A DNA stretch of 64,000 bases from Phycisphaerales bacterium (GCA_036732005.1 DAINDF010000015.1:8406-72405); one strand, 5' to 3'; positions 1-64,000 are shown, counted from the first letter of the stretch. Program-made: numbers and translations. The notes: a model not told the origin generated them from the letters alone.

Positions 1-291
1 AACCGGCCCCGGCGTCGTCGCCCTGGTCGGTGCCTGTGGTCTCGACGGCGGTCGCCGCCTGTGGATCTTCTGCCATCTGTCCCCGCATTGGTGTGCGCGG
101 ACCGGATCCGAATGAGCCTTGTTGTCGGCCTTCCGCGCCCGTCCGACCTGGGTCGGGGGCGGCGGGGCCCGGGATGCCGCGTGTCTCGCGGCCCGCCCCG
201 TTCAGGGGGCGTCAATCGGTCGGTCCGCCCGGCGGCGAGCCCGAGGCCGCGGCCGGATGGTGTTCTGGTTCCCGCGCGGGCCGTGCCCGCT

Positions 292-2055
292 TCAGCGATC
301 GTCGGCCCAGCCTTCGAACGCCTCTGGGACGAGTTTTCTGACCTGATCGCGGAGGTAGGCCGCGATTTCGGTCTCCGAATCGAGGGAGATCGCTTTTTCC
401 GCGATCTGCTCGCACTGGGCGACGGAGAGGCCCCGGACCACCTGTTTGAGGGCGGGGATGCCGGAGGCGGTCAGGGAGAGCGTACGCAGCCCGAGGCCGA
501 TCAGCAATGGGGCATAGATCGGCTCGCCGGCGGCCTCCCCGCAGCAAGAAACCGGGATGTCCCGGCCTTTGCCGGCGCGGGCGACCTCGGAGATCAGGCG
601 GATGACGGCCGGGTTGGTGGGGTGATAGAGGCTGGCGACGCGCTCGTTGGTGCGGTCGACGGCGAGGGTGTACTGGACGAGGTCGTTGGTGCCGATGCTG
701 AAGAAATCGGCCTCGGCGGCGAAGGCGTCGGCCATGATGGCGGCGGAGGGGACCTCGACCATCATGCCGACCTTGACGGCGCGGTCGTGGTCGATGCCCA
801 TCTCGTCGAGGTCCTCCATGGCGTCGTGCAGGAGGTGACGCGCCTGGCGGAACTCGTGCAGGGTGGTGATCAGCGGGAACATGATCTTGATCGGCCCGTG
901 GGCGCTGGCGCGGAGGATGGCCCGCAGCTGCGTCTTGAACATCGTCATGTGCTGCAGGCAGTAGCGGATGGAGCGGAGGCCCAGGAAGGGGTTGCGCTCG
1001 GGGATCTCGGCCCGGGCCTGGGTGTACTTGTCGGCGCCGAGGTCCACCGTGCGGATGGTCAGGGGGCGGCCCCGGAGCAGTTCGAGGCACTTCTTGTACG
1101 CCTCGTAGTGGTGCTCCTCGGTGGGCTCGGTGGAACCGGTGAGGTAGAGGAACTCGGTGCGGTAAAGCCCGACCCCGACGCCGCCGAGTTCGAGGACGGC
1201 CTGGGCCTCCTCGGGGAACTCGATGTTGCCGAGGAGCTCGATCTCGACGCCGTCGGTGGTGACGGCGGGCAGGTCGGCCGACTCGCGGAGGGAGAGGGTG
1301 TAGGACTCGCTGCGGGCGATAAGGGCCCGGTATTCGCCGATGGTGTCCTCGTCGGGGTCGAGGACGACGCGGCCGCGGTCGCCGTCGACGATGAGCACGG
1401 CCCCGTCGGTGGCGAGGTCGGTGATGCGGTGGCACCCGACGACGGCGGGGAGGTTGAGGGCTCGGGCGACGATCGCGGTGTGGCTGGTGGGCCCGCCGAG
1501 ATCGGTCGCGAAGGCGAGGACCTTCTGGCGGTCGAACCCGGCGGTCTGGCTGGGGGTGAGGTCTCGTGCGGCGACGATGCTGGGCTCGGGGAGGTGGCTG
1601 AGCGTCTGCCCCGAGCCGCCCTGGAGGTGGACGAGCAGGCGGTCGGCGAGGTCCTGGAGGTCGTTGACCTTGGTGCGGAAGGCGGCGTCGTCGTGGGCGG
1701 CGAAGCGCTGGGTCCAGCGGCGGAAGACCTCGGCGACGGCGTACTCGGCGCCGACGCGTTCCTCGCGGATCAGTTTGCGGATGGGCTCGACGAGGGCCTT
1801 GTCCGAGAGGGCCCCGATGTGGAACAGGAAGATCCGGGCGGTCTCCTCGCCCATCTCGTCGACGGCGAGGGCGTGGACGCGCCCCAGGTCGGCGATGGAG
1901 GCCTCCCGGGCGGTCTCGAAGCGGTCGACCTCGGGGTCGGCCTCGTCGCCCAGGATCTTCCGCTTGGCGACGCGGCGTCCCTTGGCGTCGTCGAGCACAT
2001 GCACGCGCCCGATGACGATGCCGGGGGAGACCGGGATGCCCTTGAGGATCTTCAT
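292..2055 (-). CDS. ptsI: phosphoenolpyruvate-protein phosphotransferase (PTS enzyme I)
   Basis: 587-aa ORF with ATG at 2055. N-terminus is MKILKGIPVSPGIVIG. Carries the phospho-histidine motif GGPTSHTAIVARAL and PEP-binding barrel motifs (RTVDLGADK, FFSIGTNDLVQYTLAVDR, CGEAAG). Confidence 0.93.
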   Translation of the reverse strand: MKILKGIPVSPGIVIGRVHVLDDAKGRRVAKRKILGDEADPEVDRFETAREASIADLGRVHALAVDEMGEETARIFLFHIGALSDKALVEPIRKLIREERVGAEYAVAEVFRRWTQRFAAHDDAAFRTKVNDLQDLADRLLVHLQGGSGQTLSHLPEPSIVAARDLTPSQTAGFDRQKVLAFATDLGGPTSHTAIVARALNLPAVVGCHRITDLATDGAVLIVDGDRGRVVLDPDEDTIGEYRALIARSESYTLSLRESADLPAVTTDGVEIELLGNIEFPEEAQAVLELGGVGVGLYRTEFLYLTGSTEPTEEHHYEAYKKCLELLRGRPLTIRTVDLGADKYTQARAEIPERNPFLGLRSIRYCLQHMTMFKTQLRAILRASAHGPIKIMFPLITTLHEFRQARHLLHDAMEDLDEMGIDHDRAVKVGMMVEVPSAAIMADAFAAEADFFSIGTNDLVQYTLAVDRTNERVASLYHPTNPAVIRLISEVARAGKGRDIPVSCCGEAAGEPIYAPLLIGLGLRTLSLTASGIPALKQVVRGLSVAQCEQIAEKAISLDSETEIAAYLRDQVRKLVPEAFEGWADDR

Positions 2056-2176
2056 GTTCGAAACCGGGCCCCATGCCCGGGGCGCATCGTAGCGGAAGCC
2101 CGGCGGGGACCCGGGGCGGCGGGGGAGGCCCGGCCCCCCGGGATGGGCCTCGGGGGGCGGACCGCCCGAACGGGGC

Positions 2177-2206
2177 TTGACTTCCCCGTGGGGTTTTGCT
2201 CATACT
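2177..2206 (+). promoter_or_regulatory. candidate sigma70-like promoter for rho (TTGACT-N18-CATACT)
   Basis: TTGACT at 2177-2182 and CATACT at 2201-2206 lie in the 360-bp ptsI/rho divergent spacer. This would give a ~210-nt rho leader. Promoter consensus in this lineage is not known to me. Confidence 0.2.
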
Positions 2207-2416
2207 ACGGGCTGAGCGCTCCGATTCGAAGCGCTCGATCGCCGAGCCCCGCCGATGACCGGGACGGGGCCGCGACGAGGACGAGCCGAAACGAAACGAC
2301 TTGTTGCCCCGCCTCGGCGGCGGTGGTGCGGGTTGATTTCCGTCCCCGGAGTTGGGGTTCGGCACGCGTGGGTCAGGATGGACGCCGTTCTCGTCGCCCA
2401 CCGGGGAAGCAGCCGT

Positions 2417-3610
2417 ATGTCAGAATCGACCTTGACGGGGATCCTTGAATGGCCCCAGCGCGCCGAGGGGCGGGTCCGCCAGTTGTCCGACAGCGCGGTG
2501 GTGCTGCAGGCGGCGGACGACCCGTATGTGCCGATCTCGTTCGGCGACACGCTCCCCTTGCGGAACGGGCTGGAGGTGACCGTCTCGGTGGCGAACCGCA
2601 AGAGCCGGCGGCGTCGGGGCAAGCCCGGGCCCCGGAATGTGCGCGCGGTCGTGGAGTCGTTCCTGGCGATCGAGGGGATGGACCCGGAGAAGTTCGCCTC
2701 GGCCAAGCCGTTCGAGCAACTGACGAGCATCGACCCGGCGCCCCGGCTGACCCTGGAGTACCCGGGGTGCCCGCCGGCGTGCCGGCTGATCGACCTGTTC
2801 TGCCCGATCGGGCGGGGGCAGCGTGGGCTGATCGTCAGCCCCCCCAAGGCGGGCAAGACGACGCTGCTCAAGCAGATCACCGAGTCGATCCTGCGGAACC
2901 ACCCGGATGTGCATGTCATCCTGCTGCTGATCGACGAGCGGCCCGAGGAGGTCACCGACTTCAAGCGGACCTTCGCGACGACGCGGGCGGACGACCCCTG
3001 GCCGCACGCGTGGGGGAAGGACCGCATCCGGATCCTGGCGTCGAGCAACGACCACGATGTGGAGCGGCACATCCAGCTGGCGACGCTGACGCTGGAGCGG
3101 TGCAAGCGGATGGTCGAGGCGGGGCGGCATGTGGTGGTGATGATGGACTCGCTGACGCGGCTGGGGCGGGCGTTCAACCGCTCGAACAAGCACGCGAACA
3201 GCGGGCGGACAATGTCGGGGGGGATCGACAGCCGGGCGCTGGAGATCCCCAAGCAGGTCTTCGGGGCGTCTCGGAACACGGAGGACGGGGGGAGCCTGAC
3301 GATGCTGGCGACCTGCCTGGTGGACACGGGGAGCCAGGGGGACCAGGTGATCTTCGAGGAGTTCAAGGGGACGGGGAACATGGAGCTGATCCTCGACCGC
3401 AAGGTCGCGGAGCGCCGCCTCTTCCCCGCGATGGACCTCGCGGGGAGCGGGACGCGCAAAGAGGACAAACTCCTGGACGAGAAGACGCTGGCGACGGTGA
3501 CGGCCCTGCGCCGGCGGATGCTGAACATGCGGCCGGACCAGCAGGTCGAGCAGTTGCTGGCGGCGATGGCGCGGTTCGAGACGAACGACAAGCTGGTGGG
3601 GTTGGGGTGA
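2417..3610 (+). CDS. rho: transcription termination factor Rho (short N-terminus)
   Basis: OB-fold-like segment GILEWPQRAEGRVRQL...YVPISFGDTLPLRNGLEVT. P-loop PIGRGQRGLIVSPPKAGKTTLLKQI. Also DERPEEV, MDSLTRLGRAFN and the C-terminal RKEDKLL region. ATG at 2417 was chosen; the frame is open upstream to 2255 (GTG/ATG alternatives), but that extension looks non-protein-like. Confidence 0.92.
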   Translation: MSESTLTGILEWPQRAEGRVRQLSDSAVVLQAADDPYVPISFGDTLPLRNGLEVTVSVANRKSRRRRGKPGPRNVRAVVESFLAIEGMDPEKFASAKPFEQLTSIDPAPRLTLEYPGCPPACRLIDLFCPIGRGQRGLIVSPPKAGKTTLLKQITESILRNHPDVHVILLLIDERPEEVTDFKRTFATTRADDPWPHAWGKDRIRILASSNDHDVERHIQLATLTLERCKRMVEAGRHVVVMMDSLTRLGRAFNRSNKHANSGRTMSGGIDSRALEIPKQVFGASRNTEDGGSLTMLATCLVDTGSQGDQVIFEEFKGTGNMELILDRKVAERRLFPAMDLAGSGTRKEDKLLDEKTLATVTALRRRMLNMRPDQQVEQLLAAMARFETNDKLVGLG

Positions 3611-3681
3611 GTCTCGCGCCCGTGATATCGCGCGGGATTTGGCCCATCGGGAGCGATTCGAGGCGTGGAGGCGGAGGAGAG

Positions 3682-3728
3682 GGGGAAGCACGGCTTGCCG
3701 AGGACACGGCCAAGCCGTGGCACCCGGC
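3682..3728 (+). repeat. REP-like imperfect palindrome, family A, copy 1
   Basis: GGGGAAGCACGGCTTGCCGAGGACACGGCCAAGCCGTGGCACCCGGC. Internal stem is CACGGCTTG/CAAGCCGTG. Near-identical copies lie at 4386-4429 (inverted) and 5023-5067. Confidence 0.85.
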
Positions 3729-3735
3729 GGCGTTC

Positions 3736-4035
3736 ATGGTCCTGGGCCTGCTGACGATTGTGCGGATGGGGCGGAAGCGGTCGCGTCGGCGTTGGAGCGT
3801 GGCCGGGGCAATCCAGATTGTCCGCCGCGCGGCGCGGGAGGGCGAGCACGCCCGTGCCGACACGCTGCTCACCCGGCTGGCGAACGCGGTGATGTACGAC
3901 AATCGCCAGAAACGCAAGGCCGCCTGGTACTATCCCCACAAGAAACACCCAAGACCCCCGGACGAGCCCCGCGTCCGAGACGATACACCCAGAGGCCACA
4001 AGGACTTGGAAGACACCAACGACAGGAGCAGATGA
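3736..4035 (+). CDS. small hypothetical protein (99 aa)
   Basis: ATG at 3736 lies a few nt after REP copy 1. Strong G/C bias at third codon positions in this frame over the first two-thirds. Product is MVLGLLTIVRMGRKRSRRRW...AIQIVRRAAREGEHARADTLLTRLANAVMYDNRQKRK. No family recognised. Confidence 0.35.
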   Translation: MVLGLLTIVRMGRKRSRRRWSVAGAIQIVRRAAREGEHARADTLLTRLANAVMYDNRQKRKAAWYYPHKKHPRPPDEPRVRDDTPRGHKDLEDTNDRSR

Positions 4036-4385
4036 GAAAGTTCACGGCGTTGGGTGCCACCCGGCCGATTCCATGTCACCTGAGCCCATCACGGCCTACT
4101 CAGCCTCACCCTTGTGCTGGGGCTTTGTCTTCTGGCCAAGCACAAGGTCTAATCTGGTATCCGTGCTCTCAACTCCGCTTTTTCTCCGAACTCGAACCCG
4201 AAGGGAGAAGAAGGGCTTGATTATTATTATAGCAAAGATTGTACATTCTGGCATTAGCATTAAATTTTCGTACACGATAATCTCCTTTTGTTAAGTTGCA
4301 AGGATTATTCCTGCTACTGTAGATAGTTGGTATCTCTTTAAACTTAAATGAATTATCAGGTTTTCTCAATTGATGTAGTGCCCAA

Positions 4386-4429
4386 GCTGGGTGCCACGGC
4401 TTGACCGTCCTCGGCAAGCCGTGCTCCCC
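4386..4429 (-). repeat. REP-like imperfect palindrome, family A, copy 2 (inverted)
   Basis: The reverse complement reads GGGGAGCACGGCTTGCCGAGGACGGTCAAGCCGTGGCACCCAGC. It lies 60 nt upstream of the Y1 transposase start. Confidence 0.85.
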
Positions 4430-4489
4430 CATCTCTCCACGCTTTACCCCTCGTTTGCGGTCGGAGCCCGGACCTGATCAACTGTCCCC

Positions 4490-5902
4490 ATGCCTCACCG
4501 CAAGACCCGCCGCCGGTTTGAGATCCCGGGCCACGCCCGCTTCCTCACCTTCTCCTGCTTCCAGCGGCTGCCGCTGCTCGACGACGGTGACGCCAAGGAC
4601 GGGTTCGCCGATCAACTTTTCTGCACCCGCGCCCGGCTCGGCTTCGCCCTCCACGCGTGGGTGGTCATGCCCGAGCATGTTCACCTGCTGCTCCGCCCGA
4701 ACCTCCCCGAGGTCGATGTCCCGCGCATCCTGATGGCGATCAAGCGGCCCTTCGCGACGCGCGTGCTGCGGAGCTGGCGCGAGGTCGGGCGGGAAGCGCC
4801 CGACCGTATCTGGCAGGCGGGGGGCGGATACGACCGCAACATCTTCAGCGATCGCGAGATGCGGGAGAAGGTCGAGTACATCCACGCCAACCCGGTGCGG
4901 CGGGGTCTGGTCGAGCGGGCGGAGGACTGGGCGTGGTCGTCGGCGAGGGGTTGGGCGGGGCCGGAGACACGCGGGCCCGCGGTGTTTTGGTGGTTTTTGT
5001 TGGCGCGTTGGGTAATTAAAACGGGAAGCACGGCTTGCCGAGGACGGCCAAGCCGTGGCACCCGGCGAATTTCTGCGACGCCTGCGGGGCGCGGCTTCCG
5101 GCGATGGGGTGATCCCTCGGGCGGCCCCGGGGGGTGCCGTTTCCGGTTTCGCGGGGGCGACATACCGTTGAGGCGGGCCAATTCACAGGCATCACGCCGC
5201 CCGCTCCGGCCCCTGGATTCCCGCCATGCAGCCCGAATTGATCGTCGTCGTCGCGGTGGTGGTCGGCGTGCTGGCGTTGTTGGCGACGGGGCGGATCGCG
5301 GCGGATGCGATCCTGGCCGCGGCGTTGACGGTGCTGATGGCGATCCCGCTGCCCGGGGAGGATGGGTGGAAGATCGGGGTGCTGGGCGCCAAGGACGCGC
5401 TGGCGGGGTTCAGCAACACGGGGATGCTGACGGTGGGCGTGCTCTACATCGTCGTCGCGGGGCTGCGCGAGACGGGGGGGATCGACTGGATCGCGGGGAA
5501 CCTGCTGGGCAAGCCGCGGGGGGAGCGGTCGGCGATCCTCCGCGTGATGGCGCCGGTGTGGGGGATGAGCGTGTTCCTGAACAACACGCCGGTGGTCGCG
5601 ATGATGATCACGGCGGTGCAGGACTGGTGCAAGCGGCTGGGGTTCGCGCCGTCGCGGCTGATGATCCCGCTGAGCTACGCGGCGATCCTGGGGGGCACCT
5701 GCTCGCTGATCGGGACGAGCACGAACCTGGTGGTAGCGGGGCTGGTCGTGTCGCAGACCGACCTCGCGCCGCTGAAGATGTTCGACATCACCTGGGTGGG
5801 GCTGCCGTGCGCGATCGTGGGGGCGGCGTTCCTGATCGTGTTCGGGCCGATGCTGCTGCCGAAGAAGGCCGCGGCGGGGGCGACGCTGGACGACCCGCGT
5901 GA
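4490..5902 (+). CDS. IS200/IS605-like Y1 (HUH) transposase, REP-associated (RAYT-like), with an aberrant 3' end
   Basis: HUH motif WVVMPEHVHLLL, catalytic-Tyr region KVEYIHANPVRRGLV and WAWSS. The conserved domain occupies only 4490 to ~4985. The frame then reads through REP copy 3 with no stop until 5902 and overlaps the permease gene by 677 nt. The tail is probably not genuine (see findings). Confidence 0.6.
   Translation: MPHRKTRRRFEIPGHARFLTFSCFQRLPLLDDGDAKDGFADQLFCTRARLGFALHAWVVMPEHVHLLLRPNLPEVDVPRILMAIKRPFATRVLRSWREVGREAPDRIWQAGGGYDRNIFSDREMREKVEYIHANPVRRGLVERAEDWAWSSARGWAGPETRGPAVFWWFLLARWVIKTGSTACRGRPSRGTRRISATPAGRGFRRWGDPSGGPGGCRFRFRGGDIPLRRANSQASRRPLRPLDSRHAARIDRRRRGGGRRAGVVGDGADRGGCDPGRGVDGADGDPAARGGWVEDRGAGRQGRAGGVQQHGDADGGRALHRRRGAARDGGDRLDRGEPAGQAAGGAVGDPPRDGAGVGDERVPEQHAGGRDDDHGGAGLVQAAGVRAVAADDPAELRGDPGGHLLADRDEHEPGGSGAGRVADRPRAAEDVRHHLGGAAVRDRGGGVPDRVRADAAAEEGRGGGDAGRPA
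5023..5067 (+). repeat. REP-like imperfect palindrome, family A, copy 3
   Basis: CGGGAAGCACGGCTTGCCGAGGACGGCCAAGCCGTGGCACCCGGC. It follows directly after an AT-rich TAATTAAAA. Confidence 0.85.
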
Positions 5903-7025
5903 GTACACGCTGGAGTTGCTGGTGCCCGCGTCGGGCCCGATCCCGGGCAAGACGGTCGACCAGGCGGGGCTTCGCAGCCTGCCGGGGTGCTTCCTCGTCG
6001 AGATCGAGCGGGAGGGCGAGGTGATCTCCGCGGTGGGGCCCGATCAGGTGCTCCGCAGCGGGGACCGCCTGCTGTTCGCCGGCGTGGTCGAGGCGATCCG
6101 CGACCTGGTGAACACGCGGGGCCTGGCGCCGGCGACGGACCAGGTCTTCAAGCTCGACTCGCCCCGGTTCCGGCGGCGGCTGTTCGAGGCGGTGATCTCC
6201 GGGGCCTCGCCCCTTGTTGGGCGGACCATCCGCGAGGGGCGGTTCCGCAACCGGTACAACGGGGCGGTGATCGCGGTGGCGCGGAACGGCGTGCGCATGC
6301 GGGGCAAGATCGGTGACATCAGCCTCCGCGCGGGCGACCTGGTGCTCGTCGAGGCCGACCCGGGGTTCGCCGACCGCGGGCGGGCGACGCGGGACTTCCT
6401 GCTCGTGCGCTCGCTGGACGACTCGACGCCCCGGCGACACGGGCGGGCGCCGGTGGCGCTGGCGATCCTGCTGGTGATGATCGCGCTGGCGACTTTCGGG
6501 GTCTATCCCATGCTGACCGCGGCGATGCTGGCGGCCGGGGCGATGGTGCTGACGCGCTGCTGCACGATCACCGAGGCGAGGCGGAGCATCGACTGGTCGG
6601 TGCTGATCGTGATCGGGTCGGCGCTGGGCCTGGGGATGGCGATGGAGAAGTCCGGGGCGGCCCGGATGCTCGCGGACGGGCTGCTCTCGGTCGCGGGCAC
6701 GAACCCGTGGCTCGTGCTGCTCGCGATCTACGCGGTGACCTCGTTCATCACCGAGATCGTCACGAACAACGCGGCGGTGGCGATCGTCTTCCCGATCGCG
6801 CAGGCGACGGCGGCGGCGCTGGGGGTGGACTTCATGCCGTTCATCATCGCGATCATGATGGCGGGCTCGGCAAGCTTCGCCACGCCGCTGGGGTACCAGA
6901 CCAACCTGATGGTCTACGGCCCCGGCGGGTACACGCTGGGGGACTTCCTGCGGATCGGCGTGCCTATGAACCTGGTGATGTGCGCCGCGACGGTGACGAT
7001 CACGCCGCTGGTGTTCCCGTTCTGA
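5226..7025 (+). CDS. SLC13/DASS-family anion permease with two central TrkA-C (RCK_C) domains
   Basis: 599 aa. Polytopic N- and C-terminal halves (GFSNTGMLTVGVLYIV, NNTPVVAMM, NNAAVAIVFPIA, GYQTNLMVYGPGGY). They flank two RCK_C-like inserts (LVPASGPIPGKTVDQAGLRS...GDRLLFAG and ISGASPLVGRTIREGRFR...GDLVLVEA). Confidence 0.88.
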   Translation: MQPELIVVVAVVVGVLALLATGRIAADAILAAALTVLMAIPLPGEDGWKIGVLGAKDALAGFSNTGMLTVGVLYIVVAGLRETGGIDWIAGNLLGKPRGERSAILRVMAPVWGMSVFLNNTPVVAMMITAVQDWCKRLGFAPSRLMIPLSYAAILGGTCSLIGTSTNLVVAGLVVSQTDLAPLKMFDITWVGLPCAIVGAAFLIVFGPMLLPKKAAAGATLDDPREYTLELLVPASGPIPGKTVDQAGLRSLPGCFLVEIEREGEVISAVGPDQVLRSGDRLLFAGVVEAIRDLVNTRGLAPATDQVFKLDSPRFRRRLFEAVISGASPLVGRTIREGRFRNRYNGAVIAVARNGVRMRGKIGDISLRAGDLVLVEADPGFADRGRATRDFLLVRSLDDSTPRRHGRAPVALAILLVMIALATFGVYPMLTAAMLAAGAMVLTRCCTITEARRSIDWSVLIVIGSALGLGMAMEKSGAARMLADGLLSVAGTNPWLVLLAIYAVTSFITEIVTNNAAVAIVFPIAQATAAALGVDFMPFIIAIMMAGSASFATPLGYQTNLMVYGPGGYTLGDFLRIGVPMNLVMCAATVTITPLVFPF

Positions 7026-7166
7026 GAGGGCCCCGGCGGGGGGCGCGGGAAAAGGCTTGTCGAATCGCGGCGGTTCCGGTACACATGGGCGCCGCGGCAC
7101 CCGATAAGTTGGGGCGGTGTTCGGAATTCGAGCCCCGGGGGTCGCCCCGGGGGTGGAGCAGCACGC

Positions 7167-8936
7167 ATGGTCAAGGACGCGTCGGCGGAGCAGTGGGATG
7201 TCGTGATCGCGGGCGGGGGGCCCGCCGGGAGCACGACCGCGGCGCTGCTCTTGAAGTACAACCCGGGCCTTCGGGTGCTGTTGCTGGAGAAGGCGAAGCA
7301 CCCCCGCGAGCATGTGGGCGAGAGCCTGCTGCCGGGCGTGTGCGTGGTGCTCAACGAGATGGGCTGCTGGGACAAGATGGAGGCCGAGAACTTCCCCATC
7401 AAGATCGGGGCGAGCCTGACCTGGGGGAAGATGGGCGACAAGTGGGAGTTCGACTTCTACCCCGCCGAGGAGTTCGTCGACGAGCCGCGCCCGGGCAAGT
7501 ACGAGGGGCAGCGTCGCGCGACGGCGTTCCAGGTGGAGCGGAGCCGGTACGACGAGATCCTCTTCCGCCACGCCGCCGAGCTCGGCGCGGTCTGCCGCGA
7601 GGAGGTCTCGGTGGACGAGGTCATCCGGGAGGGTGACCGGGTCGAGGGGCTGCGGCTGTCGACGGGGGAGGTCGTCCGCGGGCGTCACTATGTCGACGCG
7701 ACGGGGCATGTCGGGCTGATGCGTCGGGCGATGGGGGTGGAGGTCGAGGCGCCCGAGGGGCTCCGGAATGTCGCGTTCTGGGACTACTGGGACAACGCGA
7801 AGTGGAAGGTCGAGATCGGCGTCGGCGCGACGCGCGTGATGGTGCGCAGCCTGCCCTACGGGTGGATCTGGTTCATCCCGCTCGGGCCGACCCGCGCCAG
7901 CTGCGGGCTGATCTGCCCGGCGGCGCACTACAAGGAGGAGCAGATCAGCCCGGCGGACCTCTACCACAAGGCGATCGGGGAGGAACCCGAGGTGCGCGAG
8001 CTTCTCGCCGACGCGGCGTGCGACGGGAAGGGCGAGAGGGTCTACACCACCAAGAACTGGTCGCAGCTCTCGGGGCGGCTTGTGGGCGAGAACTGGTGGC
8101 TCGCGGGCGAGACGGCGGGCTTCGCCGACCCGATCCTCGCGGCTGGGCTGACGCTGACGCACAACTCGGCGCGCGAGGTGGCGTACTCGATCCTCGAACT
8201 CGAGCGGGGCGAGCTCGACGCCGCGTGGGTCAAGCGCCGCTACGACGAGAAGCTGCGGCGGAACATCAACCAGCACATCCGGTTCGCGGAGTACTGGTAC
8301 GCGACCAACGGGTGCTTCACCGATCTCCAGGACCACTGCAAGGCGATCGCGAAGGACGCGGGCCTGCGCCTCGCGCCCAACCAGGCGTGGCGCTGGCTCG
8401 CCCAGGGCGGGTTCGCCAACGAGGACACCGGGCGGGCCTCGCTGGGCTCGTTCGATCTCGGCGCGAGCAAGTCGATCGTCGAGCGGTTCCTCGGCAAGAC
8501 GCAGGACCTGCAGATCACCAAGTACAATGTGTTCGAGCTCAACCTGCGCAACGCGACCGAGGATGTGATCGGGGAGCTCGCCGACGGGCGGATCAGGCAG
8601 GTCCCCTGCTACCGTCGGGGCGAGGCGTTCCTGCCGATGTCGGGCAACTACGGGATCATCACCAAACTCCTCGGGCGGCACTCGGACATGCGGACGATCT
8701 TCCAGGTCATCGAGAACGAGGTGAAGATGCGCGTGCCCCCCGGCGCGGTCGCGGGGCAGGTCTTCGCGTTCCTCCAGGCGCTCGAGGCGATGCTCATCGA
8801 CGGGTGGGTGCTCGGCAAGCACGACAAAAAGCGCCCGCTGCTCAAGCTCGCGCCCGTCGGCGGGCGGCTCATCCGCAGCGAAGAGGACGCCCGCGAGGCG
8901 CTCGAGCACGCCAAGGGGTCGGTCCGCTTCGCCTGA
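7167..8936 (+). CDS. FAD-dependent oxidoreductase of the flavin-dependent (tryptophan-type) halogenase family
   Basis: 589 aa. Rossmann motif VVIAGGGPAGS, then HVGESLLPG. A Lys in FPIKIGA aligns by eye with the PrnA K79 region. The WxWxIP motif is present as GWIWFIPL. GENWWLAGETAGFADPILAAGL is also present. Confidence 0.8.
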   Translation: MVKDASAEQWDVVIAGGGPAGSTTAALLLKYNPGLRVLLLEKAKHPREHVGESLLPGVCVVLNEMGCWDKMEAENFPIKIGASLTWGKMGDKWEFDFYPAEEFVDEPRPGKYEGQRRATAFQVERSRYDEILFRHAAELGAVCREEVSVDEVIREGDRVEGLRLSTGEVVRGRHYVDATGHVGLMRRAMGVEVEAPEGLRNVAFWDYWDNAKWKVEIGVGATRVMVRSLPYGWIWFIPLGPTRASCGLICPAAHYKEEQISPADLYHKAIGEEPEVRELLADAACDGKGERVYTTKNWSQLSGRLVGENWWLAGETAGFADPILAAGLTLTHNSAREVAYSILELERGELDAAWVKRRYDEKLRRNINQHIRFAEYWYATNGCFTDLQDHCKAIAKDAGLRLAPNQAWRWLAQGGFANEDTGRASLGSFDLGASKSIVERFLGKTQDLQITKYNVFELNLRNATEDVIGELADGRIRQVPCYRRGEAFLPMSGNYGIITKLLGRHSDMRTIFQVIENEVKMRVPPGAVAGQVFAFLQALEAMLIDGWVLGKHDKKRPLLKLAPVGGRLIRSEEDAREALEHAKGSVRFA

Positions 8937-8981
8937 ACGCGGGGCCGGGCCCGCTCACGCCGCCCCCGGGCCCCGTGCGCG

Positions 8982-9284
8982 TCAGACCAGGAACGCCAGC
9001 GCCAGCAGCGACACGGCGACCATGCCCACCCCCGCGGCGTAGAACGGGGCGACCCAGCGGTTGAACCGCTCGCTCAGATAGGTCGCGGGCGCAGCCAGCA
9101 GGCCGAGCACGATCGGGCCGAGCATCGTCGCGAGCACGGCGGTTCGCACGGGCGGCTTCATCGGCGGGTGCACCTTGGCGGCGACGACCAGGGCGAGATA
9201 GGCCAACCCCAGCGCCACCGCCGCGATGACCGCGATGCGGCGCTGCCGGGCGAGGGCCGCGGGATCGTCTGCTCGCTTTGGCAT
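8982..9284 (-). CDS. small membrane protein, hypothetical
   Basis: 100 aa with ATG at 9284. Three hydrophobic helices (IAVIAAVALGLAYLALVVAA, LATMLGPIVLGLLAAPA, VGMVAVSLLALAFLV). It lies 22 nt downstream of ggt on the same strand. Confidence 0.6.
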   Translation of the reverse strand: MPKRADDPAALARQRRIAVIAAVALGLAYLALVVAAKVHPPMKPPVRTAVLATMLGPIVLGLLAAPATYLSERFNRWVAPFYAAGVGMVAVSLLALAFLV

Positions 9285-9306
9285 CGCGGTCCATCGCCTC
9301 CGCCTG

Positions 9307-10947
9307 TCAGAACCCCACGGCCTGCCCGTCGCTGCGCTGGTCGCTCGCGGCGAGATAGCCCCGCAAGCCCGCGCCGGCGTCGTCGAGGCGGTAGATGATC
9401 TGCCCGCGCCCGTGCGAGACGGTGCGCCGCTCGGCCCGGGTCACCTCGTGGCCCATCTCGCTCAGCCTCGAGTAGACCCTCTCATCGAACCCGGGCTCGA
9501 TGTTCACCGCGAGCGCCTTCTCGATCTGGAATCGCGGGGCGTCGAGGGCGGCCTGCGGGTTCTGCTTGAAATCGGCGATGCGGACGAGCACCTGCGCGTG
9601 CCCCTGGGGCTGCATGTAGCCCCCCATCACGCCGAAGGACATCACGGGCTCGTCGTTGCCGTCGGCGCCCTTGCGGGTGACGAACCCGGGGATGATCGTG
9701 TGGTACGGGCGCTTCGAGGGGCCCGGGCGGTTGGGGTGGTTCTCCTCCAGGGTGAAGCAGCAGCCCCGGTTCTGGAGCGAGATGCCCGTGCCGGGGATTA
9801 CCACGCCCGAGCCGAACCCGGTGTAGTTCGACTGGATGTAGGAGACCATGTTGCCCTCCGCGTCGGCGGCGGTGAGGTAGATCGTCCCGCCGGGCTTGGG
9901 CGTTCCGTGCTTGAAATCGGTCGCGCGATTCGGGTCGATGAGCCGCGCCCGCGTCGCGAGGTACGCGCCGTCGAGCATCGCCTCGGGCGTTGTGTCCATG
10001 AACTCGGGGTCGGCGATGAACCGGTGGGCATCGCGGAAGGCGAGCTTCATCGCCTCGATCTGCAGGTGCAGACACTCGGGGGAGTCGGGGTCCATCGAGG
10101 CGAGGTCGAAGTGCCGCAGGATCCCCAGCGCGATGCACGCGGTGATGCCCTGCCCGCTCGGGGGGATCTCGTGCAGCGTGTGCCCCCGGTACTCGAGGTG
10201 CACCGTGCGCACCCAATCGGCCTTGTGGGCCTCGAGATCACCCCGACGCAGCAGCCCCCCACCGGCCTTGGCCGCGGCGTCCATCCGGTCCGCGAGTTCG
10301 CCCGCGTAGAAGGCCCGCCCGTTCGTCTCGGCGATCGCGGCGAGCGTCTCGGCGTGGTGCGGCAGGCGGACGAGGTCGCCCGTCTTCGGGGGCGCGCCGC
10401 CCGGCGCGAAGGTCGCGTGCCAATCGGGGAACTTCTCGCGGTCGTACGCGCGCGCGCCGCGGTTCCAGTAGTACGCGGTCTGCGGGCTCAGCAGGAAGCC
10501 GTCCCGCGCGTAGCGGATCGCGGGCTCGGCCAGCGTCGTCATGGGCAGCGTGCCGTGCTGCTCGGCGAGCGCGACCCAGGCCGAGACCGCGCCCGGCGTG
10601 GTGACGCCCCCCCAGCCGTAGTACGGGATGGCGTCCAGGCCCGCGAATCGCGACCGAGCCTCGTCCTCGGTCAGCAGCGCGGGTGAGCGCCCCGACGCGT
10701 TCAGGCCGTGCAGCCCCCCGCCGGCCCAGGCGATGGCGAACGCGTCGGACCCGATCCCGTTGCTCGTCGGCTCGACGACGGTGAGGCACATCGCCGTGGC
10801 GACCGCGGCGTCAAAGGCGTTGCCCCCCCTGCGGAGCATCTCCAGCCCGGCCTGGGCGGCGAGGGGCTGGCTGGTGGCCACACAGTTGCGGGCGAAGACG
10901 GGCTGGCGCTGGGACGGGTACGGCAGGCTGTCGTCGAATGGGAGCAT
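9307..10947 (-). CDS. ggt: gamma-glutamyltransferase family protein
   Basis: ATG at 10947 (MLPFDDSLPYP). Motifs GGNAFDAAVA, EPTSNGIGSD, nucleophile region KPGGTIYLTAAD, GFGSGVV and MSFGVMGG. No signal peptide is evident. The ORF is open upstream to 11865, but that part overlaps the msr gene and looks spurious. Confidence 0.9.
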   Translation of the reverse strand: MLPFDDSLPYPSQRQPVFARNCVATSQPLAAQAGLEMLRRGGNAFDAAVATAMCLTVVEPTSNGIGSDAFAIAWAGGGLHGLNASGRSPALLTEDEARSRFAGLDAIPYYGWGGVTTPGAVSAWVALAEQHGTLPMTTLAEPAIRYARDGFLLSPQTAYYWNRGARAYDREKFPDWHATFAPGGAPPKTGDLVRLPHHAETLAAIAETNGRAFYAGELADRMDAAAKAGGGLLRRGDLEAHKADWVRTVHLEYRGHTLHEIPPSGQGITACIALGILRHFDLASMDPDSPECLHLQIEAMKLAFRDAHRFIADPEFMDTTPEAMLDGAYLATRARLIDPNRATDFKHGTPKPGGTIYLTAADAEGNMVSYIQSNYTGFGSGVVIPGTGISLQNRGCCFTLEENHPNRPGPSKRPYHTIIPGFVTRKGADGNDEPVMSFGVMGGYMQPQGHAQVLVRIADFKQNPQAALDAPRFQIEKALAVNIEPGFDERVYSRLSEMGHEVTRAERRTVSHGRGQIIYRLDDAGAGLRGYLAASDQRSDGQAVGF

Positions 10948-11137
10948 GGGCAGAGCGTACCCGCGAAGCCGGGGCCCGCGATTTGAGTTGGGTTGTGTTT
11001 GGGCTCGGGCCAGCGACGGAAATACAATGAGGCGGATGGGCGTTCGATCTCGGCAAGCACGCCGGTGCATCGCCGACTCAATCCGGGGCGATTCGATCCG
11101 GAAAGTTCGATCACTACGCGGACCCGATGGAGCACGC

Positions 11138-12232
11138 ATGAACAAGACGCAACTCCTGCTCGCGCTCGGCACGGCGGCCCTCGTGGTCGCCGCGGTTGTC
11201 CGCGTCGCCACCATCGAGCCGCCGCGCCCCGGGATGCGGACCATTGTTCCAACCGCCGGGCCCGCCGGCGCTCCGGAGGACGACCACAGCATGACCGCCC
11301 CCACACCCGAGTACTCCAAGAGCGGCCACCGCATCGCCGACTTGCCGAAGGACGAGGTCGAGCGCCTCGCCGCGCGGCTCACCGAGGAGGAACGCCGGAT
11401 CCTCCTCGACCACGGCACCGAGCCCCCCTTCTGCGGCACCCTGCTCGACAACAAGAAGGAGGGGGTGTATGTCTGCCGGCTGTGCGGGCTGCCGCTGTTC
11501 TCCTCCGACGCGAAGTTCACCAGCGGCACGGGCTGGCCCTCGTTCTTCAAGCCGTTCGACACGGCCCACATCCGCAACATCGAGGACCGGTCGTACGGCA
11601 TGGTGCGCGTCGAGATCCGCTGCCAGCGTTGCGACGGGCACCTCGGGCATGTCTTCCCCGACGGGCCCGAGCCCACGGGGCTGCGGTACTGCCTGAACTC
11701 GGCCTCGCTCGAGTTCCACGAGAAGGGCCAACCCCTGCCCGAGGCGTCGCGCCCCGTCGCGACGGAGACGGCGTACTTCGCCGGGGGGTGCTTCTGGGGC
11801 GTGGAGGACCGCTTCCAGCAGGTGCCCGGGGTGATCGACGCGGTGAGCGGGTACCAGGGCGGCACGGTCGAGAACCCGACCTACAAGCAGGTCTGCTCCA
11901 AGGACACGGGGCACGCGGAGAGCGTGCGCGTGGTCTTCGACCCCGCGCGGGTGACCTACCGCGAGTTGCTGGAGCGCTTCTTCGAGTTCCACAACCCCAC
12001 GCAGCTCAACCGCCAGGGACCGGACATCGGCACGCAGTACCGCAGCGCGATCTTCCCGTCCAGCGACGAGCAGCGGTCGCTCGCCGAGACCTTCCTCGCC
12101 GAGCAGAACGCGGAGGGCCGCTGGGCGGGCCGCGTCGTGACGAAGATCGAGCCCTTCGCCCCGTTCTACGAGGCGGAGGAGTACCACCAGGACTACAACG
12201 CCAGGCACGGCCGGAGTTGCCCGATCCCGTGA
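11138..12232 (+). CDS. msrAB: bifunctional methionine sulfoxide reductase, MsrB domain then MsrA domain, with N-terminal signal anchor
   Basis: ATG at 11138. N-terminus is MNKTQLLLALGTAALVVAAVV. MsrB motifs: CRLCGLPLF, GWPSFF, CQRCDGHLGHVF, RYCLNS. MsrA motifs: GGCFWGVE, GHAESV, QGPDIGTQYRS, EEYHQDY. Confidence 0.92.
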   Translation: MNKTQLLLALGTAALVVAAVVRVATIEPPRPGMRTIVPTAGPAGAPEDDHSMTAPTPEYSKSGHRIADLPKDEVERLAARLTEEERRILLDHGTEPPFCGTLLDNKKEGVYVCRLCGLPLFSSDAKFTSGTGWPSFFKPFDTAHIRNIEDRSYGMVRVEIRCQRCDGHLGHVFPDGPEPTGLRYCLNSASLEFHEKGQPLPEASRPVATETAYFAGGCFWGVEDRFQQVPGVIDAVSGYQGGTVENPTYKQVCSKDTGHAESVRVVFDPARVTYRELLERFFEFHNPTQLNRQGPDIGTQYRSAIFPSSDEQRSLAETFLAEQNAEGRWAGRVVTKIEPFAPFYEAEEYHQDYNARHGRSCPIP

Positions 12233-12261
12233 TCCGACCTTCCGGGGGCGGATCACGCCGA

Positions 12262-12295
12262 GCGCCCGGGTTCGCGCCCGGGCGTTCTTGTTTTT
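12262..12295 (+). terminator. rho-independent terminator after the msr gene
   Basis: GCCCGGG-TTCGCG-CCCGGGC hairpin followed by GTTCTTGTTTTT, 30 nt after the stop codon. Confidence 0.6.
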
Positions 12296-12644
12296 GCACA
12301 GCCCGGCGGGGTTGATTCCGGTTCGCTTTCAAACCCCTGCCCGACGAGCCGCGGGCGCGGGCCCGCGGACCTTTGTTTCCGGGCCGCCTCACCGGCTTGC
12401 GTCTCCGCCTCGCCCGAGTTTCGATCGACTCCCGTATGACAGGCACCGTTGATCGGCGGCGGTGATCGCGGGGATTCCCTTGATCGATACGGATTGCGCG
12501 GCCGCGCCCCGCGATTGCGGTCTGCCTCCGTGCGGCGCGCCGGAGAATCCCGTTCGAAGAGTCACGGGCCGTCCGCGTCCTGCACGCCGGACCCGTGCCG
12601 CGGCGGCCCACGAGGCGGGCGTTGCCCCGCCGAAGGAGCCTGTC

Positions 12645-13841
12645 ATGGAACTCCGCACGACCACAATGAGGATCGCTGCAACGGCGACGGCCGCGTCGCT
12701 GGTCTTGGCCTCCGCCAGCGCCGCCGTCGAGCAACCCTGCGATCCGATTCTTGTAGGCCAAACGGACACCCCCGCCTCGGACTATGCCGTCGCCATTGAA
12801 GGGCGGTACGCGTTCGTGTGCGACCTCAGTCGCAATGCCTTTGTCCGTCATGGCCTTGTCGTACTCGACATCGACAACCCGAGCGCACCCACACAGGTCG
12901 GCTGGGTCGAGTTGCCCGATGACCCTTGGGACCTCGTCGTGGATGCCGGACTGGCCTATGTGGCCGCCGGGGAAGATGGGCTCGTGGTCGTCGATGTCTC
13001 CGATCCGGCCCTGCCCGTGATCATCGGGGCCAGGGGCGGACCGACCCACGCAAAAGGGATCGACATCGCTGGCCACTTTGCTTATGTCGCCGGCGGGCGG
13101 AACGACGGGCTTTGGATCTACGACATCGCAGACCCTGCAGACCCGGCCGTGGTTGCCTACCTCGCGCTGCCGCAGGATGCCTACAAGGTGAGGGTCCGAG
13201 ACGGCCTGGCGTATGTCGCGGCCCTCGGGGCGGGGCTGCAGATCGTCGATGTCGGCAACCCCCTCGCCCCGTTCATCGTGGGGGTGTTCGACGCCGGCGA
13301 CCCCGTGAACGACATCGCGTTGGGCGACACAACGGCGGTGCTCGCCTGCGGAGAACCGGCGGGCCTCCGCACCATCGACATCTCCGACCCCGCTTGGCCC
13401 ACCGAGATCGCTCGGCATTCCTTCGTGGAATACAGGTCAGCGTACGGTGTCACCGCCCGAGGGACGATCGCCGTGGTCGGAACTCAATACGGCGTGCACA
13501 TCATGGACCTGGCGGACCCCGCGGCGCCCAACGAAATCGGCCTGTACCCCCTCACCGGCGCCTCGGCGCACCGGGCGATCCTGGACGGCAATCTGGCCTA
13601 TGTGCCGGTCCGCGGCGCGGGCCCGATCGTGCTGGATCTCACGGGCTGCTTCGACGCCACCACCCCCTGCAACGCCGCCGACTTCGCCCCGCCCTTCGGC
13701 GTGCTCGATCAGGCCGATGTCGCCGTGTTCGTTGGCGCCTTCCTCTCGGGTGATCCCGCGGTGGACCTCGACGCCAACGCGATCCACGAGCTGCGCGACC
13801 TCATCGCCTTCGTCGACGCGTTCGTCTCGGGCTGCCCGTGA
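12645..13841 (+). CDS. secreted LVIVD-repeat beta-propeller protein with C-terminal Cys...GCP dockerin-like module
   Basis: ATG at 12645 preceded by GGAG. Signal peptide MELRTTTMRIAATATAASLVLASASA. Repeats of the type LAYVAAGEDGLVVVDVSDPALPV, AYVAGGRNDGLWIYDIADPADP and LAYVAALGAGLQIVDVGNPLAP. Ends CNAADFAPPFGVLDQADVAVFVGAF...LRDLIAFVDAFVSGCP. Confidence 0.85.
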   Translation: MELRTTTMRIAATATAASLVLASASAAVEQPCDPILVGQTDTPASDYAVAIEGRYAFVCDLSRNAFVRHGLVVLDIDNPSAPTQVGWVELPDDPWDLVVDAGLAYVAAGEDGLVVVDVSDPALPVIIGARGGPTHAKGIDIAGHFAYVAGGRNDGLWIYDIADPADPAVVAYLALPQDAYKVRVRDGLAYVAALGAGLQIVDVGNPLAPFIVGVFDAGDPVNDIALGDTTAVLACGEPAGLRTIDISDPAWPTEIARHSFVEYRSAYGVTARGTIAVVGTQYGVHIMDLADPAAPNEIGLYPLTGASAHRAILDGNLAYVPVRGAGPIVLDLTGCFDATTPCNAADFAPPFGVLDQADVAVFVGAFLSGDPAVDLDANAIHELRDLIAFVDAFVSGCP

Positions 13842-13864
13842 GCCGATCGCCCCGCGCCGTGGGA

Positions 13865-16210
13865 TCAGCCCCGCTTCTTGTAGTTCCTGGGCTTGGGCTC
13901 GGGCTTGGCGGTGTTCTGCACGCGCTTCGACCCGCCCTGCTGCTGGGCGCGGAGTTGCTGCTGCTGCTCGGCCACTTCCTGGAGCCGGGCGAAGAAGCCC
14001 CCCTTGCCCGCCTCGCGCTTCTTGAGTTTCTCGGCCTTGATCTTGTCGAGATCGAGCAGGCCCTGCTTCTCGGCGCTCGAGCGGATGTGCTTGTTCTCGA
14101 TGATGGCCAGGGCCGAGTTGGTGATGAAGTAGACGCACAGGCCGGAGGGCGCCCCGTACATGAACAGCGGCATCATGATCGGGAACATGATCCTCATGAT
14201 CTTCTGCTGCTGCTCCTGCTCGGGCGTCATCGAGGCCGACGGCGGGGGCGAGAGGTACTTCTGGTGGGCCCAGAAGAGGACCGCCATCAGGATGGGCAGC
14301 AGGTTGATCGACTCGATCCGCCCGTAGACGCTGCCCACGAAGGGCGGGGTGAAGTGCATGAACGACGGCAGCGGCAGCGCCGCGTCCGGGCTCGAGAGGT
14401 CGGCGAGGAACTTCCAGTTCCCCCCGCTGATCGCCTGGAAGACGCCCCAGAACCCGGGCTCGTGCCGCATCTCCGCCGCGAAGTAGAGCGTCGCGTAGAG
14501 CGCGATCCAGACCGGGCTCTGCAGGAACATCGGCAGGCAGCCCAGCGCCCCCGCCGGGTTGATGCCCTCTTCCTTCCAGAGCCGGGCCATCTCCTGCTGG
14601 AGCCGCTGCTGGTCGTCCTTGTATTTCTCCCTGAGTTTCTGCTGCTTGGGCGCGATCTCCTGCATCTGCTTGCCGAACCGCTGCAGGCGGATCTGGCTCC
14701 ACCGCGTGATCGGGTGCAGCGCCGTGCGCACGATCAGCACCAGGATGATGATCGCCGCCGCCCAGTCGCCCGTCACGCTGTGCGCCCCGTTGAGCACCCA
14801 GAACAGCACATGCGTGAGCCACCCGAAGGTGCACAGCTCGCCGCAGAAGCCCCCGAAGTTGTAGACGATCAGGCCCCCGAGGTTGAGCGACTCGGCCAGC
14901 GCGTCCCCCGTCAGCGAGCTCTTGAGCAGCGGGCCCGCGAACAGCCCGGTCGCGACCTCCGAGACCCCGCCCGCCGCGATCCGCTCGGGCGACCCGGTGA
15001 TCCGCGTCACCATCACCGCCTCTTCCGGACGCGGCGCGTACGGGTTCAGCACCAGCCGGTCGATCCGCTCCACCTGCCGGAAGAGCTTCTCCCCACCCCC
15101 GGGCTGCACGATCGCCGGGTCGAACACGGGGTGCAGCGCCACCGCGAAATACCGCCCGCTGAACGCCGCCCACACCAGACGCTGGCCCTTGTCCTGCGTC
15201 GCGGGCGTCGGCCAGACCGACTGCTCCGAGGCGTACCGCTTGTAGCCGTTCGCGTCCGCCGTGCGCTCCCCGAGCACCTTGATCCGGCCGCGCAGGTCGT
15301 GGTCCGCGGTCACCGCGTCGCTGCCCGCCTGCTGCGGCTCGCTCAGCAGATACCCGAACCGCACGCGCCGCTTGTCGCCCCCATACCGCGTCTGCGGCTC
15401 GGGCAGGTCGATCGGGCCCGTCTCGAACCAGCGGACCACCAGGGGCTCGGCGGTCAGGTTCTCCGACTTCCGCGTCAGCACCATCCTGAAGGTGTCGGGC
15501 AGCAGCTCGAACCGCCGCTCGAGGCGGAGCACCCCGCGCCCGCTCCCGTCCTCGATGATCGCCTCGAACGCCCCGGGCACGCCCTCCACCGGCCGCCACA
15601 GCCCGGGCGACGCGAGGTTCACCGAGCCCGGGTGCCCGTCGACGGTCACCGCGAGCGCGGCGAACGGCACCGCGGTCAGGCTCGACATGCCGGGCCGCTC
15701 GACCGTGTGCTCGGCCTGGATCTCGACATGTTCGGTCGAGCCGACCTCCGTGAAGAACCCCTCGCCCAGTTTCACCGAGGCGATGCCCGCCCCGTACTCG
15801 CTGAACTCGACCTCGAGGTGGTGCCCGTCGACCCCGTCGAGTGAGCCGATGGGCGCCGGCAACCCGGGCGCCTCGAACACCCGGGCGCGGAGCCCATCGA
15901 GGCCGGGCTCCACCGGAGGCTCGGTCGTCCGCGGTTCGTCCGCTGCCGCCGGCTCGGCGGGAGCCGCCCCGCGCGCGTCGCCCGAATCCGGCGCGGCGTC
16001 CGTCGGATCAGGCGCGGCCGCCGGGGCCTCGGCGCGGTCGGGCGCCTCCGCCGGGTCGGGGGAGGGCGCTGGGTTCTCGACCCGGCCCCGCGTGCTGCTC
16101 CCCGTCTGGTTCGCGGAGTTCACCGCGACCGCGGCGACAACGCCCGCGCCGATCAGGATCGCGGCCAGAGGGATCAGGGTCCGGAGCAGCGGGTTCTTGC
16201 GCTTTGCCAT
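13865..16210 (-). CDS. yidC: membrane protein insertase YidC (long form)
   Basis: 781 aa with ATG at 16210. N-terminal TM helix, then a Pro/Ala/Asp-rich linker and a large periplasmic domain. Conserved insertase core: IIILVLIVRTALHPIT, QKLREKYKDDQQRLQQEMARLWKEEGINP, GCLPMFLQSPVWIALY, MRIMFPIMMPLFMY. Confidence 0.92.
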   Translation of the reverse strand: MAKRKNPLLRTLIPLAAILIGAGVVAAVAVNSANQTGSSTRGRVENPAPSPDPAEAPDRAEAPAAAPDPTDAAPDSGDARGAAPAEPAAADEPRTTEPPVEPGLDGLRARVFEAPGLPAPIGSLDGVDGHHLEVEFSEYGAGIASVKLGEGFFTEVGSTEHVEIQAEHTVERPGMSSLTAVPFAALAVTVDGHPGSVNLASPGLWRPVEGVPGAFEAIIEDGSGRGVLRLERRFELLPDTFRMVLTRKSENLTAEPLVVRWFETGPIDLPEPQTRYGGDKRRVRFGYLLSEPQQAGSDAVTADHDLRGRIKVLGERTADANGYKRYASEQSVWPTPATQDKGQRLVWAAFSGRYFAVALHPVFDPAIVQPGGGEKLFRQVERIDRLVLNPYAPRPEEAVMVTRITGSPERIAAGGVSEVATGLFAGPLLKSSLTGDALAESLNLGGLIVYNFGGFCGELCTFGWLTHVLFWVLNGAHSVTGDWAAAIIILVLIVRTALHPITRWSQIRLQRFGKQMQEIAPKQQKLREKYKDDQQRLQQEMARLWKEEGINPAGALGCLPMFLQSPVWIALYATLYFAAEMRHEPGFWGVFQAISGGNWKFLADLSSPDAALPLPSFMHFTPPFVGSVYGRIESINLLPILMAVLFWAHQKYLSPPPSASMTPEQEQQQKIMRIMFPIMMPLFMYGAPSGLCVYFITNSALAIIENKHIRSSAEKQGLLDLDKIKAEKLKKREAGKGGFFARLQEVAEQQQQLRAQQQGGSKRVQNTAKPEPKPRNYKKRG

Positions 16211-16231
16211 GGAGTGGGCGGGCCTTTGGGC

Positions 16232-17089
16232 TCACCGCCCGTCGTAGAGACGGTCGCCGAGCCAGTCGTGCAGTTCGGGGATGCTCTTGATCTTGTTGGC
16301 GGTCGCGTCGATGTCGTAGGGCACACGCACGAACTCGACGCCGTCCTCGCGGATGATCGCGTACGACGCCCGCGGGTCGTTGTCGCGTGGCTGCCCCACC
16401 GACCCGACATTGATCACGATCTTCTCGTCGGGGCTGAACGAATAGCGAGGGGGGTCGCCCAGCTCGCGGGGGGGGAAGAAATCCGGGTCGTTCGTGAACA
16501 CCCCGGGCACATGGGTGTGCCCGACCAGGGCGATCCGCTCGACGCGGTCGAAGATCGCGGCCATCTTCTCGGGAGAGTCCGACGCGTCGTCGGGGAAGAT
16601 GTACTCGTTGATGGGCCGTCGCGGGCTCGCGTGCACGCACAGCACGCCCGGCGCCCCGTTCTCGCCCAGCATCGGGTCGACCACCCGCACCCGCAGGCGG
16701 CCCAGGAAGTCGTACCGCGAGGCCCGGCGCGCGTCGTCCGGCTCGTTGTCGAACTGGTCCCGCGTCCAGTACGCCGCCGACTCGGCCCCCGGGTTGAAGT
16801 TCGTCGGCTCGTAGAGCACGCCGAAGTCGTGGTTGCCCATCAGGCTCCACGCGCATTTCTCGCGCACAAGGTCGACGCACTCGAGCGGATCGGGGCCGTA
16901 CCCGATGATGTCGCCCAGGCAGACGACCCGCTCGACCCCCCGCGATTCGATGTCCGCCAGCACCGCGCGGAGCGCGACGGCGTTCCCGTGGATGTCGCTG
17001 ATGACGGCGGTCGGCACGCGATCGTCTTTCCTGTTCCCGTTCCCGGGCCGACCCCCGCGGGGGTCCGGATCGTCCGCGGGGCCGCCCAT
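16232..17089 (-). CDS. metallophosphoesterase family protein
   Basis: 285 aa. Motifs [29 protein letters not shown] and GHTHVP, which are calcineurin-like phosphoesterase signatures. Confidence 0.85.
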
Positions 17090-17293
17090 TCCGGCGGGCG
17101 ACCCAGAGGACCGTCATGCTAGGGGCCGGCCCCCTGACCGGCAACGACACCCCACGCGCTTCCCCCCCGCCCCCGCTTGAGTGGGCGTACCATCGAACCG
17201 ATCACGGTTCCGGGGCCTCCCGCGTGCGAGCGCCCCCCACGCCGCCCCGAGACGGGCGGCCCGACCGCCCCGTTCCTCGAGCCAGGGGGAGTG

Positions 17294-17883
17294 ATGCCCG
17301 CCGCACAGGTCAGTTACCAGCGCACCCGCGAGATGACGATCGACGAGCTCCTGCTGGAGAACCGCATCGTCTTCCTGATCGGGGAGATCAATTACCAGTC
17401 CGCCAGCCGCGTCATGATGCAGATGCTCTACCTCGAGAACCAGAGGCGGGGGCAGGAGATCTCGCTCTATATCAACTCCTTCGGGGGCGCGGTCGACGAC
17501 ACGCTGGCCATCTACGACACCATGCGGTTCCTCTCCTCGCCCGTCGCCACCTACTGCATCGGGCGGGCCTACTCCGGCGCCGCCCTGCTCCTGACCGCCG
17601 GCGAGAAGAACAAGCGGTTCATCCTCCCCCACGCCAAGGTCATGATCCACCAGCCCTACGGGGGCGTCTCGGGGCAGGCCGAGGACATCCGTCTCCAGGC
17701 CGAGCAGATCATCAAGTCCAAGCGCATGCTCAACGAGATCCTCGCGGGGCACACCGGGCAGTCCTACGACCGGATCGTCGCCGACGGCGAGCGCGACAAG
17801 TACTTCTCCGCCGACGAGGCCAAGGCCTACGGGCTGGTCGACGAGGTGCTGACCCGTCCGCCCAAGGGCGCGGAGGGCGCCGC

Positions 17884-17887
<4 letters not shown>
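17294..17887 (+). CDS. clpP: ATP-dependent Clp protease proteolytic subunit, divergent paralog (Ser-His-Asp retained)
   Basis: ATG at 17294 preceded by [28 protein letters not shown], Ser in [13 protein letters not shown], His in VMIHQPY, Asp in [22 protein letters not shown]. The ORF is open upstream to 17177. Confidence 0.88.
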
Positions 17888-18564
<677 letters not shown>

Positions 18565-18590
18565 TTTCCGCGATCAAACCGCGAACACAA

Positions 18591-18613
18591 CCCCCGCTTG
18601 CGGGGGTTTTTTT
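18591..18613 (+). terminator. rho-independent terminator after clpP2
   Basis: CCCCCGC-TT-GCGGGGG hairpin followed by TTTTTTT, 27 nt after the stop codon. Confidence 0.8.
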
Positions 18614-18634
18614 CTGCCCCTCCTCCGGCTCCGG

Positions 18635-18662
18635 TTGTATTGAGGATAAATTTGGGTATATT
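18635..18662 (+). promoter_or_regulatory. candidate sigma70-like promoter (TTGTAT-N16-TATATT)
   Basis: An AT-rich stretch that is unusual for this DNA, ~120 nt upstream of the protease gene start at 18785. Confidence 0.25.
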
Positions 18663-18784
18663 TCTGGTTGCCCCGCCCTGGGGCATCGCGGGTCTCGTCA
18701 GGTCGGGACCGGGACATTCAGGGCCCGCCCGCGTGTGGGGCGTGCCGCCCGGACCCGGGTTGCCCAATCTCCGAAGGGTCCAGC

Positions 18785-21163
18785 ATGAAACGCGCGCGTC
18801 TGTTCTGCCTCGTCGCCGCGGCGGGCGTCGGTGTGCCCCTGCACGCCGTCGCCGCCCCGGTGGTCGCCCCGACCGCCTCCCAGTTCAAGTCGACGCTCCC
18901 CGTCGCGGCGCTCCCGCATGTCCGGGTTCCCGCGATGGACCTCGGCGCCGCGATGCTCCTCGAGCGCGTCGAGCTCGACGCGGGCGGGCCCCCGCGCTTC
19001 GCGATCGAGAGCCCCGTGCAAATCACCCCCGACACACACGGCGCGTGGGAGCAGGTCGACCAGAACACCGTCATCTGGCGCGTCCGCGTCTCCTGCGAGA
19101 ACGCTGTCTCCCTCAACTTCGGCTTCACGCGCTACCGCATGCCCGAGGGAGGCCGGCTCTACATCCACCAGTCCGCCGGCGACCGCTCCATCCGCCCCTT
19201 CACCGCCGACGACAACGACGACCACGGCGAGCTCTGGACCCCCATGCTCGCCGGGCCCGACGCCGTCATCGAGGTCACCCTCCCGTTCGACCGGCAGAAC
19301 GAGCTCGAACTCGAACTCGGGGCGATCAACACCGCCTACCGCGGCTTCGGGGCCGTGCCTGACTATGACACCCGCTCGGGCTCGTGCAATGTCGATGTGA
19401 TCTGCCCCGAGGGCGACGACTGGCGCTCCGAGATCCCCTCGTCGGGCGTCTACACCGTCAACGGCGTGTGGTACTGCTCGGGCTCGCTGATCAACAACAC
19501 CTCGGGTGATCAGACCCCCTACTTCCTCACCGCAAACCACTGCTCGGTCACCACCTCCAACGACCAGGGCGTGGTGGTCTACTGGAACTACGAGAACTCC
19601 TGGTGCCGCCCGCCCGGCTCGGGCTCGTCCGGCGGCGCGGGCGACGGGTCGCTCGCCCAGTTCTCCAGCGGCGTGGTCTGGCGCGCCGCCCGCAGCGCGA
19701 GCGACTTCACCCTCGTCGAGATCGAGGACCCGCTCAACCCCGACTGGAACCTCTCCTTCTCCGGCTTCGACGCCACCGGGGCCGACGCCTCCAGCGCCGT
19801 CGCCATCCACCACCCCAGCACCGACGAAAAGCGCATCTCCTTCGAGTATCAGCCCACCACCACCACCTCCTACCTCTCCAACACCGTGCCGGGCGACGGC
19901 ACCCATGTCCGCATCACCGACTGGGACCTGGGCACCACCGAGCCGGGCTCCTCGGGCTCGCCCCTCTACAACCAGGACCACCGCATCATCGGGCAGCTCC
20001 ACGGCGGGTACGCCTCGTGCACCAGCCAGACCTCCGACTGGTACGGCAAACTCAGCGTCTCGTGGGACGCGGGCACCACCGCCTCGGCCCGCCTCCGCGA
20101 CTGGCTCGACCCGGGAAACACCGGGCAGCGCGTCGTGGACACGCTCTTCCCGGGCCTGACGGGCATGAGCGTCGTCGGCTCCGACCTCGCCTCCGAGGGC
20201 CAGCGCGGCGGGCCGTTCGTCCCGGGTGAAGCGGTCTACACCATCCGCAACAACCTCGACATCCCGCTCGCGTACCAGGTCACCTCCGCCGCCAACTGGA
20301 TCACCATCACCGGCGCCGACGGCACCATCCCCGAGGGAGGCGAGGACCAGATCGCCGTCGCCATCAACAGCGCCGCCAACACCTTCCCCAACGGGCACTA
20401 CGAGGCCGTGATCAACTTCACCAACCTCACCGACGGCGAGGGCGACGCCACCCGCGTCGTCCGCCTCGATGTCGGCGTCCCCGCCCCCGTCTACACATGG
20501 GACCTGTCCACCAACCCCGGATGGTCCACCGAGGGCCAGTGGGCGTGGGGAACCCCCACCGGCGGCAACGGCGACCACGGCAACCCCGACCCCACCTCCG
20601 GCCACACCGGGAGCACGGTCTACGGGTACAACCTCGCCGGCGCCTATGTCAACAACATGCCCGAGTACGACCTGACCACCACCGCCATCGACTGCACCGA
20701 CCTCACCCAGGTCTCCCTCCGCTTCTGGCGCTGGCTCAATGTCGAGCAGTCCATCTACGACCACGCGACCATCCGCGTGTCCAACAACGGCACGACATGG
20801 ACCCAGGTCTGGACCAACAACGCCACCATCGAGGACAGCTCCTGGTCGCGGGTCGAGTACGACATCTCCGCCGTCGCCGACAACCAGCCCACCGTCTACA
20901 TCCAGTGGGTCATGGGCACCACCGACGGCTCCTGGCTCTACTCCGGCTGGAACATCGATGATGTCGAGATCCTCGCCGTCGCCCCCGACACCTGCCTCGC
21001 CGACCTCAACAACGACGGCATCCTCGACCTCGCCGATGTCCAGGCCTTCATCGCCGCCTTCGTCGGGCAGCAGAGCCCGGCCGACCTCGCCGAGCCCTTC
21101 GGCGTCTACGACCTCGCCGATGTCCAGGCCTTCATCGCCTCGTTCACCAGCGGCTGCCCCTGA
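18785..21163 (+). CDS. secreted trypsin-fold (S1, lysyl-endopeptidase-like) serine protease with a jelly-roll (MAM/LamG-like) domain and C-terminal Cys...GCP dockerin-like module
   Basis: ATG at 18785. Signal peptide MKRARLFCLVAAAGVGVPLHAVAA. His in YFLTANHC, Ser in GSSGSPLY. A later domain reads WSTEGQWAWGTP...IRVSNNGTTWTQVW...GWNIDDVEI. Ends CLADLNNDGILDLADVQAFIAAFVGQQSPADLAEPFGVYDLADVQAFIASFTSGCP. Confidence 0.88.
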   Translation: MKRARLFCLVAAAGVGVPLHAVAAPVVAPTASQFKSTLPVAALPHVRVPAMDLGAAMLLERVELDAGGPPRFAIESPVQITPDTHGAWEQVDQNTVIWRVRVSCENAVSLNFGFTRYRMPEGGRLYIHQSAGDRSIRPFTADDNDDHGELWTPMLAGPDAVIEVTLPFDRQNELELELGAINTAYRGFGAVPDYDTRSGSCNVDVICPEGDDWRSEIPSSGVYTVNGVWYCSGSLINNTSGDQTPYFLTANHCSVTTSNDQGVVVYWNYENSWCRPPGSGSSGGAGDGSLAQFSSGVVWRAARSASDFTLVEIEDPLNPDWNLSFSGFDATGADASSAVAIHHPSTDEKRISFEYQPTTTTSYLSNTVPGDGTHVRITDWDLGTTEPGSSGSPLYNQDHRIIGQLHGGYASCTSQTSDWYGKLSVSWDAGTTASARLRDWLDPGNTGQRVVDTLFPGLTGMSVVGSDLASEGQRGGPFVPGEAVYTIRNNLDIPLAYQVTSAANWITITGADGTIPEGGEDQIAVAINSAANTFPNGHYEAVINFTNLTDGEGDATRVVRLDVGVPAPVYTWDLSTNPGWSTEGQWAWGTPTGGNGDHGNPDPTSGHTGSTVYGYNLAGAYVNNMPEYDLTTTAIDCTDLTQVSLRFWRWLNVEQSIYDHATIRVSNNGTTWTQVWTNNATIEDSSWSRVEYDISAVADNQPTVYIQWVMGTTDGSWLYSGWNIDDVEILAVAPDTCLADLNNDGILDLADVQAFIAAFVGQQSPADLAEPFGVYDLADVQAFIASFTSGCP

Positions 21164-21200
21164 CCCCCGTTGAGCCACGGGCCTGAACGCGCACAAGGCA

Positions 21201-21227
21201 GGGCGCTCCCAAAGGGAGCGCCCTTTT
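21201..21227 (+). terminator. rho-independent terminator after the protease gene
   Basis: GGGCGCTCCC-AAA-GGGAGCGCCC hairpin followed by TTTT. Confidence 0.7.
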
Positions 21228-21228
21228 C

Positions 21229-21278
21229 GCGCGCACGCCACCGGTGCCACCACCCGCCGCGCCAGCGGCGCGTGGTGC
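21229..21278 (+). repeat. palindromic repeat, family B, copy 1
   Basis: GCGCGCACGCCACCGGTGCCACCACCCGCCGCGCCAGCGGCGCGTGGTGC. It matches 61692-61741 with about 5 mismatches. Stem is CACCAC.CGCCG / CGGCG.GTGGTG. Confidence 0.75.
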
Positions 21279-21395
21279 CGTTCAGCCCCTCGCGCCGGGG
21301 GCGATGCTCCCTCCCCCGCCCCGGCGGGGGAGGTGGCCCGCCAAAGGCGGGTCGGAGGGGGGGTCTTGATGACCACGGCGTCAGCCTCTGCCCTC

Positions 21396-23159
21396 TCACC
21401 CCCCCGCGCACGCCCGCCGCCACATCTCCCGGTACGCCCCCTCCAGCCCCGGCACGAACCCCGCGAAGTCGCACAGCCTCGACCGAACCGCCTCGCGCAG
21501 CCCGGCCCGCAACGCCCGCCGGCGATCAAGGTCCAGCGCGATCCGCGCCGCGCGCTCAACACACCCCGCGGCGTCCGGGGCGATCAGGTCCGCGGTCCCC
21601 GTGTTCCGGAGCAGGCTCACCCCAACCCGCGAGACATGCGAATCGCCCTCGACCGTCACGACCGGCACGCCCATCCACATCGCCTCGAGCGTCGTCGTCG
21701 TGCCGTTGTACGGGAAGGTGTCCAGGGCCACATCCACCCGCGCGTACAAGCCCATGTGCTCCGCCGCGGTCGCCGTCTCCCCCATCGTCTCAAGCCGCGA
21801 CCCGTCCCCCCCCAAGCGCTCGAAGCGCTCCCGGAACCGCGCCGCCAGCCACTCGTCCTTCAGCCCCGCGTTCTTGACCAGCAGCCCCGACCCGGGAACC
21901 TTCTTGAGCAGGTCCGCCCACGCGGCCAGCACGCCGTCGGTGATCTTGGCAAAGGTGTTGAACGACGCGAACACCACCCGCCCCGAGGCCTCGCTCGGGC
22001 AGGGGCCCACCCCGGGCGCGTGCGGCGGCGGGGTGTAGCAGAGGAAACACGGGTCGAGACGGACCAACTCCTCCGTCGCCAACGCGTCCGCCCCGGGCGA
22101 CGGGTCCGTGTGCGCGTCCACCAGGCGGTAATCGATCGTGCCGAGCCCGGTCGTCGCCGCGTAGCCCATGTAGGTCGCCTGCACCGGCGCCGCCCGGGTC
22201 GCCAGCACGCCCAGCCGGTTCAGCCCCGTGTGCCCGGTCAGATCGACCGCGATGTCGATCCGATCGGCCCGGATCAACGCCGCCGCCTGCGCATCGCTCA
22301 GCCCGTTGATCTCTCTGAACCCCGCGGCGTGCGCGCGCACGCGTTCGGTCAGTTCGTCAACCCGAAGCCGGTGCGAGTAGCACCAGGGCTCGACGCGATC
22401 CCGGTCGTGGTGCTCGACGATCCCCTCGATGAAGTGCCCCGCCGAGCGGTTACGGAAGTCCTGCGAGATGTACCCCACGCGGAGCGGGCGCTCCGGGTCG
22501 GGGTCGTGCACCGTTCGTGGCCCGGCGGGCGCCCGCTCCGACATCAGCTCGCCGTACCGCCGATGGGCCTCGAATACCTCCCCCGGCGAGAACTGCGGGC
22601 AGTAGAGCATGAGCAGCAGCGTGTCGCGCTGAAGGTCCGCGTCCGTCGCGCGGTGCGCCGCCGTCGAACGCAACGCCGCCGCCGCGCCCGCGTGATCGCC
22701 CGTGAACGCGCGCACGGCGGCGCAGTAGCCCCCGATCCGCGCATCCCCCGGCCTCGCCGCGTGGGCCCACTCGCCGAGCTCCAGCGCCACGCGGTGCCGG
22801 TCGTGGCTCAGCAGGACCGACGAGACCATCCCCGCGATCCGGGCCGCGTCGGGCCCGAGCGTCGGCAGCCTCGCCGCGGCCCGCTCGGCCTCGTCGGTCC
22901 GCCCCAGCTCAAGCAGCTGCTCCGCGAGCGCCCCCCACCCCGCCGCGTCGCGGGGGTTGAGCTGCACAAGCCGCTCGATGTGGTACGCCGCGCGCGTCCG
23001 TTCCCCGGTCAGCACCAGCGCCCTCGCCAGCAGCGCGTGCAAACCCGGTTCGCCCGGGGCCCGGCGGACCGCCTGCTCGAGCAGCGCGCGGGCCCGGGGC
23101 GCCTGCCCAGCCCTGAGCAGAGCCTCCGCCTGCGCGACGGGTGTGGGTCGCTGCGCCAT
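21396..23159 (-). CDS. TPR-repeat protein with C-terminal SPINDLY-type O-GlcNAc-transferase-like (GT41) domain
   Basis: The N-terminal half has TPR-like helices. The C-terminal half reads RVGYISQDFRNRSAGHF, DIAVDLTGHTG, VVFASFNTFAKIT, VDVALDTFPYNGTTTTLEAMWMGVPVVT. ATG at 23159 is preferred; the frame is open to a GTG at 23237. Confidence 0.8.
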   Translation of the reverse strand: MAQRPTPVAQAEALLRAGQAPRARALLEQAVRRAPGEPGLHALLARALVLTGERTRAAYHIERLVQLNPRDAAGWGALAEQLLELGRTDEAERAAARLPTLGPDAARIAGMVSSVLLSHDRHRVALELGEWAHAARPGDARIGGYCAAVRAFTGDHAGAAAALRSTAAHRATDADLQRDTLLLMLYCPQFSPGEVFEAHRRYGELMSERAPAGPRTVHDPDPERPLRVGYISQDFRNRSAGHFIEGIVEHHDRDRVEPWCYSHRLRVDELTERVRAHAAGFREINGLSDAQAAALIRADRIDIAVDLTGHTGLNRLGVLATRAAPVQATYMGYAATTGLGTIDYRLVDAHTDPSPGADALATEELVRLDPCFLCYTPPPHAPGVGPCPSEASGRVVFASFNTFAKITDGVLAAWADLLKKVPGSGLLVKNAGLKDEWLAARFRERFERLGGDGSRLETMGETATAAEHMGLYARVDVALDTFPYNGTTTTLEAMWMGVPVVTVEGDSHVSRVGVSLLRNTGTADLIAPDAAGCVERAARIALDLDRRRALRAGLREAVRSRLCDFAGFVPGLEGAYREMWRRACAGG

Positions 23160-23201
23160 GCGCGGAGGATAGCCGACCCCAGGGCGCATTCGCCGCGCAC
23201 G

Positions 23202-23225
23202 AAAAAGGGCGGCCCCGGGCCGCCC
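23202..23225 (-). terminator. rho-independent terminator after the metalloprotease gene
   Basis: On the minus strand: GGGCGGCC-CGGG-GCCGCCC followed by TTTTTCGTGCGC, ~30 nt after the stop at 23254. Confidence 0.65.
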
Positions 23226-23253
23226 TTCGGGAGTCACCGATTGTCGCCGCGTG

Positions 23254-26200
23254 TCACGGCCTGTCCTGCGTGCCCGCGTCCTGCCCGAACATCATGAACG
23301 GGAGCATCAGGTCGGAGAAGTCGGGCATGTTGGTGATGTACTTCGCGTCCAGGGCCTGGGCGATCCGGCCCGAGACATCCTGGAGGTGGGCCCGCGTGTA
23401 CGGGTCCACCCGACCGCCGGCCCGCTCCTCGACGCTCTGCACCTTGGACTGGATGTCCCGCAGGTGCATCGCCGCGAGCGTCGCGATCGGCTTGGTCGCC
23501 GCGTCGTAGGTCTCCGCGGTCAGCGCCAGGTCGATCAGCCGCTGCAGGTGCTCGCGCTGCAGGTTCCGCCGCAGCGAGGAGATCATCGGCTGCCGCGCCG
23601 AGTACCGCCCGCTGCCCGGGTTCTCCAGCTCGCTCCACGCCGCCTCGGTGATCTCGCCCATCATCTCGGCGAGCGTGAGCGTGTCCTGGTCCGCGGGAAC
23701 GATGAACTCGTTGTCGAACACGCGGCGGAGCGTGGTCGGGTTCATGATCATCGTCATCGCCGCCGACTGGATGCCCAGCACCGTGTCGTGGACCTCGTAG
23801 GTCGGGTCGGTGAAGATGGTCCCCATCCCCCCCGTGTCCCACCACTTGTCCACCGTCATGTGCTCGAGCAGCTCGGGCGTCAGCCCGAACGCCTCGTCCC
23901 GGAAGGTGCTGTCGATCACGAACTGCAGGGCCTCACGCTGCTTGGCCGCGTCCACCACATCGATCGGCGCCCGGCCGTTCGGGTCGCCCTTCTTGTCGCG
24001 GTACACATGCGCGCCGCCGATCCAGTTCGCCATCATCGACACGGCCTGCGTGTGCTGCCCCAGCGTGATCTGGTAGCCCTGCCGCGCCCGCGCCCAGCTC
24101 TCGCCGTCCTTGACGAACCCGTCCAGCAGCGTCTTGCGGATGTGCTTGACCAGCTCCATCTGGCTGCGGGCGAAGTCGATCGGGTACTTCGATAGGTCGT
24201 ACCGCCTCGCCAACGGGTCCGGGCCCCAGGTGTCCTCGTCCGTCGCGTACTGCAGCTCGGGCTCGGCCACCCGCTCGAGCACCTTCTTCGTGTCGCCCGA
24301 GGTGTACCCGTACTCGATCACCCACATGTCGTACGGCCCGAGGTTGATCGAGGAGAGGTCGCCCTGCACCTCGCCCGAGGCCCCGTCCGGGAGCGGCATG
24401 CGGATGTTGATCCCGTTGTAGTCCATCACGGACGCCGACCACGCGGTCTTGCCCTTGAAGTCCTCGCTGTTGATCTCCGCGAGCGAGTACGCGCTCGAGC
24501 CCTTGAAGTTGTGCCGAAGGCCCAGCGTGTGCCCGACCTCGTGCGCCACCAGCTCGGCGAGCATCGGGCCCACGAACTCCTCGGGCATCCCGTCGATCAG
24601 GTCGCCCTGCTCGAGCTTGGGAGACTTCTCGCCGTCGTCGCCCTTGGGCTCCTCGTCGCCCTTCTCGCCCTCCGGCGCGGCGGCCTCGGCCTTCTTGTCG
24701 AGCATCGCCCGGTACTCCGCCGGCACCATCGCCAGCAGGTCCGGGTTCTTCTCGAGCTCTTCCTTGATCTTCTCGAGCATCTCGGGCGGCAGCTCGGGCG
24801 TCTTCTCGCCCTTCAGATCAGCAAGCACCAGCGGCGCCACCGCGCCGAGCACATCAAGGTGCATCCGCGCCGTCGCCAGGTGCAGCGCCTTGCCGCGGGC
24901 CGCGTCGCACCGCCCCATCACCTGGCTCACCCGGCCCGACAGCCCGTCGAACTCGTCGTCCCCGATCAGCACCGGGTCCACCGCCGCCGCCGGGTGCCCG
25001 CCGAACCGCGCCACGCCGCGCGTCATCCGCTCGGCGAGTTTCTGGTCGCGCTCCGCGGGGCTCGCCAGGCGGAGCCGCGGGTCCCAGCGCGGGTTGCGGT
25101 CCAGCCACGCCAGCGTGTCGGGCCCGAAGCCCTCGGTCGCCATGTCGCCCAGCAGGTCGTTCCACCGGTAGGTGAACACGCGGATCCACCCGTCCGTCAG
25201 CACGACATCGGCGTCGAGGATCTCGCCCGTCTCCGGGTTCACGCGGCTCGGGCCGATCGCCGTCGCGATGTTGTTGTTCAGCCAGCGGATGAAGTTGTAC
25301 CGCACATCCTCGGGGTCCTTGTCCATGTGGGCCCCGGTCGACTTGTCCTGGAACCGCACCTCGATCGCCCCGTCGATCCCGATCTTCCGGTACGCCTCGT
25401 TCCAGTACTCCACGCCCGCACGCACCCAGCGGCGGTACCGCACCGGCACCGTGTGCTCGATGTAGTAGACGATCGGCTCCTTCGGCGGGCTCATCTTCAG
25501 CTTCGGGTCCGCCTTCTCAAGGTGCCACCGGTTGATGTACCGCGTGTCCACCTCGTTCCAGTCGTACTTGCCGTAGTCGCGGTACGAGGTCGTGAAGTAC
25601 CCCACGCGCGGGTCCGCCTCACGCGGGCGATACCCCGCCGAGCCCTGGATCAGGCTGATCGAGTAGTGGAAGGTCTTCATCTTCCCCGTCGCGTCCGGCA
25701 CCGTGTACGCGACCTCGATGTTCTCCGGGAACGCCTTCGCCGACGCGATCTCCTTCAGGTTCTGGTTCAGCCCACGGGCCGCCCCGCCGAAGAACTTCGG
25801 CGCGTTCCCCACCAGCAGCCCGTCCAGGTCGATCACCGGCTGCCCCGACGGGCCCTTGCACACGATCGGGATGTCCAGCAGCACGCGGTCGGTGAACAGC
25901 ATGTTCACCGAGTCCTTGCTCTCCTGCTCGCCCGTCGAGCGGATCTCCATCTCGGGCATCACCAGCGCCAGCCGGTCGTCCCCGTACTTCTTCCAGTACA
26001 CATACAGATCGCCCGCCTGCAGGCCCGCGAAGATCTCACCCCCCGAGACCGTCATCGCGAAGAAGTGCTTCTGCCGGTCGAACCCGCGCGGCAGCTCGGC
26101 CAGCATCTGGTTCGTCTCGCGGTTGACCCAGATGTTGTAGAACGACTCGCCGTCCGCCGTCGACACGACCTTGTCGAACCCCTTGCTCACGGACGCCCAC

Positions 26201-26427
26201 TCGTCGCCCTTGCCCTTCCCGTTGCCCTCGTCGCCCCCCGAGCCCTGCATCATCCGCTGGATCGCCCCGAAGTCGATCTCGGTCGCGCCGGGCTGCGAGC
26301 CCGCCGCCGCGTCCGAACTCGGCGCCAAACCCGCCGCCATCGCCACGGTCGTCCCCGCGACCGCCGCCATCATCACCCGGGCCATCCGGGACGCGCCCGC
26401 GCCCCACATCATGCGGTTCTCTGCCAT
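23254..26427 (-). CDS. secreted zinc-dependent metalloprotease (met-zincin, DUF5117/DUF5118-type architecture)
   Basis: ATG at 26427. Signal-like N-terminus MAENRMMWGAGASRMARVMMAAVAGTTVAMAAG. Zinc motif LVAHEVGHTLGLRHNF, then SVMDYN. About 1057 aa. Confidence 0.85.
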   Translation of the reverse strand: MAENRMMWGAGASRMARVMMAAVAGTTVAMAAGLAPSSDAAAGSQPGATEIDFGAIQRMMQGSGGDEGNGKGKGDEWASVSKGFDKVVSTADGESFYNIWVNRETNQMLAELPRGFDRQKHFFAMTVSGGEIFAGLQAGDLYVYWKKYGDDRLALVMPEMEIRSTGEQESKDSVNMLFTDRVLLDIPIVCKGPSGQPVIDLDGLLVGNAPKFFGGAARGLNQNLKEIASAKAFPENIEVAYTVPDATGKMKTFHYSISLIQGSAGYRPREADPRVGYFTTSYRDYGKYDWNEVDTRYINRWHLEKADPKLKMSPPKEPIVYYIEHTVPVRYRRWVRAGVEYWNEAYRKIGIDGAIEVRFQDKSTGAHMDKDPEDVRYNFIRWLNNNIATAIGPSRVNPETGEILDADVVLTDGWIRVFTYRWNDLLGDMATEGFGPDTLAWLDRNPRWDPRLRLASPAERDQKLAERMTRGVARFGGHPAAAVDPVLIGDDEFDGLSGRVSQVMGRCDAARGKALHLATARMHLDVLGAVAPLVLADLKGEKTPELPPEMLEKIKEELEKNPDLLAMVPAEYRAMLDKKAEAAAPEGEKGDEEPKGDDGEKSPKLEQGDLIDGMPEEFVGPMLAELVAHEVGHTLGLRHNFKGSSAYSLAEINSEDFKGKTAWSASVMDYNGINIRMPLPDGASGEVQGDLSSINLGPYDMWVIEYGYTSGDTKKVLERVAEPELQYATDEDTWGPDPLARRYDLSKYPIDFARSQMELVKHIRKTLLDGFVKDGESWARARQGYQITLGQHTQAVSMMANWIGGAHVYRDKKGDPNGRAPIDVVDAAKQREALQFVIDSTFRDEAFGLTPELLEHMTVDKWWDTGGMGTIFTDPTYEVHDTVLGIQSAAMTMIMNPTTLRRVFDNEFIVPADQDTLTLAEMMGEITEAAWSELENPGSGRYSARQPMISSLRRNLQREHLQRLIDLALTAETYDAATKPIATLAAMHLRDIQSKVQSVEERAGGRVDPYTRAHLQDVSGRIAQALDAKYITNMPDFSDLMLPFMMFGQDAGTQDRP

Positions 26428-26791
26428 GTGCGTGCTCCAAACACCGACCGTGACCGCGCCGGGGGCGAGCGACACGCCCGCGACACGACACGGCGACTCC
26501 CAATCGCGTCGTCCCTCCACCGGGACGAAGAGAGGTTACCGGATCCACCGGGCTGTTCGAAGCCCGGATCGGCCCCGGATTCGTGATCATCCCCGGACCC
26601 GACGCGACCGCCCGCGTCCGGAAATGCCCCGACTCTGCTGTACTACACCCGCTCCACGCCCGGGATGCAACCCCTTGACACTTCTGGGCCCGAAGATTCT
26701 CGGGCCCCTAACTGGGGAGTGTCACTCGCGCCTTTGCCAATCGGTGCTGGCTCTGGTTGATAGGCGAATAGTAGGGCGTTACGCTGCACCC

Positions 26792-27454
26792 GTGCCGACG
26801 CCATGGGACATCTATGTGGATGAGTGCAAGGTACCCGGAGATTTTTGTCTCGGCTTCCTGGAGGTTCCAAACACGGCGTCGTTCATGCACAAGCTCTTCC
26901 GGTGCCGGCAGAGCGTCATCCGCGGCAGAACGATTACACAGGAAATCCACTGGAGCGAGTTGCGGCGAGACACCGCGCTGTTGGCCCGCCGGTGGATCGA
27001 GGTCGTGTTTCAACACCGCGGGGCGAAATTCCACCTGCGATCGTGGTCACGGCACAATACAAAAGAAGTTGAGATTGTCCAGTTTATCAGCGACTTCTGT
27101 CGCCGTAAGAAACTCGCTTCTCCACCCCACGATGTGGTGGTTTTCTTGGACTATGACTCGGGCCACGCGCGCGAAAGAACGCAGAACACGATCCGGGAAA
27201 CTGCGCAGATCGCTCGGTGCTACCACCTTGACAGCGTCAAGAACGACTGCATCCAGTGCTGCGACCTTCTGCTGGGGGCGGTCCGAGCATTACCGGGTCA
27301 GTCCTTGACGGAAATGCCACCCGACTGGCCCAATGGGCTGCCAAATTCCCGAATAAAAGCCGATCTTTCGGGGTTCTTGCAGGCGAAAATTGATCAAAAT
27401 TCGAGTTGTGTGTACGATCAACGAGTCGGTGCCGATCGTACACACAGACGATAG
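26792..27454 (+). CDS. DUF3800-like protein (hypothetical)
   Basis: Clearly lower G+C than the flanks. WDIYVDECKV resembles the N-terminal acidic motif of DUF3800, and SVKNDCIQCCDLLLGAV resembles its C-terminal motif. The start is uncertain (GTG at 26792; the frame is open upstream). A T-rich terminator follows. Confidence 0.55.
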   Translation: MPTPWDIYVDECKVPGDFCLGFLEVPNTASFMHKLFRCRQSVIRGRTITQEIHWSELRRDTALLARRWIEVVFQHRGAKFHLRSWSRHNTKEVEIVQFISDFCRRKKLASPPHDVVVFLDYDSGHARERTQNTIRETAQIARCYHLDSVKNDCIQCCDLLLGAVRALPGQSLTEMPPDWPNGLPNSRIKADLSGFLQAKIDQNSSCVYDQRVGADRTHRR

Positions 27455-27480
27455 CGGGTCCATCCCGCGAGTCGTGATCA

Positions 27481-27516
27481 GGCGGCAGCGCGCAAGCGGG
27501 CCGCCTCTTTTTTTTC
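27481..27516 (+). terminator. rho-independent terminator after the DUF3800-like gene
   Basis: GGCGGC...GCCGCC hairpin followed by TCTTTTTTTTCT. Confidence 0.65.
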
Positions 27517-27542
27517 TGCTCTCGGCCTCGGTGTGAGTGCCC

Positions 27543-28481
27543 TCAGGCCCGCATCACGAACCACAGCGCAACCATCAGAACACCGAACACACCCGCCGCC
27601 GCCTGGAACGGGCGATCCGACACCGCCAGTTCCGTCGGGTCGTCGTACCGGCCGTGCTCGAGCAGCAGGATCGCCCGCAGCAGCCCGTAGGTCGCCGGCA
27701 GGATGCTCACCCAGAGCCAGTTGAACCCGTGCACCGCGAAGTCCGCCTCGCGGGTCGTTACATACCCCGCGTAGGTCAACAGCGTGCCGACGGCGGTCAC
27801 GACCACCGCCATCCGGAGCAGTTCGTCCGAGTACTTCGCCTGCACGCCCCGCACGCTGGCCGCGTCCTCCCCCATCGACCGCCGCTCCCCGAGCCGCTTC
27901 CCGAACGCGAGGGTCATGCTCAGGAAGAGCGTCACATTCATCAGCCAGGTGGTCGGCGCGATCCCGATCGCGGCGCACCCCCCGAACACGCGGAGCACGA
28001 AGCCCATCGACAGGCTCATGACATCGGCGATGACGATGTGCTTGAGCCGGGCCGAGTACGCGATCACATTCGCCACATACCCCGCGACCAGCAGCCCCAT
28101 CACCCACCACGAGTGCGAGGGCAGCAGCACGACCAGCAAGGCCGACGCGGCGAAGAGCAGCCCCGCGTACCACCGCGCCACCCGGGGAGCGATCACGCCC
28201 GAGGCGATCGGGCGGTGCTTCTTGCGGGGGTGGTTGCGGTCCTCCTCCACATCGGCGAGGTCGTTGAGCACATAGCACCCGCTCGACGCCAGCGCGAACG
28301 CCGCGCACGCCATCAGCACATCCCACGCGAACCTCAACGCGTCCTCGGGCGAGTTGTCCACCATCCAATACGCGGGACCGATGAGCACGAAGACGCTCTT
28401 GGACCACTGCGTCGGCCGGGCGAGCCTGATCAGCCCGCGCCACACCGGCACGCCCGCCTCGCCCGGGGCGCCGCCGCTCAC
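27543..28481 (-). CDS. UbiA-family prenyl-phosphate phosphoribosyltransferase (decaprenyl-phosphate phosphoribosyltransferase-like)
   Basis: GTG at 28481 overlaps the stop codon of the upstream methyltransferase (GTGA). About 9 TM helices. Motif LNDLADVEEDRNHPRKKHRPIASG resembles the Rv3806c-type NDxxDxxxD...HP.K..RPIA.G signature. A second Asp-rich region is also present. Confidence 0.75.
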   Translation of the reverse strand: MSGGAPGEAGVPVWRGLIRLARPTQWSKSVFVLIGPAYWMVDNSPEDALRFAWDVLMACAAFALASSGCYVLNDLADVEEDRNHPRKKHRPIASGVIAPRVARWYAGLLFAASALLVVLLPSHSWWVMGLLVAGYVANVIAYSARLKHIVIADVMSLSMGFVLRVFGGCAAIGIAPTTWLMNVTLFLSMTLAFGKRLGERRSMGEDAASVRGVQAKYSDELLRMAVVVTAVGTLLTYAGYVTTREADFAVHGFNWLWVSILPATYGLLRAILLLEHGRYDDPTELAVSDRPFQAAAGVFGVLMVALWFVMRA

Positions 28482-29122
28482 GACCTCGCCCCGCCCGGGT
28501 GCGCCAGCACCACGAAGTAGTGCAGCGACCCCCCGAAGACCTGCTCGAACGGCGCGGGATAGACCCGCATCCCCGAACGCTCCGCCACGACCGACATCCC
28601 CAGCCGCTCCCGGAACGCCGACCATTCCGCCGGCGTGTTGTAGCGGTAAAGACAGGGCACCCCGTACGGCGCGTTCGCCGCCCAGTCGAGGAAACTGATC
28701 CGGCTCTGCGCCAGCACGCCCTTGACCTGGTGGTCCTTCACGATCAACGCTCGCGACGCGACGCGCGCGCACTCGGCGGCCAGACGGTCCGGCTCCGTCT
28801 CGTGGTGCAGCACATCCGCGACGATCACGACATGCACCGACCCGTCCCCGAGAGGAATCGCCCCCCCGTCGTACCCCAGCACCTCGATCGGCTCGCCCCC
28901 GCGGGGGGCCCGCTCCAGCCCGCGAACCCGCACGCCCGCGGGGCACCGGGGGTCGGCCAGCAAGGCCGCCCCGAGCGTCCCGTTCCCGCACCCGACATCG
29001 AGGACCTCGTCCCCGGGGCGGAGGTGGGGGAGAATCGAATCAACGAGAACCCCGAGCCGATGTCGATAGATGGGGCGGTGCAGGGCCGACATCACCGCTT
29101 TGGGGATCGAGGAAATCGGCAT
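28478..29122 (-). CDS. class I SAM-dependent methyltransferase
   Basis: ATG at 29122 preceded by GGAG. SAM motif I VLDVGCGNGTLG, then VIVADVLHH. Translationally coupled to the UbiA-family gene. Confidence 0.8.
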   Translation of the reverse strand: MPISSIPKAVMSALHRPIYRHRLGVLVDSILPHLRPGDEVLDVGCGNGTLGAALLADPRCPAGVRVRGLERAPRGGEPIEVLGYDGGAIPLGDGSVHVVIVADVLHHETEPDRLAAECARVASRALIVKDHQVKGVLAQSRISFLDWAANAPYGVPCLYRYNTPAEWSAFRERLGMSVVAERSGMRVYPAPFEQVFGGSLHYFVVLAHPGGARS

Positions 29123-29228
29123 CGTGACTCCGGGTACGCCCAAACGGGACGGCGGGGTCGGGCAGTTTAGTCCGGGCCGAGCCCACCCCGGGCCGCACAG
29201 AAAGACAGACCTCCCCCGAAGATCGGCC

Positions 29229-30692
29229 ATGGAGCAGGAGCGCATGAACCAACCCGCCCCGGCCCGCGACGAGGGGCGAGCCCCGTGGTGGCCCACGATC
29301 GTGGTGGTCTCGGCCTTCCTGCTGACCGCCGGGCCCCTGATCCTCACCCAGTTCGAGCGGGGGCGGGGCCGCTTCGACCAGATCAACTACCACGAGCCGG
29401 CGATCCTCCGGTTCGCCGAGCAGTTGCCGACGCCGGATGTCTCGGATTACCTGTCCGCCACCACACCCGGGTACCACCTTGTTCTGGCGGTCGCGGCCCG
29501 GCTGGTCTCGCCATCGCCCGTCCTGCTCCAGTCGCTCGGGGCCCTGTTCACGGTGGGGCTGCTCGGCGTGTTCACCCGGTGGCTGACCCCCCGGGCGGGC
29601 CCGGCGGCCTCGGCGGCGCTCGGGCTGGCCCTGGGCGCCTCGCTCTATGTCTTCTCCGCCGGGGTCTTTCTGCTGCCCGACAACGCCGCGTGGCTCGGGG
29701 TGCTCGGGGTCCTGCTGATCGCCCTGCGGCCCAGGTACGGCGCAGGAACCATGATCTGGGGGGGCCTGGCCCTGCTCGCCCTGGTGCTGACCCGCCAGAG
29801 CCACCTCTGGGCGGCGGGGCTCCTCTGGGCGGCGGCCTGGCTCGGGGGTGGGTTCTCGCCGAAACAGGGGGTCCTTGGTGAGGTCGGCTCGCTCTTCACG
29901 GACCCCGGGGCGCGGCTCCGGCGGCTGGCGCTGGCGGTGCTCGCGACGGCCCCGGCGATCCTGGTGGTGGGCTGGTTCGCCCGGCTCTGGGGGGGGCTGA
30001 CGGTCCCGATCTACCACGACTACATGCAGGGTGCCAACCCGGCGACGCCGGCGATCATCCTGGCCCAGATCGGGGTGATCGCGGTGTTTCATGCGGGATT
30101 CTGGTGGCGGCCGGCGTGGGAGCTCGTGCGCACGAAGCCGGCGCTCGTCGCGGGCGTGCTGGCGCTGGGTCTGATCGTGGTGCTGGCCCCCGAGACCACC
30201 TACAGCGTGGAGGCCGGGCGGTACAGCGGGCTGTGGAACATCTCGGCCAAGGCCCCGGACCTGCTGGGGCGGACGAATTCGCTGCTTCTGCTGCTGGCGC
30301 CGGCGGGGGCGGCGGCGGTCGCGGCGTGGATGGCGGGGGTGGATGCCCGGAGCCGGTGGGTGCTGCTCGGGGCGCTCGTGGGCTTCACGGCGGCGGTCTC
30401 GATGACCCACAACGCCTGGCAGCGGTACCACGAGCCGATGCTTCTGATGCTGACTGGGGTGATGTCGGCGGGCGTCGCGGCCCGGGTCGGGGCAGGGGGC
30501 CGGCTTGAGCGCCTGGCCCGGGTCGCCGGGCCTGGGGTGCTGGCGGTGGTGCTGGCGGTGGTGACGGCGGGGAAGTTCCGGTCCGAGGCGCCGGTGACCA
30601 CCCCGATCGAGCGGCAGGAATCGGTGGCGAGGCCTTTGAAGGAGCTGTGGCCCACGCGGTGGGAGCGTCTGGAGGGGACGGATCTGGATTGA
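29229..30692 (+). CDS. polytopic membrane protein, GT-C-like glycosyltransferase (tentative)
   Basis: About 487 aa with 10 or more hydrophobic helices. The first predicted loop is FERGRGRFDQINYHEPAI. Divergently transcribed from the methyltransferase/UbiA pair. The function is inferred from topology and context only. Confidence 0.6.
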   Translation: MEQERMNQPAPARDEGRAPWWPTIVVVSAFLLTAGPLILTQFERGRGRFDQINYHEPAILRFAEQLPTPDVSDYLSATTPGYHLVLAVAARLVSPSPVLLQSLGALFTVGLLGVFTRWLTPRAGPAASAALGLALGASLYVFSAGVFLLPDNAAWLGVLGVLLIALRPRYGAGTMIWGGLALLALVLTRQSHLWAAGLLWAAAWLGGGFSPKQGVLGEVGSLFTDPGARLRRLALAVLATAPAILVVGWFARLWGGLTVPIYHDYMQGANPATPAIILAQIGVIAVFHAGFWWRPAWELVRTKPALVAGVLALGLIVVLAPETTYSVEAGRYSGLWNISAKAPDLLGRTNSLLLLLAPAGAAAVAAWMAGVDARSRWVLLGALVGFTAAVSMTHNAWQRYHEPMLLMLTGVMSAGVAARVGAGGRLERLARVAGPGVLAVVLAVVTAGKFRSEAPVTTPIERQESVARPLKELWPTRWERLEGTDLD

Positions 30693-30920
30693 ATCGGGCG
30701 TGGACGGCGAACCGGCGTGTGGACAAGGCGTAAGGTTCGCTCCGGTCCCTGGGGAGGGGCAGGGAACGGTGGGTGCGTCTCAACCCGCGGAGGCGGGTGG
30801 CCGACACCGAGTGCAGCAGGCCGGGTTTCCGGCGGGCCGGCGGTCGCCGGGGCGGTGGTGTCGCCGCTTCCGGGGGGCGTGCGGGATCGCGGCGGGGCGC
30901 GCCCGAGAGGAGTCGAAGCG

Positions 30921-31985
30921 ATGTCGCAGGCGAAGCCGAAGCGGGCGTTGGTCACGGGGATCACGGGTCAGGACGGCTCGTACCTGGCGGAGTTCCTGAT
31001 CGGCAAGGGGTACGAGGTGCACGGGATCATCCGTCGCGCGTCGACCTTCAACACGCAGCGGCTGGACCACATCTACCTGGACCCGCATGTGAAGGACGGG
31101 CACCTCCGGCTTCACTACGGGGACCTGACGGACTCGAACAGCCTGACGCGGCTGCTGGACCTGATCAAGCCGCACGAGATCTACAACCTGGGTGCGCAGA
31201 GCCATGTGCGGGTGTCGTTCGACATGCCGATCTACACGGCCGAGACAGTGGCGATGGGGGCGCTCAAGCTGCTGGAGGCGACGAAGGACTACCGGGACCG
31301 GACGGGCGTGGATGTGCGTTACTACCAGGCGTCGAGTTCCGAGCAGTACGGGAAGGTGATGGAGGTGCCGCAGACGGAGACGACGCCGTTCTATCCGCGT
31401 TCTCCGTACGCGTGCGCGAAGGTGATGGGTCACTGGGCGACGGTGAATTACCGGGAGTCGTACGGGCTTCACGCGTCGTGCGGGATCCTGTTCAACCACG
31501 AGAGCCCGCGTCGGGGCGAGACCTTCGTGACGCGGAAGATCACGCGTGCGGTGGGCCGGATCAAGATGGGGCTGCAGAAGAAGGTGTTCCTCGGGAACCT
31601 GGACTCGAAGCGGGACTGGGGCTTCGCGGGGGACTATGTGAAGATGATGTGGATGATGCTGCAGCAGGAGTCTCCGGACGATTATGTGATCGCGACGGGG
31701 CGGACGATCACGGTGCGTGAGTTCGCCGACCTTGCGTTCAAGCACGCGGGCCTGAATTTCGTGGACCATGTGGAGTTCGATCCTCGGTACCTTCGTCCGG
31801 CGGAGGTGGACCTGCTGCTGGGGGACCCGGCGAAGGCGAAGGCGAAGCTGGGGTGGGTTCCGGAGACGAGCGTCGAGGAACTGGCGGCGATGATGGTGGA
31901 TCACGATGTGGAGTTGGCCAAGCGTGAGAAGACGCTCCGCGACGCCGGGCATGAGATGCCCGAGTTCATTGGGCACGACCAGTAA
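30921..31985 (+). CDS. gmd: GDP-mannose 4,6-dehydratase
   Basis: ATG at 30921 preceded by [85 protein letters not shown]. Confidence 0.95.
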
Positions 31986-32021
31986 TCCTCGGGGCGGGGC
32001 CCGCCCGCCGGAGCGCTCGGG

Positions 32022-33383
32022 ATGAACACGCTCATCTTGGTGACGGCGCTGCTGGGGCTCGGGCTCGGGTCGCTGTACACGCTGTTCAAGCCGCGGTGGG
32101 CGATCCTGTTCATCATCGTGCTGTACCCGCTGGAGCAGTTGCTGATTACCTCGTCGGGGTTCTTCGCGGCGAACGGGAAGCTGCTGAACATCCTGGTGGG
32201 CGGTCTGGCGGTGTTCGGCTCGGCGTCGGCGTTGCTGGCGGGGCGGGCTCCGTTCCGCGGGTACTTCAACGGGGTGATGTGGTTCACGCTGGCGCTGTAT
32301 GTGTGGGCGGTGATGGGGATCGCGTTCACGCCGGACCAGCCGAAGGCGATCGACGACCTGACGGCGGGCCTGCCGTACCTGGTGCTGTTCCTCGCGTTCC
32401 CGGCGATGCTTGTGCAGGACCTGCCGGATTTTCGCCGGCTGATGGTGCCGGTGATGGTTGCGGGGACGGCGATCGTGGCGATGATCGTGGCGAGCCCGAA
32501 CACGGCGATGTTCGGCGGGCGGCTCGGGATGGAGGGTGTCGCGGGCGGCGGCGCGATCCAGAACCCGCTGGCGCCGGCGACGCTGGGGGGGACGATCGCG
32601 ATCATCGGGGTGCTGTACAAGCCGGAGCGGGGTCAGTTTCTGGTCCACATGATCCGTGGCGCGGCGGTGGCGTCGGGCCTGGCGATCGCGATGCTCTCGG
32701 GGTCACGCGGGCAGTTGCTCGCGGCGGCGGGGTGCGCGTTGCTGCTGTTCCCGTTCGCGCGCCAGATCAAGAACCTCGTGCAGTTCGTCGCGGTCGGCGC
32801 GTCGGCGATGATCGTGCTCGTGTTCGGCTACATGGTGCTCTCGCTGGTGACGACGAGCGACGCGGCGGGGCGGTGGGACAGCGAATCGCTTGGCGAGGGC
32901 CTCGGCAACCGGTTCGACATGGTGCTCACGCTGGTGGGAGAGTGGGCGTCGAGCCCGGCGAATTACCTGCAGGGGCTGGGGACCTCGTCGTTCCTGGTCT
33001 ACTGGCGGAACGACAAGATCCCGTACATCCACAACATGGTGGCGCAGGTGCTGACCGAGCACGGCCTGGTCGGGATGGCGATCCTGGGCATGATCATGCT
33101 CCTGACGCTCAAGGCGAGCTTCGACCTGCTCCGGATGTTCCGTGATCGCCCGCAGGAGCTTTCGACCGCGGCGATCCTGATCGCGATCTGCCTGTATCAG
33201 TTTCTGCTCTCGCTCAAGCAGGGGAGTTTCTTCACCTCGGGGATGCCGTTCTCCTGGTTCCTGATCCTCTCGAAGATCCACGCCCGGTCGATGAAGGACG
33301 CGGCGCAGTATGGTGCGTGGCCCGTGGACGAATCGGGGTATGACGAGGAGTACGGGTACGGGGAGCTCCGCGAAGCGTCGTGA
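32022..33383 (+). CDS. O-antigen ligase/polymerase family membrane protein (Wzy_C-type)
   Basis: 453 aa with about 10-12 TM helices. MLSGSRGQLLAAAG and IHNMVAQVLTEHGLVGMAILG are typical of the O-antigen ligase domain. Confidence 0.8.
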   Translation: MNTLILVTALLGLGLGSLYTLFKPRWAILFIIVLYPLEQLLITSSGFFAANGKLLNILVGGLAVFGSASALLAGRAPFRGYFNGVMWFTLALYVWAVMGIAFTPDQPKAIDDLTAGLPYLVLFLAFPAMLVQDLPDFRRLMVPVMVAGTAIVAMIVASPNTAMFGGRLGMEGVAGGGAIQNPLAPATLGGTIAIIGVLYKPERGQFLVHMIRGAAVASGLAIAMLSGSRGQLLAAAGCALLLFPFARQIKNLVQFVAVGASAMIVLVFGYMVLSLVTTSDAAGRWDSESLGEGLGNRFDMVLTLVGEWASSPANYLQGLGTSSFLVYWRNDKIPYIHNMVAQVLTEHGLVGMAILGMIMLLTLKASFDLLRMFRDRPQELSTAAILIAICLYQFLLSLKQGSFFTSGMPFSWFLILSKIHARSMKDAAQYGAWPVDESGYDEEYGYGELREAS

Positions 33384-33440
33384 GCCGGGCGGGTCGGGAC
33401 GGGTCGTCGTTGTTTGGCGCCGCGGGCGCGGGCGGGGCGG

Positions 33441-35003
33441 ATGACGCAGCAGTCGGCGGGGATCGAGACGGTCGCGGCGGTGCCCGGGGAGCCGGTGGTT
33501 GCGCCGCCTGTTCGGGGCGGGGGCCTGGGCGACAAGGCGGCGGCGGGGTTCGCGCTGCTGGTGTTCCAGACGCTGGTGGTGCGCGCGGTGCGCATGGTCG
33601 GGAGCATCGTGCTGGCGTGGCTGTTGTTCCCGGACGACTTTGCGTTGTTCGGGACGGCGACGATCCTGCACATGTTCGTCTCGGTGCTGAAAAACGCCGG
33701 GCTGCGGGACATCCTGGTGCAGCGGCAGGCGCGGGTGCGCAAGTGGATCAACCCGGCGGTGTGGATGAGCGCGGGGCTCGGGGTCGGGGGCGGGCTGATC
33801 ATGGTGGCGGCCGCGCCGGCGCTGGCGTGGTTCTTCGAGCGTCCGGACATGATCCCGCTGGTGCTGGTGCTGGCGGCGACGACGCCGGTGCAGTCGCTCG
33901 GGCAGGTTCCGACGGCGCTGCTGCACGCGCAGTTGCGGTTCAAGACGCTGGCGAACATCGAGGCGGCGAACAACATCGCGCTCATGGCGTTCCAGGTCTA
34001 CTTCGCCTGGGCGGGGCTGGGGGCGCTGAGTTTCGTGCTGCCGATGCTGCTGCTGGCGTTGTTGCGGACGGCGTACACCTGGTGGCTGGTGAGGCCGGCG
34101 ACGCGGTGGAACCCGCAGTTCCGGCGGTGGCGCTACCTGGTGGGCGATTCGGCGAGGCTGATCGCGGGGGACATCGCGCGGACGGTCACCTTTCAGGGCG
34201 ACTATGTGGTGATGGCGCGGGCCTTCCCGGGGAGCGCGGCGGTCGGGCACTACTTCTACGCGTTCAACCTCTCGAGCCAGTTCGTGCAGTTGCTGGCGCG
34301 GAACATGGACACGGTGCTGTTCCCGGCGCTGGCGCACATCCAGTCGGACGCGAAGCGGCACTTCGCGGCGTACCTGAAGGCGCTGCACATCATGACGGTG
34401 GTGGGCATCCCGCTGTGCATGCTGCAGGCGGCGACGGCCGAGCCGGTGGTCAACGCGATCCTGCCGGAGCGGTTCCACCCGACGGTGCCCTATGTCGTGC
34501 TGCTGAGCATGGGGATGGGCCCGCGGTTCGCGATCGTGCCCGCGGTGGCGATGCTGCGCTCGGAGGGCCGGTTCAAGGCGTTCTTCACGCTGAACTGGGT
34601 GTTCGCGGCGCTGGTGGTCGGGCTCGCGGTGGTGGGCGCGCTCTTCGGGAGCCCGATCGGGGTGGCGGCGGGCGTCGTGGCGGCGATGGCGATCGCGGCG
34701 TTGGTGTTCGTGTTCGTGACGCTCAGGCCGCACGGGAAGGCGCTGCGGCGCACGCTGATGGTCTTCGCGTGGCCGACGATCCTGGGCGGGGGCGGGTGCG
34801 CGGCGGGGTGGTGGGCGTCGCAGTTGCTGCCGCAGGAGGGGATATTCTGGCAGTTGGCGCGGGCGGGGGTGGTGTGCGTCGTGGCGGCGGGCGTGTACAT
34901 CCCGCTGATCCGGGTCGTTGAGCCGGAGGCGTGCAGGGAGCTCACGGGTCGTGTGATGCGGCTGGTTCGGCGTCGCGGGGCCCGGAAGGCCGCGGCGGAT
35001 TGA
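33441..35003 (+). CDS. polysaccharide/oligosaccharide flippase (Wzx, MOP superfamily)
   Basis: ATG at 33441; the frame is open to a TTG at 33414. Polytopic. VRMVGSIVLAWLLFPDDFALFG, LRDILVQRQ and QLRFKTLANIEAANNIA are typical of Wzx-type polysaccharide biosynthesis proteins. Confidence 0.8.
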   Translation: MTQQSAGIETVAAVPGEPVVAPPVRGGGLGDKAAAGFALLVFQTLVVRAVRMVGSIVLAWLLFPDDFALFGTATILHMFVSVLKNAGLRDILVQRQARVRKWINPAVWMSAGLGVGGGLIMVAAAPALAWFFERPDMIPLVLVLAATTPVQSLGQVPTALLHAQLRFKTLANIEAANNIALMAFQVYFAWAGLGALSFVLPMLLLALLRTAYTWWLVRPATRWNPQFRRWRYLVGDSARLIAGDIARTVTFQGDYVVMARAFPGSAAVGHYFYAFNLSSQFVQLLARNMDTVLFPALAHIQSDAKRHFAAYLKALHIMTVVGIPLCMLQAATAEPVVNAILPERFHPTVPYVVLLSMGMGPRFAIVPAVAMLRSEGRFKAFFTLNWVFAALVVGLAVVGALFGSPIGVAAGVVAAMAIAALVFVFVTLRPHGKALRRTLMVFAWPTILGGGGCAAGWWASQLLPQEGIFWQLARAGVVCVVAAGVYIPLIRVVEPEACRELTGRVMRLVRRRGARKAAAD

Positions 35004-35015
35004 GGGGGATCGGGG

Positions 35016-36239
35016 ATGCCGACGGTCGCGATCTGCGGGGAGAAGTACAGCTCGAACCTGGGCGACGGGGTGATCGCGGACTGCCTGGAGTGGCTGATCG
35101 GGCACGAGCGTCCCGATGTGGCGGTCCGGACGGTGGACATGTCGCGGAAGACGGCGTTCAGCGCCGAGGCGGAGGTGACTGTCGAGGGCGCGGGGCGGCC
35201 GCGGTCACGCGCGCGGGATCTCATTCCGGGGTTCGTGCGGCGATCGATCCGGGAGGCGCAGTGGGAGCGCGGGCCCGGACCGAGGCTGCACCGGCACGCC
35301 GCGGAGATCCTGCGCGGGTGCGATGCGCTGGTCATCGGGGGCGGGCAGTTGCTGATGGACAACAACCTTCGGTTCCCGATGAAGATCCGCAGCGTGACCT
35401 CGGCGGCGCGGGCGGCGGGGGTGCCAAAGATGGCGTGCTTCGGCGTGGGCGTCGGGGGGAAGTGGTCGGGGCGGGGGCGGCAGATCCTCGCGTCGGCGCT
35501 GCGCGAGCCAACGCTGACGGCGCTGGTGGTACGGGACGAGACCTCGGGGCGGACGATCGCCCGGGAGTTCCCAACCCTGGGGCCACTCACGAGCGTGGCG
35601 GGCGACCCGGCGCTGTTTTCGGGTGAGGCGTACGGGTGCGGGGTCAGCCCCAGCACGGACGGCCCCGTGGGGCTCGGGGTGCTCGGGCTGCGGCTGCTTT
35701 CGGCGACGGCGGGGCAGCCCGGGGTGTCCGACCCGCGGGCGGCCTCGGAGGCGTTCTGGCTCGGGGTGATCGATGGGCTGCACCGCGCGGGCCGTCGCGC
35801 CGAGTTGTTCACGAACGGCGACGAGCTCGATCAGGCGTTCGCCGAGCATCTCGCGAAGGCGAACCGGGATCGGGGCGGGCCCGAGGTGGCGCTGGCGCCC
35901 CGGCCGACGGACCCGGGAGCCCTCGTGCGGCGGATCTCGGGCTACTCGGGCCTGATCGCGTACCGGCTGCACTCGAACATCATCGGGTATTCGCTGGGGA
36001 TCCCCGGGGCGCTGATGACCTGGGACAGCAAGGTCAGGCACTTCGCGGAGATGACGGGGCGGGGGGAACTCGCGTTCCCGGGGCTCGGGGTTGATGCGGA
36101 GGCCGTGGTCGGGGCGGCGCTGGGGGCGATGCAGTGCGGGCTGGACCGCTCGGTGTGGGCGGCGACGCGCGAGCGGGTCCGTTCATCGCTTCGCGACACG
36201 CTCGACGGGCTGCTCGGGGCGGGGGGTCAGCGCGCCTGA
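35016..36239 (+). CDS. polysaccharide pyruvyl transferase family protein
   Basis: 407 aa. MPTVAICGEKYSSNLGDGVIADCL, LVIGGGQLLMDN and AYRLHSNIIGYSLGIP match the CsaB/WcaK-type pyruvyl transferase pattern. Confidence 0.75.
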   Translation: MPTVAICGEKYSSNLGDGVIADCLEWLIGHERPDVAVRTVDMSRKTAFSAEAEVTVEGAGRPRSRARDLIPGFVRRSIREAQWERGPGPRLHRHAAEILRGCDALVIGGGQLLMDNNLRFPMKIRSVTSAARAAGVPKMACFGVGVGGKWSGRGRQILASALREPTLTALVVRDETSGRTIAREFPTLGPLTSVAGDPALFSGEAYGCGVSPSTDGPVGLGVLGLRLLSATAGQPGVSDPRAASEAFWLGVIDGLHRAGRRAELFTNGDELDQAFAEHLAKANRDRGGPEVALAPRPTDPGALVRRISGYSGLIAYRLHSNIIGYSLGIPGALMTWDSKVRHFAEMTGRGELAFPGLGVDAEAVVGAALGAMQCGLDRSVWAATRERVRSSLRDTLDGLLGAGGQRA

Positions 36240-37534
36240 CGGCGGCGGAGCGTCGCGACGACGCGCTGCTTGACGCGGCGGGCGAGCGACATGGTCGACG
36301 CCGCCATCAGGAAACGGTCGCGGATCGGGCTGGCGCCGGGGATCTTCGAGAGCATCGCGACGAGTTCCTCGGTGCGGGCCTGGTCAACGACGCCCGGGAT
36401 GGCGTGGAGCCTCGCGGCGAGGTCGTCGCGCGAACCTCCCTGCATGGCGGCCCCGATGACGGCGAGCATGCGATCGGTGATCGCCTTGGGGTCGCAGTGC
36501 TCGCGGATCCATCGGGCGGCGCCCTCTCCCAGCGCGGCGCGTTCCGAGGGTTGATCGACCAGCGACGCGAGCGCCCGGGCGAAATGCCTCGCATCGCCCG
36601 CGACGAGCCCGCCCCGCCCGTGCCCGACGACCTCGACCTGGGAATTGGCCCGCGCGGGCGTGCTGAGCGTGACCGTCGGCACCCGGGCGAGCCCGGCCTC
36701 GCAGATCACCATGCCGAAGGTCTCCCCGCACCGCGAGGCGTGGGCGAAGACATCGAGCGATCCGTAGCAGCGGCGGAGGGCCGCGTCGCCGTGGAGGAAA
36801 TCGATGCCGACCACTCTGCGGCGGACGGGCTCTGGGAGTTCATCGCGGACGGGGTGGAGCTCCCTGGGCAGGCCCACGGTCACGAGCCAGACCCGCTCGT
36901 CGCGGGCGGCGACCTCGGCGAACGCGCGGAAGAGGACGCGGGACCAACTCGGGCGGTTGGGCTGGCCGATGCGCCCGAGGACGATCGCGTCGGCGGGCAG
37001 GCCGTGCTCGGCCCGCCATTCGTTCCGTGCGTCCGGGTCGATGGGGCCGAACTGATCGGCGCGGATGATGTGGGGCAGGGCGATGCCGACGGGGGCGGGC
37101 GAGAGGCCATGGCATCGGCGGCGCCACTGCCACAGGCACCACTTGGAGAGTTGCACATGGACAGCGATCAGGCCCCGGGCCTCGCTGCGGTCGGCGCGCG
37201 AGAAGTGGTTCGTCTCGACGACGGCCCGGACGCCGGCGGCGCGGAGCGCGGCCAGGATGGCGTCGGTCTGCGGGTCGGCCGCGCCGGGGCGGTGGACATG
37301 CACGGCGTCGGGCCCCCACGCGATCGCCCGGCGCAGGGACTCGTCGGGCCCGTCGGCCTCGGCCTGGAAGACGGGGATGCCGCGGGCGAGCAGCGGCTCG
37401 AGGCGGGGGCCGCCGGATTCGTAGGCGAAGACGGCGGAGTCGACGCCGGCGTCGTGATAGCACTCGGCGTGCGTCTGGGCGGAACGCTGCGTGCCGCCGG
37501 GGCCCAGGTTTCGGACAACCGTCAGGATTCGCAT
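36227..37534 (-). CDS. glycosyltransferase family 4 (GT-B fold)
   Basis: ATG at 37534 (MRILTVVRNLGPGGTQRS). The C-terminal half contains FAHASRCGETFGMVICEAGLARVP, an E(x7)E-like motif. Confidence 0.82.
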   Translation of the reverse strand: MRILTVVRNLGPGGTQRSAQTHAECYHDAGVDSAVFAYESGGPRLEPLLARGIPVFQAEADGPDESLRRAIAWGPDAVHVHRPGAADPQTDAILAALRAAGVRAVVETNHFSRADRSEARGLIAVHVQLSKWCLWQWRRRCHGLSPAPVGIALPHIIRADQFGPIDPDARNEWRAEHGLPADAIVLGRIGQPNRPSWSRVLFRAFAEVAARDERVWLVTVGLPRELHPVRDELPEPVRRRVVGIDFLHGDAALRRCYGSLDVFAHASRCGETFGMVICEAGLARVPTVTLSTPARANSQVEVVGHGRGGLVAGDARHFARALASLVDQPSERAALGEGAARWIREHCDPKAITDRMLAVIGAAMQGGSRDDLAARLHAIPGVVDQARTEELVAMLSKIPGASPIRDRFLMAASTMSLARRVKQRVVATLRRRQAR

Positions 37535-37618
37535 GCAGGGGCTCGGCACTGGGTTCGCGTGGGGCGCGGCTGGCCTCGGGGCGCGATTGGTGGGCCCGAG
37601 TATACGGGTGCGCCCGAA

Positions 37619-38743
37619 TCAGGGTGGCCCGGCGCGCACGAGGTCGGCCCAGAGGCCGAGGTGGCGGATCCCGTCGCCGTGCACACGACCGGCCCGGAGC
37701 GCTTCGACGCGTGGGCCGAGCCGGGCGAGGTCGATCTCGAAGAAAGGCTGGGCGCTGGGCCAGGTCCCGGCGGGGCCGATGCCGGCGTCGGCACGGACGG
37801 GCCGGAGCCCCGGCTTGAAGCGGGAGACCGACCAGGCGTGCCCCGGGGTGTTGAAGTCGCCCACCACGAGATCGGGCTCGAAGAGGGGGTCCTCGGGCGT
37901 GATGGGCCGGGCGACCCAGCGTCCCACCGTGTCGGCCTCCATCGCGTTGTTCACCGCGGCGACGCGGTCCGCCGCCTGCTCGAAGAGGGCGCGGCGCGAC
38001 GCGCCGAGGGTGCGCGGCATGTCGACTACCCAGAGGATGAACGGAGCATCGGGTCGCTCGACCTCCACCATGAGCACGCGGCCGTGCGAGGTGATGTCGC
38101 CCTCGATCCAGGTCTCCTGGGGACCGACGGTGGCGGAGGCGTATCGCCTGATGGGCCATCGCGCGTAGAGGCGGAACGGGCCGTGGCGGAGGGTGTGCGT
38201 TTCCGAGGGCGGGGAGTCGCCCGGCAGCAGGCCGATGGTGCGTTCGAGCAGGTCCGACTGGGGGAAGCCGTAGATCTCTTCGAAGGAGATCGAGTTGGGA
38301 TGGACATTGGAGAAGACGGCGATGTCGGCGTCGAGCGCGAAGAAGGGCGAGAGATCCGCCGGGCGCTTCGAGGGGCTGATGTTCATGAAGGAGACGCGGA
38401 GGTCGGCGGGGCGCTGATCCGCGGCGGCGAGGCGCCAGAGGGACCACTCGCCGAACAGCAGCCAGCAGAGCACGCCCGCGACGATCGCGAGCGGGACGCG
38501 GACACGGCGGGCCCGCCGCCCGCGGAGGATGCCCTCGACGAGCACAACGCCGAGACCCGAGAGCACGATCGCCTCGGTGGGGATCCACTCAAGGTACTGC
38601 GACCAGAGAAAGCGATCGCCCACGGCGCGTCCGAGGCCCCACGCCGCCAGGGCCGCGAGCCAGGGGAGCACGACCGCCCACGCGAGCACCGACCGCATGC
38701 TGCGGGGTCGGGCGGGGCGGGCCTCGTGATCAGGAGAATCCAT
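37619..38743 (-). CDS. membrane-anchored endonuclease/exonuclease/phosphatase (EEP) family protein
   Basis: 374 aa. Three N-terminal TM helices. The catalytic-like part reads RVSFMNISPS, VFSNVHPN, LVVGDFNTPGH. Confidence 0.65.
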   Translation of the reverse strand: MDSPDHEARPARPRSMRSVLAWAVVLPWLAALAAWGLGRAVGDRFLWSQYLEWIPTEAIVLSGLGVVLVEGILRGRRARRVRVPLAIVAGVLCWLLFGEWSLWRLAAADQRPADLRVSFMNISPSKRPADLSPFFALDADIAVFSNVHPNSISFEEIYGFPQSDLLERTIGLLPGDSPPSETHTLRHGPFRLYARWPIRRYASATVGPQETWIEGDITSHGRVLMVEVERPDAPFILWVVDMPRTLGASRRALFEQAADRVAAVNNAMEADTVGRWVARPITPEDPLFEPDLVVGDFNTPGHAWSVSRFKPGLRPVRADAGIGPAGTWPSAQPFFEIDLARLGPRVEALRAGRVHGDGIRHLGLWADLVRAGPP

Positions 38744-38799
38744 GGGTTTCTGTACGCCTCCGGCCCCCGTATGATCGGCCCGAACACGAGGGGAGCATC

Positions 38800-39807
38800 A
38801 TGTCTTTCGACTGGCCGAGCAAGCGGATCGTGGTCACCGGCGGGGCCGGGTTCCTGGGGCATTTTGTGCAGGCGGGCCTGCGGGCCCGCGGGGTGAAGCC
38901 CGAGCACATCTTCGTGCCGCTGATCGAAGATTTCGACCTGACCGAGAAGGAGGCGTGCCGGCGGCTCTACCGCGACGCGTTCGGGGGGGAGAAGGTCGAC
39001 CTGATGATCCACCTCGCGGCCGAGGTGGGCGGCATCGGCGCCAACCGGGACAACCCGGGGCGGTACTTCTACGCGAACATGGCGATGGCGCTGCACCTGA
39101 TCGAGCAGGCGCGGGTGGACGGGTTCGCCGAGCGCGGGGCGAAGTTCCTGCAGGTGGGCACCATCTGCGCCTACCCCAAGTTCACCCCGGTTCCGTTCAA
39201 GGAGGAGAACCTCTGGGACGGGTACCCCGAGGAGACGAACGCTCCGTACGGCGTGGCGAAGAAGGCCGCGTGGCAGATGCTCGACGCCTACAAGACGCAG
39301 TACGGGATGAACGGGGTGTATGTGCTGCCCGTGAACCTGTACGGCCCGCGGGACAATTTCAACCTGCATTCGAGCCATGTGATCCCGGCGTTGATCCGCA
39401 AGTGCATCGAGGCGCAGGACCGGGGCGACGAGTTCATCGAAGTCTGGGGCACGGGCTCGGCCAGCCGGGAGTTCCTGTTCGTCGAGGACGCGGCGGACGG
39501 GATCCTGACCGCGGCCGAGAAGATGACCGACCCGACGCCGATGAACCTGGGCACGAATTTCGAGATCACGATCCGCGATCTCGTGCACCTGATCGCGAAA
39601 CTGACGGGCTTTGCGGATGAGGCGACGATCGAGCAGAAGATCCGGTGGGACTCGACCAAGCCGGACGGGCAGCCGAGGCGGTGCCTGGATGTCAGCCGGG
39701 CGAAGGAACTGATGGGCTGGCGGGCGAAGGTGGGGTTCGAGGAAGGGCTGAAGCGGACGATCGAGTGGTTCCGCGCGCACCGGGGGGACCGGGACGCGCG
39801 GATGTGA
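38800..39807 (+). CDS. fcl: GDP-L-fucose synthase (GDP-4-keto-6-deoxy-D-mannose 3,5-epimerase/4-reductase)
   Basis: 335 aa. VVTGGAGFLGHF, HLAAEVGGIGAN, CAYPKFTPVPFKEE, PYGVAKK, NLYGPRDNFNLHSSHVIPALIRK, VWGTGSASREFLFVEDAADG. Confidence 0.92.
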   Translation: MSFDWPSKRIVVTGGAGFLGHFVQAGLRARGVKPEHIFVPLIEDFDLTEKEACRRLYRDAFGGEKVDLMIHLAAEVGGIGANRDNPGRYFYANMAMALHLIEQARVDGFAERGAKFLQVGTICAYPKFTPVPFKEENLWDGYPEETNAPYGVAKKAAWQMLDAYKTQYGMNGVYVLPVNLYGPRDNFNLHSSHVIPALIRKCIEAQDRGDEFIEVWGTGSASREFLFVEDAADGILTAAEKMTDPTPMNLGTNFEITIRDLVHLIAKLTGFADEATIEQKIRWDSTKPDGQPRRCLDVSRAKELMGWRAKVGFEEGLKRTIEWFRAHRGDRDARM

Positions 39808-39871
39808 GCGCAGGCGGAAGCCCGGGCCTGCGCCCGGGCCCCGTTCCGCGTCGCGCGCACCGCCTGTTGGG

Positions 39872-40534
39872 TCAGAAATCGCCCTTGTTCACATAGGGGT
39901 AGCTCCACAGGATCGACTGCATCAGCACGCTCTTGACCCACGCCGCGTGCATCTTCTCCACCTCCTCGGCGCTGTGCCCGCCCCGGGCGAGGAAGGGCTT
40001 GAGCGTCGTCGTCACCGGGATCGTCAGGGCGGGGATGTGGCGGAACTCGACGATGGGCGCCGCGTCCGCGGCGTCGGTCCGGTTCTTGCCCACGCGGTGG
40101 TGCCGCCGCCCGATCTCGAACTGGTACGCGAGCCAGGCCTCGTCGTAGTCCGCCGCCGCCGTGTCGAGCACCCAGCGCTCGAAGCGGGCGCGGACGCGTT
40201 CGAGGTAGGCGGCGTCGACGACCCCCTCGTTGTTGCTGAAGGATCTGAGCAGGTGCGGGTTCGACCCGACGAAGCCGTACCAGACGCCGACGAGCTCGGC
40301 GACATGCGGCTCGAGCACCGCCCGCGACATGCGGAGGTACTTGACATCCTCGTCGGTGAAGAGCAGGGATTTCTTCAACTCATCGAACTCGCTCATCGAG
40401 ATCGGGGCGGGGGCGAGCGCGGGGTCGCCCAGGCGGTAGCCCGGGATGTCGGATCGGTCGGCGCCGCCGCCGATCGCGTGCGGCGAGAACAGCAGGGCGG
40501 TGGACGCGGCGATGAGGCCCGGGATGCGGTGCAT
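39872..40534 (-). CDS. protoglobin-domain protein with predicted N-terminal signal peptide
   Basis: ATG at 40534 preceded by AAGGAG. N-terminus MHRIPGLIAASTALLFSPHAIGG. LLFTDEDVKYLRMS, VWYGFVGSNPHL, WLAYQFEIGRRHHRVGKNRTD...IPALTIPVTTTLKPFL closely recalls archaeal protoglobin (YQYEVGLRHH...IKPFL). Confidence 0.8.
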   Translation of the reverse strand: MHRIPGLIAASTALLFSPHAIGGGADRSDIPGYRLGDPALAPAPISMSEFDELKKSLLFTDEDVKYLRMSRAVLEPHVAELVGVWYGFVGSNPHLLRSFSNNEGVVDAAYLERVRARFERWVLDTAAADYDEAWLAYQFEIGRRHHRVGKNRTDAADAAPIVEFRHIPALTIPVTTTLKPFLARGGHSAEEVEKMHAAWVKSVLMQSILWSYPYVNKGDF

Positions 40535-40746
40535 GGGTGTGTCTCCTTTGGGAACGATGGGAGTCCGAACGGCGTGGGCCGCGGCGACCATCGCCGGGCC
40601 CACGGGAGCAAACGCCGCGGATCGGGCCGGGGCTTCCGCGTCGCGGCGGCGCGTCGGCGATGCGCGTTACGATCAAAGCGGAAAGCGTGGGCCGTTCGCG
40701 GGGCGTGGGCGGCGCGCGGGCCGGTCGCTCGGGAGAATGCGAAGAA

Positions 40747-41079
40747 ATGCAGCCGCGGGTGAGCATCGATCGGGCCGAGGCGTACCACCGCATCACGGAC
40801 ATGCTGCGGTGCAAGTGGTCGCTCGCGGTGATCGATGCCCTCGAGGCGGGCGACAAGCGCCCCAGCGAGATCCAGCGGCGCCTGCCGGGGCTGACGAGCA
40901 AGGTGCTCAGCGACCGGCTGCGCAAACTCGAGAATTTCGGCCTGCTGGATCGGGAGGCGTTCGCGGAGGTGCCGCCCCGGGTCGAGTACACGCTCAACGA
41001 CCGGGGCCGGTCGTTCGCGGCGATCGTCCGGTCCATCGGCGTGTTCGTCGATGACTGGGTCGCCCGACCCGGCGGGTGA
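40747..41079 (+). CDS. HxlR-family winged-helix transcriptional regulator
   Basis: ATG at 40747. ITDMLRCKWSLAVIDALEAGDKRPSEIQRRLPGLTSKVLSDRLRKLENFGLLDREAFAEVPPRVEYTLNDRG. Confidence 0.9.
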   Translation: MQPRVSIDRAEAYHRITDMLRCKWSLAVIDALEAGDKRPSEIQRRLPGLTSKVLSDRLRKLENFGLLDREAFAEVPPRVEYTLNDRGRSFAAIVRSIGVFVDDWVARPGG

Positions 41080-41119
41080 GGCGTCGCCCGCTCCGTCGCG
41101 CCGGCGGTACAGTGCGCCG

Positions 41120-41707
41120 ATGCCCGACGCCGACCGTCCGCCGCCCAGCCCGCACTCCCTGAAGCACCGCGTCGGCCGGGTCGCGTGGGGCGTGGTGCAG
41201 TCGACGCTCTTCCGCCCGAGCCCCCGTCCGCTCTTCGGGTGGAGGCGGTTCCTGCTGACGCTCTTCGGGGCGCGGCTCGACCCCAAGGCCCGCGTCTACC
41301 CGCGCGTGAAGGTCTGGGCGCCGTGGAACCTGGAGATGGAGGCGTACGCGACGCTCGCGGACGATGTGGATTGCTATTGCGTCGCGCGGACGGTGATCGG
41401 GCGGCGCGCGACGGTGAGCCAGTATTCCTACCTCTGCGGGGCGACGCACGACTTCGAGCGGTCGAGCCGCCCGCTGGTCCCGATGCCCATCACGATCGGG
41501 GCGCGGGCCTGGGTGGCGGCCGATGTCTTCGTCGGGCCCGGCGTGACGATCGGCGAGGGGGCGGTGGTCGGGGCGCGGTCGAGCGTGTTCGGCGATCTGC
41601 CCCCCTGGAAGGTCTGCGTGGGCTCCCCCGCAAGGCCCGTCCGCGATGTGGTGCTCAAGGACGGGCCCGAAGGGGACGCCGCGGAGAGGGGTTCCACCCC
41701 ACACTGA
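41120..41707 (+). CDS. hexapeptide-repeat acetyltransferase, WcaF-like (polysaccharide O-acetyltransferase)
   Basis: ATG at 41120. WRRFLLTLFGARLDPKARVYPRVKVWAPWNLEM, CGATHDF, ITIGARAWVAADVFVGPGVTIGEGAVVGARSSV. Confidence 0.8.
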   Translation: MPDADRPPPSPHSLKHRVGRVAWGVVQSTLFRPSPRPLFGWRRFLLTLFGARLDPKARVYPRVKVWAPWNLEMEAYATLADDVDCYCVARTVIGRRATVSQYSYLCGATHDFERSSRPLVPMPITIGARAWVAADVFVGPGVTIGEGAVVGARSSVFGDLPPWKVCVGSPARPVRDVVLKDGPEGDAAERGSTPH

Positions 41708-41821
41708 GGCGGCCCTTGCCCGGAGGCCGAGCGAGGTCCACAATTCCCGAGCAAACACGAAACACCCGCGGGCGGCGCGCGCGCCGACCGCGGGGTCGGC
41801 GTGGGGTGAAAGGAGTGCGCG

Positions 41822-42466
41822 ATGCTCTGCCGATCTCGGCTGGTTCTCGCCGCGTTGCTGGTCTCGCTCGCGTCGTCGTCGCTGAGCGCGGCGAGTTGGT
41901 GGGTCTATGTGGGCTCGGGCACGGGCCGGTGCGGGTGCGCCCCGACCTGGGTGCAGAACCCGCTGTGGTGGTCCGGGGGGCTCTGGATTTCTGGTTCCTC
42001 CTGGTCTGTCTGCATCGGTTCGTGCGACGAGTGGGACGGCTCCAACCGGGCGGCCTGGGACGCGCTCGACCGGGGATCGTGGCGCGTGGCGCGCGACGCC
42101 TTTCAGGCTCGGGTCAACAGCCGACCGGGAGACGGCGGGGCGTGGATCGGGCTCGCCCTGGCCCGCGGGGCCGGCGGGAACGACGCCCTTGCCGAGAGCG
42201 CGATGCGCCGTGCAATCCGGCTCGGGCTGAGCCGGTCCCTGCGTGGCGTGCCAGAGTCCCAGGTAACCCCGTTGCTGGAGCGGCTCGAGACCCGCTACGC
42301 CACACGGGCCCAGGCCCGCGGCGATCGGTGGTTCCTGGTCGCCGCGGTGCGGGCGATTTCGGGTGACCGGGGCGGTGCGCGCGCGGCGGCCGATCGGGCG
42401 CTGCGGGTGAATCGGTTCGACGCGGAGGCGCGGGCGGTGCTGGCGTTCGTTCGCGCACGGCGGTAG
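41822..42466 (+). CDS. secreted hypothetical protein, paralog A (Trp/Ser/Cys-rich N-terminal part plus helical repeat C-terminal domain)
   Basis: ATG at 41822 preceded by AAGGAG. Signal peptide MLCRSRLVLAALLVSLASSSLSA. The C-terminal domain is shared with the next gene. Confidence 0.7.
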   Translation: MLCRSRLVLAALLVSLASSSLSAASWWVYVGSGTGRCGCAPTWVQNPLWWSGGLWISGSSWSVCIGSCDEWDGSNRAAWDALDRGSWRVARDAFQARVNSRPGDGGAWIGLALARGAGGNDALAESAMRRAIRLGLSRSLRGVPESQVTPLLERLETRYATRAQARGDRWFLVAAVRAISGDRGGARAAADRALRVNRFDAEARAVLAFVRARR

Positions 42467-42663
42467 GTGGGTTTTGTTTGTGTTCTTCGGACCTTGGAAC
42501 CGCTTTCACCGGGACAGCCGGCAGTGGCTCGGCCGCAGAACGAAGATTGCCCTTGTTCCTTCGGAACAAATCGCGTCTGATGTCGGTATCAACATGTTGA
42601 ATCGGTCCCCGGCGCGTCGCCGCGGGCCGGTGCCGCACTCGGGTCTCGCGAGGAGGTTCGTCG

Positions 42664-43527
42664 ATGCTCCGGAAGACTCGTCTTGCTCTTGCTGTGCTCG
42701 GGCCGCTCATGATCGCCGGGACCGCCAGCGCCGACCGCGACCGCCGCGATTCGCGGGATTCGTGCCCGCCGCCGCGGCCTTCGCATTCCAACTGGAACCG
42801 CGGGCATGACTGGAATCGCGGACATGACTGGGATCGCGGGCATTCCCGGTCCGGGCTGTCGATCTCGTTCAGCACGGGGTCGTACGCGCGGTACGACAGT
42901 TGGAGCCGGTGGCCGAGTCACTCGTCGCGTTCATCGAACTGGTGCGCCCCGAGCTGGGGCTCGAGTTGGCACCGTTACGACTATGCCCCCCGCACCTCGA
43001 CGGTGATCGTGGAGCGCCCGGTGTACCGCGAGGTGGTGCGCGAGGTCCCGGTGTACCGCGAGGTGCCGGTCTATCGCGAGATCCCCCGCGAACCCGCGGA
43101 CCCGTTCCGCGTCGGGTGGTCGGCGCTGATCGACGGGGACCTCGGGGCCGCGCGGGAGTATTTCGAGGGCAAGGCGGCGTCGTACCCCGACGACCCGGCG
43201 CCGAAGATCGGGCTGGCGCTCGCCCGGGCGGCGGGCGGGTTCGATGACCAGGCCGACTGGGCGATGCGGCGTGCGATCCGCGCGGGGCTCGACCGGGGCG
43301 TGCGTGCGGCGCCCGTGGAGCGGATGGAGGGCCTGCTCTCCGGGCTGGAGATCCGCTACGCGGAGCGCTCGTTCGCGTACCACGACCGCTGGGTGATGCT
43401 CTCGGCGATCCGTTACCTCCGGGGCGATCTCCTCGGGGCCGAGCGGGCCGCCGAGCGGGCGCTCGAGCTGGACCGGCACGACGACGACGCCCGCCGGCTC
43501 TCGCAGCTCGCGCGGCGCGCGGACTGA
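42664..43527 (+). CDS. secreted hypothetical protein, paralog B (tandem-repeat N-terminal part plus the same helical C-terminal domain)
   Basis: ATG at 42664 preceded by GAGGAGG. Signal peptide MLRKTRLALAVLGPLMIAGTASA. Repeats NWNRGHDWNRGHDWDRGH and PVYREVVREVPVYREVPVYREIPRE. The C-terminal domain aligns with 41822-42466. Confidence 0.75.
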   Translation: MLRKTRLALAVLGPLMIAGTASADRDRRDSRDSCPPPRPSHSNWNRGHDWNRGHDWDRGHSRSGLSISFSTGSYARYDSWSRWPSHSSRSSNWCAPSWGSSWHRYDYAPRTSTVIVERPVYREVVREVPVYREVPVYREIPREPADPFRVGWSALIDGDLGAAREYFEGKAASYPDDPAPKIGLALARAAGGFDDQADWAMRRAIRAGLDRGVRAAPVERMEGLLSGLEIRYAERSFAYHDRWVMLSAIRYLRGDLLGAERAAERALELDRHDDDARRLSQLARRAD

Positions 43528-43551
43528 TCACCAACGGGTTCATCCTCTCCG

Positions 43552-43580
43552 GGGACGCCGCACGCCGGCGTCCCTTTTTT
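43552..43580 (+). terminator. rho-independent terminator
   Basis: GGGACGCCG-CACGC-CGGCGTCCC hairpin followed by TTTTTT, 25 nt after the stop codon. Confidence 0.8.
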
Positions 43581-43608
43581 CTGCGCCGGGCTACGCTCCG
43601 CCGACGCG

Positions 43609-44235
43609 ATGTACCGGCTGCGCTATTACGACAACCCGATCGAGGCCGAGCAGGCGGCGCGGTGGCTCCTCCGGCACGGGGTGCTGGCGGCGGTCGCCGG
43701 CGATCATGTCTCGAGCCTGGGCCCCTACGGCGGGTTCACCCGGCGCCACGGCATGGGCTCGTTCACGCTCGCGATCGCGCTCGAGCGGCAGCGTGAGGAG
43801 GCGAGGCTGTTGCTCGATATTCTCGCCGATGAGCCCGCCGAGTACGAGGCGGGCTGGGAGGACCGCTGCGTGCCCGATCTGTCCCGGCTCGACCCGATGC
43901 TCCTGCCGCCCTGCCCCGGGTGCGGGCGGACACTCCCGGCGGACGCGGCGATCGAGGCGTGCCCGGCGTGCGGCGCGCCGGTCGATGTCGCGGGGCTCAT
44001 CGCGGACCTGCACGGCCCGGAGGTGATCCAGTCGCTGCTCGATCCCGACGACGCGGAAGACTGGATCACCGACGAGATGCTCGACCTGGCCGCGGCGGAC
44101 TGCCCGTCGTGCGGTTACCCGCTCGACGGGCTGGCGCACCGGGGTCGGTGCCCCGAGTGCGGGGGCGGCTACGACAAGCGATCGATGCTCGAGAACCTGC
44201 TGCACGGGGGGAAGGGCGACCCGGCCGGGGGCTGA
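43609..44235 (+). CDS. hypothetical protein with DUF2007-like N-terminus and two zinc-ribbon-like CxxC pairs
   Basis: 208 aa. MYRLRYYDNPIEAEQAARWLLRHGV; CPGCGRTLPADAAIEACPACG; CPSCGYPLDGLAHRGRCPECG. Confidence 0.6.
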   Translation: MYRLRYYDNPIEAEQAARWLLRHGVLAAVAGDHVSSLGPYGGFTRRHGMGSFTLAIALERQREEARLLLDILADEPAEYEAGWEDRCVPDLSRLDPMLLPPCPGCGRTLPADAAIEACPACGAPVDVAGLIADLHGPEVIQSLLDPDDAEDWITDEMLDLAAADCPSCGYPLDGLAHRGRCPECGGGYDKRSMLENLLHGGKGDPAGG

Positions 44236-44263
44236 GCGACCCGCCCGATCTCGCCCAGCGGCG

Positions 44264-45346
44264 TCAGGGGCACCCGTTCAGGAACGCGTTCACGAAGGTC
44301 GTGATGTCGGCGAGATCGAACAGGCCGTCGTCGTTGAAATCGACCGACGAGTCCTGTGATGTGAACCCCGAGACGAACGCGGTGATGTCCGCGAGGTCGA
44401 GCAGGCCGTACTCGGGGGCGAGGTCGGCTTCGTTGCAGCCCGGGGCGGCGTTGGTGATGGTGATCTCGTAGTTCCCGAATTGGAAGTGGAACCCGGCGAA
44501 GGCGAAGTCGCTGTACCCGGTGATGGCGATGAAGAGATCGCCGAACTCGTCCGTGGTCCCGTTGAGGACGGACAGGCAGCAGCCGACATCCGGGTCGTCA
44601 TCGTTGATATCGATGAACGCACCGCCCGAGTCGAATGTCGCCAGGACGGTGTCAAAGTCGGCGCTGGTGACGCGGATCTCGTACTCGGTGTCGGGGGCCA
44701 GGCCGCCGATCTGGTAGAAGTCCACATCGTTTGAGCACTTGCACCCGCCCGGGGTGTTGTCGAGGTAGAGGTCGTAGTACCCGCCGATCGCCTCGGCCGG
44801 GGCGGTCAGCCCGCCCCCGAAGACCTCGTCGCCCGTGATGAACTCGAAGTCCCCGACATAGTCGAAGCCGATGTAGTTGAACCCTCCGTCGTACCAGTCG
44901 ACCCACCCGTTCCAGAGCCCGAGCTCGCCGTGGGGGTTGGCCGTGCCGTCGTCGAAGCCGTCAAAGTCGAAGTCGTCATACCCCGAGACGAGCCAGGAGA
45001 CGAGCCCGCTGGGCTCGACGGGGCGGCCGAAGACGCCCGAGGCCCGCCCGTTGCCGAGGAAGCTGTCGTCGTCGTCGGTCTCGACGATCGAGCCGAGATC
45101 GTCGTAGACGCCCAGCACGGTGTCCGGGCCGGGGCAGTCCCCACCTCCCTTGCCGTACCCGTACCCGCACCCGCGGTCTTCGAGATCGCCGGCGATCACC
45201 ACGCCGTCGGGGTTTCCCTGGACGAAATCGCCCGGGAAGAAGTCGTTGGCGGGCTCGCCGACCCCGCCCATGACCGCCGCGGACATCGAGAGCACGGACG
45301 CGATCGCCGCGGCGTCGGCCGCCGAGACCTTCTTCTGGCTGGACAT
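44264..45346 (-). CDS. secreted acidic protein with PPC-like (FDT...DDD) beta-sandwich modules and C-terminal Cys...GCP dockerin-like module
   Basis: ATG at 45346 preceded by GGGAG. N-terminus MSSQKKVSAADAAAIASVLSMSAAVMG. DTVLGVYDDLGSIVETDDDD; DVDFYQIGGL...ADFDTVLATFDSGGAFIDINDDD. Ends CNEADLAPEYGLLDLADITAFVSGFTSQDSSVDFNDDGLFDLADITTFVNAFLNGCP. Confidence 0.85.
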   Translation of the reverse strand: MSSQKKVSAADAAAIASVLSMSAAVMGGVGEPANDFFPGDFVQGNPDGVVIAGDLEDRGCGYGYGKGGGDCPGPDTVLGVYDDLGSIVETDDDDSFLGNGRASGVFGRPVEPSGLVSWLVSGYDDFDFDGFDDGTANPHGELGLWNGWVDWYDGGFNYIGFDYVGDFEFITGDEVFGGGLTAPAEAIGGYYDLYLDNTPGGCKCSNDVDFYQIGGLAPDTEYEIRVTSADFDTVLATFDSGGAFIDINDDDPDVGCCLSVLNGTTDEFGDLFIAITGYSDFAFAGFHFQFGNYEITITNAAPGCNEADLAPEYGLLDLADITAFVSGFTSQDSSVDFNDDGLFDLADITTFVNAFLNGCP

Positions 45347-45464
45347 TCTCTGATCTCCCACTCGCCGAGTCGGGCGTGCCGCGCGGCCCACGCAGCCGGT
45401 GCGGCGGCCCCTCGGCGGGGATCATCCCGGATCGCCGCGGCGGGGTCAATGGGTCGGGCGCATG

Positions 45465-46325
45465 TTAGAGATCGCTCACCCCGCCCCGGGCGCTCGGGCG
45501 CGCCGAGGGGTCGGCCCCCGAGGACTCGCCCGCCCCGCCGGTGACCGAGATGAGACGGAAACGGCTGACGAGTTCGACCTCAAGGCGGTGGGTGGCTTCC
45601 ATGCCGCGGCGCTGCAGGGCCCGGCGCACCGCGCCGGCGGAGGCCTCGATCTGCTCGAGCCGCTTGCCCGAGGAGATGGTGTCGGCGTGCTGGCGGTAGA
45701 GATAGAGAGGCCTCGGGAGCCGGCGGAACTCGGTGATCTCGCTGAGGCGGAGGCAGAAGTCGTAATCGCCCGCGTAGCGCATCGACTCGTCTAGCCCGCC
45801 GACGCGGTCGTAGAGCTCGCGGCGGTAGAGGCGGAAGTGGAAGGTCATGAAGTCGACGAGGAGGCGGCGGGGGGAGTAGGGGATGTCGGCGCGGTGCCCG
45901 TAGGCGAGCGGGCGGTTGTGCTCGTCGATGACCATCTGATCGGTGTAGACGCAGCCGACTTCCGGGTTGGCGCGCAGCTCGGCGGCGCAGGCGCTCAGGC
46001 AGTCGGGCAGGATGAGGTCGTCGGAATCGACCCAGCCGATGAAGCCCCCCCGGGCGTGCCGGTGGGCGAGGTTGAGGTTGGCGAACGAGCCCGCGTTCCG
46101 CTCGCGCGCGATGGCGCGGACGCGCGGGTCCTCCGCCCCGTGGCGGCGCGCCACGGCGAGCGTCCCGTCGGTGCTGGCGTCGTCGACGACGATGACCTCG
46201 AACGAGGGGTGGTCCTGGTCGCGGATCGAGCGCAGGCAGGCGTCGAGCATCCGCTCGCGGTTGAACGCGCACACGATGACGGTGATTTCTGGCGCCGGGC
46301 CGTCCGCCCCGGCCGGGTCGCTCAT
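45465..46325 (-). CDS. glycosyltransferase family 2
   Basis: ATG at 46325 overlaps the stop codon of the upstream gene (ATGA). ITVIVCAFNRERMLDACLRSI, VIVVDDASTDGT, GWVDSDDLILPD. Confidence 0.88.
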   Translation of the reverse strand: MSDPAGADGPAPEITVIVCAFNRERMLDACLRSIRDQDHPSFEVIVVDDASTDGTLAVARRHGAEDPRVRAIARERNAGSFANLNLAHRHARGGFIGWVDSDDLILPDCLSACAAELRANPEVGCVYTDQMVIDEHNRPLAYGHRADIPYSPRRLLVDFMTFHFRLYRRELYDRVGGLDESMRYAGDYDFCLRLSEITEFRRLPRPLYLYRQHADTISSGKRLEQIEASAGAVRRALQRRGMEATHRLEVELVSRFRLISVTGGAGESSGADPSARPSARGGVSDL

Positions 46326-49300
46326 TCCGCGCACTCCGCGCCGGAGAACAGCTCGACGAATCGAATCAGGTCGGAGGCGTCGAGGACTCCGTCGCCACAC
46401 CCGATCACGCCCTCCAGGGGCATGTCCGCCGAGAGCCGCCCGGCCTGGAAGTCGGCGATGAAGCCGTTGAAGTCGGCGAGATCGAAGGTCTCGAACGGCA
46501 CGACAAGATCGGCGGCGTTGCAGGGGATGCCGATGCCGGTGCTGCCGCAGCGGGCGGTCAGCTCGGCGAGGAAGGCGCCCCGCCCGTGGGTGAAGGCGAC
46601 CATCGTGTTCTTGTCGCGCAGGTCGATCGACTCGACGACAGTGCGCGGCAGCGTGCCGGGCCCGGTCATCGGGATGTTGACGAAGGTCCAGTTGACGCGG
46701 TCCTCGGGGTCGGAACCGTTGTCGGGCCCGTCGGGGTCGCAGAGCAGGTCCTCGGCCCATGCGTCGGCGCTGATGAAGACGCCGATCTCGGTGCCGACGA
46801 TGACGAGGCACTCGCCCGGGTCGTCGCAGGGCCCGCTGTTGCACTTGCGGAGCGTGACCCAATGGGCGGGGACATCGGGCAGGACGGGGTCGATGCCGTC
46901 GTCGGGGTTGCAGTCCACGCCGTCGTAGACGATGAACTGGTACTCGCCGGCGGCCGACCCCTCGGTGACGGTCGAGCCGCGGAAGACATGCCCGAACGAG
47001 CCGGTGGAGGTGAACCGGGCGTTGGTGAGCCAGACGACATCGGGGTCGTAGGGGTCGACGGCGATGCTGGAGACATAGCCCGATTCGAGCGGGAGGCCGA
47101 CATAGAGGACCTCCCAGACGATGTCGGCGGGGTCGTTCGCCAGGCCGTTGAGCGTGCGGAGCACCCACCCGTCCTCGGTGCCCATGTAGACGACATCGGA
47201 ATCGGAGGGCGCGACCGCGATCGCGGAGACGCGGGAGATCAGGTCGAACTGCGGGGGCAGGCCCGGGAAGTTGAAGTTGGGGCCCGCGAGATCCCAGTCG
47301 ACGAGGGCGGGGTCGGCGTCGTTGGCGTTGGTCGTGCGCCAGGGGCGGAGCCCGCCGGTCCAGAGGACATTCGGGTTGTTGGGGTCCATCGCGATCGGCG
47401 TGATGAACAGGCCGAAGTCGGGGCCCAGCCCGTTGTTGATGTTCTCGGGGTCTTCTGATCCCACGGGTGCGGCGGGGTTGAACCGCATGCGGTAGACCGA
47501 GCCGAAGTTCTGCGTGGAGCCGTAGATGGTGTTGTTGTCGGTCGGGTCGATCCAGGTGTAGCCCCCATCGCCGGTCAGGAGGGTGTCCCAGGATTCGGTG
47601 CAGGAGCGCCGGAAGGAGCGGACAACACCGTTGTCCTGCGTGCCGCCGGCGAACATGTCGCGCCCGTTGGGCGCGGTCGTGGTCCCGCTGTCGCCGTGGT
47701 AGAACTGGGTGACCTCGTACCCGTTGTTCAGGTCCTTCCACACGACCTGGGACTGATCGGCCCCGGGCAGGAAGGGGCAGCCGTCCTCGGCGACGGGCGC
47801 ACGGGCGTTGAGGGTGCGGTGGAGCCCGCCGTCGTTTGAGACATACATCGTCTGGTTCGCGACGCCGTCGTACTGGGGGTGGAAGACGATCTCGTGCTGA
47901 TCGGCGTGGACATACTGGGCGGCGCCCGGGTCGAAGTACCAGTAGGACGCGACGCCGAAGTTGGCGGCGCCGTCGTCGGAGCGGAACAGGTCGATGCCGC
48001 CGACCCAGACGATGTCCTCGTCGGCCGGGTCGACCTTGATGATGTTGTCGTACCACCCCTGGCTGAGGTTCTGGTCGATCACGCCCGCGCAGACGCCGGA
48101 GAAGAGCGGGTTGGAGAGCAGGACCTCGTGGAGAAGATTGGTGGGGTGATCGAACTCGAGGCGGGGCTCGAAGACGAGCTGCGCGTCGGTGACGACACCG
48201 TCCATGTTCGTCATTTTGACCAGGCTGGTCATGTCCGCCCGGAAGACATTGATCACGCCGCCGTACTCGAGCCCCTGCGACTCGGCGGGGACATCGAAGA
48301 AATCCCCGTTCCGGGCCATGAGGACATAGACGACGCCCTCGTCGGCCTCGCTGGTGCGCGGGCCGAAGGCGACGGTCATCCGCCCCTGCACGACGGTGTC
48401 GATGCGGTGGATGGTGTCGTCGCTGGCGCCGGTCTGGTCGACCTGGCGGAACCAGCGGTCGCCCCCGTCGACGCTGAGCCAGAGCCCGTCGTCCCGGGCC
48501 CCGCCGAAGGAGGCGAGGACGATCTCCTCCTCGGGCTCATCGGGGTTGCCCGTGCGGGGCGCGGGGCGGACCTGGACATCGAGCGCGCCCTCGATCGAGC
48601 CCCGGGCGTTCTGCTGCCCGAAGAGGTAGATCGGGTTGGCGAGCATGAGGCGCCAGATGTAGTTGTTGCCCTCCCCGTCGGTCGGCTCGCCCCGGTTGTC
48701 GTGCCGCCAGACGCCCGTCCGCGTCGCGACATAGATGCGCTTGGGATCGGCCGGGCTGATCGCGATCTTGTTGACATACTGGAACGCGAAGGAGGCGACG
48801 AAGGGGAAGAGCGTCTCCTCCATCTGCTGCCAGGACAGGCCCCCGTTGGTGCTCTTGTACATGCCCAGGCCCTGGACCGCGTCGCCGTTGAAGAAGCCCT
48901 CGCCGGTGCCGGCGTAGACGATCTGCGGGTTCTCGGGGTCCATGGCGAGCGCGGAGACGGCGATGTTCTCGAGCAGGTCCGCCACGGGGCGCCACGACGC
49001 CCCGCCGTCGTCGCTCCTGAAGATGCCGCCGGCCACGCCCGCGGCGAGCATGAACCCGGGGTCGTCCGGGTCGGTCGAGCCCGGGCCGAGCGGGTGGATC
49101 ACCATCGCACGCGTGCGCCCGCCGACATTCCCCGGGCCCAGGTTGCGCCAGGTGTCGACGAAGTCCTCCGCTTTCACATCGCCCCGGAGCAGCGCCCGCT
49201 CGCGGAGCAGCGCCGCCTGACGCTCGGCCTTGCGGGCCGCCTCACGCACCTGCTCGACCGGATAGTCGACCCCCGCGGGCACGCGCTGCTCGAGCCAGTA

Positions 49301-49543
49301 CGCCTGCCGATCGGCCTGTTTGGTCGGGCTCTTGCCCACCACCGTCCGCCGGATCTTCCCGTCCACGATCCGCTGCACCTCGGGCGGGAGCGTCTCGTAC
49401 GCCACCCGCTCTCGCCAGAGCCGCTCGGCGGCCTGCTCGTGAGACCGACCCGGAGCCGGCGCCGCGCCCGCGAGCAGACCCGAGGCGATCAACCCGAGCG
49501 CCCTGAGCCCGACGCACATCCCGAACTTCCTCGGATTGCCCAT
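46322..49543 (-). CDS. secreted BNR/Asp-box repeat (sortilin/VPS10- or GH74-like) double-propeller protein with a degenerate dockerin-like C-terminus
   Basis: ATG at 49543. Signal peptide MGNPRKFGMCVGLRALGLIASGLLAGAA. Asp-boxes FRSDDGGASW, YKSTNGGLSW, LSVDGGDRW, FRSDDGAANF, VSNDGGLHR. Ends CNAADLVVPFETFDLADFNGFIADF...GDGVLDASDLIRFVELFSGAECAE. Confidence 0.85.
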   Translation of the reverse strand: MGNPRKFGMCVGLRALGLIASGLLAGAAPAPGRSHEQAAERLWRERVAYETLPPEVQRIVDGKIRRTVVGKSPTKQADRQAYWLEQRVPAGVDYPVEQVREAARKAERQAALLRERALLRGDVKAEDFVDTWRNLGPGNVGGRTRAMVIHPLGPGSTDPDDPGFMLAAGVAGGIFRSDDGGASWRPVADLLENIAVSALAMDPENPQIVYAGTGEGFFNGDAVQGLGMYKSTNGGLSWQQMEETLFPFVASFAFQYVNKIAISPADPKRIYVATRTGVWRHDNRGEPTDGEGNNYIWRLMLANPIYLFGQQNARGSIEGALDVQVRPAPRTGNPDEPEEEIVLASFGGARDDGLWLSVDGGDRWFRQVDQTGASDDTIHRIDTVVQGRMTVAFGPRTSEADEGVVYVLMARNGDFFDVPAESQGLEYGGVINVFRADMTSLVKMTNMDGVVTDAQLVFEPRLEFDHPTNLLHEVLLSNPLFSGVCAGVIDQNLSQGWYDNIIKVDPADEDIVWVGGIDLFRSDDGAANFGVASYWYFDPGAAQYVHADQHEIVFHPQYDGVANQTMYVSNDGGLHRTLNARAPVAEDGCPFLPGADQSQVVWKDLNNGYEVTQFYHGDSGTTTAPNGRDMFAGGTQDNGVVRSFRRSCTESWDTLLTGDGGYTWIDPTDNNTIYGSTQNFGSVYRMRFNPAAPVGSEDPENINNGLGPDFGLFITPIAMDPNNPNVLWTGGLRPWRTTNANDADPALVDWDLAGPNFNFPGLPPQFDLISRVSAIAVAPSDSDVVYMGTEDGWVLRTLNGLANDPADIVWEVLYVGLPLESGYVSSIAVDPYDPDVVWLTNARFTSTGSFGHVFRGSTVTEGSAAGEYQFIVYDGVDCNPDDGIDPVLPDVPAHWVTLRKCNSGPCDDPGECLVIVGTEIGVFISADAWAEDLLCDPDGPDNGSDPEDRVNWTFVNIPMTGPGTLPRTVVESIDLRDKNTMVAFTHGRGAFLAELTARCGSTGIGIPCNAADLVVPFETFDLADFNGFIADFQAGRLSADMPLEGVIGCGDGVLDASDLIRFVELFSGAECAE

Positions 49544-49824
49544 GCCGTGATGTCCTTTGCGAGAACCCGCTCCACCGGCGCCGGCCGCGACGCCCGCGCC
49601 AAACCCCCGCCCGCTCAGCGTAGAGCGATACGCAGAATCAGACAATCGGGTTCTTGTTCGAGCGAGGGCCCCACCCCCTTGGACCCCGCGCGGACCGGAC
49701 CGGGAGGTCCGAGAAACTCTTTCTTCCTACTTCACAGATTGCGGCTGGGGCGGATCGTCGGGATCCGTTACGCTCCCCCGAACCGGCGTCGGGGACGCCG
49801 CCCGAGGCGAAAGAGGAGAATCCC

Positions 49825-52800
49825 ATGGCATCATCGATCGGTCCCGCCCTGCTGGGGCTCGGCGCACTCGCTCTCACCCTGCCGAACGCGGCGGCCCAGA
49901 GCATGACCCCCGCGGAGTTCAACGCCGCCCTCGCCAACGCGCGGGTCGTGGGCCCCGCGGGGCAACCCGAGTTGATCATCCCCATCGACACGCCGGGCTG
50001 GGCCCAGGGGCTGGGTGTGACCGGGGCCTTCCGCCATTACAAGGGCCTGTGCGGGCCCGACGGCGCCCTCGCCAGCATCCAGCAACTCGTGGCCCACGCC
50101 GAGCGGGACCTGACCGGCGCCTCGGTCCGGGGCATCGGGGTCCCGGCGACGCAGGTGATCGGCGACAGCCCCACGGTCAAGGTCACCTACGACGCCCTCA
50201 ATCCCTTTGCGTTGATCTACCTCGGCGACTTCATCGACGCCGCCGAGTATGTCGACCTCCAGTTCCAGAACCGCGTCACCATCAGCGTCACCATGGACGC
50301 CGAGTCCATCCCGGGCAGCACCATCGGCTCGGCCGGGAGCACGCGGTTCGACATCCCCTGGTCGACCTATGTCGAAGGCCTGCGGCACCAGTCCAACCGC
50401 GAGGACGATGACTTCGCCGACGCCCTGCCCGCCGCCTCCCTCCCCGTCCGGTTCGGCTTCCCGGGCACGGGCACGACCAATGTCACGGCGATCCGCGTCA
50501 CCGACGCCCAGCTCCGCGCCGCCTTCGGCGACACGGTCGTCGCCGAGGCCGAGTCGGTCAGCATCACGCTCGACACGGACAACTCCTGGTCGCTCAACGG
50601 CTGCGACAGCCTGCCCAGCGGTTCGCAGCTGAGCCTGGTGGATGTCGCGGTGCACGAGATCACCCACGGCCTGGGGTTCACCAGCGCCATCGCCGAGGGG
50701 GGCGACAACAGCAACAACCGCATCCAGGGCCTCGATGTCGCCCGGTTCTTCGAAGATCCTCTCTTCGGCGCCCTCCCCGGCGTCTCGGGCGGGCGGCCGC
50801 TCAACAACGCCCAGTTCGCCACCTTCCCGCGCCACGGCGAGGGCGCCATCCTGAGCGGGATCTCCCAGCACTGGTACGCCAACACCGCCGACGGATTCGT
50901 GACCTTGCTCGAGGAGGGCGACGCCAACCAGCCCTCACACCTCTCCCGCCGCAGCGCGTTTGAGGACAAGCTGGGCATCATGGACCCCGTGCTGAATTCG
51001 GGAACCTCCTTCTGCACCTCGTTCTACTCCGCCAACGACCTCAAGCCCCTCGACGACATGGGCTGGTACCCGGTCGCCGCGAACATCCTCGCCGACTGCA
51101 ACGGGAACTTCCTCCCCGACTTCCTGGACATCCTGAACGGCGCGCCCGACACCAACCGGAACAACATCCCCGACTCGTGCGAGACCTTCTTCGCCGATGT
51201 GAGCATCGGCGCCGCGATCTCGGGGCTCACGCTCTCCCAGTGGAGCACCCCGGGGCTGACGACGCTCGACGGGTTCAACCCCAACAACTTCAACCTCGTC
51301 TTCCGCGGCGCCACGGACGACGCGACCACCAGCTACACCTCCAGCGCCGATATCGTCGCCCGATTCAGCGGGCACTTCAACGCCCCCGCCACCGGGCAGT
51401 ACGCCTTCCGCGTCGACCACTCCGACGCGGCGACCCTCCGCGTCGCGGGGCAGACGCTCCTGGCGATCAACGCGGGCCGGGCGACGACGCGGACGAACTC
51501 TTCGACGCAGATCGCCCCGCAGAACTTCATCAACCTCGACGCGGGGCTTCACGCCTTCGAGCTGACCGTCATCCTCAACAACTCGGGCGACGCCTGCTCC
51601 GTCATCGCCGACGCGATCGCGCTGGGCGACTGGCGCGCCCTCGTGCAGAACGACTTCCGCCGGGCCCTGTCCTCGTTCCCGGACTGCAACAGCAACGGCA
51701 TCGACGACCAGTTCGACGCCGACGCCGACAACGACGGCATCCCGGACGACTGCGAGGCCGACTGCGACAACGACGGCATCGCCGACGAGACCCAGTTCGC
51801 GGGCGACCTCGCCTCGCGCACCGTGCTCGGTGTCCTCGCCGCCCCGGGCGAGGTGGTCACGCTCTCCACCGCCGGGTCCAACTTCGACACCGAGATCGCC
51901 CTCTACGACGCCAACGGGACGCTCATCCAGGCCGACGACGACGGCGGCCCGGGCACCCAGAGCGAGATCGTCCGGACGCTGGGCGCGGGCACCTACCGGC
52001 TCGGCGTCGGCGGGTTCAACATCATCTTCGCCAACGGCCCGTCGATCACCTACCCCGCCGGCTGCGCCGATTCCGGCAACGCCGTCGTCGCGATCTCGAG
52101 CGCCTCGGGCCTGTTCAGCGGGCCCACCGCGGTCGCCTCGGGCCGCACGCGCTGGTTCGAGTTCACCGTCCAGGAGACCGCCGACTGCGACAACGACGGC
52201 ATCCTCGACTCGCAGGAGTTCGACTGCGACAGCGACGGCGTCCCCGATGACTGCCAGATCTTCGACTTCGACTTCGGCGGGGGTGTCGTCGGCACCAGCG
52301 ATCAGACCATCATCATCAACACGATCGGATCGTCGTTCGACACCGAGATCGCGGTCTGGGACAGCAACGGCCTCCTCCTCGCCCAGAACGACGACATCGC
52401 ATTCCCCAACCTCCAGAGCGAGATCGTCCGCGCCTACGACCCGGGCGACTACCTCCTCTGCGTCGCGGGCTACAACACCGTGTTCAGCGACTTCGCCCCC
52501 GACTTCATGTCCGGCGGCGTCCAGGTCAATGTCGACGGGTGCTCGGCCGGCGGGCTCATCAGCCTCGAGATCGGCAGCGAGGGCGGGACCGACATCTTCG
52601 ACCTGCCCCCCGGGCGCGTCGCCTTCTTCCCGTTCACCATCGACCTGCCCTCGCCCGCGTGCAACGCGGCCGACCTCGCGCCCCCCTTCGGCCTGCTCGA
52701 TCTCTCTGACATCACCACCTTCGTCGCGGGCTTCACCGGGCAGGACCCCGCCGTCGACTTCGACAACAACGGGCTGTTCGACCTCGCCGATATTACCACC

Positions 52801-52833
52801 TTCGTCAACGCCTTCCTCGCCGGTTGCCCCTGA
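49825..52833 (+). CDS. secreted multidomain protein: HExxH metalloprotease-like domain, PA14 domain, TSP3-type Ca-binding repeats, two PPC-like modules, C-terminal Cys...GCP dockerin-like module
   Basis: ATG at 49825 preceded by AGAGGAG. Signal peptide MASSIGPALLGLGALALTLPNAAAQ. VAVHEITHGLGF. The PA14-like part reads FSGHFNAPATGQYAFRVDHSDAATLRVAG. DADADNDGIPDDCEADCDNDGIADE; SNFDTEIALYDANGTLIQADDDG and SSFDTEIAVWDSNGLLLAQNDD. Ends ...FVNAFLAGCP. Confidence 0.88.
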   Translation: MASSIGPALLGLGALALTLPNAAAQSMTPAEFNAALANARVVGPAGQPELIIPIDTPGWAQGLGVTGAFRHYKGLCGPDGALASIQQLVAHAERDLTGASVRGIGVPATQVIGDSPTVKVTYDALNPFALIYLGDFIDAAEYVDLQFQNRVTISVTMDAESIPGSTIGSAGSTRFDIPWSTYVEGLRHQSNREDDDFADALPAASLPVRFGFPGTGTTNVTAIRVTDAQLRAAFGDTVVAEAESVSITLDTDNSWSLNGCDSLPSGSQLSLVDVAVHEITHGLGFTSAIAEGGDNSNNRIQGLDVARFFEDPLFGALPGVSGGRPLNNAQFATFPRHGEGAILSGISQHWYANTADGFVTLLEEGDANQPSHLSRRSAFEDKLGIMDPVLNSGTSFCTSFYSANDLKPLDDMGWYPVAANILADCNGNFLPDFLDILNGAPDTNRNNIPDSCETFFADVSIGAAISGLTLSQWSTPGLTTLDGFNPNNFNLVFRGATDDATTSYTSSADIVARFSGHFNAPATGQYAFRVDHSDAATLRVAGQTLLAINAGRATTRTNSSTQIAPQNFINLDAGLHAFELTVILNNSGDACSVIADAIALGDWRALVQNDFRRALSSFPDCNSNGIDDQFDADADNDGIPDDCEADCDNDGIADETQFAGDLASRTVLGVLAAPGEVVTLSTAGSNFDTEIALYDANGTLIQADDDGGPGTQSEIVRTLGAGTYRLGVGGFNIIFANGPSITYPAGCADSGNAVVAISSASGLFSGPTAVASGRTRWFEFTVQETADCDNDGILDSQEFDCDSDGVPDDCQIFDFDFGGGVVGTSDQTIIINTIGSSFDTEIAVWDSNGLLLAQNDDIAFPNLQSEIVRAYDPGDYLLCVAGYNTVFSDFAPDFMSGGVQVNVDGCSAGGLISLEIGSEGGTDIFDLPPGRVAFFPFTIDLPSPACNAADLAPPFGLLDLSDITTFVAGFTGQDPAVDFDNNGLFDLADITTFVNAFLAGCP

Positions 52834-52867
52834 GCCGACACGGCAACAACCCACGCCCTGATTGATC

Positions 52868-52900
52868 GGGGGCCCGGGACGCGACCCGGGCCCCTTCTTC
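52868..52900 (+). terminator. rho-independent terminator (GGGCCCGGG family)
   Basis: GGGGCCCGGG-ACGCGA-CCCGGGCCCC hairpin followed by TTCTTCGTGCCGAC. Confidence 0.6.
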
Positions 52901-53100
52901 GTGCCGACTCCGCCCCGGCCTCGGGCACACCCCACTCCAGAGAGGGGTTGGCACGCCGCGCCCTCGGTGTAGCGTGCCGGCTCGACGGTCAGGAGAAACG
53001 ACGCCGCGCCCGCGCGTTTGTGGACACTCGGAGTGATGCGCTGCAACGGATGTCGCTTCACACGCGCACCTGACCCACACAGGAGCAGAGGAGCCACACC

Positions 53101-54708
53101 ATGACACATCGATTCGTTTCCACGGCGATCATCGCCGGCATGACCGGGCTGCCCGTTCTCGCCAGCGCCCAGCCCACCGTCCGCGTCAACCTCGGGCCGG
53201 GAGGTGCCCAGGGCGACGGCATCAACACCGAGGTCGCAGCCAGCGATGACGGGAGGCATGTTGTCTTCGCCAGCACCTCGACCAACCTCGTGCCGGGCGG
53301 CACCTCGGGCCGCCAGGTCTTCGCCGCCGATCGCGATCCGGACGGCAACGGCGTGCTCGACGAGGGCAACACCCTCGTCACCCTGATGAGCCTGGGCATC
53401 GACGGGCTGCCCGGGAACGGGAGCCAGGGCGGATTCAACGGGTTCCACGGCGTCGACCTCTCCGCCGACGGACGCTTCGTCCTCTGGTCGAGCCAGTCCA
53501 CCAACCTGGTCGCGGGCGATACCTCCGGCTTCGGGAGCTACGACATCTTCGTCCGCGACCGCGACCCCGACGGCAACGGTGTCTTCGACGAGAGCAACGG
53601 CGTGACCGAGCGCGTCAATGTCGGCCCGGGAGGCCTCCAGGCCGACCACCCCGACAGCGGGGCCGACCAGATGGGCATCTCGGGCGACGGGCGCTTCGTC
53701 GTCTACAGCTCCTCGGCCACCAACCTCGTCCCGGGCGACTCGCAGGATGTCGTGCCCAACATCTATCTGCACGACCGCCAAACAGGCCTGAACAACCGGC
53801 TCGATCTGCTCACCTCGACGCAGAATGTCGGGAGCCGATACCCCCAGATCTCGACCGACGGCTCGTGGGTCGTCTACGCGGCCTACGCCGATTTCCAGAA
53901 CTTCACCAACAAGCAGATCATCGTCGTCGGCCCGGCGGACGCCAACCCCGTTGTCGTCAGCAAGAACGACAACGGGATCCTCGGCAACGGAGATTCGGGC
54001 ACCAACCCCAACACCCGCGGCCCGCGGATCAGCGGCGACGGGCGGTTCGTCGCCTTCGTCTCGCTCGCCACCAACCTCGATGTGACCAGGGCCGGCGACC
54101 CCTCGAACACCTTCAAGCTCTTCCTGCACGACCGAGACAGCGACGGCAACGGCGTGTTCGACGAGCCCGGGGGGTTCACCACACGGCGGGTCGATGTCGG
54201 CCCCGGAGGTGTCGCGGCCGACGGGTTCTTCGCCCGCGACCCCGACCTCGCCGACAACGGGCGGCTCGTGTTCACCGCCAACGCTTCCAACCTCGTGCCG
54301 GGTGACACCACGCCGACCACACTCGCCGACACCTACCTCTACGAGCCCGCCGCCGGCACGCTCGAGGTCATCAGCCGCGCCACCAACGGCGATCAGGCCA
54401 ACAGCAACTGCTTCTTCCCCGTGCTCACGGGGGACGGCGCGCAGGCCGTCTTCGGCTCTCAGGCGTTCAACCTCGTGCCCGGAGACACCAACGGGCGCGA
54501 CGACATCTTCGCCCGCACGCTCCCCCCGGCGGCGTGCAACTCGGCCGAACTCGCGCCGCCCTTCGGCACGCTCGATCTCGCCGACATCACCGCGTTCGTC
54601 GCGGGCTTCACCGGGCTGGACCCCATCGCGGACCTCGACCACAACGGGCTGTTCGACCTCGCCGACATCGGCCTCTTCGTCAACGCCTTCCTCGCCGGCT
54701 GCCCCTGA
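53101..54708 (+). CDS. secreted PD40/TolB-type beta-propeller repeat protein with C-terminal Cys...GCP dockerin-like module
   Basis: 535 aa. Signal peptide MTHRFVSTAIIAGMTGLPVLASA. Six repeats of the type FASTSTNLVPGGTSGRQVFAADRDPDGNG and SSATNLVPGDSQD..NIYLHD. Ends CNSAELAPPFGTLDLADITAFVAGFTGLDPIADLDHNGLFDLADIGLFVNAFLAGCP. Confidence 0.88.
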   Translation: MTHRFVSTAIIAGMTGLPVLASAQPTVRVNLGPGGAQGDGINTEVAASDDGRHVVFASTSTNLVPGGTSGRQVFAADRDPDGNGVLDEGNTLVTLMSLGIDGLPGNGSQGGFNGFHGVDLSADGRFVLWSSQSTNLVAGDTSGFGSYDIFVRDRDPDGNGVFDESNGVTERVNVGPGGLQADHPDSGADQMGISGDGRFVVYSSSATNLVPGDSQDVVPNIYLHDRQTGLNNRLDLLTSTQNVGSRYPQISTDGSWVVYAAYADFQNFTNKQIIVVGPADANPVVVSKNDNGILGNGDSGTNPNTRGPRISGDGRFVAFVSLATNLDVTRAGDPSNTFKLFLHDRDSDGNGVFDEPGGFTTRRVDVGPGGVAADGFFARDPDLADNGRLVFTANASNLVPGDTTPTTLADTYLYEPAAGTLEVISRATNGDQANSNCFFPVLTGDGAQAVFGSQAFNLVPGDTNGRDDIFARTLPPAACNSAELAPPFGTLDLADITAFVAGFTGLDPIADLDHNGLFDLADIGLFVNAFLAGCP

Positions 54709-54744
54709 ATCGCCCCCGAGGACCGACGACCTTCGATGAAACAA

Positions 54745-54774
54745 GGGCCCGGGGTTCCGCCCCGGGCCCTTTTT
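54745..54774 (+). terminator. rho-independent terminator (GGGCCCGGG family), possibly bidirectional
   Basis: GGGCCCGGGG-TTCC-GCCCCGGGCCC hairpin followed by TTTTTCGTGCCGAC. It sits between convergent genes ending at 54708 and 54800. Confidence 0.7.
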
Positions 54775-54799
54775 CGTGCCGACCCTGATCACGCCGCGA

Positions 54800-55768
54800 T
54801 CACGGGCACTTGTCGCTCGCGATCGAGCAGAACGCCCGGCTCGGCGGGGGCAGGTTGCAGAACTGCGTCTCCGTCCGGCAGCGGTCCGTCCCGGGGATCG
54901 GCCCCCCGTTTCGTACGCAGCACTTGTCGTTGTCGCACACCGCCGCGTACACCAGCCCCGAGCCTTTGCCCGCGTCGAGCGCGAGCAACTCGGGCTCGGT
55001 CACCTCCGTGGTGTTCTTGAAGAACAGGTCCGCGACCGTCACCGCGCCGGCGATCCCGACCACCCCGGGCAACGCCGCCTGACGCGCCGCCACCTCGTCG
55101 GGAGACCCGGGCTGCCCCGGCACCCCGATCCCCAGGTCACGCAGCGCGTCGAGCATGGGCCAGAACGGCTCCGAGCCCGGATGGAACACGAGGACCTCGC
55201 CCACGGGCATCGGCCCCGTCGCCGCCGCGAGCTGCTCGAGCACCGCCGCGATCGCCGTCGGGTCCACCGTGCTCGGGACGCAGTCGTTGAGCGTCTCGAG
55301 CCGGCCCAGGATGAACGGCAGGTTCGCCTGCAGGGGCTGCCCGAGCAACTGCCCCAGCGGGATCGGGCCGAACAGATGGATCGTCCGGTTGATCGCGTCG
55401 TAGTTCGACTGGATCACCGGCGGGTCGTCGAAGCCGCCCTCGATCGTCGTCCGGATGTCCGGGAAGCACGCCGCCGGCGGACACCCGTTCACGAACGAGG
55501 TCACGAACAGATTGAGGTCGCCAAGGTCGAGGATCCCGTCGCCCGTCAGGTCCGCCGCCGGGCTCTGGTTCACGAACGCGGACACGAACGCGTTGATGTC
55601 CGCCAGGTCCAGCACCCCGAGCGGCGGGGCCAGGTCCGCGGGGTTGCACCCCACCCCGGGCCCGGCCGACGCCGGGGCCGCACAGACCCCGAGGCCGAGC
55701 CCCGCGATCGCCACCAGACCGAAAGCCGAATTCCGCAAGGACGCACCGATACCGTGAGCACGCTGCAT
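54800..55768 (-). CDS. secreted protein with N-terminal Cys...GCP dockerin-like module and a Cys-rich C-terminus
   Basis: ATG at 55768 preceded by AAGGAG. Signal peptide MQRAHGIGASLRNSAFGLVAIAGLGLGVCAAPASA. The module CNPADLAPPLGVLDLADINAFVSAFVNQSPAADLTGDGILDLGDLNLFVTSFVNGCP follows immediately. Then ~225 aa of unknown domain ending VCDNDKCCVRNGG...CRTETQFCNLPPPSRAFCSIASDKCP. Confidence 0.8.
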   Translation of the reverse strand: MQRAHGIGASLRNSAFGLVAIAGLGLGVCAAPASAGPGVGCNPADLAPPLGVLDLADINAFVSAFVNQSPAADLTGDGILDLGDLNLFVTSFVNGCPPAACFPDIRTTIEGGFDDPPVIQSNYDAINRTIHLFGPIPLGQLLGQPLQANLPFILGRLETLNDCVPSTVDPTAIAAVLEQLAAATGPMPVGEVLVFHPGSEPFWPMLDALRDLGIGVPGQPGSPDEVAARQAALPGVVGIAGAVTVADLFFKNTTEVTEPELLALDAGKGSGLVYAAVCDNDKCCVRNGGPIPGTDRCRTETQFCNLPPPSRAFCSIASDKCP

Positions 55769-56208
55769 GGGCTTCTCCTTTCGAGACAGGGGGTTGCGTG
55801 CCGGCCGGGCCGCGTCTTCAAACGGGCCCCGGCCTCCGGGCCGGCCCGGGTCGCGCCCGGTCCAAGCCTCGGCCTCACAGATTTCGAAGCGGGCACCGTA
55901 CCACGCCACACACGGCGCCCCGCACCGAATCTTGGGAGACCCCCATATTCGAGTGGCCTCCCAACCCCGTTCGGGGCGGTTTGACCCGGGCCCTGCGGGC
56001 GCTATTGTTCCGACCCGGGAGCCGGAGTGCCGGCCCCCTCGCCAGTGAGAATCCTGCTCGGCACGACGCCGAGCCCGCCCCGCCCGGTAGGCGGCGTGCC
56101 CCCCCGTGGGGCCTTCCCGCTCGGTCACCCGACGCCGGCGTTCACGCACGCCCCGTCAGGCCCGGCCCACGAGTCGTCGCCGACACGCGACGAGAAGGAG
56201 TCGACGCC

Positions 56209-56667
56209 ATGAGCACCGGTCACGCGACGCACCTCCGCCGCCAGACCTGGATGGCCAAGAACGGCGAGGTCCAGCGCGTCTGGCGTCATGTCGACGCCGA
56301 CGGCGTCCCCCTCGGCCGTCTCGCCAGCGAGATCGCCCTGGTCCTCATGGGCAAGCACCGCCCTGAGTACACCCCCCATGTCGACACGGGCGACTTCGTC
56401 ATCGTCACCAACGCCACCAAGGTCGCCCTCACCGGGCGCAAGGCCGACCAGAAGTTCGCCAAGAACTACACCCGCTACCCGGGCGGCCTCAAGCTCGAGT
56501 CCTACGGCTCGCTCCGCCAGCGCCGCCCCGAGCGGCTGCTCGAGCTCGCCGTCCGCCGCATGCTCCCCAAGAACCGCCTGGGCCGCCAGATGCTCAAGAA
56601 GCTCAAGGTCTACCCGGGCGTCGAGCACCCCCACGAAGCCCACAAGCCCATCCCGCTGCACGCGTAA
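56209..56667 (+). CDS. rplM: 50S ribosomal protein L13
   Basis: ATG at 56209 preceded by GAAGGAG. RVWRHVDADGVPLGRLASEIALVLMGKHRPEYTPHVDTGDFVIVTNA, YTRYPGGLK, MLPKNRLGRQMLKKLKVY. Confidence 0.93.
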   Translation: MSTGHATHLRRQTWMAKNGEVQRVWRHVDADGVPLGRLASEIALVLMGKHRPEYTPHVDTGDFVIVTNATKVALTGRKADQKFAKNYTRYPGGLKLESYGSLRQRRPERLLELAVRRMLPKNRLGRQMLKKLKVYPGVEHPHEAHKPIPLHA

Positions 56668-56710
56668 CGAATGACCATCACCCGCCGCCGCGGGAACGGA
56701 GCGCCGAACC

Positions 56711-57244
56711 ATGGCAGACCAAGGATTCCAGACCACCATCACCAACCCCGACCTGATCGGCGAGGCCGTCCAGGCCCCCAAGGGCCCAGGGAACGCCGTC
56801 CGCCAGCTCGCCGAGCCCAAGCCCGCCGATAAGCACGGCTGGTGGTGGGGCGTCGGCCGCCGCAAGACCGCGGTCGCCCGCGTCCGCCTCCGCCCCACGC
56901 GGGACGGGCAGCCCAAGGTCCTCGTCCAGTCCACCCGCAAGAAGTTCAAGACCGTCGAGGAGTACTTCTCCGAGCCGCGCGACCGCGCCGACGCCTACGC
57001 CCCCCTCACCGTCACCGACACCGCCGACAAGCTCGAGGTCATCGTCCGCGTCGCCGGCGGCGGCATCATGGGCCAGGCCCAGGCCATCCGCCTCGGCATC
57101 GCCCGCGCCCTCGTCGGGTACGACCCCCACCTCGAGGATGTCCTCCGCGACAAGGGCTACCTCACCCGCGACGCCCGCAAGGTCGAGCGCAAGAAGTACG
57201 GCCAGCCCGGCGCCCGCCGCCGCTTCCAGTTCTCCAAGCGCTGA
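56711..57244 (+). CDS. rpsI: 30S ribosomal protein S9
   Basis: 177 aa with an extended N-terminus. GRRKTAVARVRL, GGGIMGQAQAIRLGIARAL, LTRDARKVERKKYGQPGARRRFQFSKR. Confidence 0.93.
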   Translation: MADQGFQTTITNPDLIGEAVQAPKGPGNAVRQLAEPKPADKHGWWWGVGRRKTAVARVRLRPTRDGQPKVLVQSTRKKFKTVEEYFSEPRDRADAYAPLTVTDTADKLEVIVRVAGGGIMGQAQAIRLGIARALVGYDPHLEDVLRDKGYLTRDARKVERKKYGQPGARRRFQFSKR

Positions 57245-57274
57245 GCCGAGATCGCTCGCGAACCGTTCCGAAAA

Positions 57275-57302
57275 GGGCTCGGGGTCTCCCGGGCCCTTTT
57301 TT
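57275..57302 (+). terminator. rho-independent terminator after rpsI (GGGCCCGGG family)
   Basis: GGGCTCGGG-GTCT-CCCGGGCCC hairpin followed by TTTTTTCGTGCGCCGAC. Confidence 0.7.
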
Positions 57303-57345
57303 CGTGCGCCGACCCCGGAGGGCCCGCCCGCCTTCAATTGCACCC

Positions 57346-58149
57346 ATGGGCCGCCGCCTGCTCCGCATCACGAGGAACCTCCGAAGCCGGCTCATTGCCG
57401 CCAGCCTCGTCCTCGCCGCGACGCTCACGCTCGCGGGTCTGCTCGCCGCGACGCTCACCCGCACCGCCCCCGCCTGGTGGAGGCAGTACCGCCCCACCCC
57501 CGAACTGCGAACCCTCGCCAGCGATGTCGAGAACGCCGCGATCTCTACCCTCTACCGCCAACGCCCCCCGGACCCCGCCGCCCAGCCCGCCTCCGCCCCC
57601 TGGAGCGTCGCGGTCCGCGACCAGGACGCCAGCGCCTGGCTCATCGCCCGCCTCCCCGAGTGGATGAACGGGAACGCCGACCTCCCCGACTGGCCCGATT
57701 CCCTCGGGCAGCCCCAGATCCGCTTCGAGCCCGGGCTCGTCCGCATCGGCGTCCTCTTCCGCCGGGAGAACGGCGACCGCGTCCTCACCGCCTCCGTCCG
57801 CCCGGTCCTCGCGCCCGACGGCTCGCTCTGGCTCCGCACCGCCTGGATCCACATCGGCAGGCTCCCCGTCCCCGCCGCCCTCATCCTCCGCAACGCCGAA
57901 AGGCAACTCCTCCCCTACCTCCCGGGCGACCTCGCCGACGAACGCAGCGCCGCCTCACTCCTCGCCATCCTCCGGGGCGACGCCCCCCTCGCCCGGACCC
58001 CCGCGCTCCGCCTCGAAGACGGCCGCGCTGTCCACCTGCTCGGCCTCCGCGTGCTCGAGGGCCGCGTCGAGTTCGATTGCCGGACCGATCTCTCCGGTTC
58101 GGCTCCACCGGCGCGGAGCCGTCTACCCTCGGGGCATGCCGAGGATTAA
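57346..58149 (+). CDS. membrane-anchored hypothetical protein
   Basis: ATG at 57346. N-terminus MGRRLLRITRNLRSRLIAASLVLAATLTLAGLLAATL, a signal anchor. No family recognised. Its 3' end overlaps the next gene by 14 nt. Confidence 0.6.
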   Translation: MGRRLLRITRNLRSRLIAASLVLAATLTLAGLLAATLTRTAPAWWRQYRPTPELRTLASDVENAAISTLYRQRPPDPAAQPASAPWSVAVRDQDASAWLIARLPEWMNGNADLPDWPDSLGQPQIRFEPGLVRIGVLFRRENGDRVLTASVRPVLAPDGSLWLRTAWIHIGRLPVPAALILRNAERQLLPYLPGDLADERSAASLLAILRGDAPLARTPALRLEDGRAVHLLGLRVLEGRVEFDCRTDLSGSAPPARSRLPSGHAED

Positions 58150-59353
58150 CCCCCTTCCCGCCGCCGTCGCGCTCGTGTGCGCCCTGCCGATCGCCCACGC
58201 CCAGACCCTCGAGGTCTACGCCACCGGGCTCACCAAGCCGGTCGACATGGTCGCCGACCCGACCAGCCCCGCCCGCTTCCTCGTCGTCGAGCAGGACGGG
58301 CTCGTCCGCGTCGTCGAGAACGGCGTCGTGCTCGACGAGCCCTTCATCGCCGTCGACCGGGGCGACTTCACCGACCGCAAGAGCAACTGGGAGCGGGGCC
58401 TGCTCGGCATCGCCCTCGACCCGGGCTACGCCGACAACCGCCGCTTCTATCTCTACTACACCGACAAAGTGGGCGCCACCGTCACCAGCCGTTTCACCGC
58501 CGCCAGCCCCACCTCCGCCGACTGGGGCACCGAGGAGGTCCTCCTCCGGATCGACCAGCCCTTCGGCAACCACAACGGCGGGTGCATCCGCTTCGGGCCC
58601 GACGGCATGCTCTACATCGGGCCCGGCGACGGGGGCTCGGCCAACGACCCGCAGGGCTACGCGCAGAAACTCGACACCCTGCTCGGCAAGCTCCTCCGCA
58701 TCGATGTCAACGGCGAGCCCGACGAAGGCCTCGCCTACGCCATCCCCGACGACAACCCCTTCGTCGCCACCGAGGGCGCCCGCCCCGAGATCTGGGCCTA
58801 CGGCCTGCGCAACCCCTGGCGCTTCGAGTTCGACTCCAAGGGCCGCCTCTGGATCGCCGATGTCGGGCAGAACCGCTTCGAGTATGTCCACCTCCAGCCC
58901 GAGGGCTCCAAGGGAGGCGAGAACTACGGCTGGAACACCATGGAGGGCTTCGGCGAGTTCAAGCCCGGGCGCAACCAGGCCGACGACCCCAAGCGCCTCC
59001 CCCCCAGCCGGCACCTCGAACGGGGCCTGGCGCCCCCCGTCTTCGAGTACCGCCACCACCCCGTCGGCTCGATCACCGGGGGATTCTTCTACGAGGGCGA
59101 CAAACTCCCCTGGCTCAAAGGCCGCTACATCTGCGCCGACTACATGAGCGGACGCACCTGGTCCTTCATCGTCCGCCAGCGCGGCGAGACCTGGACCGCC
59201 GACGACATCGTCGAGCACACCGCCGCGGTCTCCCAGTCCTTCGGCGGCAACGGCGCCTCGCTGGCGATCTCCTCCTTCGGTCGCGACCTCAGCGGCAACG
59301 CCCTGTTCATCCTCGACCACAACGCCGGGCGGATCCTCCGCTTCGCGGAGTAG
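58136..59353 (+). CDS. PQQ-dependent sugar dehydrogenase (soluble glucose/sorbosone dehydrogenase family)
   Basis: 405 aa. Signal peptide MPRINPLPAAVALVCALPIAHA. ERGLLGIALDP, NHNGGCIRFGPDGMLYIGPGDGG, LGKLLRIDV, WAYGLRNPWRFEFD, LWIADVGQN, ENYGWN. Confidence 0.88.
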   Translation: MPRINPLPAAVALVCALPIAHAQTLEVYATGLTKPVDMVADPTSPARFLVVEQDGLVRVVENGVVLDEPFIAVDRGDFTDRKSNWERGLLGIALDPGYADNRRFYLYYTDKVGATVTSRFTAASPTSADWGTEEVLLRIDQPFGNHNGGCIRFGPDGMLYIGPGDGGSANDPQGYAQKLDTLLGKLLRIDVNGEPDEGLAYAIPDDNPFVATEGARPEIWAYGLRNPWRFEFDSKGRLWIADVGQNRFEYVHLQPEGSKGGENYGWNTMEGFGEFKPGRNQADDPKRLPPSRHLERGLAPPVFEYRHHPVGSITGGFFYEGDKLPWLKGRYICADYMSGRTWSFIVRQRGETWTADDIVEHTAAVSQSFGGNGASLAISSFGRDLSGNALFILDHNAGRILRFAE

Positions 59354-59454
59354 CCCCCGCTCGACCATCAGCTTCGAACGAGCCGCGGACGCACGCGCCC
59401 AAGACGCCCGGCCGCAACGCCCGGTACCCTGACCCCGTGCACGCCCCTGAAAAC

Positions 59455-61608
59455 ATGCCCGCGATCGAGCGCGCCCTCGCCGAACGCGATTACCCAAGGC
59501 TCATCGACCTGCTCGGCCCCGAGCCCGCCGGCCCGCTCGCCCGCACCCTGCGCTTCGCCCGCAACATGCTCGCGCTCAAGGCCCGCGACCCCGAACTCGC
59601 CGCCGAGCTCGAATCCATCCCCGCGACCGGCCGCGTGCGCCTCGTCACCGCCCCCGACCGGCGCGAGAGCCTCGCCCTCGCCGGGCACGCCGACAACCCG
59701 CTCTGCCCGGGAGGCTCCCCGTCGGCCGTTATCGAGCAGACCACCCGGCAACTCGCCGAGATCCCCGACCCCTCAAGATCCGTCGCCCTCGCCGGCGTCG
59801 GCGACGGCTGGGCCCTGACCCTCCTCGCCACCGAGCGCCCCGACATCGTCGGCCGGCAACGCACCGTCTTCGTCATCGAGCCCGACGCGGAGGTCTTCCG
59901 CTCCGCGATGCTCCTGCACGACTGGCACAAGGGCCCCCTCGCCTCGGGCCGGTTCGTCCTCTGCGTCGGCGCGGCCTGGCGCGAGAGGCTGCGCAGCACG
60001 CTCACGCCCGATTCACGCCTGCCCCCGCCCGAAAAAGCGATCCGCCTCTGCGCCGACCCCGCCCCCATCCGCGACGCGATCGACGAAGCCATTTCGCGGA
60101 TTACGACGGCGATCAACCGCCGCCGGGATGCCCTTGTCGGCGTCTACGCCGACCAAAGCCGGGCCCGCGTCGCCGACCGTATCGCCCACGCAACGGGGAC
60201 ACGCGTCCACTTGTTGACCACCCGACATTCGAGTGTGCTGCACCACTCGACACGGGATCTCGAGGAGGGATTCCGGCGACTCGGATGCTCGACCACGCTG
60301 TCCATCGAAGCCGAGCCCTGGGAACACCAGACCAACGCAGCTCTGCTCGGCGAACTCCTCGCCTTCCGCCCCGACCTCGTCATCCAGATCGATCACCACC
60401 GCCACGAGACCCCCGGCATCATCCCCGAGCGGGTCCCCTTCGTCTGCATCATCCAGGACAACCTCCCCAACCTCCTCTCTCGCGACGCGGCGCTGAAGAT
60501 GGGACCCACCGACTTCGCCGCCGGCTCGTGGGTCCGCCGCTATGTCCTCGAGCACGACTACCCACCCGCGCGCTCGATCGAGATCCCCCGCCTCGCCCCC
60601 GCGCCCGCCTCGCCCCCGGCCCGCCCCGCGACCCGCCGCCCCGGGGCCCCCGACCTGCTCTATGTCTCCAACCACGCCGCCACCCCCGAAGAGGCCCTCG
60701 AGCAGGCGATCGCCTCGACCGACCCCGCCTGGACCGCGGCCCGCGAGATCATCCGCGCCGCGGGCGAGGACCTGCTCGCCCGCTACGAACAAGGCGGGTG
60801 CGTCGAGGACTCGACCGACCTCGACGCCTTCGTCGCCGAGTCGTGCGCGCGCCGCGGCATCACGCCCCTCCCGCCCGAGCCGATGCTCGCCATCGGCGAC
60901 AAGCTCGGCGTGACCGTCAACAACGCCCTCTACCGCCGCCAGGGGCTGCGCTGGGCCGTCCGTGCCGCCGAATCGCTCGGCCTCGCCCTCCGCCTGCACG
61001 GGCGCGGGTGGGAAGACAACCCCGAGTTCGCCCCCTTCGCCGCCGGCGTGATCGACTACCGCCGCGAACTGCCCGAGGCGACCCTGCACGCCCGGGCCTG
61101 CCTGGTGCTGGAGCCCTACTTCCCGACGCAGCACCAACGCGCCCTCGACACCTGGCTCGCCGGCGGCCTCCCGCTCATCCGCCGCCGCGACCGCGACCGG
61201 CGGCAACTCGACCTGATCGCGTGGCTCGACCGCCTGCCGCCCGAGATCGACACCCTCGACGCCGCCCTTGCGTCCCTCCCGCCCGACGACGCGGCGGCCC
61301 TCCGGGAGGCGCACGAGCGGCACCAGGGCCTCAACGCGTGGGACGGTCGGGGCGACATGATCGCGCTCTACCGCGCCCGCGAGCGCGACGGGCTGGGGCA
61401 GATGGGCCGGCCGCCCCCACGCTTCGACGAGACCTCGTTCGTGGACCAGGCCTCGATGACCGCGCTGGTGCGCGCGCTCGTGGAGGAGCCGGACCGCCTC
61501 GAAGCGGCCCGCCGGGCCCAGCACGACTGGGCCCGGGCCGGGTTCACCTATGAAGTCGGGGCCCGCCGCCTGCTGACGAAGGTCGCCGGCGTGCTCGCCG
61601 GCGCTTGA
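59455..61608 (+). CDS. large hypothetical protein, with a C-terminal part resembling CgeB/DUF3880-type glycosyltransferase-like domains (tentative)
   Basis: ATG at 59455; about 717 aa. The frame shows coherent GC3 bias and protein-like composition. The C-terminal LRLHGRGWEDNPEFAPFAAGVIDY...ACLVLEPYFPTQHQRALDTWLAGGLPLI pattern is reminiscent of CgeB-like proteins. Confidence 0.6.
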   Translation: MPAIERALAERDYPRLIDLLGPEPAGPLARTLRFARNMLALKARDPELAAELESIPATGRVRLVTAPDRRESLALAGHADNPLCPGGSPSAVIEQTTRQLAEIPDPSRSVALAGVGDGWALTLLATERPDIVGRQRTVFVIEPDAEVFRSAMLLHDWHKGPLASGRFVLCVGAAWRERLRSTLTPDSRLPPPEKAIRLCADPAPIRDAIDEAISRITTAINRRRDALVGVYADQSRARVADRIAHATGTRVHLLTTRHSSVLHHSTRDLEEGFRRLGCSTTLSIEAEPWEHQTNAALLGELLAFRPDLVIQIDHHRHETPGIIPERVPFVCIIQDNLPNLLSRDAALKMGPTDFAAGSWVRRYVLEHDYPPARSIEIPRLAPAPASPPARPATRRPGAPDLLYVSNHAATPEEALEQAIASTDPAWTAAREIIRAAGEDLLARYEQGGCVEDSTDLDAFVAESCARRGITPLPPEPMLAIGDKLGVTVNNALYRRQGLRWAVRAAESLGLALRLHGRGWEDNPEFAPFAAGVIDYRRELPEATLHARACLVLEPYFPTQHQRALDTWLAGGLPLIRRRDRDRRQLDLIAWLDRLPPEIDTLDAALASLPPDDAAALREAHERHQGLNAWDGRGDMIALYRARERDGLGQMGRPPPRFDETSFVDQASMTALVRALVEEPDRLEAARRAQHDWARAGFTYEVGARRLLTKVAGVLAGA

Positions 61609-61691
61609 CGCGGGCTGGGCGGGGCCGGCGCGTGCCGACGAGCCCGAATTGCGGGTGAAGGAATCTCTCATACGGCTTGTGATTGACCGCT

Positions 61692-61741
61692 GCGCGTGCG
61701 CCGCCGGTGCCACCACCCGCCGCGTCAGCGGCGCGTGGTGC
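61692..61741 (+). repeat. palindromic repeat, family B, copy 2
   Basis: GCGCGTGCGCCGCCGGTGCCACCACCCGCCGCGTCAGCGGCGCGTGGTGC. It matches 21229-21278. It is intergenic, between the 59455-61608 gene and mreD. Confidence 0.75.
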
Positions 61742-61983
61742 GGATCGGACGCCGACGAGAGACGCACGACGCGCCCTCCGGGCGGGTCGCGGCACCGCTT
61801 TCCGCGCGTCAACCAATCCAGATCAGTATGAGACGGAACCCGTTTCACTCTCGAACGAGCCATGGGCGCAAGCCCATAGAGCGATCGGGAAACGAAGCTC
61901 CGCGGGCTCGCGCCCGAGGCTCGTCAGCACGGCGTTGAACCGCGATCCGACCGCGACAATCCCGGACCGGGACGAGGCCTGCC

Positions 61984-62544
61984 TCAGTGCCGCCGCCCGC
62001 CCCGCTCGTGCTGGAAGCGGAAGAGCGTGTCGACGGGGCGGAGCAGGATCGCCCACGCGAACGCGGTCGCCCCGGTGTAGAGCGCCGAGAGCAGCCGGGA
62101 GACCAGCTCGCCCGTCGGGCGGAACAGGATCGGGTCGCCGTAGAGATCGCGCACCGTGAAGAACGCGACGACAACCGTCTGCACGACGGCGGCGGCGGCG
62201 ATCGAGAGCACCGTGAGCGTGAGCGGGTGCCGGCGGATCACCATGCCCCGGACCGCGACGACGAATTGCGCGGCGATGAGCATCCCGATCGCGTGGGGCC
62301 CGAGCACGGTGAGCATCGAGGCGGCGTCGGTCCTGGGCACGAGCGAGGTCAGGTCGAGCAGCACGCCCAGGATCAGGGCGGCCCAGACCGCCTGCTTGGG
62401 CGGGGCGCTCAGCGCGACGAAGACCATCAGCGGCACGACGAAGCTCGGCGCGATGTCGCCCGGCGCGAGGCGCAGCGCGTCGCGCAGGCCCAGCTCGAGC
62501 CCGAAGGCGACCCAGGTCATCACCAGGAAGACGATCCAGCTCAA
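61984..62544 (-). CDS. mreD: rod shape-determining protein MreD
   Basis: 186 aa with five hydrophobic helices (PLMVFVALSAP, WAALILGVLLDL). Lies directly after mreC. The TTG start at 62544 overlaps the mreC stop codon (TTGA); an alternative ATG is at 62520. Confidence 0.78.
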   Translation of the reverse strand: MSWIVFLVMTWVAFGLELGLRDALRLAPGDIAPSFVVPLMVFVALSAPPKQAVWAALILGVLLDLTSLVPRTDAASMLTVLGPHAIGMLIAAQFVVAVRGMVIRRHPLTLTVLSIAAAAVVQTVVVAFFTVRDLYGDPILFRPTGELVSRLLSALYTGATAFAWAILLRPVDTLFRFQHERGGRRH

Positions 62545-63446
62545 GGCTCGTCCCCCCCCTGCCCGGGCCCCCGCGCCACCCGCAGCGTGACCTCGCGGAC
62601 GCGCCGCAACTCGAGCCCGTCACGCGGACGGACGACGATGTTGCTCCGCAGCGGCTGCTCGTCGTCAGGCTCGACGCGCTCGACCAGCCCGATGGTGAAC
62701 ATCTGGGCCGACTCGGGCCAGGCTGGGTCGTCGAGCACGACCTCCATCCCGGGCTCGAGCTCGGGCAGCGTGACCGCGCCGGCCCGCGACGGATCGGGGA
62801 ACTCGACATCGCCCCGCAGCGTGCCCTGCCCGGTGGGCGCAAGCTGGCAGAGCAGCCAGGCCTCGCCCAGCCGGTCGAGCAGCACGCGCCCGCGGAGCAG
62901 CCCCGACTCGGGCTCGGTGATGGGCATGACGACGCACTCGAGGGCGTCGACGGAGACGACCTGCCCGTGCAGCTGCACCCCGCGGACGGTGGTCACGGTG
63001 TTGGGGGTCACCCCGTCCCGCCGCCCCGCCTTGACGCGGACGAGCCCGCTCGACGGATCGCTCGACGCCCCGACCACGGGGCGGATGAGCTGCACGACGG
63101 GCACATCCGGCGCTCGGCTCAGGCCCGCGCGCAGGTCGGCGATCAGGGCCTCGAGCTCCGCCTCGCGCCGCCGCGACGCGAGCAGCCTGCGGCGCAGCTC
63201 GTCGCGGTCCCGCTCCAGGGCGACGATCTGCTCGTTGCTCTCCTCGACCCGCGTCGCCGGCGCCACCCAGCGCGAGACGCGGGTCAGCGGGTCGCTGATC
63301 GGGGTGAAGACCGTCGAGGCGAGCCCGCCGAACCACCCCACCCAGTCGAGGAACCGCGCCGGCGCCAGCGCGGTGATCGCCAGCAGCGCGACCGTCGCCG
63401 GCATCGAGATCCTGATGAGCGGATGCTGGGTCTGGGGTCTGGCCAT
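62541..63446 (-). CDS. mreC: rod shape-determining protein MreC
   Basis: 301 aa with ATG at 63446. N-terminal TM helix, coiled-coil IVALERDRDELRRRLLASRRREAELEALIADL, then beta-rich domains (VVGASSDP, GQVVSVD, GLVERV). Confidence 0.85.
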   Translation of the reverse strand: MARPQTQHPLIRISMPATVALLAITALAPARFLDWVGWFGGLASTVFTPISDPLTRVSRWVAPATRVEESNEQIVALERDRDELRRRLLASRRREAELEALIADLRAGLSRAPDVPVVQLIRPVVGASSDPSSGLVRVKAGRRDGVTPNTVTTVRGVQLHGQVVSVDALECVVMPITEPESGLLRGRVLLDRLGEAWLLCQLAPTGQGTLRGDVEFPDPSRAGAVTLPELEPGMEVVLDDPAWPESAQMFTIGLVERVEPDDEQPLRSNIVVRPRDGLELRRVREVTLRVARGPGQGGDEP

Positions 63447-63486
63447 TGCCGGCGATCACCCGCCCCGGCGGTGGTCGCCGAGCCGG

Positions 63487-64000
63487 TCAGAGGTCCATGT
63501 CATTCTCGAGTGTCTGCTTCCATTCCTCGATGTTCTCGAGGTAGATCGCCGTCCCGCGGGCCACGCAGGTCAGCGGGTCGTCCGCCATCCGCACCTCGAG
63601 GCCCGTCGCCTTCTGGAGCACGATCGGCAGCCCACGCAGCAGCGACCCGCCCCCGGCGAGCGTGATCCCGTTCTCCACAAGGTCCGCCGCGAGCTCGGGC
63701 TCGGCCTTCTCCAGGGTGCTCGTCACCGCCTCGATGATCGCGCTCACCGGCTCCTGCAGCGCCTCGCGGATCTCCTCGCTCGTGATCACAGTCTTGCGGG
63801 GCAGGCCCGAGATCATGTCCCGCCCGCGCACCTCCATCGAGGTCTCTTCACCCACCGGCGCCGCCGACCCGCTCTCGATCTTGATCCGCTCGGCCGTCTG
63901 CTCGCCGATCATCAGGTTGTAGGTCCGCTTCATGTAGTTGATGATCGCCTCGTCCATGTCGTCGCCCGCGACGCGCACGGACTGGCAGGTCGCGATGTCG
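63487..64000 (-). CDS. mreB: rod shape-determining protein MreB (C-terminal part; the gene continues beyond the window end)
   Basis: VRVAGDDMDEAIINYMKRTYNLMIGEQTAERIKIESGSA, RGRDMISGLPRK, ENGITLAGGGSLLRGL, ADDPLTCVARGT. The frame is open to position 64000. Confidence 0.93.
   Translation of the reverse strand, partial: DIATCQSVRVAGDDMDEAIINYMKRTYNLMIGEQTAERIKIESGSAAPVGEETSMEVRGRDMISGLPRKTVITSEEIREALQEPVSAIIEAVTSTLEKAEPELAADLVENGITLAGGGSLLRGLPIVLQKATGLEVRMADDPLTCVARGTAIYLENIEEWKQTLENDMDL

What the first reader, a model, noticed from the sequence alone, without database searches (positions are those of the whole stretch)
44264..55768. Island of five consecutive secreted proteins sharing a ~57-aa Cys...GCP-COOH dockerin-like module
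Seen: ORFs 44264-45346(-), 46322-49543(-), 49825-52833(+), 53101-54708(+) and 54800-55768(-) all start with Sec-type signal peptides. Each carries the same module, for example CNAADLAPPFGLLDLSDITTFVAGFTGQDPAVDFDNNGLFDLADITTFVNAFLAGCP. The module has an opening Cys and two copies of a (D)LxDIxxFVxxF helix segment. The second copy is preceded by a DxNxDG-type loop, and the protein ends exactly at G-C-P-stop. The same module also terminates 12645-13841 and 18785-21163, giving 7 carriers in 64 kb. The passenger domains are unrelated: PPC-like acidic modules, an Asp-box propeller, HExxH+PA14, a PD40 propeller, an S1 protease and LVIVD repeats. The module DNA differs mostly at synonymous positions (compare 44264-44440 with 52660-52833), so selection acts on the peptide rather than this being a recent DNA copy. 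Knowledge: a duplicated Ca-loop plus helix segment is the architecture of dockerins and EF-hand pairs. I believe curators label this a GC-type dockerin anchor in Phycisphaerae-like genomes, but I know of no identified partner or mechanism. Inference: this is a shared surface-anchoring or sorting device for a displayed enzyme set. The receptor (a cohesin analogue, a glycan from the nearby polysaccharide cluster, or an enzyme recognising the terminal GCP) is unidentified.
Basis: partly seen in the sequence, partly recalled or inferred. Interest (0 to 1): 0.8.

Follow-up and report, generated by a model that had tools for sequence, protein, structure and literature searches.

The report
GC-type dockerin tag on secreted proteins
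Seven secreted proteins in this marine planctomycete (Phycisphaerales) fragment share a small, cysteine-clasped, dockerin-like domain that NCBI already catalogues as the "GC-type dockerin"; it is real and very widespread, but what it binds is still unknown.

Summary
Seven ORFs in the window carry a ~59-aa module, and all seven match NCBIfam NF041540 (dockerin_GC, "GC-type dockerin domain-anchored protein"). Only five of them end at GCP-stop. One has an insertion variant ending AECAE. One has the module at its N-terminus, directly after the signal peptide. A cytoplasmic GT2 gene interrupts the "five consecutive" genes.

AlphaFold2 folds the module with high confidence (pLDDT 96.8) as loop-helix, linker, loop-helix. 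Sequence links to true dockerins are weak but consistent, and tandem-module relatives that hit Pfam Dockerin_1 bridge the two. The module differs from classical dockerins in three ways: a nearly invariant flanking Cys pair, at most one canonical EF-hand Ca loop per window module, and an A-x-P-F-G loop in place of the other.

The module is found in 11,593 representative protein clusters. Four Phycisphaerales MAGs each hold at least 17-56 carriers, scattered over the chromosome. Of 177 carrier ORFs, 161 end at the module. Passengers are proteases, glycosidases, propellers and "choice-of-anchor" domains.

The most likely role is a position-independent docking tag that holds exoproteins on a common surface receptor. 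No receptor was found: there is no recurrent neighbour family, and the adjacent N-terminal-module protein has an all-alpha domain, not a cohesin. This is a catalogued family with unknown biology, of moderate interest.

The parts
44264..45346 (-). Carrier 1: a 360-aa secreted protein with an acidic, weakly PPC-like passenger. The C-terminal GC-type module is at 44267-44443 and ends GCP-stop.
   Evidence: ORF and translation. NF041540 at 28.6 bits, just under the 29-bit cutoff. No Pfam hit. The only strong similarity to carrier 3 is the module itself, 69% over 68 aa.
45465..46325 (-). GT2 glycosyltransferase, 286 aa, with no signal peptide and no module. It sits between carriers 1 and 2, and its start overlaps the stop codon of carrier 2.
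   Evidence: Pfam Glycos_transf_2, E 9.8e-35. Coordinates.
46322..49543 (-). Carrier 2: a 1073-aa secreted BNR/sortilin-like (F510_1955-like) protein. Its variant module at 46325-46528 has an inserted Cys-containing loop and ends AECAE rather than GCP.
   Evidence: NF041540 at 34.5 bits and NF045728 at E 6e-16. Sortilin-Vps10, weak.
49825..52833 (+). Carrier 3: a 1002-aa secreted NF038122-family metalloprotease (HExxH) with PA14 and PPC domains. The module is at 52654-52830 and ends GCP-stop.
   Evidence: The module structure was predicted from this copy (pLDDT 96.8).
53101..54708 (+). Carrier 4: a 535-aa secreted PD40-type beta-propeller protein. The module is at 54529-54705 and ends GCP-stop.
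   Evidence: The identical protein occurs on JGI metagenome contig Ga0104734_1003204. A syntenic 536-aa PD40 homologue occurs in CP060234.1.
54800..55768 (-). Carrier 5: a 322-aa protein built as signal peptide, then an N-terminal GC-type module (55478-55654), then a conserved all-alpha, Cys-rich 'domain X' of about 225 aa. It ends SDKCP.
   Evidence: NF041540 at 47.8 bits, the best score in the window. About 10 full-length homologues, all from Phycisphaerales, some with domain X duplicated. AF2 shows an all-helical domain. No PDB match by fold or sequence.
12645..13841 (+). Carrier 6: a 398-aa secreted LVIVD-repeat protein. The module is at 13662-13838 and ends GCP-stop. Its second loop is degenerate (DLDANAIHELRD).
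   Evidence: LVIVD at E 9e-32. NF041540 at 30.7 bits and weak choice_anch_B.
18785..21163 (+). Carrier 7: a 792-aa secreted trypsin-like S1 protease with MAM/choice-of-anchor-J-like domains. The module is at 20987-21160 and ends GCP-stop. Its loop order is swapped, with the canonical EF-hand loop first and the AEPFG loop second.
   Evidence: Trypsin_2. NF041540 at 42.7 bits and choice_anch_J at E 9e-5. Loop typing.

Best explanation
The module is an autonomous extracytoplasmic docking domain of about 57-60 aa. It belongs to the dockerin (duplicated 'F-hand' loop-helix) superfamily, in the subtype NCBI calls GC-type dockerin (NF041540).

Proposed structure: two antiparallel helices (DLxDIxxFVxxF), each preceded by a loop. 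The fold is held shut by a disulfide 'clasp' between the Cys four residues before loop 1 and the Cys of the terminal G-C-P. It is therefore only partly dependent on Ca2+, or independent of it: one loop is often a canonical EF-hand 12-mer, and the other is usually a 13-residue A-x-P-F-G loop that lacks the position 3 and 5 ligands.

Proposed role: marine Phycisphaerales fuse this tag, normally at the extreme C-terminus, to dozens of Sec-exported proteases, glycosidases, propellers and adhesin-like proteins per genome. After export, the tag binds non-covalently to one common receptor on the cell surface and keeps the exoproteome cell-associated.

Shown here: the module's existence, conservation, fold topology, position statistics, abundance, taxonomic range and passenger diversity.

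Inferred: the disulfide, cell-surface retention, and the existence and nature of the receptor (protein or glycan).
For: - Family membership: 7 of 7 window proteins and 98 of 98 carriers from related genomes match NF041540.
- Fold: AF2 gives pLDDT 96.8 and pTM 0.83, with helices at 18-29 and 45-56 and a short turn at 33-35. This is the dockerin topology.
- Link to true dockerins: the best PDB profile hits are genuine dockerins (2y3n_B E 0.0036, then 4wi0_B, 4u3s_B, 5lxv_B). hhalign against the CelS/CelD dockerins aligns the second Ca loop. Tandem-module relatives are top hits of the module profile (E 1e-25 to 1e-34) and also hit Pfam Dockerin_1 (P0120 83.7 bits, P0113 39 bits).
- Cys pair: present in 415 of 421 unique modules and lost together more often than chance (Fisher p 3e-6). 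It also flanks every internal tandem copy.
- Position-independent domain rather than a terminal signal: the module is N-terminal in the 54800-55768 family and occurs in tandem arrays.
- Tag-like use: 161 of 177 carrier ORFs end within 1 aa of the module. A crude heuristic% of carriers signal-peptide-like, against 36% of control ORFs. The fetched loci alone hold at least 48-56 carriers per MAG, up to 7 per 12 kb. The module is found in 11,593 representative clusters.
- Passengers are typical exoproteome: M12B, M14, S8 and S1 peptidases, GH3, CBM6/35, FG-GAP, BNR. They include 'choice-of-anchor' families. From my knowledge of the NCBIfam naming convention, those families are defined by carrying different C-terminal anchors in different lineages.
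- An independent precedent exists for cohesin/dockerin-organised peptidases in Phycisphaerae: the 'planctosome' hypothesis (PMC6461901).
Against: - No receptor was found. Clustering about 425 neighbouring genes from 80 loci gave no recurrent candidate, only kinases, response regulators, ABC transporters, ECF sigma factors and pseudopilins.
- The one adjacent candidate, domain X of 54800-55768, is all-alpha and not a cohesin-type beta-sandwich. It has no PDB relative and occurs in only about 10 clusters, too few for a universal receptor.
- Foldseek did not retrieve dockerins. Its top hits were calmodulin and calpain EF-hands at probability 0.06 or below.
- There is no Pfam Dockerin_1 hit even at E<=10, and the hhalign probability is only 12.5%.
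- More than half of modules lack any canonical Ca loop, so classical Ca-dependent cohesin binding cannot simply be assumed.
- The Cys-Cys distance could not be measured because model coordinates are not exposed.
- There is no experimental or published evidence of cell association.
Confidence: 0.5

Rival explanations
1. Scaffold-free self-association. GC-type modules bind each other, homotypically or heterotypically, instead of binding a cohesin. Tagged enzymes would then coalesce into mixed aggregates, or dock onto proteins that display several modules in tandem.
For: Proteins with 4-9 tandem modules exist. One combines four modules with a peptidoglycan-binding domain (P0113), and others have an astacin-like N-terminal region (P0118, P0141). 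Half modules, with one loop-helix between the two Cys, exist and would need a partner half to complete an EF-hand-like pair. No cohesin-like partner was seen near 177 carriers.
Against: None of the 80 Phycisphaerales loci contained a multi-module protein (187 modules in 187 ORFs). The tandem-module proteins come mostly from other lineages and have divergent modules. AF2 folds a single module as a closed monomeric unit with very high confidence. No interaction data exist.
Confidence: 0.15
2. Stability cap with no partner. The module is a compact, disulfide-stapled terminal domain with an optional Ca site. It protects secreted proteins from exoproteolysis or aids folding and solubility in seawater, and has no docking function.
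For: The helix positions expected to be solvent-exposed (22, 26, 29-30, 49, 53, 56) are the most variable columns. The conserved positions are the Asp, Leu, Ile and Phe residues typical of a core and its loops. No receptor was found. Many dockerin-like modules occur in genomes without recognisable cohesins (my recollection of Peer et al. 2009, not checked here).
Against: A pure stability cap would not need to stay about 60% identical across hundreds of unrelated passengers and several genomes. It would also not be expected on 50 or more proteins per genome in exactly the architectural slot that anchor or sorting domains occupy in 'choice-of-anchor' families. The loop residues A-x-P-F-G are strongly conserved and likely exposed.
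Confidence: 0.15
3. Export or sorting signal. The terminal module, or its G-C-P carboxy-terminus, is recognised by a secretion or processing machine: outer-membrane translocation, or cleavage and attachment analogous to PEP-CTERM/exosortase, the T9SS C-terminal domain, or MYXO-CTERM.
For: The module is at the extreme C-terminus in 161 of 177 carriers and in about 137 of the 150 best representatives. The ending G-C-P is 96/97/86% conserved. There are dozens of substrates per genome, as for known sorting systems. Carriers include choice-of-anchor passengers.
Against: No transmembrane helix or basic tail follows the motif, unlike sortase- or exosortase-type signals (sequences). The module also functions at an N-terminus, immediately followed by more protein, and as internal tandem copies that keep the second Cys without a free carboxylate. 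It is a confidently folded domain, not a linear signal. No conserved processing-enzyme gene recurs next to carriers.
Confidence: 0.1

Closest known systems
NCBIfam NF041540 dockerin_GC ('GC-type dockerin domain-anchored protein')
   Same: All seven window proteins and 98 of 98 related carriers match this 67-position model. PGAP applies the name to a homologue. The module length, the Cys...GC(P) boundaries and the planctomycete host all fit.
   Different: Two window copies score just under the 29-bit cutoff. One is an insertion variant without GCP, and one is N-terminal rather than an 'anchor' at the C-terminus. The family has a name but no published characterisation (0 papers), so membership gives no mechanism.
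Classical type I dockerin (Pfam PF00404; e.g. C. thermocellum CelS, PDB 1DAQ/2MTE, and CelD)
   Same: Both are modules of about 60-70 aa made of two loop-helix repeats, placed at the C-terminus of many secreted enzymes. The second loop aligns with the dockerin Ca loop. Tandem-module relatives hit both profiles. The predicted topology matches.
   Different: There is no PF00404 hit. Each window module has at most one canonical Ca loop, and over half of all modules have none. A conserved A-x-P-F-G 13-mer loop replaces a Ca loop. A flanking Cys pair is nearly invariant. No cohesin was identified. The host is a diderm marine planctomycete and the passengers are mostly peptidases and propellers, not cellulases.
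'Planctosome' hypothesis for Nemodlikiaceae (Phycisphaerae), Andrei et al. 2019, ISME J (PMC6461901)
   Same: It proposes a cohesin/dockerin-based surface complex that organises M12B and M14 peptidases in Phycisphaerae, including an adaptor with a signal peptide followed by an N-terminal dockerin. M12B and M14 passengers, and a protein with an N-terminal module, are seen here too.
   Different: That model rests on Pfam-detectable cohesin and dockerin domains in freshwater CL500-3 genomes and is itself only a hypothesis. Here no cohesin was found, and the N-terminal-module protein carries an all-alpha domain rather than HYR plus cohesin. Whether the Nemodlikiaceae dockerins are GC-type was not tested.
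C-terminal protein-sorting tags (PEP-CTERM/exosortase, T9SS C-terminal domain, LPXTG/sortase, MYXO-CTERM)
   Same: One short C-terminal unit is shared by dozens of otherwise unrelated secreted proteins per genome. It sits in the slot filled by these tags in 'choice-of-anchor' families.
   Different: There is no transmembrane helix or basic tail. The module is a folded helical domain. It works at the N-terminus and in internal tandem copies. No associated sorting enzyme was seen.
EF-hand pair (calmodulin-type)
   Same: The canonical loops fit the PROSITE-type EF-hand pattern. Pfam EF-hand models give weak hits, and Foldseek's top hits, though non-significant, are calmodulin and calpain.
   Different: There is no entering helix, so each repeat is an 'F-hand' only, as in dockerins. 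Most loops are non-canonical. The context is extracytoplasmic and disulfide-bounded.

Membership tests
NCBIfam NF041540 GC-type dockerin | Match to the curated HMM at or above the 29-bit cutoff | tested here: met
   Five of 7 window proteins score 30.7-47.8 bits. The other two score 28.6 and 26.3 bits with E<=7e-6. All 98 related carriers match.
NCBIfam NF041540 GC-type dockerin | Module bounded by a conserved Cys near its start and a Gly-Cys at its end, usually at the protein C-terminus | tested here: met
   C4 is 99%, G58 96%, C59 97% and P60 86% conserved in 421 modules. 161 of 177 carriers end at the module. Window exceptions are 46322-49543 (ends AECAE) and 54800-55768 (N-terminal module).
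Dockerin superfamily (type I dockerin, Pfam PF00404) | Significant match to Pfam Dockerin_1 | tested here: not met
   No hit at E<=0.01 on the full proteins, nor at E<=10 on isolated modules. There is only transitive support: tandem-module relatives found by the module profile hit PF00404 at up to 83.7 bits.
Dockerin superfamily (type I dockerin, Pfam PF00404) | Two tandem ~22-residue segments, each a loop followed by a helix, folding as an antiparallel helix pair | tested here: met
   The internal repeat is visible in the sequence. AF2 at pLDDT 96.8 places helices at 18-29 and 45-56.
Dockerin superfamily (type I dockerin, Pfam PF00404) | Two canonical 12-residue EF-hand Ca2+-binding loops (ligands at positions 1, 3, 5, 9, 12) | tested here: not met
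   None of the 7 window modules has two canonical loops and 4 of 7 have one. Among 421 modules, 3.6% have two, 44% one and 52% none.
Dockerin superfamily (type I dockerin, Pfam PF00404) | Structural similarity to solved dockerins | tested here: inconclusive
   Foldseek against PDB gives no significant hit for this 60-residue model. The PDB sequence-profile search puts true dockerins on top at E 0.0036-8. hhalign probability is 12.5%.
Dockerin superfamily (type I dockerin, Pfam PF00404) | Binds a cohesin module encoded in the same genome | not testable with these tools
   Whole genomes could not be scanned. No cohesin-like gene was noticed in the window or in the neighbour-family analysis of 80 loci. 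Domain X is all-alpha.
C-terminal sorting signals (PEP-CTERM, LPXTG, MYXO-CTERM type) | Signature motif followed by a hydrophobic transmembrane segment and a basic tail at the extreme C-terminus | tested here: not met
   The proteins stop immediately after G-C-P, and no hydrophobic or basic tail follows.
C-terminal sorting signals (PEP-CTERM, LPXTG, MYXO-CTERM type) | Strictly C-terminal position | tested here: not met
   The module is N-terminal in the 54800-55768 family and occurs as internal tandem copies in P0113, P0117, P0118, P0120 and P0141.
EF-hand pair | Helix-loop-helix with an entering (E) helix before each loop | tested here: not met
   The model shows no helix before loop 1 (residues 1-17 are coil) and only a 3-residue turn before loop 2.

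The most novel reading that the evidence does not exclude
The GC-type module defines a docking system that does not use cohesins. It would be a disulfide-clasped, largely Ca-independent descendant of the dockerin fold. Through its conserved A-x-P-F-G loops it would tether at least 50 exoenzymes per cell to a receptor class not yet known. Candidates are a surface glycan made by the neighbouring polysaccharide/GT genes, another copy of the module (homotypic docking onto multi-module display proteins), or a lineage-specific all-alpha adaptor such as domain X of 54800-55768.
Probability: 0.2. Interest if true: 0.7.

Novelty: new member of a known kind. Interest (0 to 1): 0.45.

Why it matters
If the anchoring reading is right, this one tag organises a large share of the extracellular enzymes of abundant marine, particle-associated Phycisphaerales. 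That means at least 48 proteins in a 3.3-Mb genome, and 11,593 protein clusters in public data.

Knowing its receptor would explain how these diderm bacteria keep proteases and glycosidases on the cell instead of losing them to seawater.

It would also provide a small (about 57-aa), disulfide-stabilised and possibly Ca-independent docking pair for protein display. The family has a database name but no paper, no structure and no known partner, so the question is open and can be tested directly.

Tried and rejected
1. Domain X of the N-terminal-module protein (54800-55768) as a cohesin analogue: rejected. It is all-alpha, has no PDB fold or sequence match, and occurs in only about 10 clusters.
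2. Guilt by neighbourhood: all-vs-all clustering of 577 likely genes from 80 module-centred loci. The only recurrent non-carrier families were Ser/Thr kinases, response regulators, ABC transporters, ECF sigma factors, LacI, pseudopilins, a GH5 and an unnamed secreted protein. None is a convincing partner.
3. Foldseek of the module against PDB: no significant hit, so the fold test is inconclusive.
4. Testing 'slot equivalence' by finding homologues of the metalloprotease passenger that carry other anchors: the word-indexed search returned only 7 hits and no anchor information.
5. The search for related loci with the 85-sequence alignment failed because no stretch was conserved enough. It worked with an 8-sequence alignment.
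6. Literature: 'GC-type dockerin' returned 0 papers. The dockerin + Phycisphaerae / Planctomycetes searches found only the 'planctosome' hypothesis.
7. Mobile-island reading: rejected. Composition is normal, housekeeping genes flank the region, synteny is conserved, and there are no tRNA or Rfam hits.
8. Measuring the Cys-Cys distance: not possible, because model coordinates are not exposed. Co-loss statistics were used instead.
9. The signal-peptide heuristic is crude. It missed obvious signal peptides, such as the window LVIVD protein, and over-calls controls. The figures of 79% and 36% are indicative only.

Full report
**What is in the window**

The window is a 70% GC chromosomal fragment with normal composition. 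It is identical to part of a 70.7-kb contig of JGI metagenome 3300007289. It carries these housekeeping genes:
- PtsI, gamma-glutamyltranspeptidase, MsrBA, YidC and ClpP;
- rplM/rpsI and MreB/MreC;
- a polysaccharide-biosynthesis cluster at 30.7-39.8 kb.

No tRNA or Rfam RNA is present. The gene order PA14 protein, PD40 protein, 54800-55768 homologue, rplM, rpsI, GSDH is conserved in the complete 3.31-Mb Phycisphaeraceae MAG CP060234.1. The region is therefore vertically inherited chromosome, not a mobile island.

**Checking the observation**

A motif scan and a six-frame HMM scan find exactly seven modules in 64 kb, all in frame with these ORFs. Corrections:
- Five proteins end ...G-C-P-stop.
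- 46322-49543 has an insertion variant ending ...AECAE.
- 54800-55768 carries the module at residues 39-97, immediately after its signal peptide, followed by 225 more residues.
- A cytoplasmic GT2 glycosyltransferase gene (45465-46325, minus strand) sits between the first two carriers. Its start overlaps the stop of 46322-49543.

Of 40 differences, 23 are at third codon positions, so peptide-level selection is moderately supported. The adjacent modules of 49825-52833 and 53101-54708 are instead 86% nt and 78% aa identical, with only 4 synonymous changes. That points to recent duplication or gene conversion.

Passenger annotations are broadly right:
- LVIVD, strong hit;
- trypsin-like S1 protease;
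- NF038122 metalloprotease with PA14 and PPC;
- PD40 and sortilin/BNR-like, both weak.

44264-45346 has no family hit and only a faint PPC-like resemblance.

**What the module is**

All seven proteins match NCBIfam NF041540, dockerin_GC, 'GC-type dockerin domain-anchored protein'. PGAP uses this name on a homologue (MEM1185066.1). No paper uses the term.

AlphaFold2, run on an 85-sequence alignment, folds the 60-residue module with pLDDT 96.8. The order is an N-terminal loop, helix 18-29, a short turn, a second loop, then helix 45-56. This is the dockerin 'F-hand pair' topology.

Sequence links to real dockerins are weak but consistent:
- A PDB profile search ranks genuine dockerins first (2y3n_B at E 0.0036, then 4wi0_B, 4u3s_B, 5lxv_B).
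- hhalign against the C. thermocellum CelS/CelD dockerins aligns only the second Ca loop, at probability 12.5%. Those two sequences were first verified against 2MTE, 1DAQ and 1CLC.
- Pfam Dockerin_1 does not hit the window modules, even at E<=10.
- Tandem-module proteins that are top hits of the module profile do hit Dockerin_1: P0120 at 83.7 bits, P0113 at 39 bits. This gives a transitive bridge.
- Foldseek found nothing significant.

**How it differs from classical dockerins**

I collected 421 unique full-length modules. The two flanking Cys are 99% and 97% conserved. The six Asp residues at D8, D17, D20, D36, D44 and D47 are 96-100% conserved.

The loops come in two types that can occupy either position:
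- a canonical EF-hand 12-mer, for example DLNNDGILDLAD;
- a 13-mer, ADLA(E/P)PFGxLDLAD, that lacks the ligands at positions 3 and 5.

By a PROSITE-type pattern, only 3.6% of modules have two canonical loops, 44% have one and 52% have none. In the window, four modules have one and none has two. 'Two Ca sites' is therefore not the rule.

The Cys pair is lost together far more often than chance: 3 modules lack both, 3 lack one, and 415 have both (Fisher p 3e-6). Each internal copy in tandem-module proteins is also Cys-bounded. In dockerin topology the start of loop 1 lies next to the end of the last helix. On that basis I infer an intramodule disulfide clasp.

**Distribution and usage**

An exhaustive HMMER search of 1.84 billion representative proteins finds 11,593 with E<=1e-3 and 3,517 with E<=1e-10. 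In about 137 of the best 150, the match runs to the last residue.

The best 80 all come from four Phycisphaerales MAGs and are scattered around the chromosome. Results from those loci:
- 177 unique carrier ORFs were found, and 161 end within one residue of the module.
- Up to seven carriers occur per 12 kb.
- The fetched loci give lower bounds of 48, 49 and 56 carriers for three of the MAGs. For CP060234.1 these loci cover only about 7% of the genome.
- A crude signal-peptide heuristic flags 79% of carriers against 36% of control ORFs. Most 'misses' visibly have signal peptides.
- Passengers include FG-GAP/VCBS, M12B reprolysins, M14, S8 and S1 peptidases, GH3, CBM6/35, BNR and propellers.
- All 98 carriers tested match NF041540, and several carry 'choice-of-anchor' domains. 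Two window proteins show weak choice-of-anchor B or J hits.

From my knowledge of NCBIfam naming, choice-of-anchor families are those whose members end in different anchoring or sorting domains in different lineages. That places the GC module in the anchor slot.

**Mechanism**

The most likely explanation is a position-independent, disulfide-clasped docking domain that retains Sec-exported proteins on a common cell-surface receptor.

The terminal G-C-P is probably just the end of the clasp, not a processing site:
- The module works at an N-terminus in the 54800-55768 family. This family has about 10 homologues, all from Phycisphaerales, with domain X present once or twice.
- The module also occurs as internal tandem copies.
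- No hydrophobic or basic tail follows it.

I could not find the receptor. Domain X is a confidently predicted all-alpha, Cys-rich domain with no PDB relative, and it is too rare to be universal. Neighbour-gene clustering gave no candidate. Whole genomes could not be scanned for cohesins.

The only literature precedent is the untested 'planctosome' proposal: cohesin/dockerin-organised M12B and M14 peptidases in freshwater Phycisphaerae (PMC6461901).

Three rivals remain open: scaffold-free module-module association, a partner-less stability cap, and a secretion or sorting signal. The sorting signal is the least likely of the three.

**Verdict**

The finding is real and well beyond chance. The seven proteins are new members of a catalogued family (NF041540) within the dockerin superfamily. 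The 'island', the 'always GCP-terminal' and the 'two Ca loops' details are not accurate. New from this analysis:
- the two loop types and the scarcity of canonical Ca sites;
- the co-conserved Cys clasp;
- half modules and tandem modules;
- the syntenic N-terminal-module family with a novel all-alpha domain;
- the scale of use, at least 50 carriers per genome.

The biology, meaning the receptor and whether the proteins are cell-associated, remains untested. Interest is moderate.

Noticed in passing
window 45465-46325 (-) and 46322-49543 (-): The ATG of a cytoplasmic GT2 glycosyltransferase overlaps the stop codon of the secreted BNR/sortilin-like carrier upstream, which suggests translational coupling. 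Carrier 44264-45346 follows on the same strand, so the three genes look like one operon that mixes a glycosyltransferase with two module-tagged exoproteins.
   Followed up: partly
window 54800-55768 (-); homologues P0248-P0256, P0201; L002 10001-10966 and 15460-16428: This is a small Phycisphaerales-only family: signal peptide, N-terminal GC-type module, then a domain of about 225 aa with 8 conserved Cys (motifs CFPDIRTT, NYDAINRTIH, CDNDKCC, NLPPPSRAFCSIASDKCP). The domain is predicted all-alpha, has no Pfam or PDB match, and is duplicated in two 546-aa members. The family is conserved in synteny next to rplM/rpsI and the PA14 and PD40 carriers.
   Followed up: yes
window 52654-52830 vs 54529-54705: The modules of two adjacent carriers are more alike in DNA (86%) than in protein (78%), with only 4 synonymous differences in 46 conserved codons. 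This indicates recent tandem duplication or gene conversion, unlike the other module pairs.
   Followed up: partly
proteins P0096, P0101, P0108 (metagenomic): These are 'half modules': a single A-x-P-F-G loop and helix between the two Cys (for example C-N-VADLTEPFGVLDLADITAFVSAFLAG-C-P). They may arise by recombination between the two repeats. They might need to pair with another half.
   Followed up: no
proteins P0113/P0114, P0117, P0120, P0118/P0141; L081 10001-13093: Proteins outside the typical Phycisphaerales set carry 4-9 tandem Cys-bounded dockerin-like modules. One combines four modules with a PG_binding_1 domain, and others have an astacin-like N-terminal region next to an astacin/FG-GAP gene. 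They hit Pfam Dockerin_1, and PGAP names P0141 a GC-type dockerin protein.
   Followed up: partly
proteins P0115, P0121, P0197: In these carriers the GC module is followed by a Gly-rich linker and a second, degenerate Cys-rich module ending ...GCR...ACQ or ...GCGH.
   Followed up: no
window 26141-27451 (+): A DUF3800-family ORF lies in a patch of lower GC (0.64, against about 0.70 elsewhere). It may be a recently acquired gene.
   Followed up: no
window ~59400-61950: Between the GSDH gene and mreD, no ORF shows the normal codon-position GC pattern. The longest ORF (60016-61923, minus strand) has no Pfam hit, and the PBP2 gene expected downstream of mreBCD was not found.
   Followed up: no
window 30693-39807: A polysaccharide biosynthesis cluster (GDP-mannose dehydratase, Wzy-like, Wzx-like flippase, pyruvyl transferase, GT1/GT4, epimerase) lies about 5 kb from the carrier cluster. 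It could supply a glycan receptor, but nothing links the two.
   Followed up: no
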